Source of the DNA: Paragordius varius
Lineage: Eukaryota > Animalia > Nematomorpha
Reading direction: 5' to 3'
Assembly: GCA_964247055.1 (NCBI GenBank)
Contig: OZ176050.1
Span: 14,136,001-14,200,000, forward strand
Length of the DNA stretch: 64,000 nt
Part shown: piece after piece, positions 1-64,000 of the stretch
Layout: the number at the start of each line of letters is the position of its first letter
How positions within the stretch are numbered: position 1 is the first letter of the stretch
Position numbers and translations under genes: made by a program
The notes under the pieces: generated by a model
The model's input: only the letters and a program-made list of their open reading frames with translations
What the model was told of the DNA's origin: nothing
Database searches by the model: none

Positions 1-38
1 TAACTACGTGTATCACAAAGAGTTATAAGTGTTCACAA

Positions 39-1790
39 TTATATATGTGCGTTTGTGTCTACGAAATTCGGATCTAACTTAGCAACACTCTTTCCCTGTC
101 CTTGATACATATATGGTGGGGTCGGATTCGTGTAGGTAAGGTATCGCCGTTCTGTGTGAGTGTCAGTGATAGGTGCTATGGTGGGCGTTTGTTGGGATGG
201 CAACTCAATGATGAAATCCGAGGGTTTGAGCGGATGTATCGTGGCTTCGGTCGTAACAGTAGGGTACCTGACATATAGGTCATGCGATGGTGGAGTTTCT
301 TCGGACGAAGTTGTCTTTCCCATTATTCTTTCACCTCCTTCCCTTGGTTTCAGTTGATCAGTGTGTTTTCGGATTATTTTGTTCTCATCTCGCATTTCAT
401 ATGATAGAGTAAACCGAGTCGTTTATTTCATTTTTTATATATTTTCATTTTCATGGTATTCGTGATTCGGTTGTACATCGTCTAAGAAGTTTATTTATAT
501 TTTAGCCATGTGATTGGATTGGGTGAGGTACGTTTCAGAAAATGTTCTGCGGGACATATATTTGTAGCACTGTGTATGTTAGTGCGGTATCCCCAAAGCG
601 TGTATTTTTGATTGTGGGTCACCGTCTTCTGCTGACCGATGTTTTGAGGGTATATATCACTCGTTTCACCAATCCGTTCGTTTTTGGATGATAGGGAGCT
701 GATGTTACATGTTTAATGTTTCCCGTTTCCATGAATTTTTTAAGCTCTTCAGATGTAAAGTAAGACGCGTTGTCGGTTACTATCATTCTTGGTATCGACT
801 GAAACATCCGTCTAGGAAATTTAATATATTTTTGGTCGATATCATTTTTGATAGTTTAATTTCGACCCATATAGAAAAACTGTAAATAAGAACTATCCAA
901 TAATAATTGTCTATCGGGCCTGCTATATCTAGATGTAATCTCTCCCATATTGCTGTATTAGTGTTCCAATTGTATGTGGGATTCAGTTTTCGCATCGAAC
1001 GGTTTCTTGTCATTTTTTACACGTATCTACCCACTATTTTATGTCGCCTTTCCATGTTGTGCCAAAAGACTATTTGTCTTGCCTGTTCGTACATTTCTTT
1101 GGACCCCGGGTGTCCGACGTGTAATAATTGTAAGATTTTTACTTTTTGAGATTCTGCCAATATAATAACCCGTACGTATTTTCAATTTCATTTCTAAAAC
1201 TGTGGAATGGATGTAATATTTCATTGGACCAGGTGTTTGTTCTTAGTGCACTTATTACCTGTTTTAATACACGGTCGGTTTCGGTCTAGCTTCTAATATG
1301 GTCACGATTTATATTGAATAGATTAAACACATGTTGTGCTGTTTGAAGGCTTTCTGTGTCTTGTTGTTGCGGTTCTGTCGGCATGCGGGACAATGGATCT
1401 GCAATATTTTCGTGGCTTTAAATGTACCGTAGATTGTAATTTAATTTGCTAGCTTTATATATATATTCAACTTAGTAGCTTGGGATTATTTATTTGGTCT
1501 AGTTTACGATTATTTCCAAATAACTTTATTAGTGGTTTGTAATCAGTACCCAGTTCAAACTTCTTCCCATAATAACGGTTTTAAATTTTTCTAAAGCGAA
1601 AAGTATGGCTTGTGATTCCTTTTCTATCACTGAATAATCTACGGGTTTAGACCACTTTCTAGATGCGTAGGCAATAGGTTTATTTGTGCCCTTCTGCGTA
1701 GTCTGCAGTAACACTGCTCCGCACCCTTTCTTCGAGGCGTCTGTTTAGATTATTATAGGTAACTCAGGGTTGAACGGAGTTAGTTTAACA
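39..1790 (-). mobile_element. Decayed Ty3/gypsy pol fragment A (RNase H, integrase zinc finger, core and C-terminus)
   Basis: Minus-strand pieces: PFNPELPIII*TDASKKGCGAVLLQ..KPIAYASR..YSVIEKESQAILFALEKF (RNase H); WERLHLDIAGP; TDNASYFTSEE..HVTSAPYHPKTNGL (rve core); RKHTDQLKPR (C-terminal motif). Broken by stops and frameshifts. Confidence 0.9.
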
Positions 1791-2959
1791 GTATGAAAAA
1801 TTAAATTTTTGGTTCTGTTAAAACAGTCCTCGTAGTTTTTGGTTTAAATCCAGGGTTTTTATAACTGCTTAGGTCGTAGAGAGCCAAACCTCCATGCCAT
1901 TTCGGGAGGAATCGTGTGTGAAAATTTATATTGACAAATTTGGATTTATATTCCAATTGTAGCGTTCACAACGCTGTTAACCTTAGAAGGGAATGACTAG
2001 CACCACTTTTTTAAAAAATTTTGTGTATTGGGGAAAATCTTTCTTAAACCAAATTTCCATATTGCACAAATTGGATAATCTGGATTTCTGCAAGTTGTAT
2101 TATCCACCGTGTCTTTTATAATATCATAAGCAGCAAGGACCTGCCTAACCGTAACTTTTATGGGTTTATCAGGGTCACATTTGATTCAAAAGCTTTACAG
2201 TTTGAATCAATTATATCTGGGAACGAGAATGAATCGGATTTATAATTATTATTAAAATTATTATAATTATTATCCATTCTTAATTCTTCCATTATACCAC
2301 CCGATCCAATCGTTGTGTTTGATAAGGTAGATAGTGGTAATAAGGTATAAGAACCATGAGTCACAAACTTTGGTTTGCTGCGTTTGAGGTTAAATCATGG
2401 AATGATAGGCTCTTGAGAATACGTTTGATCTCTTTTAAAGCCTGTGCTATCTCAATATCAGAATCGAATTGAGCATGAATTTAAGATAGAGGGGCCAGTA
2501 GGTGTATTATCAGCATCGATCGAACTTTTTTGAAAAAGCAGTCAAATGCCCGACCCTAATTATTACACATTTATGACCGAACACATATTGGTTAAAATCA
2601 AAAATTTACAATTTTGAGGTGTCAACTTATTTTATTTTCGGAATGAGCTTCACTTTACTTATCTATTATTTCTGATCAATAAAAAATGTTGGCTCTAAAA
2701 TAATTTTCAAAAAATAAATGGGCTGTTTTCAATTTTATAATCACACTTTTGTCATTATTTAATGCTTTCAGCATACATGATCCATTTTTATGGCTCGCAT
2801 ATAAGTATATTCTGCCCAACTTAAGCTTGATTGTATAAATATTTAGGCTTTTTGATGGCATCAAATTAAAACGAATCTAAAAACGGGAAAAATAGATGCC
2901 TTTTTTGTTTTTTATTGGTGTTAGGTTAATCTTAATCTTTAAATTTAATACAAACATAT

Positions 2960-3068
2960 TAAAACATGGTGGTAAGTTTAATTTAATAATTTAATACGAA
3001 AGTTGTTTGTGCGTTTAAAATAATAGTATAATCTAAGGTTCATTCAAATTAGCCTTACCACTATGACA
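2960..3068 (-). repeat. 3' LTR (outer part) of gypsy B, preceded by a polypurine tract
   Basis: Starts TGTCATAGTGGTAA at 3068 on minus strand, directly after AAGGGGGTAGTGA (3069-3081). Shares AAGGTTCATTCAAATTAGCC and AAAACRTGGTGG with 6270-6416. Far end not resolved. Confidence 0.7.
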
Positions 3069-6000
3069 TCACTACCCCCTTCTAACGAAAGCGGACGGGG
3101 CGAATTCATTCGGGTACCGTCTTTCCTGTATTTTTGTTGGGGAGCTGGTTGTCGCAGGTTCTGGGTATTATCATTATTTGGCCTTGCGGCTGTCGGGGTA
3201 ATCGGTTTGGTTTCGTCACTTGGGTAGATAGTGTAGTTTGATTGAGGTTTGGCAATCGTAACATCATCTTTGACAGCGGTTTCTTTCGTCATCGAGTGTA
3301 GAGAGTTTCTATACGCCCATAGGCTAGTGTTAAATGCTACGTGGGTGGATATAGGATTATTTTTATTCTTTTGTATTTATTTTTAATCGTACCCACTAAT
3401 TCCATCCCATTAATCTTAGGATTGTGCGGGGTAACCTTAATATGTTTTACCCCTAAATTACTTAAGGATGACGTGAATTACTCACTGCTGAAATACGAAG
3501 CGTTATCGACGATTTCTCTTGCAAAACCAAACCTTGCAAACGTTTCTTCTACTTTATGGATTATATTAGCTGCGGTTACCTTTTTCAAAAAACACCCTTC
3601 TGCCCATTTCGAGGCACTATCAATTATCAACAACCAATAATACCGTCTACCAGTCAGGCTATATCAATATGCAAACGCTGCCACACAGCAGCATTATGAT
3701 CCCACTGATACGTGGAATTCTGTGTAACATTCGGCCTACTACGTTGGCACGATTCGCACTAATTACTAGCTTTTACCAGGTCATTTTCTAATTCTGGCCA
3801 ATAACACGTAAATCTGGCCATCGCTTTCATGGTCTATACGAGGTTATGACCGCTGTCTAGGTATTTCACCACCTCTTTTTGGAGAGGCTTTGGAATTATA
3901 ATCCGATCATTTAAACTTAACAAGCCATATTGATATGTAACTCATCTTTACGGTTTACAAACTTTATTAATTCTAAATTCCAGTCATGGTTGTTTAACGC
4001 TCTAATTTTTGTAATATTGGATCTAATGCGGTTTCTTTTCGAATTTCACCTCTGACCGCATGTTACAATTCAAAAATCTCAGGTATCTGGTAACCGTATA
4101 ATCTTCACCATAGGCATCGATTTCTTCAATCGGCCATCTCGATAAATAATCAGCTCTATTTTGAGCCCCTTTTTGATTACTTATTTCAAAATCGTATTCA
4201 TTTATCATATTTATCCATAGTTTTTACCATTTGAATTTCGATCTCTATATATTTCTAAAGATGGTCAGTTATTATCACAAATTTTCTACCATATACAAAA
4301 TATGAAACTTTCTCAACGCAAAAAATATTACTTTTAATTCCTTCTCGATATTGTAATAATTTCGTTCGGCGTTGCTACATGTAGGCATACGCGATCGGTA
4401 TCTTTTCACTATTAACCTCCTGACTTAAATTGCACGCAAATCCTAAATCTGAAGCATCAGTTTCTATTATCGATTTCCTATTCGGATTATATGGTGTTAA
4501 AACATTTTCGCTTAACATTTTCTTGCTAATTAGCTTTTCTCATGTTTCTCGGTCCAAGGCCATCTCGTATTTTTATTACTTAATTCATGTAAAGGACCGA
4601 CTATCATTTGTAATTTTGGTATAAAACGTTCATGAAACGTCAAAAAACCTAAAAAACTACATAATGATATCTATCGGTCTTTTTAGTTCATTAATTGTTT
4701 TGATTTTGCTTTTACATGGGCTGATACCCTTTTTCGATATTTCAAACCCAAAATAGTTTACTGATTCTGCACCTCATTATTTTATCTTGTCTTAATTTGA
4801 ATCCGGCCTTATCGAGACGACTTAATACTTATTTAAATTGTTAAGGTGCTCATTTTCCGTCCTACCAGTCACTAGGACATCATCTAAATATCCGCAAGTT
4901 CCCAAACTTTCAGCCGGCACCTGTTCCATCACCCGTTGAAAGATGATGGGTGCCGTGGCCAGTCCAAACGGCATGGTTTGTATCCAAAAAAATTTTTATG
5001 TGTTAAAATAGTTAACAATTCTTGACACTCCTCTACCACTGGCATCTGGAGGTAAGCATCTTTTAAATCAATTTTTGTGAATGTGAGACCTTCGCCTATT
5101 TTCAACACCTCATCAAACGTGAGGATTATATAGTCATCTTGCAACCACTTATTAATTTCGAAAATCACTGCATACTTAATTCGCCATTCGGTTTAAATAC
5201 ATTAACCATAGGCGTGGCCCATGTCAAAGGTGTGATGTTAGGAAAAACCGGTTCTAAGATGCCTAACTTTTCTAGCCTCGTCAGCTCTTTCTCTACCTTT
5301 TCTCTTAATGGAAAAGGCACCCTGGGACATGGCCATACTTTCGGGATCGCATTCGCTGCAATGCGAATTTTTACAGAGTCCTTATAACACCCTAACTTAT
5401 TTTCGAATAAGTTTTTAAAATTTTTGCAAATCTCATTTAATTTAAGATAAATTTTAATCTGTGGAATTTTAATCTGCAACTTAGCCATTCAGTCCAGTCC
5501 ACAGATCAGTGGTGCCATTCCCATCATTTTGCTTAGGACACATATGTACCCGATCATTTGTTTGCCTTTTACCTGAACGTTAACGCTTGCTATCCCCATC
5601 ATTGGCACCGTGGTGTTGTTGTAAGATTTCACTGACGGTGTCGGTCGTAGTTTGGGTTAACCTTGTTCCCACGTTGTAAAGCTCATTACACTGATATCAG
5701 AACCGGTATCATAGATCAAGTCTTTTTCAGACCGTTTATTATTAATGTTATCAGTAAAGGTTGAGCATTTCGACCTACCTTGACATCTTTCAATAGTTGC
5801 CTATTAAAGTTAGGTTTTTGTCTCTTGGCTATGCACATCCTAGCAAAATGGTTTTTTCCGCATTTGTTGTAGGATTGTCCAACTTGTTGAGTGGGTGTGG
5901 GAAGCCGCAATGTTTGCCGGTAGATGATTTTATATTGTTTGTCGGTAGGGGTTATAATGTTGCAACCGATTGATATTATTATTGCTGCTACTATATCGTC

Positions 6001-6269
6001 GATTGCTATTATTATTGTGTTTTTTTATGGATAAATTGGCAATGCTACCGTTAGAAGATGCTATTATCATTGGTTCGGTAATTGCGTCTGGATTCTATTT
6101 AAATGGAGCCAAACGTCAGATACGGTAAAAAGGATCAATTTATTGTATATGTTCGTTGTTATATAATTATCTATCTATATATATTAAATAATCAGGTAAA
6201 AATATATTTACATATATCAAGGTGAATTGCTTGCCTTACTACAATTTATTCAAAGTATAATAATAATAG

Positions 6270-6416
6270 TAAAACGTGGTGGTGAGGTTAATTTAATAGT
6301 TTAATAATACTGTAAACAAAAGTTACGAGGATAATCTATAAATATGTATTAAGCGGTTAATTTAATATTATAATATAAGGTTCATTCAAATTAGCCAGTC
6401 AGTTACCACTATAACA
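6270..6416 (-). repeat. 5' LTR (outer part) of gypsy B
   Basis: Starts TGTTATAGTGGTAA at 6416 on minus strand; diverged homolog of 2960-3068. No PBS recognised. Confidence 0.65.
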
Positions 6417-9400
6417 ATATCCCAGAACTCAATATACAATTTTACAGTTTTGAAAATTTAGAAATAATATAATTATTAAACATTGTTCTCATTTATTAGA
6501 TAAAAAGGCTGATATTTTTTACAGTTTTTGTGACTTCTTGAATCTAAAATTGGGACAGCACCAAAACAGGAATTAAAAGAACAGTTACCATTAAAATCAA
6601 AATATAACAAGTTTTTGCTGGTAAATATAGCCTAAACCTGTTAAATTAATTATTTATATTTTCTCGCCATAATATAAATTTATTTGCCTTTGCATGAGCG
6701 AATTAAAAAATATTAATAGAAAAATGGTGGCAATAAGTTTGAGAGGATTTTTTAACTTACATTTAAAAAAGTTGTATAATGCGCCTAAAGGATTAAAACA
6801 ACATATTTTGAATCCGGCTTAATAGCTTAAATACTTTTATTTAATACAAATCTCTCTGGTATATGAAACTATTCCAAAAGGTAATGGAGCGTTAATAAAT
6901 TTATGATGTTGTGAATTGTAATTGTTATTTTTAAGCAAAATATATATTATAATTTTAAGAGCACCCTCTCAAATTGTAAACTTCCGTAAATGTTAATAGA
7001 TATATTTTTCGGAAATCATTTCAGTAAAATATTGCCCATTTTACTAGATATTTGCTATTTATTATTGGAAATTCGCAGAGTTCAATTATTATAAAATTGA
7101 TGATTTAACAAAAATTACATATATCTTCGGCGCAAATTAACTTGTAAACACACATAGAACTAACACTAATTAATTAAATTTTTATTTCAGTGTTTTTGCT
7201 CTTTTAGTAAACCTACAATACCAAATTTATTCGCAAATATACGTTTCAGAATAATTTTCATCTTTTTTATTATGACTGTTAGCCAACTATGATTTTAGAC
7301 TGACTATTTTCATTTAATAATTTATTCTCCACACTTTAGTTTTGTGCTAAACACCTAATTTATCTTTGATCCATTATTTTATTATCTAACTTGCATGCTT
7401 TAACATAAATAACACCATCTAATGTACCCAAAGAGTAATTTTATGTGTGTCTTTTGTGTACAAAATCTATTAATTTTATATGGTCCAATACATTTATCAT
7501 AATTTGAGTTTCGACATGTGATGCTATATAACTTTTTTACCATACTTTTGACATATTGCTTTAAATATTTTGATCAAATAATAACCCTTAATTGGTTGTT
7601 TTAACCCTAGAGCCTGTTTATTGGTAGAAAATGAAGAAACCTCACCCTATGTTTTCAGTGCCAAATTTGGGTTTTATTTTTGGGGTCTATTTATTCTGAG
7701 TTCAAAATCAATATTTATAGTATATTAGTAAAAATAACCCGCCCCTTATCCCAAATAAACGTTTAATATTTTACGCATGATTTTCAAGATAATACATTGA
7801 ATATTTTTGTTTAGGGGCAATCGTAAAAAAGATAATAGGAAAATGTTTTATATATGATTCAATTTTGGACAAATGGGCTATTTATTACAGTTTTTTTCTT
7901 TCTGGACATTTTTTGTTGCAACATTTATAATATTTTATAGATTGCAAGCCATTGTAGCAATGGGAAACATCTAAAAAGAGAGAAAATTTGACGTAGGGTG
8001 TATATTTAAAGATTTCTAATCCATTTTATAATTCACCTCAAAAGGAGTCAATGCATATTTTTAAATTAGACTTAATATTATATATGCTTTATCACACATA
8101 AAAATTAACATTTCAATAACCTTTTCACTTTTTTGTCCATTTGTTCTACTGAGGTAGTTGTATATCCCAGAGCTCAATTTTGTGTATAAATTACAGTTTT
8201 AAAAAATATTTTTATATTTAATTCAAACATTGTTCACATTTATCAAAGAAAAAAAGTTGATATTTCAGTTTTTCTTACTTCTAAAGTCTGAAATTAGAAC
8301 AGCACCGAAACACGATTTAAAGAACAGCTAATATTATAATCAAAATATAACAAGTTTTTGCTGGTAAAATATAGCCGAAACCTGTTTAAAGTTAATTTTA
8401 CATTTCCGCCATAATATACATTTGATGTCCTTTTACATTAGCGAATAATACAATTTTATAGAAAAACTGGTGGCAAAAAAGTTTGGGATGAAGATTATTT
8501 ACAATTTTACATTAAAAAAAAAGTTTTATAATGTGCCTATAAGACTAAAACAGCATATTTTTAATTCTACTTAATAGCTTTAATACTTACCCTCATATAT
8601 AATCTATTCCAAAAGGTAATGGAATTTAATAAAATTATGAAGTTGTAAATTGAAATTGATATTAAAGCAAAATATATATTTTGAGCACTCTCAAATTTTA
8701 AACTTGCGTTAGTAAATTAATGGGTATTACTAGATATTGCTGTTTATTGATAAAAAATAGTAGAGTTTTTTTCAATTATATAAATCGATGATTCAACAAA
8801 AATTACATATATCTTCGGCGTAACTTGTAAACAAACATAGAACAAAACTAAATTAAACTATTTTTTATATCAGTGTTTTTGCTCTTATAGAATACCTAAA
8901 ATACCAGTTTTATTCACAAATTTACGTTTCAAATAATAATTATCATCTTTTTTTAAATTTATAACTGTTAGCCCACTATGAGAGACTGACTTATTTTCAT
9001 TTAAAAAGAGGTCCTCCATAATTTAGTTTTGTGCCGAACACCGTATTTCTTTTGATCAATTATTTTATTATCTCACCATGCTTTAACAAAACACCATCTT
9101 ATATATCCAAAGGGTATTTTATGCGTGTCTTTTGTGAACAAAATATGGTCTTATACATTTATCATAATCTGAGTTTCGACATGTATAGATTATTTATATA
9201 CTCAATATATTTTAATTACTTTTTTCCCATACTTTTGGCATGTTCCTCTAAATATTTTGATCAAATAAAATCCATACATATAATTGCTTGTTTTAACCTA
9301 GAGCCTGTTTATGGGCAGAAAATGAGAATAAACCTCACCCTATGTTGTCTGTGCCAGATTTGGGTTTTATTTTTGGGGTTTATTTATTCAGCTGAGGTCA

Positions 9401-12400
9401 AAATCAATATAATACCCTCCCCCCTCCTTCCCAAATAAACGTTTAATATTTTACGCATGATTTTCACGATAATACTTTTGAGTATTTTTGTTTAGGGGCG
9501 ATCGTAAAAAGGATAATAGGTAAATGTTTTTTTATATGATTCAATTTTGGACAAATGGGCTATTTAATAGTTTTATTATTTCTTACTTGGGACATTTTTT
9601 TGTTGGGACATTATAGACTATTAAATAGTTTTTTGATAAAACTTTGTAATGCTTTAAAAGCAAGCCATTGTAGCGATTGAAAATTTCTAAAACGAGAGTA
9701 AATTCCACGTGTGGTGGATATTTTAAGATTACTAATCCATTTTATAATTGACATTAAAAGGCCATATGCATATTTTTATATTTGACCTAACACTATATAT
9801 GCTAAAATTTAATATTTCAGCTCAATTGTGAATAAAGTACAGTTTTGAAAGTTATTTAATTAAATTTAATTATCAAACATTGTTGTCATTTATTTGATAA
9901 AAAGGCAGATATTTTTCACAGTTTTTATGTCTAGAGTCTGAAAAACAGCACTAAAACAGGATTTAAAAGAACAGTTAACATGAAAATCAAAGTTTCAAGT
10001 TTTTGCTTGTAAATTATAAGAAACCTGTTCAAGTTAATTTAAATTTTCTCGCCATAAAATATATTTATTTGCCTGTTGCTTGAGCGAATTAAAAAGATTA
10101 ACGCAAAATGGGCAAAAAAGTTTGAGATGCTGTCACAATTTTACATATCAAAATGTATAATGCTCCTAAAAGTTTAAAGTAGCATATTTTAAATTGGCTT
10201 AATAGCTTACCTAAACACTTTTCACATTAATACAAATCGTACTGATATATATAACTTTCCAAAAGGCAATAGAGTGTTATTAAATTTATGATGTTGTATA
10301 TTGTAATTGTTATTTTTAAGCAAAATAATATATAGGAGTATTATCAGAGCTCCCTTTCTAAATGTTAATACATATAATGCGTTGCTGGATATTTGCTATT
10401 TGTTATATTAATAATAGGCTGAATTTTTTTCAATTATTGTATATAGATGATAATTTAACAAAAATATCTTGGCGAAAATTAACTTGTAAACAAACACAGA
10501 ACTAAGACTGATTAAATATACTATATTTTTATTTCAGTGTTTTTGCCCCTATCCTACAATATCAGCTTTATTCACACATTAACGTTTAAGGTAATATTTA
10601 TAATCTCTTTTTTAAATTATAACTGTTAGCCAAACTATGATTTTAGACTGACTATTTTCATTTATAAATATATCCTCCATACTTTAGTTTTGTGTTGAAA
10701 ACCTATTAGATCCATTATTCTATTATCTAACTTGCATGCTTTAACATAAAAAACCATCTAATATAGCCAAAGAGTAATTTATAAAATAAAAAGGCAGAAA
10801 TTTTTGCTATTTTTGTGACTTCTAGACTCTGAAATTGGAACAAACCCGAAACATGATTTAAAAAAACAGCTGATATTTTAATCAAAAAATAAATAGTTTT
10901 TGCTGGTAAAATATAGCATGAAACCTGTTTAAAGCTAATTATTTAGACATTTTCCTTATAATATATTAGCGATATACAAAAATAATAGAAAAAATAGTTT
11001 GAAACATAGAACTAATTAATTAAACTATTTTTTTTCAGAGTTTGTGCTCTTAGTATAGTAAACTTACAATACCAACTTTATTCACAAAATTACGTTTTAG
11101 GTAATAATTATCATTTCCTATTTAAATTATAACTGTAAGCCAACTATGATTTTAGACTGACTTATTTTCATTTAAAAATAAGTCCTCCATAATTTAGTTT
11201 TGTGCCGAACACCTTATTTCTTTTGATCCATTATTTTATTATCTCACCATGCCTTAACATAAAAAACAGCATCTAATATACCCAAAGGGTATTTTATGCG
11301 TCTCTTTTGCGAACAAAATATGGTCTTATACATTTAACATAATCTGAGTTTCGACATGTATAGATTATTTATATACTCAATATATTTTAATTACTTTTTT
11401 CCCATACTTTTGGCATGTTCATCTAAATATTTTAGTCAAATAATAATCCTTATATAATTGCTTGTTTTAACCCTAGAGCCTGTTTATGGGTAAATTCAGG
11501 AGTAAATTTTACCCTATGTTGTCTGTGCCAGATTTGGGTTTTTTTTAGGTTTATTTATTCAGTTGAAGTCAAAATCAATATTATAATATTAGTCTTAAAA
11601 TACTCACCCCCCTCCTTCCCAAATAAAAGTTTAATATTTTACGCATGATTTTCACGATAATACTTTTGAATATTCTTGTTTAGGGATCGTAAAGAGGATA
11701 ATAGGTAAATATTTTTTTATAAAATTCAATTTTGGACAAATGGGCTATTTATTACAGTTTTATTATTTCTTACTTGGGACATTTTTTTGTTGGAACATTA
11801 TAGACTATTAAATAGATTTTTATGATAAAACTTTTTAATGCTTCAAAAGCAAGCCATTGTAGCGATTGAAAATTTCTAAAACGAGATTAAATTTCACGTA
11901 TGGCGGATATTTTAAGATTACTAATCCATTTTATAATGCATATTAAAAGACCATGTGCTGACTTAACACTATATATGCTAATATTTAATATTTCAGCTCA
12001 ATTTTGTGAATAACATTGTTGTCATTTATTTGATAAAAAGTCAGATGAAAATTAAAGTTTCAAGTTTTTGCTGGTAAAATATATCCTGAAACCTGTTTAA
12101 GTTAATTATTTTAATTTTCTCGCCATAATATACATTTATTTGCCTTTGTGTATGAGCAAATTACAAAGATTAAGGCAAAATGGGCAAAGTATAATGCTTC
12201 TAAAAGATTAAAGCAGCATATTTTAAATTCGACTGAATAGCTAAACTACTTTACATTAATACAAATCGCAATGATATATAAACTATTCCAAAAAGTATTT
12301 GAGTGTTATAAAATTTATGATGTTGTATATTGTTATTCTTATTTTTAAGCAAAATAATATATAGGAGTTTAATTATCAGAGCTCTTTTTCTATATGTTAA

Positions 12401-15400
12401 AAAATATAATGCGTTGCTGGATATTTGCTATTTCTTAAAAAGGCCGAATTTTTTCATTAATCGTATATGGATGATAATTTAACAAAAATATCATCTTCGG
12501 CGAAAATTAACTTGTAAACAAACATACTAAAACTAATTAACCTTTTTTTCAGTGTTTTTGCTCTTATAGTATATCTATCAGCTTTATTCACAAATTTACG
12601 TTTCAGGTAATAATTATCAACTTTTTAAATCATAAGTTGTTAGCCAACTATGATTTTAGACTGACTTTAAGTCCTCCATACTTTAGTTTTGTGCCAAACA
12701 ACTATTAGATACATTATATTATCTAACTTGCATGCTTTAATATAAAAAATCCATCTAACATAGCCAAAGATGTCACTTCTGTAGTCTGAAATTGGAACAA
12801 CATCGAAACATGATTTAAACGCTGATATTATAACCAAAATATAACAAGTTTTTGCTGATAAATATAGCTCAAACCTGTTTAAAATTAATTATATACACAT
12901 TTTCGCCATAATATACAAGCGATATTAAAAAAAATAAAAGCGACAAAAAAGGCGACAAATAAGTTTGAGATCTTAAGCTTAAATACTTTTTAAGATATTA
13001 ATACAAATCATTTTGATGTATGAATATTCCAAAAGGTAATGGAATGTTAATAAATTTTTGATGTTGTAAATTGTAAAGCACAATATATATTTCAATTTTA
13101 AGAGCACTCTTCTCAAATTGTAAACTTCCGTAAATGCTAAAAGATAGTAAAATAATGCTTCTATATATTTGCTATTTGTTATTGGAAATTCGGAGAGTTA
13201 TGATTATATAAATTGATGATTCAACAAAAATTACATATATCATCGGCAAAAATTAACTTGTAAACAAAAATAGAATTAAATTTTTTTTATTTGTGTTTAT
13301 GCCCCTATAGTATACCTACAATATCATTATTCACAAATACACGTTTCAGGTAATAATTATCATCTCTTTTTTAAATTATAACTGTTAGCCAACTATGATA
13401 TTAGACTGACTATTTTCATTTAAAAATAACTCCTCCATCATTTAGTTTTGTACTGAACACCTAATTTCTTTTCATACATTATTTTACTTACTAACTTGCA
13501 TGCTTTAACATAAAAAAACTATGTATTATACCCAAAGGGTAATTTTAAAAAAATTGTAATGCCTTAAAAGCCATTGTAGCGATTGAAGATGGATAAAACT
13601 ATAGAAAATTTGACTTGTCGTGAATATTTTAAGATTGCTTATCCATTTTATTATTCATTTGAAAAGGAGCCAAATGCATATTTTTTGAATATGACTTCAT
13701 ATTATATATGCTTTATCACACATAAAATTTACCATTTCAATACTTTTCATTTTGTCCAAGTTCTTCTGAGGTTTTATATCCCAGAGCTTAATTTTGTAAA
13801 TAAACTACAGTTTTAAAAGTTTTTTATTTGAATATCAAACATAGTTCACATTTATCAATAAAAAGGCAGATTTACAGTTTTGTGATTTCTATAGTCTGAA
13901 ATCGGAACAGCACCCAACACGATTTAAAGAACGGCTGATATTAAAATCAAAATATAACAAGTTTTTGCTGGTAAAATATAGCCTGAAACCTGTTTAAAGT
14001 TAATTATTTACATTTTCTCGCCATAATATACAAGCGATATAAAAAATAGAAAAAGATGACGAAAAAAAGTTTGAGATGCTGAATTTTCACAATTTTACAT
14101 ATTATAAATTGTATAATGCGCCTAAATTAAATTAGCATTTTTAAAATTCCGCTTATATCTTAAATACTTTTTAAGATATTACTAATCGCTCTGGTATATT
14201 ATTCCAAAAGTTAATAGAGTGTTATTATATTAATGATGTTGTATTTGTTAATTTTAAGCAAAATAATATATAAAAGCTTAATTTTAAGAGCTCTCTATCT
14301 CTCTCTCTTAATGTTAAGAGAAATAATGCGTTAGACATTTGTAATTTGTTATATAAAGATAGGCTGAATTTTTATCAATTATAATGTAAATTGATGATTT
14401 AACAAAAGTTACATATATTATCGGCAAAAATTAATTAAACAAACATGACCTAAAACTAATATATTAAACTATTTTTTTATTTCAGTGTTTTTGCTCCGAT
14501 AGTAAACATACAATACCAACTTTATTCGCAAATTTACGTTCTTTTTTAATAATAGTTACTATTATTTTAGACTGACTATTTTTATTTATAAATTTATCCA
14601 CCATACTTTAGTTTTGTGCTAAACGCTTATTTGATCATTATTTTATTATCTAACTTGCTTGCTTTAACATAAAAAACCCATCTAATATAGCCAAAGAGTA
14701 ATAGATAAAAAGGCAGATATTTTTTACAGTTTTTGTGACTTCTAGCGTTTGAAATCGAAACAGCACCGAAACACGATATAAAAAACCCCTGATATTAAAA
14801 TCAAACTGAAACCTGTTTAAAGTTAATTATTTACACATTCTCGCCATAATATACAAGCGATATAAAAAATAATAGAAAAAAATGGCGACAAAAAAGTTTG
14901 AGATGAGGATTTTTTTTACAAATTTACATTAAAAAAAAGTTGTATAATGCGCCTAAAATATTAAAACAACATATTTTGTATTCGATTTAATAGCTTGAAT
15001 ACTTTTCAAGATATTAATACACATTCTGGTATATGAAACTAAAAGTTAATGGAGGGTTAATAAATTTATGATGTTGTAAATTGTTATTTTTAAGCAAAAT
15101 ATATATTTTAATTTAAGAACGCTTCTTCTCAAATTCTAAACTTCCGTAAATATTAAAAGATAGTAAAATAATGGGTATTTTACTATATATTTGCTATTTA
15201 TTGTTAGAAATTCGCAGAGTTTATAAATTGATGATTCAACAAAAATTATATCGTCGGCGAAAATTAACTTGTAAACAAACATCACTAAAACTAATTAATT
15301 AAACTATTTTATTTCAGTGTTTTTGCTCTTATAGTATACCTACAATACCAGTTATTCACAAATACACGTTTCTGGTAATAATTATCATCTCTTTTTTAAT

Positions 15401-15830
15401 TCTAACTGTTAGCCAACTATGATTTTAGACTGTCTATTTTTATTGAAAAATTAGTCCTCCATAATTTAGTTTTGTACTCACTAATTTCTTTTCGATCCAT
15501 TATTTTACTATCTAACTTACATGTTAACATAAAAAACCATATAATATAGTCAAAGGTTAATTTTATTTTGTCTTTGTGAACAAAATCTATTTATTTTATA
15601 TAATCAAATACATTTAACTTAAACTGATCGACATAGCTAGATTATTATACTTAATATATTTTAATTATTTCACATACTTTTGGCATGTGGCTAAATATTT
15701 TGATCAAATTATAATCCATACATATAATTGCTCGTTTCCACAAGTGAGCGGGTTTCTGGGTAGATACTAACTGATTTAACCTCACCCTATAACGCATGTG
15801 CCAAATTTGGGTTTGTCGTGATTACAATTT
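6417..15830. repeat. Degenerate tandem array, about 8 units; full unit ~1.7 kb, later units 0.7-1.3 kb with internal deletions
   Basis: Recurring markers: GAACAGCACCGAAACACGA-like (~6555, 8298, 9945, 10838, 12795, 13905, 14760); AACTTGTAAAC (~7140, 8823, 10482, 12510, 13256, 15267); GCCATTGTAGC (~7948, 9664, 11853, 13570); GAGCCTGTTTAT (~7610, 9301, 11478). Confidence 0.9.
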
Positions 15831-16965
15831 ATAGTGAACCCCCCCGCCCCCTCCCCTTTTCCCCAAAATAAAATTAAGCGTGTAAAGATAATCTATTTTT
15901 TTATTCAAGGATAACACAATTATTTTATTTTTGATAAATTCGTATACTTTAAATTTTATTCCATAATTAAAAGTAACAATCCCGTTTATATAGGTTAAAT
16001 GGAATATATGATTGTGTAATATTTTGTTCATTTATTATTACATTTTAAAAAATTATAAATGTTTGACCAGAAATATTAACTTATGGGAAAATTATTAAAT
16101 ATTTATTTTACTAATGGGTTTTAGGACAAAATAATTATGGTTCTAATGTAAAAAAAGTAAATAATAATAGCAAAAAAAACAAAATGCTCCAAGCAAAAAA
16201 TTTACGACATATGACCACAAATCGATCATTTTTTCATTCTATGATCTCATCATTGAATATATTTTGTAAAATAATTCGCGAGCAAAAAGCTCGTTTTCAT
16301 TAAAACGATAAAAGATATAAAACAAAAATGTTGTTGCATTCCTAAAAAAAGTATTAATTTTATTGTGCGGTAATTTTATACGGCCCTGCCTAACATCAAT
16401 TTTTTTATTGCGTCAGTTTCCTCTCACTTTATACGTTGCGTTACTTTAAACTAAGTTATTTGAACATAAAAACCAATTACACTCTATTTCCCAATGAAAT
16501 GCTTAAAGTTAATCTTCTTTGTTAATTAAATGATGCGATAAATATTTTTTTTTGATTTTTTTGAACGAGTTTTTATAGGGGCCATTATAATATTTTAAAA
16601 CATATTTTTTTAATGATTTTTTAACAATTTTGGATAACATTTAAAACTTTTAAAGCTGCAATTAAGTAAATGTATACCACCATATAAAATAGTTGGGCTC
16701 CAAAAACGTTTTTTAATTTTAATAGCAAATATGTCTGATTTCCGCCATTTCGTATAATTTAAACAGGGTTGTCCAATACAAATGACTCCGCAAGCCGCAT
16801 TTTAACCCTAAAAACGGCATGCGGCATTCGGAATATATATAAGGATTTAATTCCATAATATTCCAACATAAAACTATAAAATGCAAACACAAAACAACTT
16901 TTTTTATAAGCTGATTTACAATTTAGTTACTAATTTATATAATCTTTATTAGAATATAAACCGGT

Positions 16966-17038
16966 ATGCAATTATTTAAATACTTGGCTATATGCTTCTG
17001 TGGAACTATCCTCCTGTGCTTGATCGAATATGTGAAAG
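16966..17038 (+). CDS. Secreted-protein gene A, exon 1 (signal peptide MQLFKYLAICFCGTILLCLIEYVK-G)
   Basis: ATG, basic N-region, hydrophobic core, V-x-G cleavage context, phase-1 donor AAAG|GTAGAT. Paralogous exon with the same donor at 46425-46497. Confidence 0.75.
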
Positions 17039-18201
17039 GTAGATATAATTTTTTTTATGTGCAGTAGAAACAAACAAAATAAATAAATTTTTATATGAAG
17101 ACCGATATAATGGTAATGGTAACTTAAGCTTACGAGTCGTTTTAAACATTATTTAAAACTTTTACCGTCAATACTCAAGATTTTGATATCCTAAAAATAG
17201 AGATTAAGCGGTAAGATTGTATATCAAAATCAATTATTCTTCCAAATTAGTCATCGGTTTATTGATATAAATTATCAATTTTTATTAAGTTTTGCGTATT
17301 TTAAGTTGAACCCGCATAAAAGCAGAAATTGCGCGATAGAATTATGCTTATTATTTGTTAAAAATCTATTATTTGCCGCGCATATCTTATTTTTAAATTA
17401 AATTAGAGAATTTAAGGCGTTTTGCATCAAATGATTTGTATAAAAATAATTATACATAACAACACCTTTATGTGAATATAGTAAAAATTGGATTGAACAT
17501 CCATAGTTTTAACATATTTTTATAACCTTAATATTGCAAAGTTTAAAAAAAGATTGTAATTAGTTTAAAAAAATGGTTGTCTAATTTTTTGTCTTTCTCA
17601 ATAGAATGCATATTGTACTTATATATACAGATAAATGTATTAATATTCTTATAATTTTAAAACTTGCACATAATATATGCAGGGCTTAGAATTAGAAACG
17701 CAGAAAAAAACCAGGTTTCTTGCATTTTAGTAGGAATGATTTCGTTGGATTAAAACAAACCCGATTCCGGTTCTGCATGTCAAATAAATGTTACCACATT
17801 TCATTTAAAAAATTAAATTTATTGTGTAAATTATTTTATAAAAATCCATATGAATGAGCTAAAAAATTGGCTCATTCAATGTAACTTATGAGGGAAAATA
17901 TATTAAAGGGAGGTGGCCATTTTGAAATTTTTTAGAAAACAAATTTTACCAAATATGGATAACATCGCTCGGCTTTATTTGTTTGTTTTATTGAAAAGTA
18001 TTATTTAAGATTAATAGATAACAATCTTTTTTCACATGTATAAATATGATGAGGGCGAATGTAACTAAACTAAAAGCCAAATAAAAAAACTATGATAGTA
18101 AATGTATAACATTAGAGCATGCAACAGTTTGACTTTACTCAGGGAATCAAATTTTTTAAAAGTTAAGGCACAATAACTAATTTATTTTACTATCACACAT
18201 C

Positions 18202-18236
<35 letters not shown>

Positions 18237-19237
18237 AAGATTATTATGTTAGTTATAATACAAGAGTTCTATATATTATTAATAAATTTTCTGAGTTGCC
18301 AGGCAAATGCTCTCATAAATATAATTACAAGCAATATCAACATAAAATTTTAGATAAAAACTTGTTTTTTAATGCATGCTCCCATAAAAATTATTATGCT
18401 CTATCTAGTCTATCGCCTTGGTAAAAATAATTTATAAATATTGCTTTGATATACGGGTAAACTAGTTAATATATTATAAAGCTTTAAAGACGAAAGAATT
18501 TTAATCAAAGGTGATAGAAATGTTTACCATGAATTTCGTAGAAAACATTCTTATTGACATTGCAAAGCATTTTTATAGTTTTCCTAGCTTAAAGTTTAAT
18601 TCAACATTATTTTAAATTTTTTATGCCATTAGCATATAAATGTACCTTAAAAGCAACATTTTTGCGTTAGTGTTAATAGAACCTAATTATACCATTTGGA
18701 CTTCATAATATCCTACACTTTAAGTTGGTCTTTGAACATTATAAGTTGGTCTATAATTTTTTACGTTTGTATTTAACCATAATATTTGCCATATTTTATT
18801 ATTCTTTAACCTAATTTTCTTATTTTGTTATATATTTATTCACCTAATATAAATTTTACCACTTTTTTGTTTCAAACTAATTTTTTCAATTTAAACAAAT
18901 TATTAACTTATAAATGTTTTACTGAAATGTAATTAATAACCCAAAAAACTTATATATTTTGATTGTGTAATACCTAATTAAACATATATTTTTAATAACT
19001 TAATAAAGAATACGGTTTTTGAATGATCAAAAATTAATATTGATTAAAGGTTTATGTAAAATAAAAACTTGAATTATACATATAACTTAAAGTCACTTTG
19101 AAGTGCTATATTTTATTGGGAAAAATATTTTGTATGCATGCTTTGTTAAAATATTTAATCCTATTTAAAAAAATTTGATCAACCCATTTTATTTTTATGT
19201 TGGTTGGAGCATTGTGAAAACGCTAAATAACATTTAA

Positions 19238-20160
19238 TCATATATTTATAAAAATGGAAAGTGGTGGCTTTGTAATCTGCTTCCGGAAAACCGGTAGACC
19301 CTTTAAATTTAAATGTTGTAAAAATATAATCATTAATGAGTTCCTTGACAATAGTTTGCCCTTTTTTTGAAAAAGGCTCCTAGTTCGGGCCCACCCCTGT
19401 AAAAAACGGTTTTTTTGAAAACATACTTCCACAAAATCGTTTGAGACAATTTTCCGGAAAACGTGTTGGACCATTCATTTTCAATATGATTTTCGTTTAC
19501 TTATTTTCGATTGCGCCGAACATAGTCGGCTCGCTTTTCTAATTTAAGCCTCGTTTTAACCCACTCTTTCCGTAAAATACCATTTTTTTTCAAAAAAAAT
19601 TAGTCCACAAAAATAATTTTTTAAATCTAGTTTTCCCCAAAGTAAAAGACCTTAAAAATTCATTAAGGATTCCCGTTAAAAGGCAAAAAATTTTGTCAAG
19701 CGTTTTTTTTATATTGGCTGCTGGGTAAGGAGGTACCCGCTAAAAACTGATCCGTATCGAAATGGCGTGCCTGTTAAATTTCAGAAGACCTATCAGGCCA
19801 TATGAGTTCAATAGGTGCTTTAAATTTTACCCGTAAAAATCAAAAATTTATGTCGAGGGATTTTGTAAATTAGCTTTTAATTAGGCCCTTTATGCCTGAA
19901 AAATGCGCCACCAAAGAATTATTTTTTAATTTTGAGGCAATTTTTCCAAAAACTAATGAGAGCATCATGATTCCAGGTATTCTCCGTAAAAAGCCAAAAA
20001 AATTTATCAAGCGCTTTTTTTGTATCAGTTTCTGGGTAGGGAGCTATCCGCCTAAAACTGCGCCACAATATAGATATTACGTTGTTTTGGAACTAATTTA
20101 AAGAAAACCATCAGGCCATATGATAGGTGCTTAAAATATTACCAGGCAAAAATTTAGGTC
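19238..20160 (+). mobile_element. Non-autonomous Helitron copy, 3' end missing
   Basis: 5' A|TCATATATTTATAAAAATGGAAA; internal unit shared with 24771-25847, 35600-36675 and 41381-41930. Confidence 0.65.
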
Positions 20161-20248
20161 GTGCGGTTTTTCAAACTTGCCCTCTATGTATGCTTTTTGG
20201 AAATAATTAATGACTTTCTAGCAATGTATACTTATTCATACTGTATCA

Positions 20249-20622
20249 TCTACATATTTATTAAAATGGAAAGTGGTGGCTTTGTAATCTGTTTCCGGAA
20301 AACAGGAAGACCGATTCAAATTCAAATGTCAAAAAAATATAATCATTAATGAATGCATACGAGTTCAATATAGCTTTAAATATTACCCATAAAAAGTAAA
20401 AATTATAGTATAGCGGTTTTTTCCGTTAGCCGTCAATTTGGATTTATACCAGTAAACATATGGTATGAATGCACCGTTTAGAAAATCCTATGAGATCATA
20501 GCTATTAAATAATGTTTCAAACATATATGGATGATTTTATTGATCTCTTTTTTTCTAATAGCTTCCCCCCAGAAGTCCGAAGGACTTCCAGGGGATGTGT
20601 AGCAGCACGAGATTTACGCTAG
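20249..20622 (+). mobile_element. Short non-autonomous Helitron with both termini
   Basis: A|TCTACATATTTATTAAAATGG ... GTGTAGCAGCACGAGATTTACGCTAG|T. 5'-TC and CTAG-3' ends, inserted between A and T, no TSD. Confidence 0.7.
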
Positions 20623-20624
20623 TA

Positions 20625-21240
20625 TACCATTCGCACTTCAAGAGTGTCCTTGAACACTTCAAGTTGGTCCTTGAACAGTTCAAGTTGGTCCTTAAACATT
20701 TCAAGTTGGTCCTTTTTTGTTTTGTTTATAACTTTTATCAATCAAATCGTAAATAATTCATCTACTTTATTGTTTTTAACCTCTTTTCTATTATTTTACA
20801 TAAATTTTACATCCATATCAACTTTTGATCTTTTAGAAACCGTATATCTATATTAATTTCTTATAATAATTTTGGATATTTAAAAGATTTTAACGAAATG
20901 AAAAAATATATAAGTTTTCTGGGTTATTAATTAAAATTTACTATTAAAAACATTTAAAAGTCAATAATTTTGTTCAAATAAAAAAAAATAGTTTGGAACA
21001 AAAAAGTGATTTTTCAATAAAAATTTTTATTTTTAAATGAATAAATATATAATAAATAAAGTAAATTAGGTTAATAAATAATAAAATAAAAAAATAAATG
21101 CAAAAAATTATAATTAAGCAAAATTTATAAATTTTAAGGATCAACTTGAACTGTTCAAGGACCAACTTGAACTGTTCAGGGACCAACTTAAACTGTTCAA
21201 GGACCAACTTGAACTGTTCAAGGACACTCTGCAAATGGTA
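20625..21240. mobile_element. Foldback MITE, type a (21-bp subrepeat TCCTTGAACAGTTCAAGTTGG)
   Basis: Ends TACCATT...AATGGTA flanked by TA; inverted 21-bp tandem arrays at both ends; central spacer shared with 43675-44379 and 47912-48472. Confidence 0.85.
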
Positions 21241-21879
21241 TATATTATAATACAAGTTGATATTATCCAAGATAATATACGCCTTTTAAATTTATGTTCC
21301 CTTTAATTTGTTAATAATTTATATGCTCCGCATTACCATAAAATACGGTTTACAAAATTTTACTAAAATTAAATTCCAAATATTTCATAATCTATTATAT
21401 ATTAAAGATTCTAATCGCAAAATTTCTTCTTTTTTGCGTTTTTTAAATAAGTAACCCATTTGAAAAGGTCAAAAATTTCAAACCTTATATTATAAATCAC
21501 AATTTTAAAAATGTTTGCTCTTCAATATAATATGAATATACTTAAAGTACTTTTTAAAAAATTTACCTTTCACCAAAAAAATTTTATTACCATATTGTTC
21601 GAAAATTTTTGTGTTTTCTTTACGATGTGAACTATTTACCACATAAATGTAAAAATTTGTTTAATATCAATCGTAAAGCTCCAAAACCTCGAGAATCCTG
21701 GTACATTCATCTGAAAGTTTTATAAGGAACTTTTTTGTGCTACCGATTTTGTGCCTGAAATATGTTATACATATAAAAAACAAGGATTAAAAAATAAAGT
21801 TTTTGCCTACTTTTTTGCTATTTTAATTACTGTTATTCCGCAAGTAATTAAATCAGTTTATAATTTTGTCATATAATAG

Positions 21880-22029
21880 GTAATTGCCAAATAACGTATT
21901 ATGGGATCACATATTCAGTAACTAACAGTACGTATCCTATTGAGAGCAATGAAGTGATTACGCTAAACAATGATACAGCTCCTTGTACTGCAAAATTTTA
22001 TATAAAGCTTCACATAAATTGTACTTTGG
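21880..22029 (+). CDS. Secreted-protein gene A, candidate exon 2 (G-NCQITYYGITYSVTNSTYPIESNEVITLNNDTAPCTAKFYIKLHINCTL)
   Basis: 150-nt phase 1-1 exon bounded by taatAG| and TTGG|GTAATT, no stops, less AT-rich than its flanks, 3 Cys and 3 N-glycosylation sequons. Joins exons 1 and 3 in frame. Confidence 0.65.
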
Positions 22030-24395
22030 GTAATTTATTTTATATGATATATATCATAACTAACTTAAAATTATCATACCTTTATATGTATATATATATT
22101 TGATGCCCGAATTTTATATAGTAACGAGGGCTATATTGTCAATTTCGGTAATTGGTTAAAAGGCATTTATTTATCTTTGAATTTATTTAACACTCGAATC
22201 AGGGGATAAAATATCCCAAACAATATTTAAATTTATTTATAAAATACTACTGAAAAAACGATTATTTAAATTTATGCTTCTATTCTAAAAAATTATATAA
22301 ATAAATCATAATATCTAATTAAAATTTAGTAATGGAGAGGTTTAGTATCAAACGACCACGACGCCATTATTATATTACAACATTTTCGCAAATATCGTGT
22401 TTTATTCTAACCTTAAAATTAAGTTATTTTTTTATCAAAATCACATTTAACGTTGATATAAACAGAAAAAGTGGTATATTTTGCATTATTTTTACATTTA
22501 GCCTATGCACACATGTTATGTTGGATAAATTTTTACCTTTGGGGTGTGCCTCTAAATAATTAATATAAGTATTTGCGAACAAAATTTTTTATTATTATAT
22601 TTCGGTTCGGTTATATCAGTGCAAACTTTTGCAAAGGTTTGAATTTATTCCATTTTTTTAAATATTAAATTAAGACAAGCTTGTGGTAACAACTACCCCA
22701 ATTCGAATAGAAGGATTAAAATGAATGCGTTGTATCCAAGTCTTGTGTTAAATATGATAAATAAACAGACGCCATTTCTACACAACTTCTCTTCTATATG
22801 TTATTAAATAAAATCCTAAATCATGTTAATTGTTTAGCCACTATATACACTAAAAAATTTAACAAAATAATTTTTATTTCATGAGATAGCTTATGATCAG
22901 CGTATTCATTTGCCGTTAAAATTTTTATTTGTTTAAGAACTAGTTTTTGAATAATTGAGAGAAATCGAAATCGGGGTAAAATGAAAATTAAGGATAATTA
23001 AGAGTAATTTAAAAAATGATAAAATTTGAGATATTATGGTTTATTATCATTTAGGATATATTTTCAATATAACATTAGACTAAAACGATATAATTAAGGT
23101 TTCTATAAAATTTCAGTTCTAAGATGGCGTTTTTCTCTTACCACATTTAAAATAAAAGACAAAAAAAACTTTCATACTATATTAAAATAATTTTAATTAA
23201 TTATTAATAGCAAACTCACTGATTTCAACATTCATATGTTTTCATTATCAGTAAAAACTTCTATATCGTGTTTTTTTTATTCCTTTTTTTGTCATCTGGT
23301 TATGAGTGTATAAAAAATTATACTGTTTTATTTTAAATCTTACAAGAGTGGAAGTTATAAATTAAATGCAAAATAATAGGATTTAAAAGTAGTGGAAAAT
23401 CTACCAACAATCCGTACATATCCCGGTATAAATATTATGTGTTACAATTTTATAACCAGATGACAAAAAAATGAAAAAATAAAAAACAATATTTTTTAGA
23501 TTTATTTATTGTTTTTTTACTGAATAAAATTAGAATGTTAAGATTTCAACATTAAAATTTTTTAAATTTGTAAGAAACTCAAATCCTAAAAAGAAGAACG
23601 TCATCTTTCTAATTGAAATGTCATATAAACCCTATATATATGATTTTATTTAGTGATACTCACGCGGCCCGCGGGCCGCATGCGGCCCTAAGAGTGCTTT
23701 AAAATTGCCCTATGACCAAATAGATACATAAATTATTTTTTTGAGGAATTTTTAAATAACATAAGCGAATTTTAGGGTATATAGCAATTTATTTTCTTTA
23801 TATTTAATTTTGGTAATTTTTATTTTTTACCTAATTTGAAATGTAGAAAAATTTTCCTAGATTAAAATGATTTCAAAATTTTGGCACACGTTGTTTCTGT
23901 TTCTGTATTTATTTTCTTTTATATTTTAATATTTTCATTGCTTCCTTTTAAAGCAAGCCTTTTATTCAAACCTGCATATTCTTTTCATTTTTTACATCAT
24001 TTTTTGATACTCATTTCCATAATTTCAAATCAACATCATTAAATTTCGTCCTGTTTTTTATACCATATTCTAATATTCCTATTTTTTTAAAAAAATTTAC
24101 ATAATAATTAAACATAAATTAAAAGGATGACATCAAAAACGTAATCCGATGAAATCGCTTTTTTAAAAAAGAATAGGAAGAAATTTTTTTTGTCGTTTTT
24201 AAAAAATGTTGTAACCTGCCTTATATATAGGACCACATAATTATAAAAAATACAATATGGAAAGACATCTCAATATGCACTCTTTGTGAGATTTTGCAAC
24301 GAAAACATAATCAACGAGTATTTATTTTTACCAATGAATAATACCACGAAAAGAAATAACTTCCTAAAAATAATTAGCATTTTTTTAGATAAATG

Positions 24396-27300
24396 TAAGG
24401 TGACCAGACGTCCCGCTTTTTCACACTTTGTCCCGCCTCCCGCTGCGTTTTTGAAATGTCCCGCTTTTTCACGATTATATAAAAAAAGATTTTTTTAAAT
24501 ACATTTAAGTTTTTTATATAAAATTTATTTTTTTTTATCCGTTTAAATTTATTATCATTAGTTATCTTTAAAATCTGTATCAATTTTAAATTAAAGTTTT
24601 TTATTTTTAAATTAAAAATATTTATTTTTTTCAAATTTATATCATATGATTATACACTTTGCTTCCTAATCCTACTGCCAACATTATCACAAAGACAAAT
24701 TAATATCACAACGGTAGCTTATACCTTTACTCCAGAAAATTAAGGTAATATAATATTTTTTATATTAATACTAGCGTAAATCTCGTGCTGCTACGCAGCC
24801 AGAATAAGTCCTTCAGACTTCTGGGGGGGAGGGCTATTTGAAATAAGGGACAATAAAATGATCCACATATGTGGATTATTTCGAAACATTATTTAATAGA
24901 TATGATTTTATAGGAATTTTTAAACGGAGCATTCATACTAATTAATATATTGTTTAATAGGGCGAAAAATAGATTTAAAAAATTATTTTTGTGGACTTTG
25001 TTTTTTGAAAAAAATGGCATTTTACGAAGGGAGCGGAAAAGAGGGATTAAATCAAAAGCGAGACGACTATGTTCGGCGCAATCGAAAATAAGTAAATTGA
25101 ATGATACTTTCTCCAGAAAATTGTCTCTTCAAAGACACGATTTTTGTGGATTTCTGTTTTCAGAAAAACCGTTTTTCAGACGGGGTGGGCCCGAACTGGG
25201 GGCCTATTTCAAAAAAAGGGCGAAGCTATTGTGGGACATTTATTAATGATTATATTTATTCGATATTTGGATTTGATTGGGTTCACCGGTTTTCCGGAAA
25301 CAGATCACAAAGTTACATGAGGAATCAGTTTGCGGGTAGCTCCCTACCCAGCAGCTACCATCAAAGAACCGCTTGACTAAAATTTTTGCCTTTTAACAGA
25401 GAATACGTGGAATCCATATTTTTTTACGGTCTCATACCTAGGGCGAAAAATAGATTTAAAAAATTATTTTTGTGGACTTTGTTTTTTAAAAAAATTGCAT
25501 TTTACGGGGGGAGCGGGTAAAAAGAGGGCCTTAATCAAAAAAAGCGAGCTTACTATGTTCGGCGCAATCGAAAATAAGTAAACAAAAATCATATTTGAAA
25601 TTGAATGGTCCAACACGTTCTCCAGAAAATTGTCTCAAAGACACGATTTTGTCGACTTGTTTTAAAAAAAACCGTTTTTCACACGGGGTAGGCCCGAACT
25701 GGGGGCCTATTTCAAAAAAAGGGCGAAGCTATTGTTGGGGCATTCATTAATGATTATATTTTTTCGAACTTTGGATTTGAATGGGTCTACCGGTTTTCCG
25801 GTACCAGATCACAAAGCCAGCATTTTCCATTTTTATAAATATATAGATTAGTTTAAAATATGAGTACAAAAAGAGGTTGTAAATTTAACGATGATTTAAT
25901 GAAAGAATTTCCTTTTATCAAAAAAACGAAGAATGAATCATTTGTTAATACTTTCTGTTAGGGGTTCACTCTACCACATGGCGGTAAGCATAATATTACA
26001 AAGCATATGGAAATACAGAAACATAAAAGATGTTTAGATATGGTGGCATCATCTCACAAAATGAGGGATTTTTATCGTAAAACCGCTTTTGGAGAGGAAG
26101 AAAAGAATTTGGCACTAGCCCAAGGCGTTTCATCTTTTCACGCGTTAATTACAATCATTCCATTAGATCTATGGATTGTACCTCACATGTTATTCGTGCC
26201 CGTACAAAGGCTGAAGGCATTGTATGCATTGTCCTTTCGCCACATGCATTTTCTGAATACAAAAAGATTTCCTGAAAATTTTCATATCGCCATACTCTGA
26301 TGTATCAAATCAGGAAACAAAAATATTTCCCACGTTAATAAAATATTTTGTCCAGAAACCGGAGTAAAATTAAAATTTTAAGTTTTATTTCTCTACCCGG
26401 TGCGAATTCCGACATAATTTTACTTCAATAATGAATATTCTAGGAAAAAATATTTTAAAAGACAAAATCATCGCATATTGCTGTACACTAATACGAACTT
26501 CGGTGGAAAAGCAAGGAGGGAAACAAAAAGAAATTTTCAGTAATTAACAGATAATCTTAATCCATTATTGACGTTGGGTGTGTAGCGCTTATAACACACA
26601 ACGCTATTCAAACAGCTGCTGATTTGTTACCCCTAGATGTGGAAAATGTAGTTGTTTATGTATATTCCTATTTTTATATACACGGTACGCGTTGAAACGC
26701 TTAAAAAATTCTGTGGAAATGCAGAAGTTCAATATTAAAAAAATGCTTGGATATTGTAAAACTCGTTGGTTTGCTCTTCTGCCAGCTATCGAAGGAATTT
26801 TAAAAAATGATACTTTAAAATCCTATTTTTTTTATCACAGGACAAATGTCCTACAACTTTGGAAAAGTTTTTTGAAAGTGATTCTTCAATATGGTTAGAA
26901 TTCCTACATAATCAAGCTTCTCTCTTTCAAAATGTTATTAAATTGATAGAAAGTGACAAAACTTCGGCAAACGAAGTAGCCAATGAAGTTAGTAACCTAA
27001 AATTCCAATGTAGAAAGGTTATAAAATAATTTTATACCAGTAACCAATCGCAATATTATAAATAATTTAGAAAAACAAGGCTTAATAAATCGCCAAGATA
27101 TCTTGTTCCATTAAAAATGTTTTATACAAACTGTAAAGATTATTGGAAGACTGGACGGTGCAATTTAATGAAATTGATCATTTTTATTGGATAACATTAA
27201 TGGAACCAACGCTGCTACTGAGCGCGTTTTTTCCACAGTAAATCAGATGTGGACATCGGAAAAATCAAATTTAAATGTTGAGACTTTAAAGGCCGTGTTA

Positions 27301-27567
27301 TCTGTCAAATATAATTTGACAAATTCTTGTGAAGACTTCTACAATATTTTATAAAATGATGACAATCTGCTAATACGCATTCACTCAAATAAAAAATATA
27401 CCAATGATTTAAATATTTTTTTATATATAATGTATTTGTGTTAAAAATAAATAAATACTACAATAAATTTTTTGTATAAAAATTTTTGGTTGCCCCACCT
27501 CATAACCCCCCCCCCCCCATTTCTCAGATTTGTCCCGCTTTTTCCTTCAAAAAATCTGGTCACCTTA
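24396..27567 (+). mobile_element. hAT (Blackjack-like) transposon with decayed transposase at ~25860-27400
   Basis: TIR TAAGGTGACCAGA / TCTGGTCACCTTA; perfect 8-bp TSD GATAAATG (24388-24395, 27568-27575); BED-finger-like start MSTKRGCKFNDDLMKEFPF..HGGKHNITKH, LGYCKTRWFALLPA, hATC GTNAATERVFS..WTSEKSNLNVETLK. Confidence 0.92.
24771..25847 (-). mobile_element. Non-autonomous Helitron with a tandemly duplicated ~490-bp internal unit
   Basis: Minus strand A|TCTATATATTTATAAAAATGG at 25847 ... GCGTAGCAGCACGAGATTTACGCTAG|T at 24771. Internal duplication 24950-25320 / 25440-25815. Confidence 0.8.
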
Positions 27568-28886
27568 GATAAATGGCATATCTATGAAAAAATTGGTTTT
27601 GTGGACAGATGGGTGTCCCTCTATCATTGGAATAAAAAAGATTTATTTCCCTTTTGAAAAACAAATATAATTTGCAAAATATTTTAACCCTTTACTGGTT
27701 TATCCATCAGCAACTTGGTTTCGCGTATAAAAGATGAATCACTCAATCCAGTAATTAAAACGGTTGTGGATATAGTTAATCACATCCGTGGCCAAGAATT
27801 CAACGGCCGTATATTTAACAACCATCTGAAATCACAGTGAATTTGACCATTTGTACACCGCTGTGCGATGGCTTAGCCTTACCAAAGTATTAAATAGATT
27901 TTTTGTTTTAAGGCATGAAATTCTATTATTTATAAATTATAACAGAAGGTTTGACGAGTAAATTAATAGTGACAAACAGTGGATTTTATTAGCCTACCTT
28001 TGCGACATTACCGCGGCGGTTATCATTTAACATTTTTATTTAATGAGATAAAATTTAGAATTAAGAAATATTAAAAATTGCTTAAAACTCGTTGAAAATC
28101 CATGGCATATGGATATATCCAATATTAAGCAACTTGAGCATTTCGGTTTTAACAGGCGCATATCATTGAAGAATTCATAGATCTCAAAAATGATTTCAGG
28201 AGGCTATATTCAAGGGAAATTGTGGGGAAGAAAGATATGTAGAGTTTTGGCAAGATGTGCCAAATAAATGTGAGAATTTAAGAAAATGTGCTCCACTTAT
28301 CTTAACTGTTTTTCCTTAAACTTACACGTATGGGCGGCATATTTAAAAATGAAGTATGTCAAGAATACATAAGGAAATCACTTAATCGATGATCATATAC
28401 CACGTATTAAGATTGGCCTGTCATGAGGCGAAACCAAATTCGTCAAAAATTATTGGTTAACATCAAAATAAATGTTAATAAAATATTTTAATTTTTTAAA
28501 TGGTGCGAAACGAGTTTTTAGCTGATTTACATGCGATCCGCAAAAAATTAATTATGCTGATGAGTATTATGCATATGTGTCAAATAGCTATGGAACATTT
28601 GCCATTGGTTCATGGCCCTCAAAAAATAATATATTTTATTTGGCTTGTCAAATTTTTTTGGTGAGTACCACTGATTTTATTTATATATTGAAAATATCAA
28701 AATGATAAATACCATTATATCTCAACTTTTATCATTTTGATCTATCCTTAATTTCACTTTTTTGCCTGATTTCGATTTTCTCTCAATATTTCAAAAACTA
28801 AATCGTAAACAAATAATAATTCGCAAATGAATACTCTGGTCATAAGCTATCTCATGAAAAAAAAGTAACCTCTTTTTTTGCACACA

Positions 28887-28887
<1 letters not shown>

Positions 28888-28927
<40 letters not shown>
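28888..28927. repeat. (TA)n microsatellite (others at ~18207-18232 and ~62171-62192)
   Basis: Seen directly. Confidence 0.95.
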
Positions 28928-29098
28928 AATTTCCAATATAAGCTCTCGAAACCGGAAACATACTCAACATATTACAAACCTATTGTACACATAAGAATTA
29001 CAAATATCAAAATGACATCTTAAATAAAATTAGTTTATATAAACAGTGTTATGATAAGGAAGTATATTTGTATTTTATTTAACTCGATAATATTTCAG

Positions 29099-29283
29099 AG
29101 ATTACGCGTGAAGCCGATTCGTACATTATAAAAAACAAGACAGTAACCCATCATCCTGCGCATCCAGCCGGGATAACTGTTGGAACGGCTCATGATCATC
29201 CCTATATGCCAACTTATAATGTAACATTAAAAGATATCAACACTGCTGTAACTTTAACGGTATATAAATTGCCTCTTGTCTAG
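29099..29283 (+). CDS. Secreted-protein gene A, exon 3 (E-ITREADSYIIKNKTVTHHPAHPAGITVGTAHDHPYMPTYNVTLKDINTAVTLT; then VYKLPLV* if unspliced, or a 24-nt intron at 29260-29283)
   Basis: Acceptor tatttcAG|, phase 1, open frame; indel-free paralog over 53 codons at 51343-51501. Confidence 0.8.
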
Positions 29284-29364
29284 CATCTTTACATAAATTT
29301 TATTATTATAATTATTATGAGTGTAAATGAAAATTATACTGATCAAACTTTGGAAAAACTATAA
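29284..29364 (+). CDS. Gene A, possible exon 4 (HLYINFIIIIIMSVNENYTDQTLEKL*)
   Basis: Requires a 24-nt GT-AG intron. Copy B reads HLDYYYYYYSKNGNYTNQTSKKLQGE* in the same frame after a 28-nt GT-AG segment. Confidence 0.35.
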   Translation, partial: HLYINFIIIIIMSVNENYTDQTLEKL

Positions 29365-31046
29365 AGGTAGTAAAAACCATACTTTTAAACCAGAGTCACC
29401 AAAAATTTTTTAAGGAACCAAAAAAATATTTTTAATTAATAGCCTTTCGACACATTTGCAGATATTTATACTGAAAATAAGCACTTCAGGGCCATAAATA
29501 AGCACTTTTAAGGCCATGTGGCCCGTGGGCCGGGGTTTAAGTATCACTGCTCTTAACCTTAATACATTTCTACATAAACTATATAATTTTAATATATTAT
29601 ACAAATGGATTTGTACCAACAACATATCTCATAGACCAAAAACGATGATTGTTTAAGCAAATCAAGTTTTTCTTAATAGAAATCTATAATCAATACTTAT
29701 TTCGTTTTGTCCTTATAATCTATTTTTACTACTCTTAAGAAGCTTGTTGATAAGCAACTCATAAATTATTGTTTTCCGTTAAGCAGAATTTTAAGTTATT
29801 GTATTATAAACTTAGTCGGATCGTAATAGATAACACATTTTTTTTAGGAATAAGCTAATAATCCACACATTTAATATATGGGCTCTCCAAAAATCTATTT
29901 TTTGATACATTCTGCACATTTGGAATGTGTTCTTACTCGGAGTTTATCAATATATATTTGCATATCTACGATTAAATAGCGACGCTAATCGGTTTCATTA
30001 AAAAACTTTAACTGTAAATTTAAAATTTGATTCTGTTTATTAATAAAACGCCTTAATACAAGACATTCAAGCGTATCGAAATTATACCTTCTGGCGCAAC
30101 AATAGAGACAAGTTGTATCAAATAGTATTTAACTTAGAACCAGACATTATAATTAAGAGTTAATATCTTTTTTAGCAATTTGAGATTGAATTTTATCTGT
30201 TATATTTGTCATACCACAGTCCCTCGGCCCTTTAAAGGCTTTTAGAACCATAATATAGAAAATTTATAGCTTAATTTTTTACAGTTAAAAGGGGAAAAAT
30301 ATCTTAATAACTAACATTATTTTTTAAATTTTATTCTAATTAGACTACTAAATGCACTGGAAAATTTACTCTGTACTACTTCCCGTAAGTTATCATATCT
30401 CAATCGATAATAATTGTTATATTATATATTATCTGATATTTTAGATATGGCATTAGTTAAATTAAGCAAAGAATACGGGGCTTATATCAAGAGAACACAA
30501 TATTACATTATATTAAACATAAATAAATAAAAATTATTATTGAAATCACCATATCTATATAATTGACACAATTTATGTTATATTTAAAATTTGTCCGATA
30601 GTGCTCGTAATGAATAAATAAAATTTTAGGAAAACAAAAAAAAATTTTTTCACCAAAATAATTTCTCATAATTTCCGATAATGGCAATGAACTAAAGCCA
30701 AAAAATGAAAAAATAAATTTTTAGACTTTTGGATATAAAATTGTAATGCCCATGTATTTTTTAAAAGGTGGCGTACCAAAAATTTTGATCTAAAAATGTA
30801 GCCCAGTGAGCCATTTGTGTTGAACCCTCTAATCTATCTGTTTCTATCGAATTAATAACTACTAGTTGGTTTTGTTGGACATGTTACAGTGTGTTTCGCG
30901 TATAGAGTGTTGTACTTGTCAAACCCTTTAACCCATTTTATGGGGAAGAAATTTAATATTATACGCTTATAGCTTTCTAAGTTTTGAGAATGACATTGCT
31001 GTTTTTATCGTTACTAATAAAGAAGGCGGTGGTTAAGGCATGTGCC

Positions 31047-31446
31047 CAGTGGCTTAACGAGCATTTGCGGCGCCCGGGGCATAAGACTTTTATGCCCCCC
31101 CCCCCCCCCCCCCCCCTTTTTTTTTTAAAAGCCAATAAAACAATTTAGTAAAAAAATACAAACGTTGTAACCTAAACACCATAGATAAGACAGCACAGTC
31201 ATATAAATTTTGAATCTATTAAATATATAAATTTATATGATACTAAATTTATTCATTGGTACTAATTAGGTGAATAATAGAGTATATATTATAGGGATTA
31301 TTACCTAAATTGCTGAAAAATCTTATTTGAAAGTTCTTATTATTTTTGCTTAATTAAAATTTAATTTTAAAAATTATTTTGGCGCCCCTAAATAACGGCG
31401 CCCGGGGCATGATGCACCCCCTTGACCCTCCCTCGGTACGCCCCTG
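31047..31446 (+). mobile_element. hAT MITE, deletion derivative of the family at 53906-56058
   Basis: CAGTGGCTTAAC...GTACGCCCCTG; TSD CATGTGCC / CATATGCC (7 of 8); GGCGCCCGGGGCA subterminal motif at both ends; both end regions match 53906-54010 and 55940-56050. Confidence 0.85.
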
Positions 31447-31779
31447 CATATGCCTACCCTTCAGAAGGACCAATTGAATATGTATTTCTTTTTCGACAGT
31501 TTTAATGAAAGCATTTAACCAACCAACGCCTTAGAGAAGCATTTACCAACCATTTACCTACTTTTATCTGATTCCTTCCCATTACATCATCATTCTCAAG
31601 AAAATCATCATTTAACTAAAAAATAATTATCCATAAATTACTTTTTCTAACAATATTTTCCAACCTATAAAATATCATTCATCATCCAAAATACAACTCA
31701 TTTTTTCCTCATATCCTTCATCACAAACTTATCCATTGCTAACCATCCTCCCTCATTTTCCACATCATCTAAACCAATC

Positions 31780-34490
31780 AAATTCAGACAGCTGTTTCAA
31801 ATAAAATTAACTCCAGCAATTTGTCTTTATGTATTGGTACATAATTTACGCACTAACATAATCGAAGTTATTATAAAAAATGGGAAACTTGACATCAGTG
31901 TAATAGGGATAGCAGAATCCCACATTTCATTAAACAGTCACATATAATATGAAAATCACATCCTATTATACTCAGTATACGATACCCTTAAGCGAAACGG
32001 AGTGTATAGTGACCATATCACTTGCCAACTCATCTGAAATTCACCATATACACAGTGCTTATAATATCACGATTGAACTCCTCTCCACAACCAATAACGA
32101 TATTCCAAATCTATGCCCCTATTAACTCTAACAACGAAGACTCCAAACAATTTTACGAAACCCCCAGCTCAGCTATGAAGAAAGTTCCCCATAAAGACAT
32201 GATATTTGGATTGGGCAACTTTAACGCGATAGTAGGTAATGATAATACACACCAAATCACTGGTGGGAAAGGACTGAGAAGCCAAAAGATAAAGGCTACC
32301 GCCTCATAAAATTTTGCAGCGACATAAATTCTTCATCTCAACCTTTTTTCCAACAACCTAAGAGAAGGCTATACACATGGACCTCATCTTGCAAGAGGCA
32401 CACAAACCAAATCGACTTTATTATCGGTAAAATACAAATCTTCATTTATAAACGTAAACCTACACTTCCGACTCTTATTCTTATCATAAACTCCTTGTAG
32501 CTAAACTTAAAATTAAACTAGTACTCTCACGCAAACCAAAATTTCCTAAATTACTTTTTTCCGCGTTCCCCGAGTTTTCTCTGCTAATATAAAACAGATT
32601 CAAAACACTAGAAATTGACGATACTGAAAATCTTTAAACAATACAAAATATCACTAGAACCACAGCCAGAGAATGCATCCCTATCCAAAAATCCCATTAT
32701 AACAAAATTAAGCTATCACAAAAATGTTTAGATTTAGCGGACAAACGGTGCCAAGCAAAATGCATATTAATACGGCAGAGTACAAATCACCTAACGTAGA
32801 GTTCCAAAAAAGCGCCGGATGACAAAAAAGATCACTATAATCAGCTGTGCTCAAAATTAAAAAACGCTGCTAAATATAACAACAATTACTTTTCTGAAGT
32901 TGATCACATTGAACCACGTAACTCTGAAAGCTACAAAGGCCCAATGAGAAAGGAAGATGGAGATATCATTACAGACAAAAAAACACTGATGTAACAAAGA
33001 GAATTATATTATTAAAACTATACGGCACCAACCCATCAAACGCCGATAAAACAGTAATATCTATCAACATGACCCGCAAATCATCAAATAAGAAGTTGGG
33101 CGCTCAGCCGTTCCCCAAACAACAATCGGAGGCGTACAACGATATCCCAACCCAACTCTTTCGTTTTATCCCAATTCATATCCTAACTAATTTATTCAAA
33201 AAGATATTTGCTCACGCTTCATTCCCCCAAGATTGGTGCAAATCAATACTTTTCCCCATCCTAAAAAGATTCTAAATCATTTAACAACTACAGAACTAAA
33301 GCGCTAATCAACCAAGCCTCATTTTTCTCAAAATGATTCACCGTATCCAAAGTATGATTGAAGCCGAACTTTCTAACACCCAAGCGGAATTTAGAACCAA
33401 TCGCGCAAGCAGGGAGCTGGATATTTGAAAAACAAATCGAATTTCAGAAAAAAACCCATATCTGCTTTATTGATTTTTCAAAGGCCTTCGACAATGTGGA
33501 AAGCACCATCTCAGGTTGAAGTATCAGATCATATTATAAACATTGAATCCCTTTACTCCGATTCATCAACCATAAAAACCCCACACTGCATAAGTAATTG
33601 GATACGAATGAACAATGAGTTACGACAGGGATGCGTCCTCTCACCAACTCTTTTTAACGTTTGCATAGAAATTATATTAAAAAATATAGATAAAGCTAAT
33701 GGCATAAGCATCGCCGGCAATATCATATCACTTCATTATGCTGACGACACTGTACTGCTGTCAAAATCAGTGGACAACCTAAAAAATCTCTTGAAATATC
33801 AACTGTAAGCCAAATATTCGGTCTGATGATCAACTACAAAAAATCTAAAATTATGAATATAAACGCTCAAAATCATTACAACATTTTATCCTTTGACAAC
33901 CAAAAAACGAAGTAGTCTCCTAATACATTTATTGGCAGTCTTATCAATACGATTAACAACAGCACCCCGACATCAAAAGAAAAATAGGAATCGGGAAATC
34001 AAAAATGATGAAATATAAACTATGGTCCATGACATCAAACTTAAAACAAAAATCCGATTAGATAAATCCCTAATATTCCCTAGTATGCTATATGCGTCAA
34101 AAAGTTGGACAATTACAAAGGATGAGAAAAGTTATAACGCCTTCGAAATGTGGTGCTGGCGAAAGATATAACAAATCACCTGGAAACAAAATAAAGAACA
34201 CCGTAATCCTTGACAAAATAAATCCCGAGATAGACCCGATCGTACGTGCTTCAAAAGGAAATTATTATACTTTGGTCACATTATTAGAGCTAATGAATTG
34301 GTATTCCAACTAATGACAGGCAAGGTCAAAGGATCCAGGAAACGTGGGCGCTGCAAGATGCGCTGGATCAAAAAGCTAACCAAAGAAACCAATTTCTCTT
34401 AACAACAGCTAACAGCACTCGATTACAATTAAATAAACGGAGAAAAGATACCTTCGAAAAAGCGACAACGATCTTTGCTATAATAATAAT
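31780..34490 (+). mobile_element. RTE-clade (BovB-like) LINE, near full length, decayed
   Basis: APE: QIYAPINS..GNFNAIVG..QPKRRLYTWTS..NQIDFII; RT: LRQGCVLSPTLFN..HYADDTVLL; C-terminus AFEMWCWRK..LYFGHIIR..RGRCKMRW; short (ATA)n tail ~34480. Confidence 0.9.
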
Positions 34491-35599
34491 ATTTGCGTCT
34501 AAGGTTGTATTTGTTTTTAATTTTATCGCGTAAAATATGATATAAATAATTCAGGAATATCATTGGATAAAGAATAGATTCTACAAAGCTCATTGCAACT
34601 TATAGAAAGTAGATCGTAGTAAAAATTTAATTTTGTAAAATATTTTCTCCACATAATTTTCTAAAGCGAGTCCACGCATTGATTTATGCCGAATAATAAA
34701 TTCTGCGTTGTTGTAATTGATTTTTCGACACTAAAGTTTCTATTATATATAACTCATCAATTTGAGCCAATAAAAGAGATTTTATTCATTATATTTTCAT
34801 ATTCCCCTAATTCATTAAAAAACAACAGTGATAAATTTGGACATTTTTGAGCAGTACCACTAATTATGACTAGTTTCAGTGTTCAAAAACTGAATCTATA
34901 AAAAATTTTATCCCCCAATCAGAAAAAAATATTGTGGCTTTTTAAATTTTTCAAAAACAAGAGAAAGAGAGAAAATCAAATATAACTTTATAAAAATTTA
35001 GGTTTTTTTATAAGTTATTTTATAAATTTATATTAAAAAAAATACTAAAAAAGGTATCCTATGGTTTAAATCTTCGGCTTTCGATAGGCTATATTTATTT
35101 TAGTTTTTGTTAAATAGTATTAGGGTTTTCTTCGGTTGATTCTTAAAAAAATCTTACTTATACCTAGTGAATATTTTTAATTTATAAAATGATTGGCTGC
35201 GTTTTTATTTGAATTTCAGATGGATGTTGGGCAACCTAGTTTTATTACTTTGTTTATGGAATATACTACCATAATTTTATGAAATGCAATAATATTTGCA
35301 TTTATCTAATCTTCTTATCTGATAACATGGTCAAATCTGTTTAACTTAATTCTGTGCAATGGTTAATTTGACATGTCAATTTTAGATTTTGCTGAGGTTA
35401 ACTACTTTATATTGGTCTCTCCTACCAGGCTTTGATCACCTCATTCTTGTGTGCCATATCTGGCATAATTATAGGATTGCCTGGAGGATTATGGCAGAGC
35501 TTGTGTAAGCCCCCGGGATATCATACCAGACACCACACATTAGCCCTTTTCAATTTTAATATTTTTGATTTTCAATCGGGACCAATTAACGGCTAATAT

Positions 35600-36675
35600 A
35601 AATAAACTCACTATTTAAATTTTTTCATGGTTAAGGGTAATATTTTAAGCACCTCTTAATATGGCCTGAGGGGTTTTTTAAAATTTAGCCCCAAAGGCAG
35701 GCTATTTCGATATGACGGGGTTGTTTTTAGCGGGTGTCTCCTCACCCAGCAGCCAATATAAAAAAATGCACGACTAATATTTTTTTCTTATAACGAGGAA
35801 TACCTGGAATCCTCATTAATATTTTACTGTCTCATACCTTGGGAGAAAAATAGATTTAAAAATTGGGGACATAGTTTTTTTCAAAAAAATGACATTTTAC
35901 GGGGGGAGCGGGTAAAAAGAGGACCTAAATTAAAAAAGCAAGCCGACTATGTTCGGCGCAATCAAAATTAGTAAAATAACATTAAAATTGATTGTCCTGC
36001 ACGTTCTCCCGGTTGTCTCAAAGACACGATTTTTGTGGACCTCTGTATTAAAAAAAACCGTTTTTCACACGGGATCCCTAACTGAAGGTTTATTTCAAAA
36101 AAAGGGCAAACCTATTGTCGGGACATTCATTAATAATTATATTTGCTTGGATTTGAATGGGTTCACAGGTTTTCCGACAGATCACAAATCCCCATAACGG
36201 ATCTGTTTTTAGCAAATAGCTCCTTACTTAGCTACTATCATCAAAGAATCGATTGACTAAAATTTTTTCCTTTTAACAGGAAAAACGTGGAATCCTTATT
36301 AAATTTTTACGGTCTCATACCCCGGACGAAAAATAGATTTAAAAAATCATTTTTGTGGACATTGTTTTTTAATAAAATGGCATTTTACTGGGGGATCGGA
36401 TAAAAAGAGGGCCTAAATTCAAAGAACAAGCCGACTATGTTCGGCGCAATCAAAAAAGTAAAAAACATTATATTTAAAATCGAATGGTGCAACACGTTTT
36501 TCGGGACTTATGTTTTCAAAAAACCCGTTTTTACAATGTTTGGGCCCGAACTGGGGGTCTAATGCAAAAAAAGGGCAAATATTCTCAGGGCAATAATTAT
36601 ATTTTTCGATATTTTGACTTGAAGGGGTCTACCGGTTTCCTGGAAACAGATCACAAAGCTAGCATTTTCCATTTT
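35600..36675 (-). mobile_element. Helitron-family copy with two internal units, termini eroded
   Basis: 35830-36190 and 36320-36670 match the internal unit of 24771-25847. Confidence 0.7.
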
Positions 36676-36711
36676 TTGGTGATATTGTTTACGCTGAAGT
36701 GTATATTATTA

Positions 36712-39700
36712 CACTGTGCAACAAAATATGGGGTCAATTTTCTGGACTCGATTTTCTAAATATTTTCTGATTCCTTATAATATTGTGATCAGATTTGCGC
36801 AAAAAATTTTTTTACTTACCCAGCTCGTTTTCGAGATATGAGACTTTTTCCATATTTGGACATATCCAAAATTTTCTTGTTTGTAAATATTTTTCGCTAT
36901 GTAAACAAATAATATGTGGCTTCTAAGTATTTTTACAAAAAATTACCAATTTATCTTCAAAATAATAAAAATTACTCAAAATATCCAATACTTTTTGTTT
37001 TAGGGGGCAAAAACCCTCAAAAATTGGGCAACTTAACATTTTTTCACACAAATATTTTTATCAATTTATTAAATCAAAAAAAACTTTATTATATGTTCTT
37101 GGATGTTAATAATGTTTGTTTAAGTATAAATATTACTCTGTAATAGCTTTGTGGACTTTTATTTTAAAAAATAAATTTAATTTTTACATCTTTTTTGCTG
37201 TTTTTTTTTATGTAAAAAAAGCTAAATTTTACTCAGCGGCATATAATATATTCTTTATTTCATATGATATTTTTAAATATTTCCCACACTTAAATATACT
37301 CCATATCAGTTTTTTCATCAAGAATATATTATTATATACCCAAAATGTATAAAAAATATGATTAATACCCAAGTATATATATATTTATAAATTTAGGATG
37401 GATAAAAATATTGTTTGCCACATATGTGGACAATACACAAAAAACTAATAGTATATACATTACCACTTACATAAAAAACTATTTTTTTAATTATGGGGAA
37501 CCTAGATTTGGGGCCCGAACACCGTATCTCGGACATGTAGCATTAGTTTAGGAGCATGGTACCACAAAACCGGACCTGGACTCCCTTGGGGTATCCCTAT
37601 GAAATGGCGAGAGGCAAAATCTCATTCTGAATGTTACTTTTGTGCAGTTTCAAAACCATTTCTTATTAATATTTCCAAAAAAACAAAAAACCTATCGAAT
37701 ATCCAAACTTTTCCTGTGCAATTCGTCCTGTTTATCATTCCATTGACCTTCCCGTACCTCCATCTCCAACCATTCATATTAATTTATTTGATATGATGGA
37801 TGATACTGATTTGGAATTTTATCAACAAGATATAAAGGACACTAATAAATTAAGTGGCACTGAGGTGATGTCCCTAATCAAAAAATTGCATCTCTCAAAA
37901 CGGTATTTTTAGAAAAAATAAAGATTTACGCATTTTATAATTTATTTTAATTTACTTAAGCTGAAAGGCGTTAAATATATAAGTTAAATTTTGTATTTAT
38001 CTTTGAATAAGCCAGACATTTTTTTAATATATTATTATATTAGGTCGTCCGAACTTATGGTGATGACTCTTAATCGAAAGAATTTAATTGACATCAACAT
38101 AACTAGTTTTCGGAATAGAGGAATAAATTTCCGAAAATATTTTTCCGAAAACAGTTATTTATGTTGGTGTCGTGATGTGATTGGCTTAATGAAGGAAATG
38201 AATTATCCATAGGATTCATCATAATGGGTATTATTTCTAGACGCTTCTCAGGTATATAATATTTTACATCTTTAGGAAAGTTTTGAAGGTATTTTTATTA
38301 AACCGTGCCGGAGAGCACAGGCCAATATTAATCGCATTCAGCCGAGTTTATAGGGAGGCTTATGATATTTTTTAAAACATTTTGGAACTACTGCGATACA
38401 ACTTTCATTATTGGCATGTAACAGGGGATTATAAAGTTCTTAAAATTCTAATATTTTAATAGGTCATGGGACTGCTCTACGGTATACAGAAAGGATTTCC
38501 CAAATTTTGCCCTTTGTGTGAGTGGGACTCGCGTGACACCGAGAAACACTACACACAAAAAAATTGGCCCGTAAGAACTTATGAAGTTGGGCCCAAGAAT
38601 CAGACAAATTCTCCATTAATATCGGGTAACAAATTTGTTTTGCCGCCATTGCGCACGCTGCTTGGATTGGCCAAAACATTTTTGTGCAGTCTTGATAAAA
38701 AAGGCGAAGCTTGGGCCCATTACTTCAGGAAGTTCAGGATGACGCCTGCCAAAATTAACGCCGCAGTTTTGATAGGGCCGCAGGTATTATACATTTAATT
38801 TTAGGTTACGAATCTTTTCAATGATGTGGCATTTGAATCTAAAATGCAACCCAAAGAAAAAGCGGCATGGGTTGCATTGCGAACTTTTTCTCAAAATTTT
38901 TTGGGAAATACATAAAATAACAAATACGTGGAATTAGGCAATCGTTTAATCGATTCTTTCTATAGGATGGGTATGTATATTATAATACATTTGTTTTTAA
39001 ACATTTATATTAATATTTTTCCTATAGGATGCCGCATGAGTCTAAAGCTCCATATGGTGGATTCCCATCTATGTTTTTTTCCAAATGCAATTAGTGACCA
39101 GAGAAAAAGGTCATCAACTTTTGAAACCCTTCGAAAAAACCTATCGAAACAATATAAATTTAATTTGCGATTATATATATATGAATAAATAAATGATTAT
39201 TTTATTTTTTCTACACCTAATTTACTTTATTTAAAATCTAGATTAGATTATCCGTGTCTTAAAATCTTTTGACCAAAATATATTAAAAATATTCACTCTA
39301 ATAACTGATTATAATTAGGATTTGCATATAGTTCAATATATTATGATGAAATCATTTATTAATGGTATTATATTTTATTTAAACGTTTGATATGGCATAT
39401 TCTCCAATTTTCTCTGCACAGTCGTCCATATTGAAAGCTAATCTATTAGCTGATATGATATAGAAATTGTTGCGATTGGGTACTTTGTCATGGTAATATA
39501 ACTACCTGCAAATCGATATATTGTTTTTATAAGAATGTATGAAAGAAATCAATAAAATACTTTTATATGGCAGACGCCAAAATCGAATTGCTAAATAATT
39601 TTAAATACTTGGGCGATGTCATACATTGCCTAGGTAGAATAAACCAATCAGTTAAATATAGATCCCAACAGGCTGGGGTAAAATATCATTAACTTAAATT

Positions 39701-40800
39701 TATGCTCAAAAATAAACACATATCAGCAAAAAACAAAGGTTTAATTAGAGTTGTTGATAAGCGACAATAGTTTAAATTGAATAACACGTTAACGACAAAA
39801 AACAATAATTTAACCGAAGAGACGATAACCCAAATAAAATTTATAAGAATATATGGTTAAAATATTATTAAAAATATAATTTAGTATATGAGGGTACTTA
39901 TCTTTGATTTTCCTGTGGCATACGTACTGTTCCCCTAAACAACTGAAATTTTATGGGTGACTCAACTTTTATTAAAAAAGAATTCATTTCCGAGTATCGT
40001 AAAATTTCATCAGGGTAATAAGCTTAGATTGCACTCTTGACAAAGACGGAATCATCCATATCCCTAAAGTATATATAAAATGTATTTGATGGTATCAAGG
40101 TGTGTTATTCTCTTATCCAAAAGGCAGACGATAGATTCAGAATTCAATCACAAATTTATATAAGAATCATTACTGTCCATTTCATATTTTTTTAACATAT
40201 TTAAAATGAAGCTAACGAATCAACATATCTGACATCATATATGGTAAAAATTTAAAAATTTCAGATGAAAAAATGAAATTAGTATTTACAGATGAGTAAA
40301 TTAAATCATTTTTTACATAAAAAAACAAAAAAGCTGTAAAAATTAAATTTACTTTTAAAAATAAAAGCCCACAAAGCTATTACAAAGTGATATTTATACA
40401 ACAAACATTATTAACATCCAAGAACATATAATAAAGTTTGATTTGATTTAATAAATTGATAAAAAATATTTGTGTAAAAAAATGTTAAGTTACCCAATTT
40501 TTGAGGGTTTTTGCTCCCTAAAACAAAACTATTGGATATTATAAGTAAATTTTTTTTTATTTTGAAGATAAATTGGTAATTTCTTGTAAAAAACTCATGT
40601 AAGCCACATATTATTTGTTTACATAGCGAAAAATATTTACAAACAAGAAAATTTTGGATATGTCCAAATATGGAAAAAGTCCCATATCTCGAAAACGAGC
40701 TGGGTAAGTAAAAAAATTTTTTGCGCAAATCTGATCACAATACTATAAGGAATCAGAAAATATTTAGAAAATCGAGTCCAGAAAAAGTTGTGTCACAGTG
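36712..40800 (+). mobile_element. Chapaev3-like (CMC) DNA transposon with ~520-bp TIRs and a decayed, intron-containing transposase
   Basis: Termini CACTGTG...CACAGTG; 3-bp TSD TTA on both sides; 36730-37230 is inverted at 40290-40790; transposase motifs PMKWREAKSHSECYFC, WVLFLDAS, CPLCEWDSRD, LPPLRTLLGLAK, GPQ, GCRMSLKLHMVDSHLCFFP (37570-39110). Confidence 0.85.
39550..39760 (+). mobile_element. LINE (RTE-like) RT C-terminal fragment inside the Chapaev element
   Basis: IELLNNFKYLGDVIHCLGRINQSVKYRSQQAG..LKNKHISAKNK matches the FKYLG..RI..A region of non-LTR RTs. Confidence 0.6.
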
Positions 40801-41380
40801 TTATTATTAAATTCAACAAAAATTACATATATCATTGGCGAAAATTAACTTTGTCAACAAACATAGAACAATAATAATTTCTTAAATAATTTTTTATTTT
40901 AGAGTCTTTGTTCTTATAGTAAACTATAATACCAACTTTAAAATAACAATTTACGTTTCAGGTAATAATTGTTATTTTTTTAAAAATTTTAACTGTTAGC
41001 CAATTATGTTTTTAGACTAAGTATTTCATTTAAAAATTTCTTTTCCATAATTGGTTTTGGGCTAAGCAACTAATTTTTTGATTCATCATTTAATCATATA
41101 ACTTGCATGCTTTAACATAAAAAACCCATCTCATATAGCCAAAAAGTGGGTAATGTGTGCGTTTTGTGAACAAAATCTATTTATAGTCATGTAACCTTTA
41201 TTATATCAAAAAAAAATTTTCGTTAAATGGGCATAAATATTTGGTAAGGAATGGAAAAACAAGAGCTCGACGATAGGGCTTCTTAAACTATGGCTCGCGA
41301 CCCCATTTGGGATCACGTAGCAAAATTATGGGTCGCAAGTGATAAAATTCAAATTTAACAAAAAATATTTTTTAACTTGT

Positions 41381-41930
41381 AAAATTTATATATTTATAAA
41401 AATGGATAGTGGTGGATTTGTGATCTGTTTCCTAAAAACGGGTAGACCCATTCAAATCCAAATATCGAAAAAATATAATTTATGAATGCCCTGACAATAG
41501 ATGCCCTCTTTTTAAATTAGGCCCCCAGTTCGGGTCCACTTCGTGTAAAAAATGGGTTTTTTTGAAAACAGAAGTCCACAAAAATTGTGTCTTTGAGACA
41601 ATTTTCCGAAAAACGTGTTGGACCATTCGATTTCAAATTTATTTTTTTTTATTTTCAATTTTATAGTCGGGTCCTTCTAATTTCGGCCCTCTTTTTCCCC
41701 GCTCCCCCCGTTAAGTGACATTTTTAAAAAGTCCACAAAAATATTTTTTGAATCGTTTCGCCCAAGGTATGAGACCCTAAAAATTCAATAAGCATTCCCG
41801 TATTCCCTGTTAAAAGGCATATATTTTAGTCAAGCGTTTTTTATATTGACCGCTGGGTAAGGAGATAGTAGCTAAAACCTGCCCCTTCATATAAAAATAG
41901 CGTGCCTTTGGGGCTAAATTTTCATAAAAA
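41381..41930 (+). mobile_element. Helitron-family copy, 3' truncated
   Basis: ATTTATATATTTATAAAAATGGATAG start followed by one internal unit. Confidence 0.65.
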
Positions 41931-43674
41931 TTGACAATGAATAACATAAAAACAAAACAATCCAAAATCTACTTAAATTTTAACAAATATATAACCTGTA
42001 TTTTAATTACTAATAACAACTATATAAAATAATACCAATATCGATTAATACAGGTATTTATCATGTTGAAAAATAATAATTATTGAATTTAATTATGAAT
42101 CATAAATAATTAAATACCCATTTTACTAATTATTAAATTATTAAAGATAAAAACCCACAAAATTCCGCATCTAAATACGTAACAACAATATTTCAAATGT
42201 TAACATAAATTGCTATAATATTCTCAAAATTTAACATTACAAAATATCCATCAAATTTAAGTGAAGGGTTAGTAGTTAGTGTATTTTCATTTTTTTACTA
42301 AAAGATTTCCGACGCCCTTCCCCTTCATTTTTTACTTTTTTAAAGAATATGATATGGCAATACCATATTGCTCTTGTTTTTATATTCTTTACCAAAAATT
42401 AATACCCAATTAACGAAAAAAAGTAAATCTTTAACAATTTAAAGTCTACATGACTGTAAATTATTTATATATTAAATATATAAATTCCTTTCCATACTTT
42501 ATTAATTTCCAAAAAATAATGAATTTTAACTTATACTATAATTGCTTGTTTAAACATGAGCGGGTTTATGGGTAGAAAATGAGATAGTAAACCTCACCCT
42601 ATGTTGTTGCCATTTAAGTTATATTTTTAGTATTTGTTTACTCAGCTTAGGTCAAAATCAACATTTATTGTATATTAGTTTTAAAATAATCCCCCACCTT
42701 TAACAAACGGGTAACAGAAAAGATAATTTATTTATTCATTTTTCATTTCTATTTTTGAAAAAACGTATTTATATTCCATTCCATATACAAGGCAAAAAAA
42801 TTTGAGATTAATTTAACAACATTAGTATTTCTAACATTGAAATATATTTAAACAAATAAAAAAATTTGAATTTAGAGCGAATTTAAAAATACAACAAAAT
42901 AAGATTGTGTTAATGGGTTTTTAGAATATAAAATAACGTAAAAAAGCGAATAATAGCAAAATCAAAATGCACCAAGCAAAGAATTTACGGCATATTACCT
43001 CGCGTAGATAGTTATATTAATGGTGTTAAATAATTATTAAATAAATAACTACCCAGTTCAGGTACCATTTTCATTCATTTTTAGAAAGTAGTTTCGTTGA
43101 TTTTTTCTAAAAACTTATAAGTTATCCCATCCTGTAAGGTACTAAACGGACATTTTTATTAAAATCGTATATGTGATATCCTAACAACACAGTTATTTTG
43201 TTATCTTTATATATTGAAAAGAGGAGAAGAATAAGCCAGGCCCATTTTTATAACCCACTTAACAACTTTGTGACCCTCAATGTCCTTAAAGTGTCCATCC
43301 ACTATATGCCCTTACCTAATGCATTGCTTGGAACCAGGGTCAATTTATATTTTAGTAACAAATGAAAAACATCTCCATTTGGGAATATTCACATGTATGG
43401 AATTACCTTTATATACATACATATATATAATAAATATCTTACGCTTGTTTTATTTGTCAAAATGATGAAAAAACAACCTTTTTTAGCAAAAATGTTGTTT
43501 TATAAGCGAATAAAAACATTTAGATTCGATTTTTATTAAGTTATTACATATGGCATTATTGCCTTTATTTGACTGGTTTATGCCCATAACGGCATTATTG
43601 GCGGTCAAACTAGTTATTGTCTTTTGATGAAAACCAAAAACCTAACTTATCCTAATTGTCGCTTAAAAGATATA

Positions 43675-44379
43675 TACCATTTGCACTTCAGAGTGTCCTT
43701 GAACAATTCAAGTTGGTCCTTGAACAATTCAAGCTGGTCCTTGAACAGTTCAAGTTGGTCCTTGAATAATTCAAATTGGTCCTTGAACAATTCATGGTCC
43801 TTGAACTTTTTTGTTTTATTTTTAACTTTTATCAATCAAATCGAAAATAATTCGTCTATTTTATTGTTTTTAACCTATTTTCTATTATTTAACATAAATT
43901 TTAAATCGATATCAACTTTTAATCTTTGACAAACCGTATATCTTTATTAATTTCTAATAAATTTAGATATTTATATGATTTTAACACGAAATGAAAAAAT
44001 ATATAAGTTTTCTGGGTTATTAATTAAAATTTTTCATTAAAAACATTTAAAAGTCAATAATTTTGTTCAAATGAAAAAAAAATAGTTTTAAACAAAAAAA
44101 AGTGGTTTATCAATAAAAAAATTTATTTTTAGAATAAATATATAATAAATAAAGAAAATTAGGTTAATAAATAATTAAATAAAAAAAAATGCAAAAATTA
44201 TGGTTAAATCAAAATTTATAAATTTTAAGGACCAACTTGAACTGTTCAAGGACCAACTTGAATTGTTCAAGGACCAACTTGAACTGTTTAAGGACCAACT
44301 TGAATTGTTCAAGGACTAACTTGAATTGTTCAAGGACCAACTTGAAATGTTTAAGGACACTCTGGAAGTGCAAATGGTA
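43675..44379. mobile_element. Foldback MITE, type a
   Basis: TACCATTTGCACTTC...GAAGTGCAAATGGTA, TA flanks, 21-bp arrays on both arms. Confidence 0.88.
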
Positions 44380-46424
44380 TATATATATATATTTGTGTTT
44401 TTTCTATTTTTTAAGCTGGTTCTTATAAGGGGTTTACTGTACTGCTTTACACATTTTTGAAATAACTTCTCTAACCAAGTATTTAAGCGCAAAACCTTTT
44501 CAGCTACAATTAATTATGATCCATTAGATGCCATATATAATAATCATTGCGATAAAGTCAATTGTTATTAAACTTATTTATTGTAGCGTACCACTGTTTC
44601 GAATGGCTACAAGCTACTAGTAAAAATATCAGTCCTGGTTTTTCTTATTTGATGGGCGGTTTTTAATTCGGTTATCCAAAAATAGAGTTTAGTTTGAAAC
44701 AAATTTCTCATTTAATTGCATGATTTCTAATGCGATTGCCCTATATTCTTCTGATCAATTTGAATTATTAAGCCGTAGCTTATTTAAAATAATTTTATTT
44801 TTTTGTATGTCAAAAAATAATAACGTGGGTAATTTCATGTGTGCGTTTTGTGAACAAAAAATCTATTTATTATATGGCCAAATACATTTATCATAAGCTA
44901 GTTTTCGTTGTATAACATGTATAAATTATTTATATACTTAATATATTTTAATTACTTTTTCCCATACTTTTGGCATATTCCTCTAAATATTTTGATCAAA
45001 TAGTAATCCATACATATAATTTCTTGTTTGAACAAGTGAGCGGTTTATGGGTACATATTGGATAACATCATCCTATAGCGCCTGTGCCAAATTTGGGTTC
45101 TATTTTTGGTGTTTATTTACTCAACTGGAATCGTGTCTTTTATAGCCCCCCCCCCTTCCCTTCCTCCCCAAAATAAAATTAAACGGGTTAAGATAATCTT
45201 TTCTTATTCAAGGATAACACAATTATTTCATTTTTTAAAAAAAAATTCGCATACTTTTAAAATTTTATTCCATAATTAAAGGTAACAATCCGTTTATATT
45301 GGTTAATTAGGCTATATGATTTTGAGTTATATTTTAGTTATTTATTATTACATTTTAAAAGATTATAATTATTTGACCAGAAATATTAACTTATACGAAA
45401 TTTATAAAATATATATTTTACGAATGGGTTTTAGAATGAATAATCAGGATTATAATGTAAAAAAGTGAATAATGGCAAAAAATAAAATCGCGCCAAGCAA
45501 AAAATTTACGACATATGTCTTCAAATAGAGCATTTTAATGAATAAATTGGTGTTTTAAATAATTTTTTTAATAAATACTGTTGTGCCATTTTTTATTATA
45601 AAAATCTCTATAAGAAAAATGGAAAACGGACATTTTCATTAAAATGATATAAGATATAAAGACATAAATGACTATCCTTAAAAAGTTTTTAAACAGGAGT
45701 GTCCAACATGCTTTTTTCAGCACGCAAAAGTGCTCTAAAAATGGAAAAGTAATAAAAAATTAGATTTTAATTAAATATTTACGATTATATAGAAGATATA
45801 TCACTCAGAATCGGGCTTAAAATAAATAAATAAAAATCCCACATTATCAAAGCGCCTCGAAGCTATTTGTGTTGGAAATTCTTGATTAAAGGATTGTACT
45901 TTTATTTCAATTTTAATTTTTATTGAGTCGGTGTCCTATTATAACCACTTTATACGTTACATTTCTTGAGCCACGGTATACTTGATGAGCATAAAAACCA
46001 ATTACACATCTCCGTTTCGTAATGAAATACTTAGTTGTTTGCTTAATTGATACATAATCGCAAATAAAAATTTGATATAATATAGATTTTTTTAACAACA
46101 TATAATTGAATTATTAGTATTAATTAACCATTAAATTAGAGTGAGCAGTGACATATATAGGCGGTCAAATTAGTTATATTTGACGAAAATTTTACTTAAA
46201 CATATAGGATATCTTCTTTGTTGATTAAATGATGAAGATAAATAATATTATCTATTTTTCTAAATATTTTAAGCGAGTTTTGTTAAAAGCACATTTATAT
46301 TTCAGACCATATTACTATAACTTATCATAATTTTGATTGCACAAATATGTCGTGTGCATATCAACATTTGATCAAATCAAAAGGCTTTATCAGAATACTA
46401 CACATTTTTAGAATATAATCCAGC

Positions 46425-46497
46425 ATGCAATTATTCAATCACTTGGCTTTCTGCTTCTGTGGAGCTTTCCTCCTGTTCCTGATCGAATAGGCAGAAG
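46425..46497 (+). pseudogene. Gene B exon 1 (MQLFNHLAFCFCGAFLLFLIE*AE-G), nonsense at codon 22
   Basis: Gap-free alignment to 16966-17038; TAT>TAG at 46488-46490; donor GAAG|GTAGAT retained. Confidence 0.75.
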
Positions 46498-47526
46498 GTA
46501 GATATATTTATTTACTATGTGCAGTAGAAACAAAAAACCAAATAAAAAAATATTTTTATCTGAAGACCGATATGGTAAGCTTTATACGAGTCATTTTAAG
46601 CTTATATTAAACTTGTACCGTAAATTGCCAGGATTTTAATATCCAAAATATAAAATAGAGATTAAGTGGTAAGATTTGTATATCGAAATTAATTATTTTT
46701 TAAAATAAGGCATCTGTTTTTTATTATTATAATGCAGTTTTAATCACGCATGTAATGCGAAACGCCTGTTTCAATTTACAAATAAAATATGCGCTGAAAA
46801 TAATTGATTTAAACATTAGCATGTGTTAAAATTTAAAGCGCAATCTAATGCTAATAAATTATATGTAAGAAAATATAAGGTTAAATAATTATGGTGTATT
46901 TTGGGAAAATTATTTGTCTTTATTTTACGTTTTGTCCGTAGAATTTCATTTCTTAACATATAAATGTATCAATATTCTCATAATGCTTTTGGTTTTTGAC
47001 CTTGCACATCATTTAAGCAAGGCTTAGACTGGAACATGAAATGAACTAGATTTCTTGGGTTTTAGGAATCGATTCCGTTGGAACAAACCTAATTCCGGTT
47101 CCACCTTTAAAATAAGTGTTGCCAGATTTCATTTTTAAAAATAAAATTTGTGCCTAAATTATTTTATCAAAGGCCATGTGAATAAGCTAAAACATTAGCG
47201 CATTCATATGGGCTATGACTTATGAGGAAAAACATGTTTAAGAAATGAGATTTTTGACGCAATTTTGAAAAGTATTATATTATTTATAGATGTCAATCTT
47301 TTTTTTGAATAATCATGAAGGCGAAAAATTCTTTCGAAAATCACGAGCAAAATAAATAACGGAATTATGAAAAAACACGAAAGTATAGAAAATGTGTAAC
47401 ATTAGAGCATGCACCAGAAAAAAGCATGACTTTACTAAGGGATTCAAATTTTTTTAAAAATGTTAAGGCATAATAACTTTAATTTATTTTACTATAACAA
47501 ATTTCAAATATGTTTTAATACATATA

Positions 47527-48962
47527 TACCATTTTTCATGCAAAAACATCATTTTTTCAAGCAAACGCACCATTTTTTCAAGCAAACGCAACATTTTTTC
47601 AAGCAAAGGCAACAATTTTTCAAGCAAATGCAACATTTTTTCAAGCAAAGACAACATTTTTTCAAGCAAAAACAACACTTTTTTATAATATTACAAAGAA
47701 TTATTATTTATTGTTAATTATAAATTATTTATTAAATTTTAAGTAAAAATTTATTTTTAGCGTTGAATTATGATTTTTATCGTTTTATCATCAATATTTG
47801 ATGGTAAAATTGATTTTCAAATATTTTGAATCTGCCCATAAATTGCCTTATTTATTTATATTAATTATATTTTTCTTTTACAATTTTGGTTTCGCCTAAT
47901 CAAATTATTTAATTTGCACTTCAAGAGTGTCTTTGAAAGTTTAAAGTTGTCCTTCACTTCAAGTTGGTCCTTTGACTTTTTTGTTTTGTTTTTAACTTTT
48001 ATCAATTAAATCGAAAATAATTTATCTATTTTATTGTTTTTAACCTATTTTCTATTATTTAACATAAATTTTAAATCGATATCATCTTTTAATCTTTGAG
48101 AAACCGTATATCTATATTAATTTCTTAAAATAATTTTAGATATTTATAACACGAAAAAAATATATGAGTTTTCTGGGTTATTAAAAAATTTTCATTAAAA
48201 ACATTAAAAGTTAATAATTTTGTTCAATTAAAAAAATATTTTGAAACAAAAAAGTGGTTTTTCAATAAAAATTTTTATTTTTAAATGGATAAATATATAA
48301 TAAATAAAGAAAATTAGGTTAATAAATAATAATATATATTAAAAAATAAATGCAAAAATTAGGGTAAAACAAAATTTATATATTTTAAGGACCAACTTAA
48401 AGAGTTCAAGGACCAACTGGAAATGTTCAAGGACCAACTTGAAGGGTTCAAGGACACTGTTGAAGTGCAAATTAAATAATTTGATTAGGCGAAACCAAAA
48501 TTGTAAAAGAAAAATATAATTAATATAAATAAATAAGGCAATTTATGGGCAAATTCAAAATATTTGAAAATCAATTTTACCATCAAATATTGATGATAAA
48601 ACGATAAAAATCATAATTCAACGCTAAAAATAAATTACATTTACTTAAAATTTAATAAATAATTTATAATTAACAATAAATAATAATTCTTTGTAATATT
48701 ATAAAAAAGTGTTTTTGCTTGAAAAAATGTTGTCTTTGGTTGAAAAAATGTTGCGTTTGGATGAAAAAATGTTGCGTTTGTTTGAAAAAATGTTGCGTTT
48801 GCTTGAAAAAATGTTGCGTTTGCTTGAAAAAATGTTGTCTTTGCTTGAAAAAATGTTGCATTTGCTTGAAAAATTGTTGCCTTTGCTTGAAAAAATGTTG
48901 CGTTTGTTTGAAAAAATGGTGCGTTAGCTTGAAAAAATGATGTTTTTGCATGAAAAATGGTA
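47527..48962. mobile_element. Compound foldback: type-b outer arms (21-bp CAACATTTTTTCAAGCAAACG arrays) around a type-a MITE core (47912-48472)
   Basis: TACCATTTTTCATGC...GCATGAAAAATGGTA; near-perfect inverted arms 47527-47920 / 48465-48962. Confidence 0.88.
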
Positions 48963-49765
48963 TATATATATTAAAATTTAAATATTATTTTATTAATATC
49001 TTTCCTGCCTGGCCTATGCATAATTATTATTGCAAGCAAAAGCAAGCCTAAATTCTAGAGTAAATTTTGAAATATACATTGCTCCAAGAATAAAAAATAT
49101 GTTCTAGCCTATCATGGGTTGAGAAAAAGAATAGATAAGTATTGCATTAAATTTGGATAAACATTTATATATTACAGAAATTTGAAGAGAAAGAATAGTC
49201 AAAGGTGATTGAACTTGAATTACATTTTAAAAGTTCATTTATAACATCGCAAAGCATTATACAGTTTCCCTCATGCTTTTATATAGTTAAATACACTTCA
49301 ACATCATTTAAAATTTTTATGCTATAAGGTTGTATTAAAAAACTTACATTTTTGCGTTAGTATTAAGAAAACCTACTTATTTTAGAAGGAAAATTATTTT
49401 TGTAATAGTTTGTTATAAAATTAATATTGTTAGAAAAAATTTTATGAACCAATTTTTATGGTATTTTGGAGCATGGTGAAAAGGCTAAAAAACATTTTAA
49501 CATCATAAGTACATTCCATATTATTTAAATTATAATCCCCTTTTAAATCTATGTTTTCTTTAATTTGTCTATAATTTTTATGCTCCGAATTACCATAAAA
49601 TATTTTTACAAAATTTTACTAAAATTAAATTCCAAGTATGTATTCCTAAAAAGAAATTTTTTGATATAATCTATTATATATAAAAGATTCTCAAAATCTC
49701 GGCTTTTTTGCGTTTGTTTTAAAAAAGTTACTGATAATACTTTTTGGAGAGTTTAGCTTTAAAAA

Positions 49766-50466
49766 CACGGCTTGGACCTGGTTTATATAAAATGGAACAG
49801 AACTGCGTTGGTTCCTTTTAACGGTTTCGGAACCGGTTATAAATGTAAAGAACCGGTTCCATTTTCAGTTCCTGACTTTTGATTAAATGATTTTCTTACA
49901 AAATATTTATTATAATAATAATAATAATACAACCAAAATATTAATTATAAATCAAACAATTTAATTGCCAAATGTATAGTGAAAAAAATATAGTGTAGTG
50001 AAACAAATTATAATATATAAGAAAAAGTATTACAAGTGTTAAACTATGGCATCCAAAAAAATCTTTATTTAACTTTAAAAAATTTTCCAGCACAAAATTT
50101 GCTGGTCAAACTGCTTCTCATATCTGATAAATTAAGGGTTAAAAAATTCCCTTCAACGGAGACTAATATGTACGAACATTTGGATTATAAACATACTTGA
50201 GTTATGACAATTAGTTTTTTTAAGAAACAGCCGAATCGTCAGAAATTCAGAGAGTATTGCTAATATAATAATATTAGGGGCTTAGATTTAGGTTTGAAGT
50301 ATTTAATATGTAGTGTACAATCAAAAATTAAATAATAAAAATTTTATAATAAAAATCATATGGGAACCAGTAATTAAGGGGGTGGAACCGGAACCGGGTT
50401 GGTTCCTAAACGGTTCGAACCGGTTTTTGTTAGAATCCCAGAACCGGGTTCCGGTTCCAAGCCCTG
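49766..50466. mobile_element. hAT-like MITE with GAACCG subterminal repeats
   Basis: CACGGCTTGGACC / GGTTCCAAGCCCTG ends; clusters of GAACCG/CGGTTC; imperfect 8-bp flanks TTTAAAAA / TTCTAAAA. Confidence 0.65.
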
Positions 50467-51040
50467 TTCTAAAATATTCCATTTACCATAATGTTCGAAA
50501 TTTTTATGTGTTTTCTTATTGATGTGAACCATTTGCTACAAGTAATAATTTGTCTAATATCAATTGTAAAACTCCAAAAACACCACAAAAATTTTGCTAA
50601 ATTTATCTGCAATTTAAGCTAAAACCGAAAGGTAAAAATTTCGTCAACGTGACATGTGTCAAATTGTAAAATTGAAAAATTATACAAATTAAACCGCTTT
50701 TTCTATTTCTATCAATGTTAGATGTAATTTATATAAAAAATGAGCTCTAGTTTTACTCTTAAAATTAAATAAAGACTATATTTTGCAAAAATTTTGTAAA
50801 ATAAAAATGGCGTCGAAGTAGTTTGAGATGGAGCTTTTTTTTAAAACAAAATTTTATCAAAATATTTTGGCATAGATAGAAGCATACATTTAAATTGGGA
50901 CCGTTTCCTTCAGTAGTTTTTTAAAAATATTAATTTAAATTTAGTCTGGGGTATTTAGATACCCCAATTTGAATTGAAGTGTTAACTTATAATTACAATT
51001 TAAATTAAATTGAATCTATGTATCCTAAAAAAATTTTATA

Positions 51041-51331
51041 ATAACTTACAATTCAAATTCACCCTTAAACAATTGAATTTCACCCTTGAACAATTTAAAT
51101 TCACCCTAAATAAATTATGTCTTTTTTAACATTTAAATTACCTTAATTTTTTAATATTTTTAAAAAATAAAGTTGCGTTTATTCTGAAAAAATAATAAAT
51201 TATGCCATATATATTTATTATTAATGATGAGTTTTATTAATGCGAAAATACATAATTTATTTTTAGGGTGAATTCGAATTGTTCGAGGGTGAATATGAAA
51301 CGTTCAAGGGTGAATTTGAATTGTAAATGAT
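51041..51331. mobile_element. Foldback MITE, type c (21-bp TTCACCCTTGAACAATTTAAA)
   Basis: Inverted 21-bp arrays; second copy at 56911-57201. Confidence 0.75.
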
Positions 51332-51340
51332 ATATTTTAG

Positions 51341-51513
51341 AGATTACATGTGGAGCCAATTCGTACATTATTAAAGACAAGGATGTAACCAGTGATCCTA
51401 AGGATCCAGCCGGGATAACTGTTAAAACGGTTCCAGGCAATCCCAATATGCCAACTTATGTGGTAACATAACAAGCTATCGACTCTGCTGTAACTTTAAC
51501 GGTTTTTATATAA
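51341..51513 (+). pseudogene. Gene B exon 3 homolog (ITCGANSYIIKDKDVTSDPKDPAGITVKTVPGNPNMPTYVVT*QAIDSAVTLT...)
   Basis: Acceptor ttttAG|; gap-free to 29099-29259; TTA>TAA at 51469-51471. Confidence 0.78.
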
Positions 51514-53905
51514 ATCACCTCTTGTCTAGCATCTTGATTATTATTATTATTATTATAGTAAAAATGGAAATTATACTAATCAAACATCGAAAAAACTACA
51601 AGGGGAGTAAATTGTCAAACCATACTTTTAAACTAGAGTCACCAAAAATTTTTAAGGAGCCTAAAAAATATTTTTCAAAATACTGATAAATTAATAGTCT
51701 TTTGACACATTTGCAGATATTTATAATACAAATAAGTACTTCTGGGCCATAAAAAAGCACTTTCATAGCTTCATGTGGCCCGTGGGCCGCTGTTTAAGTA
51801 TAACTGCTTTAAACTTTGATACATCTCCATAAATTATATTACAAATTTAAAATATCTAATTTTCGATGGTCTATACCAATTAACTTATTCTCAAAAATCG
51901 AAATGAGTTATATTTTAATCTATATAAAATGAGTAATGTCATCTTTTACAAAAAATATTTGTCATTTTATTTTGCATTTTGTACGTATAATTTCAATTTT
52001 TTCATACTTATATTAAAAGCTCGCTAAGAAACTTTATCGTAAGTTAGGAATTCGGGTATAATGCTAACATAGAATATTTCAGGTTTTCAAAGAATCTCCC
52101 ATGATTTTTTTGAACGCTCCACACATTTGGAATGTGTTTTTACACGGAGTTTCTCGATGGATTTGCATATTTAGGATTGAGATCCGTAAATACCAAAACC
52201 ATTGTTAGGATATTTTTTTGATTAACTTTAACGGTAGGTTTTAAATTTCAAATGTCAAAGAATAAGCGACGTAATAAACATGCAAATGTCAAAATTTAAA
52301 CTAGCTTTTGGAGCAACAAAGATAGTGTTTAAGCATGGAAGCAGAAACTATTGTTAAAAATGTATATGGGGGTTTTTAATTGTTTGGGATTAGGTAAAAT
52401 TAACTTTTGTTTCATTATTTTGTTTGAGAAAAGGTGTATCTAGTCAAAAAAGAATTTCGTCTTTAAAACGTTGTCATCGGTTTACTGAAAGATGATTATA
52501 GGTCTCTCTCTTTTCTAATCGGTAAATAAACTTTCAAATTAAGGCTTTAGTGCTTTTAGTTAAAGAAGTTTATTATTACAGTATCACATTTATGTTGGCC
52601 AATTGGTAATACAATACCGTATGATATAAATTTTGTCCAAAATTAAATAATATTTAATGCTGTCTGTAAGATAGTATAAAAATGTAATTAAAAAGGTTTT
52701 TTGTTTTTTACCAATGCGGTATTGTGTTGCCGATTGGCTAAATTCTAAACATAAATGTGCACACTTTATATTATTATTATTATAATTATTATTAATTTTG
52801 CCCTCTCTAAAATAAGACCAGTGGGTGTGATGGTAAAAAAACACTATATTACTTCTGGCAAGTTATTATACTCTAATAATGATAAATTGTATATTTTTTA
52901 TACATTTGCAAATTAATACTATGAAAAATTATAATTAATTGATGTTTAAAATTAGATCCAGTTAAATTGAGTGAGGAATGGGGGATCTCTCTCAAGATGA
53001 ACAAAATCCATTATATAAATAAACAATTTTTTTTGAAATATAATTAGAACTCAATTTACAACTTTTTGAATTTGTTGTTCATTTAATTTGTAATTGGGAA
53101 TTAATAAATGATTAATCTAATTTAAAGTGTTTAAACCAAAATGGTATGATCCAAATTTATATTGCCAAGGTCTTATATTGAACCTACGTTTTTTGGTTCT
53201 TGTATCATTTGTGATTTCTCAGATAAGACTGTTCAAAGTTGTAATAAGAGTGTTTTGCTCCTTGTATTAATAACTTGCTTATCAAAATCACATTATCAAT
53301 TTAAAGTGTTTATTTGTTAATCATATTATACAGACATATATAGTCAGTTAAATTTCGGTCGAAAAAAATAAAATCATTCAGGTGTATCATAAAAACGCAT
53401 AAAAAATTAGTCAAAAAGTATAAGTGTCTATTCACTGGTTTCTTCCTGATAAAATGAAGACGCTTAACCATATTAATAAATGGGCCATTTTTGCTATATA
53501 TTCAATAATTTAGGGTTTTTAAATTCTCTATTAACATTCTCTCTAATATCATAGCCTTTATATTAGTATATCATTGTTATTTATATAAAAATACTCTACA
53601 TTATATAATGTGAGATTAATAACTGTGCGTTTTGGCGTAGACGTCGCCGCGTGAAATGGCGGAAACGAAAGGGAGAACGTTGGCGTTGCGAGGCTCGTCG
53701 TATAATTTGCGTCATGGCGGTCTCTGCTTAGTTCTCGGTCTTTCCGCCAATCTCGCCTACCATGGCCCTAACTCTCATCACTTTTGGTAATAATCTAATC
53801 ACAATACTGAACCCACCCTACCAATTCCTTCTCATATGTGAATTATAAGCTTTTTTGAAATTGACATTTATTGAAAACATATTTTTGTTTAACTTTACAT
53901 TCGGC

Positions 53906-56058
53906 CAGTGGCGTACAGAGCATTTGCGGCGCCCGGGGCATAAAACTGTTATTGCGCCCTCCCCCTCCTTTCTTGAAAGTCAATAAAACAATTTAAAAAA
54001 GATACAAACGTCCTTAAATGCTGCATTAAAATTAATTTTAGAATCCTGCAATCTATGTTAAACCCAATCGATTCTTCTAAATATTTGATGCCAGAAAAAA
54101 ATTACTGTGAAAAAATTTCAATTTAAAACATGAATTAAAACGGATGTCACTAGTATTTGAAGTATATTTACTTAAATCTTTTAATAGCTCTCTCAAATCT
54201 ATTCCCTCACAATGGGATCAACTTGAACAGCACTCAATCTGGTGTCAGGCGCTTAACAGTATAGTTTATCTTTTAAAAGGTCCCATCTAATAGTTGAACG
54301 TAGTAAAAAGATATATTTTCAATTATTCCGAAACAGGTTACAACATTAACATCTTGTTTTGCTACCGTGACTCCTACTAAATTCTAGGAATGATTGTCAT
54401 CGTTGACATATATTGCTCTTTTATTTTTTTTAAGAATTCTTTGTTGAACGCATAAAACATGACCCAACATCATTTATCATAGCATTGAGTACAATATGAT
54501 AACGAATATTATCCATATTTAGATTTTCTAAAATTACATTTTAAATTGACATTGCATCTTTGCTGAAAAACTAAAAAAGACCCAAAAAGGATTTTTTGAC
54601 AACGTTCTTTTCTTATAATCAATAAACACATACCTGACAACTAATTTGTTCTCGATGGGCATTATCTGGCGTTGAGATATAAGTCCATAATATTTACTTT
54701 TTTTATGTCATCGATCAATTTAGCTTTAACTCTTGAAACTAAAAGATGTATAAATTCGTTTTGGATTTTGGGCGAAACATAGGATAAAGTGTTAGAAGAT
54801 TCAATTTTTCGCCTGTGTTTTCCCATTATTGGGTCAAACTGACCTACAAGAAGTTTTAGTAAAGATAAGAGGTTTTCAGATTTGGTGCTGAGTCATCTAG
54901 ATACATTAAACTTTTAACATGTCAAAAGAGAGATTTTGGGTGCTTAGAAATTTTATGCAGGCCAATATTAGATGTTTCCGATTGTATGTGAGCTTCTAGA
55001 CCATAATTAAATCCTGTTTTATTTATCAATCTTCTTTCTGCCTCTTTCCAAGTAGTAATGCTTTTCGATGATTGTATTTTCATGATGAATTAATTTATCT
55101 TTTCCTTCATTTATTAAAACCATGCGTAGTTATAAAAGATGATGGTAAGGAATTAGATCGTTCAAAAAGTAGGCAAAAAAACAATACATCTGTTCTTTGG
55201 TGAATATAAAAGCCAGGACCTCTTAACTTCAAATCCTTCTTTTTTACCGACCCGTCGAAAAAACCAAGATTGGGGCATTGAACGATTATTTTTGTTTCAA
55301 AGAGTTTGCATTTATTTTGAAATCCTTGAGAACCACGAATAATCATTTCTGTGCGAAGTTATTTATATATTACGGGAACATGATTATTAGTAAATTTTAA
55401 AAAGGCGACATCATGAAACTCAATAGGTATAGCGCTTGGAATTACTAATGGTATATTTATAGTTTTCTCATATCTATTGGATCTATAACTAGTGTATCAG
55501 GTGTATTTAAGTTATTATTATTAAGGAGTACCGTTATGTTTGAGTCGCATACACTTTTTTCAATGTTATGGTCAGATATTTTCGTCAAAAGGTTTGATAC
55601 TCATTTTCATTTTATTTGTTTAATTCTCTTTCTGGATTTTTCGTTTCCTATTTGCCTAACCACCGAGTTTAGGCATTTATATCTCATGAAAATGAAAGTA
55701 ATTATAAAATACAAGGCTGTATTAATAATAAAAACCTAACTTGTTAGAGATGGAATGAACTTGGGGATTTAAATGAAAAATTTGGATTTTGAAATTGAAA
55801 ATAATTAATATATAAATGCAATTGTTATAATAATTTAATTAAAGGCAATAATAATAGAATCAACAATATGTGCGTAATAACGTTTTTTATAATATTTTAT
55901 CTTGGTCTCATTTATTAATTTTTATATTATTTTAAGATTATTACGTAAATTGCTGAAAAATCTTAAAGTTATTATTATTTTTGCATAATTTAAATTTAAT
56001 TTAAAAATCATTTACGCGACCCTAAATAACGGCACCCCCTTGCCCCCTCCATCGACAT
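53906..56058 (-). mobile_element. hAT (Tip100/ZMYM1-like, DUF4371-type) transposon remnant
   Basis: CAGTGGCGTAC terminus at 53906; minus-strand remnants SFITTHGFNK, SYVSPKIQNEFIHLL, IKKSKYYGLI..TPDNAHREQIS; right end eroded. Confidence 0.8.
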
Positions 56059-56139
56059 GATTATTAGTAATATTCGAAAATTCATAGATGTTTTAAACTA
56101 ATTATATTGTTGAGGAATATACATTAATATATTATTGTA

Positions 56140-56424
56140 CAGTAAAAATTGAAATTATACGGACAAACGTAAAAATATAAAGACAATGTTTTTATTGAAA
56201 GACTGTTGTGCTTTTTTAAACTGGATTTTTTAAACATCTAATGTTTTAAATTACATATTATATCAAATAAGGATTTTGTATGATAACACAATCAATTATA
56301 TATTCTACAATCGTAATTAATTAGTTTTTATAGAAAGATCAAGGTTAGTATGGTTAGTTCTATGTTAAAAAAATATTTTCATATTTTTACGTTTTGCCCT
56401 TCTGTATAATTGTAGTTTTTACTG
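56140..56424. mobile_element. Tc1/mariner-type MITE
   Basis: TA|CAGTAAAAATTGAAATTATACGGACAAACG ... TTTTTACTG|TA; related copies at 63638-64000. Confidence 0.75.
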
Positions 56425-56698
56425 TAATAAACGGGAAGAGCATTTAGAAAGCACCAACTATGGAATCGATTTGGAAACACCAACTCGCATTTTAATTCTT
56501 CACTGTTCGACCTTTAATCAAAGTAATATTATTTACATTGAAAATTAAAAGATAACTAACAAATATTATATAAAAAATTCAAATTATTAATGTAATTGTG
56601 AAATATAAAGTCTCAACCCAAAACATTGACTCCCTTTATAAACTATTATTTTTTGCAAAAGAGAAATATTTTTTATCTTTATAACTTTGTAATACTAG

Positions 56699-56843
56699 TA
56701 CTACTGTTAAAGGCAAAGGAGGCAATTGGGAAAATAGTTTGAAACAATCGTTGAATGTTGAGAGCGCAGTTCTTTTCAGTCTCGGACTTTTGCATCAACA
56801 AACTTGCAATGAACATTTCACCAATATTATGTTAAGGAAATTG
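56699..56843 (+). CDS. Candidate exon of gene C (TTVKGKGGNWENSLKQSLNVESAVLFSLGLLHQQTCNEHFTNIMLRKL)
   Basis: tactAG| and TTG|GTATGG boundaries, open frame, phase 2 to 0, less AT-rich than its flanks. Confidence 0.6.
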
Positions 56844-56910
56844 GTATGGTATAGTATTGTGTAACATTAAAATTTAAATTTTTGAAGCCCCGATATGTAA
56901 TTTAAATATA

Positions 56911-57201
56911 TACCATTTACACTTCAAATATACCCTTAAACACTTCAAATATACTCTTAAACAATTCAAATTCACTCCCTAAAAATAATTAAGTGTTTTT
57001 TAAGATTAAATAACCTATATTTTTACTATATTTTTAAAAAATGAAATATTGTTAATAATACTGAAAAAATAATAAACTGTCATAAAGATAACCGTATTAA
57101 CAATGAGTTATATTAGCTGCCCGAAACCACATTTTATTTTTAGCGTGAATTTAATTGTTCAACTGTGAATTTTTATTGATGAATTTGAATTGTAAATGGT
57201 A
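56911..57201. mobile_element. Foldback MITE, type c
   Basis: TACCATTTACACTTC...TTGTAAATGGTA with degenerate 21-bp repeats. Confidence 0.7.
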
Positions 57202-57278
57202 ATATATAATTATAAATAGTTGTTTAGAAAAAAAAATACTTCAACTTTATTATTTTTTGAATCCCTCAAACTTATATC

Positions 57279-58205
57279 TAGGGTTTTGCCCATTAGCCAA
57301 TGACCTAGAGTCATGACCTAGGTCTTGACCATGGTCACAACCACGAAAAAAATTACGTGAATCAATTTTTTTATTTTTTTAATTTTATAATTTTTAGGAA
57401 AACAAAACCTTATATTATTTATTTTACTGCTTTAAATATCATATGACACACTTTTCTTTACTTCCTAAATCAAATTACGAATGAAGAAAAATTTAAAATA
57501 AGTTCATTAAAATTATATGACAGAAGGTGATAATAGAAAGCAAGCTAAGTATTTAATTTCTTAAGTTTAGTCTTGAAAATTCTGTTTTCAAGAAGAAATT
57601 AGCCAAAACATTTAGCAAAATTTATTTTTACATCCTCAACTCTTAACATATTTGAAAATAAACATATTCTGAGATTCATCCATAGTTTAAAACCAAATTA
57701 TGTTATTCCAAATAGAAAACAGGGTTCCAATAAATTACTAGATTATGTTATGAAGACTATTAATAGAAGTTGATTAATATGTAAAAATAATATTTCATTA
57801 ATCGTCAATTTCTTCACCATTATTCGTAGGAATGAAATAATTAATATTATTGGCCAAGGATTCCAAAAATCATTTTTTATTAGGTCTATTGACACATCTT
57901 ATCATAGAAAGATTGCCGAATATATCTATAACATAATGGAACCAATTATAAATATTGGAAATTTAAAAATTTATGCCATTGTGACTGATAGCGAACATGA
58001 AAGCTGCTGGAAATTTGATTAATAAAGAATATCTTAATATAATATGGCAATTGTACAAATTTAAATTATCAATATTGGTGAAAGTATAATTTTAAAAAAA
58101 TATATACTTTATGTAAAAACCTTTTTTATGTAATTATCAAGTATTTATGTATGTAGTTATTGATTATTGGCAATAACATATGGTATGACCTAGGTCGAAC
58201 CCCCT
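57279..58205 (+). mobile_element. Decayed hAT-like (DUF659-type) transposon fragment
   Basis: LKPNYVIPNRK, KIYAIVTDSE..MKAAG remnants; ATGACCTAG subterminal repeats near both ends. Confidence 0.55.
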
Positions 58206-58241
58206 TTTGGTTTCATTTTCAAATATAAATTTATGATGTAG

Positions 58242-58485
58242 AATGTTTCTCCATTCAAACTCAATGGGAATTTTACGGCAATAACAATGCCTCTAATGCT
58301 AACATTACCCATATTGGACAAAAGAGTAATTTGTTGTGTGCTGGACTAGCGCTTAAGCATTAATTTTGGCGTATTTCATTATATATTTAATTTTATATAG
58401 AGAGCTTGGAAAGAATCCAAAAGGCACACCGAAACACTTACACGGATTCAAGAAAAGCTTGGGGAATGCATTCTCAAAGAACAAT
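58242..58485 (+). CDS. Gene C, two candidate exons (58242-58325 and ~58405-58485); frame and acceptor ambiguous
   Basis: AG/GT-bounded open segments separated by an AT-rich gap of ~75 nt. A phase-0 reading gives NVSPFK..LDKR / LGKNPKG..GFKKSLGNAFSKNN; three adjacent AGs make the acceptor uncertain. Confidence 0.45.
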
Positions 58486-58946
58486 GTAATTCTCTTACTT
58501 TAATTAAGTAATTAGGCTAATAAAGGAATAATTTCAAATATTTCAAAGTTACGTCACAAATTGAAATTATAGGGTTATAACAATACCTGAAAATAAAAGA
58601 CCAATTGCTTCAAAAAAGCAATCATACTTTCAAACCATTAATCTTCACTTAAATTGTATAAAATTTTAAATAATAAAATGATAACCAAAATAACACTTCT
58701 ATCCCCTCAACTTAAAACGAATAGTTATGAATAAATATGGTTGTTTTTATTAATGTATTTATCATTTATATTTTAGTTTTTTACGTTTTGTCTCAAAATT
58801 TCCATTTTTACTTATTACTATTAAGCGTTTTTAATTTTTTAAAAGGTATGTATTTAAGGCGTAAAGTAGTTTCATAAAATAATTTTATCAGTAATTATTT
58901 TCTTAATTTTAAATTTTTTTGGTAAAATTTATCTTTTATTGCTCAG

Positions 58947-59786
58947 TTGTCTATAAATGATACCTACTTTGGCGCAATGGTGGCTTTGCTAATCTTTTTT
59001 AGATCCAATTAGTAACTATTGATAATTTATTATTTATATAGTCTAATATCAATGTATACTCTTAGATCCTTTTCTAATCTTATTTGGTAATATTATTAAA
59101 TTTTTTATAAAAATATTAAATTTAATTAAATATTTGATATGACAGCAAAACATTGGTTGACTCTCACCTTATAATTCCGAATAAGCTTAAAGACGTTTTA
59201 ACCATCAAACCCGATTTTCTTATGATGAATATGATAACTATTTGGTTCATTCTCTATGATGAGATTGAAGATCCTTGCCATTTCATGAATCTTTCGATTC
59301 GACAAATGACACCAGAGTATGTGACATTACTTTTTAGAGAATATTTTTTTATACATAAAAAGTGGTCGAATAAATGAAAAAGCTTTTCATATATATTAAT
59401 GATTTTTCGGGTTACTTAACTTTTTATAATCCCTGATGGGTTTTTATAATTTAGGGTTTTTAAACATGTTAAGTGGCTACAACCTCCTCTAACATACTAT
59501 TATAAGGCTATAATACATCTGATTTCTAATATCATAGTTTGATCACTTATATATCTATTTTTGCTTATTGTTAAATAAAAAGAATAAAAATATATTTTTA
59601 TGGGGTCATATAATATAATTTTAGAACGGTGTAGAACAACATTTGTTGTTATGTAAAGAACTTCTCTCAGACGAATCCTCAATGAACAAAGTATTGGCTT
59701 TAATCAATGGAAACTTTCAGGATGCTCTTCAGATTATGTATTCACATTCATATAATATACAAAAGATACCTGCATATCAATCTTAA
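58947..59786 (+). CDS. Gene C 3' exons (58947-59011, 59042-59086, 59146-59316, 59455-59536, 59625-59786); possible divergent nuclear-receptor ligand-binding domain
   Basis: Five GT-AG-bounded exons whose phases chain (0-2, 2-2, 2-2, 2-0, 0-stop) into LSINDTYFGAMVALLIFFRSNYLISMYTLRSFSNLICKTLVDSHL..FLMMNMITIWFILYDEIEDP..EQHLLLCKELLSDE..QS*. Product call is tentative. Confidence 0.6.
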
Positions 59787-60109
59787 TTTATAATAAAGAG
59801 TCGCGATTTTTCATGTTAAAAATATATTCATATATTAGGATTAGGGTTGTTAAATAATGTTTAAATGGATATTTATATATCACAATCTCCTATATAAAAA
59901 TTAGCTAAATTTAATTTCGCAATGCGGCTCTTTATTAAACCATGACTTTAAATTATATATTCTAAGTATTGTGGCCAACAAAGTCCTATTGCAACCTCCC
60001 CGCGGTGTTGGCTGGGGCATGAAAATGCGCTAACGGCAAAGGCCAGTTTTCTAATGATCTGTAAAATCATTAGTTGTACACAAGGGCATGTGTTACGTAA
60101 AAAATTGCC

Positions 60110-60490
60110 TCAATAAACCATGAAGTATAATAATATGAATATGAACTCAAAACTCCTAACCAGTGAGAACCGAATACTCAAAAGCTGCTTTCGCACACCA
60201 GAATTACCAATTTTCATTAAACAAACCGATAAAATCGACTATCTAATTCAAACCAACAGATTGCGTCTATACGGTCATACTCAGAAGAGACGCCACTCAT
60301 CCGTTAAAAACTGTTGAAAACATTAATGTTGATGGCAATAGAAGAAAGGGACGACCACTCTTTTCTTATAATGATAATATAAAAATGGACTTGAATCAAC
60401 GCAGCCTTTCCACAGAACAATGTAAGGATCGTAACTTATGGAGGAAACTACTTTGTGGATACAAAACTCCGAATATGGAGTCCTAAAATT
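60110..60490 (+). mobile_element. 5'-truncated RTE-like LINE 3' end
   Basis: SENRILK..IQTNRLRLYGHTQ..VDGNRRKGRP..DNIKMDL..DRNLWRKL. Confidence 0.75.
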
Positions 60491-62457
60491 ATCCATCCAT
60501 CTAAGTATTGTCTTTTCAAAATCAATTTAATAATTTATTTTAATGCATTTAGATTATGTAAAACGCCATATTCGCAGGCAAAGCCTTTGTCATTGCCTTA
60601 AAGTATTGCGGGATTCACGATTTCACTTTGGACCAAATGATGGTAGTACTTTACAAAAAATAAAATTATTTTACACAATGTGGGTACGATATGTTTGAAT
60701 CGGGAAAAATATATCGATCTTCATAGTTTAAAGTAAATGAATACAAATTACCTAGATGATATTAATAGCGAGTTTTACATAAGAAACTTGTAAGAGTACT
60801 TATATAACATAAGTTATGGTTTAGTTAATGTGATCAGATAGGCTGTTTTTCGCAGTACAGTACTGTGTTTAAACTGCGCCTGTACTGCACCCACTTTTGT
60901 ACTGCTTTTGTTAAATTAAAAAATTTAATATATAATAATTACTTTTTAATTATTCAAAAATATTATTTTTGAATTTAATATAGTATCCTCTGTAAAAATA
61001 ACCCCATGATTTATAAAGATATGGTTCATTTTGCGGTAAAAAACTGAAATTGACCTATTTTTAATTGGTTAATATTTTATTATCTCCTCGAATTATACAT
61101 AAAACTTAGGATTGCAGCCTTTCGCGCAGTGGCGAATAAATCTCCAACTCCACCGTATTTGACTAATGGCTCTTTCACTCAGGGCCGCAAAAAGAGGCGC
61201 CTCAAAATTTAAAATTAACAAAATATATTTATGATATTTTAATAAATGTTTGATCAGGTTTAGAAAGTTCATTTTTTGTTATCAAACGGAAAATTATATA
61301 AAAAATTGGATTCCCATACATATTATTTAAAATTTATCATATATGAATATGATTTCGAAATAACCTGTTTTATTATAAAATTAAGAATTTTTTACTCTAT
61401 ACTCATTAGGTTAAGAATAAACTATTTCTTAATTTTTTTCCTAAACTTTAATTTTTAGTTTTCTTATTTTTCACTTAAACAAATTTGAGATATTTTGTTG
61501 AAGCGTACTTAAAACTATTTTGAAGCATGATGGAAACGGTGTAATGCTTTAAGATATATTAAAACCCCTTTTCTAAATAATTCAATGATGTCGAATACTA
61601 TAGGTTGAGAATTTTAATTTTAAGGTTTGTTTGCTTGCAAATTTTGGTAAATTTTTGAAAAAAACATAATAATTTTTATTGTTAGCCTTAGCGAATTATA
61701 ATATATAAAGTGTTATAACATCTCAACCGTTTATATCGTTTCCATCATGTTGAAAATAGTAAGAAGTATGTTTCAACAAAATGCTAAAAATTAAAATTTT
61801 GAAAGTATGCATTTTTAAAAAATATATTTAGTTTATATAAAAATTTAGCACATATTCAATATTGCACAATGTCGAAAGCCTGCGTTTATTTTAAGAGAAC
61901 AGTCCATTTTAAAATAGCCAAAAAATTTGGGATTTTTAGAGCTCACATCTAAAAATTTAAAATTTTTAATATTGTTTTGCTTTTTATATGTAGTTTATGT
62001 TATATTTTAGTGTTATATTTTGAAATAAAGCATATATTCACCAAAATATTTTGAAAAATTGCGCACCTTTTGCAATTTTATACCGATACACAAAAGTGTA
62101 AATAATTTTCTTTAATAACTAAAGGTTAAAACCAAAAGCACCATGATAATCCTGTTATTTTCCTACCAGAATATATATATATATATATATATTTCATCAA
62201 GATATTTTTTTGTGGAAACTGTGTAATATACCACACCGATGGTGTAAAAACAGGCAGCTTTAATTTTGTACTGCGACATAGTTCAAAATATCTGGCCACA
62301 TTAGGTTTAGTATTTTAATTCTTTTTCGAATTCGCAGGTATTTAAAGAATTTACAAATACGATTTAAGAGTTTGTAATGGTTAAGTTTTATTGTATACAG
62401 ATAAAGCATATTAAACAAATTCAACAAGAGCTGGAATTTCTCTCCAACTAACTGAAG

Positions 62458-63130
62458 GCAATCCTTCTCAACAATCCTCTCAAAGGCAATCCACACCCAT
62501 TTGGCCCAACAATCTTTACTATCAAAATTTGGAGGTGTGTTTAAACGCTTTCCTCATCTCCCTTGCTATGGTAAAATAATATAAATACCATCATCAATTT
62601 TAACTTATCCCTTAATGCATATTAAAGTAAAGATTAAAATTACACCACAGACACAAAACGTAAAAAATAACGACAGGTAATTTTTTAAAGGTACACATAC
62701 TTTTTTAAAACCTTCATTTTTCCTATATAAATTAGGAAATTTGTAAATGATTGTGTATTTACCATATCTTATCAAACAATGAGTTATGTAAAAATGTATA
62801 AAACATTGCACGGGTTTTTGAAATATTTGTCCTTATATTTTTACGTTTTTCTCGTAAGATAACTTTTCTTTTATAGCTGATAAGATTATGGCAGGTTCGT
62901 GTAATGTTAAATGTTTGGATATATTTCGAAGTTGCCTCGATTTTTGCAATTACAAAATGATTCACAATGAAAAGGTAGGAGGTACTCATACTCGACATAA
63001 AAACAACCAAAATTATACGAAAAATGAAACAGAAATAGCATTTCACGAGCCAGATATTTTGGCGAATTTTGCTGCGCACTTGTATGGAGATGATGTAACA
63101 TATGACAAGGAATATGGTTTTCTATTATAA
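62458..63130 (+). CDS. Two candidate exons of an unknown gene (62458-62570; 62877-62974 or to stop at 63130)
   Basis: TATG|GTAAAA donor and ttttcttttatAG| acceptor are phase-compatible: ..KRFPHLPCY-A-DKIMAGSCNVKCLDIFRSCLDFCNYK... Family not recognised. Confidence 0.4.
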
Positions 63131-63637
63131 TACTTTTCATACCTCTAAAAAAATGTTTGAATCGGTTTTGAACCTGTATAGTTTTAAACCTTTAACAATG
63201 AATAGTTAAAATGAAATATTAAAAAAATAATATTATTAAATTCATAGAAAGCCATATTTTTAAAACTTTGGTGTACGATATAAAAACAGAAAAAATATGC
63301 TTTTTTCGCTTATAGAATATTTTTCTTTTATTTTTATGTTCCTGATAACCATGTTCTAGTTCTAGACTCTGGTTAATCCTAATCTTAATATATGTATTTT
63401 AGGTTTTTCACAACTTTATTGATAGCAAACAATAAAATATATTAAAAATTTTGAAATTTGGTTTTCTTAATTATAAAAAAATGTCTATTTAATTTTTATA
63501 TTTTTGCTATATTGTTTTAGATATCATTATTCACTTTTGGCTCCAGACTTTATTGAAAAAAACTATATTTCAAGTTTTGATAAATTTTGTTAATTTTATT
63601 TATGTATCATATATATATGTAAATACTTATTTTATTA

Positions 63638-64000
63638 CAGTAAAAAATTGAAATTATACTATGGACAAAACGTATAAATATAAATACAATAAAGACAACC
63701 ATACTTTCAAACCTTAATTTTTCCTATAAATCATTTAATTACAATTGTAAAAATAGAATTAATTGTGTTAATAATACAGGAAAAATTAAAATTATACGGA
63801 CAAAAGTTGAAAATATAAAGACTTTCTATTTAAAAGACAACCATACTTTTTAAATAGATTTTTTTACTTATAACTTATTGTTTAAACACAATCAATGACA
63901 TTTTATGATTGCATTAACTTGTTTTAATATAAATTAGGGTTAAAAAATTTGGTGTCTTCAAAAAAATTTGTTTTTAGTTTTTACATTTTGTCCGTATAAT
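63638..64000. mobile_element. Tc1/mariner-type MITE copies (CAGTAAAAAATTGAAATTATAC family), running off the window
   Basis: Match to the 56140-56424 termini at ~63638 and ~63780; inverted TTTTGTCCGTATAAT at the window end. Confidence 0.65.

Follow-up and report, generated by a model that had tools for sequence, protein, structure and literature searches.

A hidden three-exon gene, its paralogs and their predicted secreted products in an AT-rich animal genome

Three exons and two transposon-laden introns

We analysed a stretch of 64,000 nucleotides of an AT-rich animal genome (the window). Its forward strand carries three short exons, here called copy A, as well as the remains of a related copy C. 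Copy B (C1:14527577-14533005), the nearest intact paralog of copy A, has its entire gene within 5.5 kb and is used for comparison throughout. The features of the window are the following:

16966 to 17038, + strand: exon 1 of copy A, ATG, 24 codons plus 1 nt, with a signal-peptide-like N-terminus
17039 to 21879, + strand: intron 1 of copy A, phase 1, 4841 nt (2457 nt in copy B)
21880 to 22029, + strand: exon 2 of copy A, 150 nt, symmetric phase 1-1
22030 to 29098, + strand: intron 2 of copy A, phase 1, 7069 nt (2572 nt in copy B)
23651 to 28673, unstranded: hAT-like insertion in intron 2, 5.0 kb, absent from the empty site of copy B
29099 to 29283, + strand: exon 3 of copy A, 2 nt plus 60 codons plus TAG
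46425 to 46497, + strand: pseudogene copy C, exon 1 (codon 22 is an in-frame TAG)
51341 to 51513, + strand: pseudogene copy C, exon 3 (codon 43 is an in-frame TAA)

The ATG, the GT/AG borders and the stop are all present in copy A. Exon 1 opens with the ATG at 16966, preceded at a distance of 13-17 nt by a conserved TTTAG, and ends at the donor G|GTAGAT (17038/17039). Exon 2 follows an acceptor ending in TAATAG| before 21880 and closes at the donor G|GTAATT (22029/22030), and exon 3 runs from an acceptor ending in TTTCAG| before 29099 to a TAG stop at 29281-29283. Together the exons add up to 73 + 150 + 185 = 408 nt, or 135 codons plus the stop, with both junctions in phase 1. The preliminary description had joined these exons in frame into a protein of 135 residues, and our piecewise translations equal its peptide. 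The G+C content is 33-39% in the exons versus about 25% in their surroundings.

The protein would start with a signal peptide, which we assigned by inspection and a hydropathy scan rather than with a trained predictor. Exon 1 has a Lys at residue 5, in the n-region, and a 15-residue hydrophobic core, whose best 10 residues average 2.7 in hydropathy. The core is followed by V-K-G ahead of N-C, and the phase-1 intron divides the Gly codon. A scan of 16000-21800 for signal-peptide-like phase-1 exons returned exon 1 of copy A as the sole match. In the mature part we counted three Cys, five N-x-S/T sequons and six His, among abundant T, I, N, Y and V. The three Cys are residues 2, 35 and 47 of exon 2. 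Exon 3 encodes a conserved D-P-A-x-P-x-G-I-T-V core, and a 4-bp deletion relative to copies B and C has altered its last residues.

The long introns of copy A are the result of transposon insertions. BLAST colinearity with copy B left blocks specific to copy A in intron 1, at approximately 18692-19108 and 19224-21282, and inverted repeats mark a foldback repeat at 20634-21237. At 18757-21374, the contig depth in DNA runs reached as much as about 1000-fold the exon depth, so this segment is a high-copy repeat. The insertion in intron 2 is flanked by an 8-bp target-site duplication, ATTTTATT, at 23643-23650 and 28674-28681, and has the terminal inverted repeats YAGTGRTACTCAC. Because no transposase domain was found in the intron ORFs, its assignment to hAT is based entirely on its terminal repeats and target-site duplication. 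Transposons had been proposed in both introns; the foldback element and a 5-kb insertion with hAT hallmarks were recovered, and a transposase domain was not.

A family of about ten paralogs with a conserved exon layout

Iterated profile searches of the genome identified about ten paralogs on three contigs. The preliminary description had presented a hidden gene and set the paralog count as a check; by these searches, copy A is not a lone gene but one of a family. An open exon 2 was found at nine loci, always between an AG acceptor and a GT donor, with lengths of 150-162 nt that are all multiples of 3; splice positions and phases were identical in nine out of nine. The sole residues that are invariant over these loci are the three Cys. 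Eight loci have a matching exon 3 of about 60 codons. Seven paralogs share the signal-peptide-like exon 1, which ends in G|GT and has the same layout as in copy A. That layout was judged by the marks of a cleavable signal peptide: a positive n-region, a hydrophobic h-region between 7 and 15 residues long, and small amino acids at -3/-1. The last of these take the form V-[KRQ]-G or I-[NR]-G, and these homologous exons bear out the signal-peptide-like N-terminus that had been noted for copy A. The shared layout persists down to about 20% amino-acid identity between loci. So far the family appears limited to this genome, where eight of the roughly ten loci are apparently intact.

In copy D, the exon 1 candidate was confirmed by a homolog in copy E. 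For exon 2 of the same copy, two initial candidates (L008, around 4031 and 8373) were dropped on reading, and the true one was located by HMM.

The whole locus has been triplicated. Copies A, B and C have colinear introns by BLAST and share the ATG, frame and donor of exon 1. Copy B remains intact. Copy C is a dead gene that lacks exon 2 and has the two in-frame stops listed above. The exons of copy C have changed at the same rate as its flanks, and this dead neighbour provides a built-in neutral control for the selection tests below.

Two traits that had been ascribed to the gene, a glycoprotein product and a His cluster, turned out to be confined to copy A. Its mature chain has five sequons, copy B has none, and copy D has four that are placed differently. 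Sequon positions differ between subfamilies, and one N-G-T sequon is retained only within the C2/C9 subfamily. Likewise, five His in exon 3 are unique to copy A, and exon 3 of copy B has no His.

The exon pieces of copies A and B had no match in Pfam, including its transposon families. Profile searches of PDB sequences reached E-values of 0.1 at best, and the ESM Atlas returned no usable match for either exon searched. An exhaustive profile search of 1.84 billion representative proteins yielded no self-hit and no ortholog, in agreement with the earlier failure to recognise a family. All seven matches in that search were rejected: they were multi-repeat HYR, Calx-beta, cadherin-like or TPR proteins that shared a short motif only and failed in hhalign (13% probability over 21 columns). 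Profile similarity over most of an HYR or Ig-like beta-sandwich domain was not found. AlphaFold models of single exons were uninformative (pLDDT 43 and 52), and a beta-sandwich fold is conjectured from composition.

Constraint and rapid change in the exons

We compared copy A with copy B to determine how the exons have evolved. There are no indels in 384 exon nucleotides versus 46 in 2200 aligned non-coding nucleotides, where 8.0 would be expected in the exons (P = 3e-4), and the frame has remained without a stop (simulated P of about 0.02). An alignment to a diverged paralog that shows neither stops nor indels in the frame, together with conserved splice sites, indicates coding constraint. 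Along with the recurrence of the layout in the paralogs, this supports the unannotated three-exon gene, and the three exons almost certainly form a real gene, predicted to encode a small exported protein.

Despite this constraint on the frame, the exons diverge faster than their flanks. Between copies A and B, exons 2 and 3 differ at 25% of positions versus 16% in the non-coding flanks (Fisher P = 2.7e-4). When changes in exon 3 were assigned to lineages, copy A had 21/161 versus 15/245 in the flanks and copy B 19/161 versus 17/245; the pseudogene C lineage had 8/161 versus 12/245. The dN/dS of the mature part ranged from 0.6 to 1.5 in eight pairs, and was 0.26 for exon 1 between copies A and B. 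Exon divergence above that of introns with a dN/dS of about 1 fits a rapidly diversifying secreted family, and we infer diversifying selection on the family.

A dN/dS near 1 is also expected of dead DNA. We rejected the idea that the paralogs differ almost only at non-synonymous sites: the ratio of non-synonymous to synonymous differences was 66:24 between copies A and B and 24:5 on the copy A lineage (exons 1 and 3), near the neutral 0.77.

Interpretation, alternatives and related systems

We propose, with a probability of roughly 75%, that copy A (16966-29283, + strand) belongs, as an intact copy, to a taxon-restricted family of small secreted proteins. As exon 1 encodes the putative signal peptide, the nascent chain would be expected to enter the ER, with cleavage predicted after the conserved Gly that spans the exon 1/2 junction (V-K-G | N-C). 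About 110 residues would remain in the mature chain, with much Thr, Ile, Val and Tyr among them; the chain is probably beta-rich and held by the three invariant Cys of exon 2. Cys35 and Cys47 may close a hairpin, leaving the N-terminal Cys free for pairing between chains. Once released from the cell, the protein would carry variable N-glycans. In this reading the family grew by segmental duplication close to contig ends; it would replace its surface residues at about the rate of neutral DNA or above it, yet preserve the frame, the splice sites, the signal peptide and the Cys. Such turnover is the pattern of proteins facing a changing partner, which could be a host, a pathogen or a mate.

Could the family be real and copy A itself silent, or recently dead and not yet marked by a stop or frameshift? 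We consider this unlikely, with evidence on both sides. Two runs guessed to be RNA (X4 and X5), for which there was no positive control that they represent the animal well, had nothing on 16700-22300 and gave no RNA contig on the copy A region. Words from exon 3 were absent from runs X4-X8, and all runs that contained them were DNA, as are X1 and X3. The 24:5 ratio on the copy A lineage does not depart from the neutral expectation, the 4-bp deletion rewrote the last codons, the neighbouring copy C is dead, and both introns carry large transposon insertions. We estimate, without simulation, a chance of about 0.1-0.2 that the copy A lineage escaped a stop by luck. Against this stand the intact ATG, splice sites and three Cys. 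Exon 3 of copy A has changed at about twice the rate of its flanks, whereas the two rates are equal in the dead copy C. Five new His in 16 residues would arise by random mutation with a P of about 0.002 if no correction is made for the post hoc choice of His. Copy A is a candidate expressed gene, predicted from its sequence.

It is very unlikely that the hydrophobic stretch is an uncleaved anchor and the product a small type II membrane protein. The call by inspection and hydropathy and the 15-residue core leave room for this reading, but that core is short for a membrane span and the small -3/-1 residues (V-x-G) are conserved in seven paralogs. A separate signal-peptide exon before a phase-1 intron is characteristic of secreted proteins, and exon 1 has this arrangement.

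Even less probable is that the exons are part of a transposable element, or were picked up by one, and multiplied along with it, as the transposon-rich region and the copies on three contigs could suggest. A match to a transposon protein was to count against the gene; none was found in Pfam, and the family comprises just some ten loci genome-wide, at low-copy depth in the DNA runs. What copies A, B and C have in common is colinear, host-like introns and flanks, not element termini, and the transposons inside the introns arrived later. That ORFs arose by chance in AT-rich DNA and are linked by accidental GT/AG sites, with no gene present, is scarcely credible: the exons are short, with no RNA and no database relative, but the layout recurs in nine or more loci to about 20% identity with identical phases and invariant Cys, copies A and B lack stops and indels, and a random 50-codon frame is open only about 1% of the time (calculated by hand from local non-coding composition), so that this reading is already in conflict with the family and the A-B data.

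A bolder extension of the secreted-family reading, which we consider quite unlikely, is that these proteins are diversifying ligands encoded near chromosome ends that act at an interface with another organism, for instance a host if the animal is parasitic. Copy A would then have newly acquired a His-rich, metal- or pH-sensitive patch, a case of neofunctionalisation in a new fold.

The family adds to a poorly studied AT-rich animal genome a group of proteins that no annotation or database holds, and illustrates that secreted genes with short exons escape ORF tracks in this genome. Its strict architecture and three Cys coexist with amino-acid turnover that is near-neutral or faster, which makes it a candidate for a role in host interaction or extracellular recognition, and one to target by secretome proteomics.

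Several known systems resemble the family in part. HYR, Calx-beta and cadherin-like Ig-type repeats have a short P-A-G-I-T-V-like strand motif in common with copy A; only about 20 columns align, with scores summed over many repeats, and this likeness is not homology. Schistosome micro-exon genes (MEGs) also have a signal-peptide exon followed by one or more symmetric phase-1 exons, and they too went unannotated owing to short exons. Copy A differs in having three ordinary exons (73, 150 and 185 nt) instead of dozens of 6-100-nt cassettes, with no sign of exon shuffling. Conotoxins and snake three-finger and PLA2 toxins are Cys-framework families whose exons evolve faster than their introns. 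As in these toxins and in defence peptides, a hypervariable mature region in the copy A family goes with a conserved signal peptide and Cys framework, and exons exceed introns in substitution. Unlike them, it has just three Cys and a longer Thr/Val/Ile-rich chain, and shows no homology to them and no sign of a venom or gland context. The orphan excretory-secretory families of helminths are taxon-restricted and consist of fast-evolving secreted proteins. Although sequence similarity to any of them was not found, orphan secreted families of parasites and other invertebrates share with the copy A family a separate signal-peptide exon, phase-1 introns, clustered paralogs with pseudogenes, a dN/dS near 1 and confinement to a single lineage.

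Gene model and close copies

Judged from its sequence, the three-exon gene that we call copy A is real, was previously unannotated and belongs to an orphan family of secreted proteins. The preliminary description had joined three exons in frame into a small protein, with phase 1 at both introns, and the in-frame translations match the peptide it gave. The exons total 408 nt (135 codons and a stop) and have a G+C content of 33-39%, versus about 25% for the window, which lies at C1:14136001-14200000 in a 44-contig genome of 110.6 Mb. The gene model is very likely correct, and this copy may be expressed. The entire locus, introns included, is present three times (copies A, B and C).

Exons of copy A and its close paralogs
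16966-17038, + strand: copy A exon 1; ATG, 24 codons and one base, donor G/GTAGAT
21880-22029, + strand: copy A exon 2; acceptor ...TAATAG, donor G/GTAATT
29099-29283, + strand: copy A exon 3; acceptor ...TTTCAG, terminal TAG
C1:14527577-14533005: copy B; exons 1-3 intact, with ATG, donors and acceptors as in A
46425 and 51341, in the window: copy C; exon 1 (46425) with an in-frame TAG, exon 2 lost, exon 3 (51341) with a TAA

Given its in-frame TAG, missing exon 2 and TAA in exon 3, copy C is a pseudogene and a handy neutral control. Between A and B there were no indel events in 384 exon bases and 46 in 2200 aligned non-coding bases (8.0 expected in exons, P = 3e-4), and when as much change as observed was simulated as neutral, the frame stayed open in only 2% of cases. 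Exons 2 and 3 nevertheless diverge by 25%, versus 16% for the non-coding flanks (Fisher P = 2.7e-4), and by the Nei-Gojobori method dN/dS is 0.26 in the signal-peptide exon and 0.96 over the mature part. In exon 3, lineage-specific changes (flanks in brackets) number 21/161 (15/245) in A, 19/161 (17/245) in B and 8/161 (12/245) in the dead copy C, so the intact copies evolve at about twice the flank rate while the pseudogene keeps to it. To read the differences between the copies as nearly all non-synonymous is an overstatement, the N:S count on the A lineage being 24:5, near the site ratio of 0.77. Five histidines within 16 residues of exon 3 (window 29149-29199) are private to copy A, with none in B or C; the probability of at least five arising by random mutation is about 0.002, uncorrected for the post hoc choice of residue.

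Introns, repeats and sequencing runs

Insertions have made the introns of A (4841 and 7069 nt) roughly double the length of their counterparts in B (2457 and 2572 nt).

Elements in the introns of copy A
20634-21237, intron 1: foldback
23651-28673, intron 2: 5.0-kb insertion with an 8-bp target-site duplication, ATTTTATT, and terminal inverted repeats, compared with the empty site in B

Both a foldback and hAT elements had been proposed for these introns. The foldback was found; as for the hAT, the target-site duplication and terminal repeats of 23651-28673 are hAT hallmarks, but its ORFs matched no Pfam family. Positions 18757-21374 of intron 1 form an extremely high-copy repeat, whose summed contig depth in DNA runs reaches as much as about 1000 times the depth of the exons, which are low-copy there. 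Inverted copies of its repeat families occur at 24768-25848 (intron 2) and at about 35600-36700, 41400-41900 and 43700-44400. An ORF at 33425-33808 carries a reverse-transcriptase domain (RVT_1, E = 1.7e-12), and the rest of the window has few genes and many transposons.

Searching sequencing runs with exon 3 and its flank returned three matching runs, none of them RNA. Four runs were aligned to 16700-22300, where nothing aligned from X4 and X5, which were guessed to be RNA and came without a positive control. Coverage in X1 and X3 spans introns as well as exons, which identifies both as DNA. In X1, a second allele differs at several linked sites in 16904-17061 and 22163-22186, all of them close to exons 1 and 2 but not within them, in numbers too small for significance. 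X3, labelled as a different organism, contains identical sequence at low depth.

A wider family

A profile of A and B gave a single weak extra match, copy D (C1:14239614, minus strand; 19 bits, where noise in 120 kb reached at most 7.8). About 1.9 kb upstream of it lies an exon 2 with the same borders and three cysteines, and 4.3 kb further upstream a signal-peptide-like exon, confirmed by its homolog in copy E. Copy E itself was recovered once D had joined the profiles (E = 3e-19 and 1e-7), and the next round added F, G and J on contig C2 and H and I on C9 (E = 1e-15 to 1e-21).

In all nine of these copies exon 2 starts with AG/G(T/A) then x-Cys and ends with Cys-x-(L/M) plus one base, followed by GT. 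Its length is 150-162 nt, always a multiple of three, and the three cysteines are its only invariant residues. A, B, D, E, F, H, I and J each have a last exon of about 60 codons, and that of G (stretch L016) is frameshifted. Copies A, B, D, E, G, H and I also yielded a first exon of 20-26 codons that encodes a hydrophobic core and ends in G/GT. That this architecture is kept down to about 20% identity shows both the reading frame and the gene model to be real. Across the family, pairwise comparisons of the mature part give a dN/dS of 0.6-1.5.

In copy I (L018, C9:5018001-5028000, minus strand), AAA replaces the TAA stop of its relatives at the end of exon 3, and the frame, read by eye, extends several dozen codons further. 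TTTAG stands 13-17 nt 5' of the ATG in A-E (window 16948-16965; L007 about 259-276; also in paralog stretches L008, which holds D, and L014) and is absent from the C2/C9 subfamily; a 5' non-coding exon or a spliced leader could use it as an acceptor. The family loci lie at 14.15-14.53 of 15.23 Mb on C1, at 14.53, 14.54 and 15.03 of 15.20 Mb on C2 and at 5.01-5.02 of 5.07 Mb on C9, all at most about 1.1 Mb from the high-coordinate contig end and both C9 loci at most 60 kb from it. The family may prefer chromosome ends.

Known relatives and the predicted protein

The earlier impression that the protein belongs to no recognised family was borne out. The exon pieces had no Pfam match, PDB sequence profiles gave E-values of at least 0.1 and the Atlas gave no usable match. 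When 1.84 billion representatives were searched exhaustively with a profile of exon 3, neither an ortholog nor the protein itself was found, which means that the gene is absent from that collection. The only seven matches were long repeat proteins, aligned through a short P-A-G-I-T-V-like motif, and homology to them was rejected (hhalign probability of 13% for the best one). A mobile-element protein was likewise rejected, as the loci number about ten and no transposon domain was found. Folding single exons gave no informative structure (pLDDT of 43 and 52).

We propose that the copy A product would enter the ER and be cleaved after the Gly encoded across the exon junction. The mature chain of about 110 residues would be beta-rich, with a Cys35-Cys47 loop and an N-terminal Cys left for inter-chain pairing, and would be exported with variable glycans. 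The term glycoprotein could fit copy A, with five sequons, but B lacks sequons and D has four at different positions, so glycosylation does not characterise the family. Quick surface turnover on a fixed framework suggests that the protein binds a changing partner; a role in host interaction is only a possibility. With a separate exon for the signal peptide, introns in phase 1 and a symmetric 1-1 exon, the gene would have the architecture of extracellular proteins.

Follow-up and report, generated by a model that had tools for sequence, protein, structure and literature searches.

A putatively secreted orphan gene with a histidine-bearing exon and a dead tandem copy in the horsehair worm Paragordius varius

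In Paragordius varius, positions 29101-29259 of the 64,000-nucleotide stretch of DNA that was analysed (the window; contig OZ176050.1, 14,136,001 to 14,200,000 of the forward strand) form the conserved body of the third exon of a gene, here called gene A. This exon probably belongs to an intact orphan gene for a secreted-like, variable binding protein in which histidines were gained directionally. The similar exon of a tandem duplicate 22 kb downstream, copy B, is part of a dead gene. The skew towards replacement differences between the two exons is, taken alone, within chance, and the gain of five histidines on the lineage of A is unlikely to have arisen by chance. In this family, residues are replaced about as fast as neutral sites while the reading frames are protected, and diversifying or directional selection on the gene family is plausible.

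Gene A, its dead duplicate and their relatives

As listed in Table 1, gene A is an intact three-exon gene, and its protein is roughly 130 amino acids long, with five N-glycosylation sequons (NST, NDT and NCT lie in exon 2), three conserved Cys residues and strand-like sequence. Exon 1 aligns with exon 1 of copy B and of a third copy, C, exon 2 aligns with that of C without gaps across 147 nt, and exon 3 truly starts two bases before the compared stretches in both A and B, in phase 1 and behind an AG acceptor. The N-terminus reads M-Q-L-F-K followed by ~15 hydrophobic residues, with V-K-G where exons 1 and 2 meet, and judged by eye it is a putative signal peptide. No fourth exon was found downstream: the similarity between A and C stops at ~29584, and the downstream frames in B and C are short chance frames, none of which is conserved. 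The ATG, the hydrophobic core, the AG/GT sites and the phase-1/phase-1 junctions are conserved in A and C, and again in two more distant paralogs, D and E, which have an equivalent signal-like start.

Between A and C, no indels were found in 378 coding bases, whereas the rate in 2036 aligned non-coding bases of the same pair predicts 7.8 (P=4e-4), and when this expectation is halved, because exons hold fewer simple runs, P is still about 0.02. Neither gene contains a stop, and neutral simulation predicts about 1 stop per 32 substitutions (P about 0.06). With neither an indel nor a stop in these 378 bases, the frames of A and C are to all appearances held open by selection, and gene A is best described as a live orphan gene. 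Sampled words of the locus were absent from four runs guessed to be RNA, which are tiny (1-30 million letters); two of them, X4 and X5, gave nothing when compared with the locus directly, and none of the sequencing runs that contain the stretch is on record as RNA.

A second, heterozygous allele of gene A (Table 1) is present at about half depth in DNA run X1 and also in X3, which carries the same two alleles. Its two substitutions give the residues of B and C, and its 3-base deletion is in frame; intron indels are 1-2 bases long. In the DNA runs, no variant contig spans the histidine region 29149-29199, an indication that the alleles are alike there. In the intron upstream, at 28971-29044, a DNA run under the assembly's species label contains a very divergent heterozygous haplotype at about half depth, whose 75 bases carry 9 substitutions as well as two deletions of one base each.

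Table 1. Features of gene A, its copies and paralogs, and repeats; positions refer to the window, except those with the contig prefix C1, C2 or C9
Feature	Position	Strand	Remarks
Gene A exon 1	16966..17038	+	ATG, 24 codons + 1 base; donor G/GTAGAT, phase 1
Gene A exon 2	21880..22029	+	49 full codons, phase 1 at both ends
Gene A exon 3	29099..29283	+	last coding exon; stop TAG 29281-29283
Gene A second allele, heterozygous	29234..29245	+	29234 A>C (codon 45), 29239 A>G (codon 47), 3-base deletion 29243
Insertion in A intron 2, absent from C	23652..28672	.	gap in A-C collinearity
hAT remnant in A intron 2 (Dimer_Tnp_hAT)	27178-27351	+	E=0.0018, below Pfam cut-off
MITE-like dispersed short repeat	29436..29560	.	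shared 3' flank, same place in A, B and C
Reverse-transcriptase fragment (RVT_1)	33425-33805	+	E=1.7e-12, downstream of gene A
Copy B exon 1 remnant	46425..46497	+	in-frame TAG, codon 22 (46488-46490)
Copy B deletion junction	50613..50615	+	about 1.3 kb, carrying exon 2 in copy C, missing
Copy B exon 3 remnant	51341..51513	+	in-frame TAA, codon 43 (51469-51471)
Gene D	C1:14239596-14245977	minus	intact distant paralog; loci L043, L055 for D/E
Gene E	C1:14283763-14286867	minus	intact distant paralog; loci L043, L055 for D/E
Exon-2-like frame	C2:14525302-14525457	+	G-Q-C-x-V-T-L-N-G-T ... C-x11-C-T-M, same acceptor context
Exon-2-like frame	C2:14540791-14540937	-	motif and acceptor context as in C2:14525302-14525457
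Exon-2-like frame	C2:15031377-15031526	-	motif and acceptor context as in C2:14525302-14525457
Exon-2-like frame	C9:5023907-5024065	-	motif and acceptor context as in C2:14525302-14525457
Exon-2-like frame	C9:5012101-5012247	+	motif and acceptor context as in C2:14525302-14525457

Copy B, described in the original prediction as a paralog with one nonsense codon, is not a working gene, as there are stops in its exons 1 and 3 and its exon 2 is missing. The alignment blocks between B and C jump from C 15968 to 17289, and no exon 2 for copy B was found in protein or profile searches of the genome. The introns and flanks of B are 79-86% identical to those of C over several kb. With these three lesions, and with its intron and flank homology kept, copy B can be classified as an unprocessed (duplicated) pseudogene. 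A micro-intron masking its stop was ruled out, since there is no GT...AG of suitable length and frame. Copy B being dead, the A-B comparison is thus one of a live exon with a dead exon.

A whole-genome DNA search revealed copy C, an intact full-length third copy 368 kb downstream on the same contig, and protein searches of the genome gave no other close copies beyond A, B and C. Genome profile searches placed D and E between A/B and C, on the opposite strand and within 400 kb. Both share the three-exon build, the phases, the open frames, the signal-like exon 1 and the three Cys residues at about 30% identity, and the homology of D is reflected in hhalign matches for exon 3 (E=7.8e-7) and exon 2 (E=0.0038). 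There are 4-5 more exon-2-like copies on two other contigs, so that nine exon-2 copies are known in all, and the three Cys residues of exon 2 are invariant across 7 of the copies. The gene family of A can thus be characterised, from its sequences, as clustered, divergent and subject to gene conversion.

Searches for relatives elsewhere gave little. No Pfam family matched any exon of A, C, D and F at E values up to 10, and a HAMP_2 match to exon 3 of E (E=0.14) is below the cut-off and was dismissed as a chance match. A feature search of the ESM Atlas with exon 3 gave no usable match, and an exhaustive search of 1.84 billion representative proteins with an exon-3 profile HMM found no true relative. 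Its only matches were five repeat proteins, with bacterial Ig-like (Big_2 and HYR-like) repeats, that sum weak P-x-G-I-T-V copies. Bacterial Ig-like repeats were rejected as homologs, since their E values (5.8e-13 and weaker) are the sum of 5-9 weak copies; single stretches of these repeats reach E=3e-4 to 0.02 against exon 3 in a two-sequence comparison. Membership of the Pfam family Big_2 was rejected as well, as no exon matches its profile and the similarity is that of a motif summed over repeats. AlphaFold2, run on exon 3 alone with 3 rows, gave an unusable model (pLDDT 44). The family of gene A is apparently unannotated and without relatives outside this genome.

The window is AT-rich (25-30% GC) and full of transposon remnants. 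The MITE-like repeat behind exon 3 has about 37 further genomic matches (query ~347-470) with 71-91% identity and a very high word depth, and holds the GC-rich palindrome GGCCCGTGGGCC. This repeat is older than the A/B/C duplications. A transposon-borne origin of the exon itself was ruled out, as the dispersed part is confined to the repeat and the exon has three close copies. Long tandem or nested direct repeats with 66-86% identity and a unit spacing of about 1.7-2.2 kb were seen by self-comparison at 6417-15814, and parts of this block recur upstream of B and C. Intron 1 of B contains two arrays of short tandem units, at 47460-47717 and 48670-48951, that are inverted to each other (96% identity, 47513-47683 versus 48806-48976) and that give rise to long spurious frames with FFKQ repeats.

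Substitutions, histidines and gene conversion

The codon count in the original prediction proved exact: of the 53 gap-free codons (29101-29259 versus 51343-51501), 30 are identical, 20 carry replacements, 2 are synonymous and 1 is nonsense, the latter being codon 43 in B. The multi-base replacements ACA/GAT and AAT/GTG were found in the alignment as described. The homology between A and B extends from the acceptor to about 340 bases beyond the exon, with 79% identity over 536 columns, and the view was upheld that duplicated genes for a small, secreted-looking and sequon-rich protein share this exon by homology. The exons differ at 32 bases, of which 21-24 fall on the lineage of A and 8 on that of B. 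Sorted by codon position, A has 21 unique sites (11/7/3) and C has 19 (4/5/10), and B has 8.

How many synonymous changes are expected depends on the mutation spectrum, for which we used some 5,200 non-coding sites of the alignments (10,402 bases over both rows). In this local spectrum, the ts/tv ratio is 0.93 and G/C sites mutate about twice as fast as A/T sites. In simulations of 32 neutral substitutions, 4.7-4.9 codons on average were synonymous, 20-21 were replacements and about 1 was nonsense, against which the observed 2/20/1 is not exceptional (P=0.11-0.13 for 2 or fewer synonymous codons). The neutral yardstick of 3:1 that had been assumed is too low, since the expectation is about 4.2:1 per codon, and the ratio of 20:2:1 falls within chance.

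The NG86 omega of exon 3 was 2.1 for A-B, 1.16 for A-C and 0.81 for B-C, that of exon 2 was 0.77 for A-C, and exon 1 gave 0.26-0.55. A maximum-likelihood codon model with three taxa (A, B and C), written for this analysis, put the omega of the mature protein at 1.00 (p=0.99 against 1) and that of exon 3 at 1.26 (p=0.54). On the branch leading to A, the maximum-likelihood omega of exon 3 was 2.79 (p=0.13) and that of exons 2 and 3 together 1.86 (p=0.31), and constraint on exon 1 was not significant either (omega 0.72, p=0.59). Parsimony assigned 15.5 replacement and 2.5 synonymous changes to the A branch (pN/pS 2.0, p=0.24), and 12 replacement and 7 synonymous changes to the C branch. The divergence of the A-B exon (32/159) was comparable to the 30.5 expected from the flanks after correction for composition (p=0.41), and the variable codons were not significantly clustered (p about 0.1 by estimate). 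Thus, none of the dN/dS-type tests on A, B and C, which cover 53-102 codons in three close sequences, was significant. The claim of diversifying selection for the A-B pair did not survive the addition of copy C, with which dN/dS is not significantly above 1. A striking count of replacement and synonymous codons over one pair of 53 codons is no evidence of selection when one partner is a pseudogene and the genome AT-biased; what proved informative here were copy C, the distant paralogs that served as outgroups, and the contrast between exons and introns.

The sequons NKT (codons 12-14) and NVT (codons 40-42) of A are absent in B, as had been noted, and also in C. There are five sequons in A and none in C, and D is sequon-rich. 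Since D has N-E-T where A has N-K-T, this asymmetry more likely reflects a loss in B and C than a gain in A, the direction of loss being not significant (P=0.085).

The five His codons of exon 3, all CAT, begin at 29149, 29152, 29161, 29191 and 29197 (codons 17, 18, 21, 31 and 33). That they are specific to A was confirmed: the corresponding residues are S, D, D, P and N in B and S, D, A, P and N in C, and none of B, C, D and E has a His at these positions. Because the outgroups D and E lack His there, the histidines are gains in A. Four out of five gains needed A>C or G>C, the rarest classes of the local spectrum. When the A branch was simulated neutrally 3000 times, no run gained at least 5 His (mean 0.49), a test that is post hoc; for at least 5 gains of any residue, the same kind of simulation gave P=0.049, which is marginal. 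Over the mature protein there are 6 His in A and 0 in C (P=0.004-0.009).

The contrast between exons and non-coding DNA, in which the non-coding divergence is a lower bound as it was taken from gapped alignments, varies between pairs. It is absent between A and B, as described above. The mature exons of A and C differ at 77 sites compared to 58.1 expected from non-coding DNA (p=0.005), and exon 3 of B and C at 30 compared to 21.7, a marginal excess (p=0.04). Between D and E, exon 2 differs at 46/156 sites (29.5%) versus 25/336 (7.4%) in the immediate flanks (p=6e-10), and versus 12.5% over 1636 bases of intron 2 (20.4 expected, p=6e-8). This applies to replacement sites (0.31 versus 0.125 in the intron, p=1e-6), and synonymous sites are raised too (pS 0.237 versus 0.125, p=0.04), without any indels in this exon. 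The same trend is seen between D and E in exon 1 (24% versus 16%) and in the initial third of exon 3 (21%, with one in-frame indel). In agreement with the original prediction, the rate of change in the mature part is no lower than that of neutral DNA.

Gene conversion, which had been named as a possible confounder, is active in the family. D and E are 98-100% identical along some 450 bases that begin midway through exon 3 and reach into the 3' flank, the signature of a recent gene conversion. Because synonymous divergence is raised in the exons as well, part of the exon-intron contrast may reflect conversion of the introns and not faster protein change. The flank divergences between A and C are mosaic (0.118-0.225). 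In exon 3, sites changed in C only cluster at codons 2-13 and 42-53 and those changed in A only at codons 14-47, a clustering that was not significant in a maximum chi-square permutation test (p=0.076).

Competing explanations

In the reading that we favour, the mature product of gene A, presumably secreted and glycosylated, would be a surface-variable extracellular binding protein. Its scaffold (the Cys residues, P-x-G-I-T and MPTY) would be held, and its loops would be free or driven to change, and so variable under relaxed or positive selection. Directional selection would have placed the five histidines in two loops of A, T-H-H-P-A-H-P and A-H-D-H-P, and such His-rich loops could conceivably mediate metal- or pH-dependent binding. 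Gene conversion would homogenise the introns and flanks among the copies, with the variable exons remaining different. That the family would constitute a parasitic worm's hypervariable repertoire of secreted surface-binding proteins, whose mature exons selection keeps different despite ongoing conversion, and in which A has recently neofunctionalised by five directional replacements that made a His-rich metal- or pH-switched site, seems rather improbable. Possible, if on the unlikely side, is relaxed constraint only, with a mature protein that drifts neutrally, a B that decays, introns that are homogenised and a His cluster that is coincidental. The maximum-likelihood omega of 1.00, the agreement of the A-B exon divergence with the flank expectation, the neutral simulation that yields 20:2:1 within chance, the raised synonymous sites in exons, the clear recent conversion tract in D-E and the mosaic A-C flanks are all in keeping with such drift. 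What drift does not readily account for is that exon 2 of D and E is an island, with about 7% divergence in both flanks, including the 50 bases upstream, versus 29.5% within, as an uninterrupted conversion tract would have taken in the exon too. Nor is there a donor for exon 2 of D or E in the assembly, and the five histidines were gained through the rarest classes of mutation.

A mosaic origin of the A-B pattern itself, through gene conversion, seems quite unlikely. Here, exon 3 of B would be A-like at its ends and C-like in the middle, and a swapped tract, not substitutions in place, would underlie the pattern. The separation of C-only from A-only sites along the codons fits such a swap, as do the short private branch of B (8 exon and 14 flank sites, compared to 21 and 26 in A and 19 and 22 in C) and the second allele of A with its B/C states at codons 45 and 47. 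However, the permutation test gave p=0.076, and a swap moves differences around and leaves the five private His of A unexplained. We consider it extremely unlikely that there is no working gene at all, and that all three copies either descend from a single gene already dead or are chance frames, decaying neutrally. An omega of about 1 in every exon, the lack of relatives in Pfam or among 1.84 billion proteins, and the absence of the sampled words from the four tiny runs guessed to be RNA would agree with this. Decay is difficult to reconcile with the absence of indels (P about 4e-4) and stops (P about 0.06) in A and C, which keep all splice sites and phases, and with D and E, which keep three exons, three Cys and open frames at about 30% identity. 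In addition, the three lesions of B show how true decay appears, and the deletion that is polymorphic in A keeps the frame, compared to intron indels of 1-2 bases. A live gene A with a directional gain of histidines thus remains our preferred reading.

Comparison with known systems

The family of gene A bears marks of fast-evolving secreted proteins, i.e. clustered duplicates, a pseudogene, exons that out-diverge introns, and gene conversion. In a horsehair worm, families of this kind may be candidates for a role in the interaction with the host, a little-known subject in this group. Snake venom phospholipase A2 isozymes and cone-snail conopeptides are encoded by multigene families with accelerated mature-peptide exons. 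As in these venom and toxin families, a signal peptide (here signal-like by eye) occupies its own exon, the Cys scaffold is conserved, and the genes form tandem clusters with pseudogenes; moreover, as between D and E, mature exons out-diverge introns (29.5% versus 7.4% for exon 2) and synonymous divergence is raised in the variable exon. The two differ in that there is no sequence or fold relation, that no test places omega in the family of gene A significantly above 1, that its signal exon is not clearly more conserved (exon 1 of D and E is 24% diverged), and that the gene A protein is larger than venom peptides and has glycosylation sequons.

Orphan secreted families of parasitic worms, such as the schistosome micro-exon genes, are similar in being restricted to one lineage, in having no Pfam domain, in their signal peptide (here again by eye), in their symmetric phase-1 exons, and in their clustered paralogs and rapid divergence. 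Gene A, however, has three ordinary-sized exons instead of chains of micro-exons, and nothing in it suggests variation by means of alternative splicing.

For the histidines, the nearest likeness is to histidine-rich glycoprotein, in which His-Pro motifs (GHHPH repeats) bind Zn and sense pH. The motifs T-H-H-P-A-H-P and A-H-D-H-P of gene A likewise lie beside N-glycosylation sequons, but gene A has no tandem repeat, no cystatin-like domains and no homology to this protein, and has five His only. Likeness to Big_2/HYR-like repeats consists of T-V-T, a Pro-rich linker, P-x-G-I-T-V and alternating strand-like residues. Taken together, the kinds closest to the gene A family would be venom-type multigene families and the secreted multigene families of parasites, a likeness that lies in behaviour and not in sequence.
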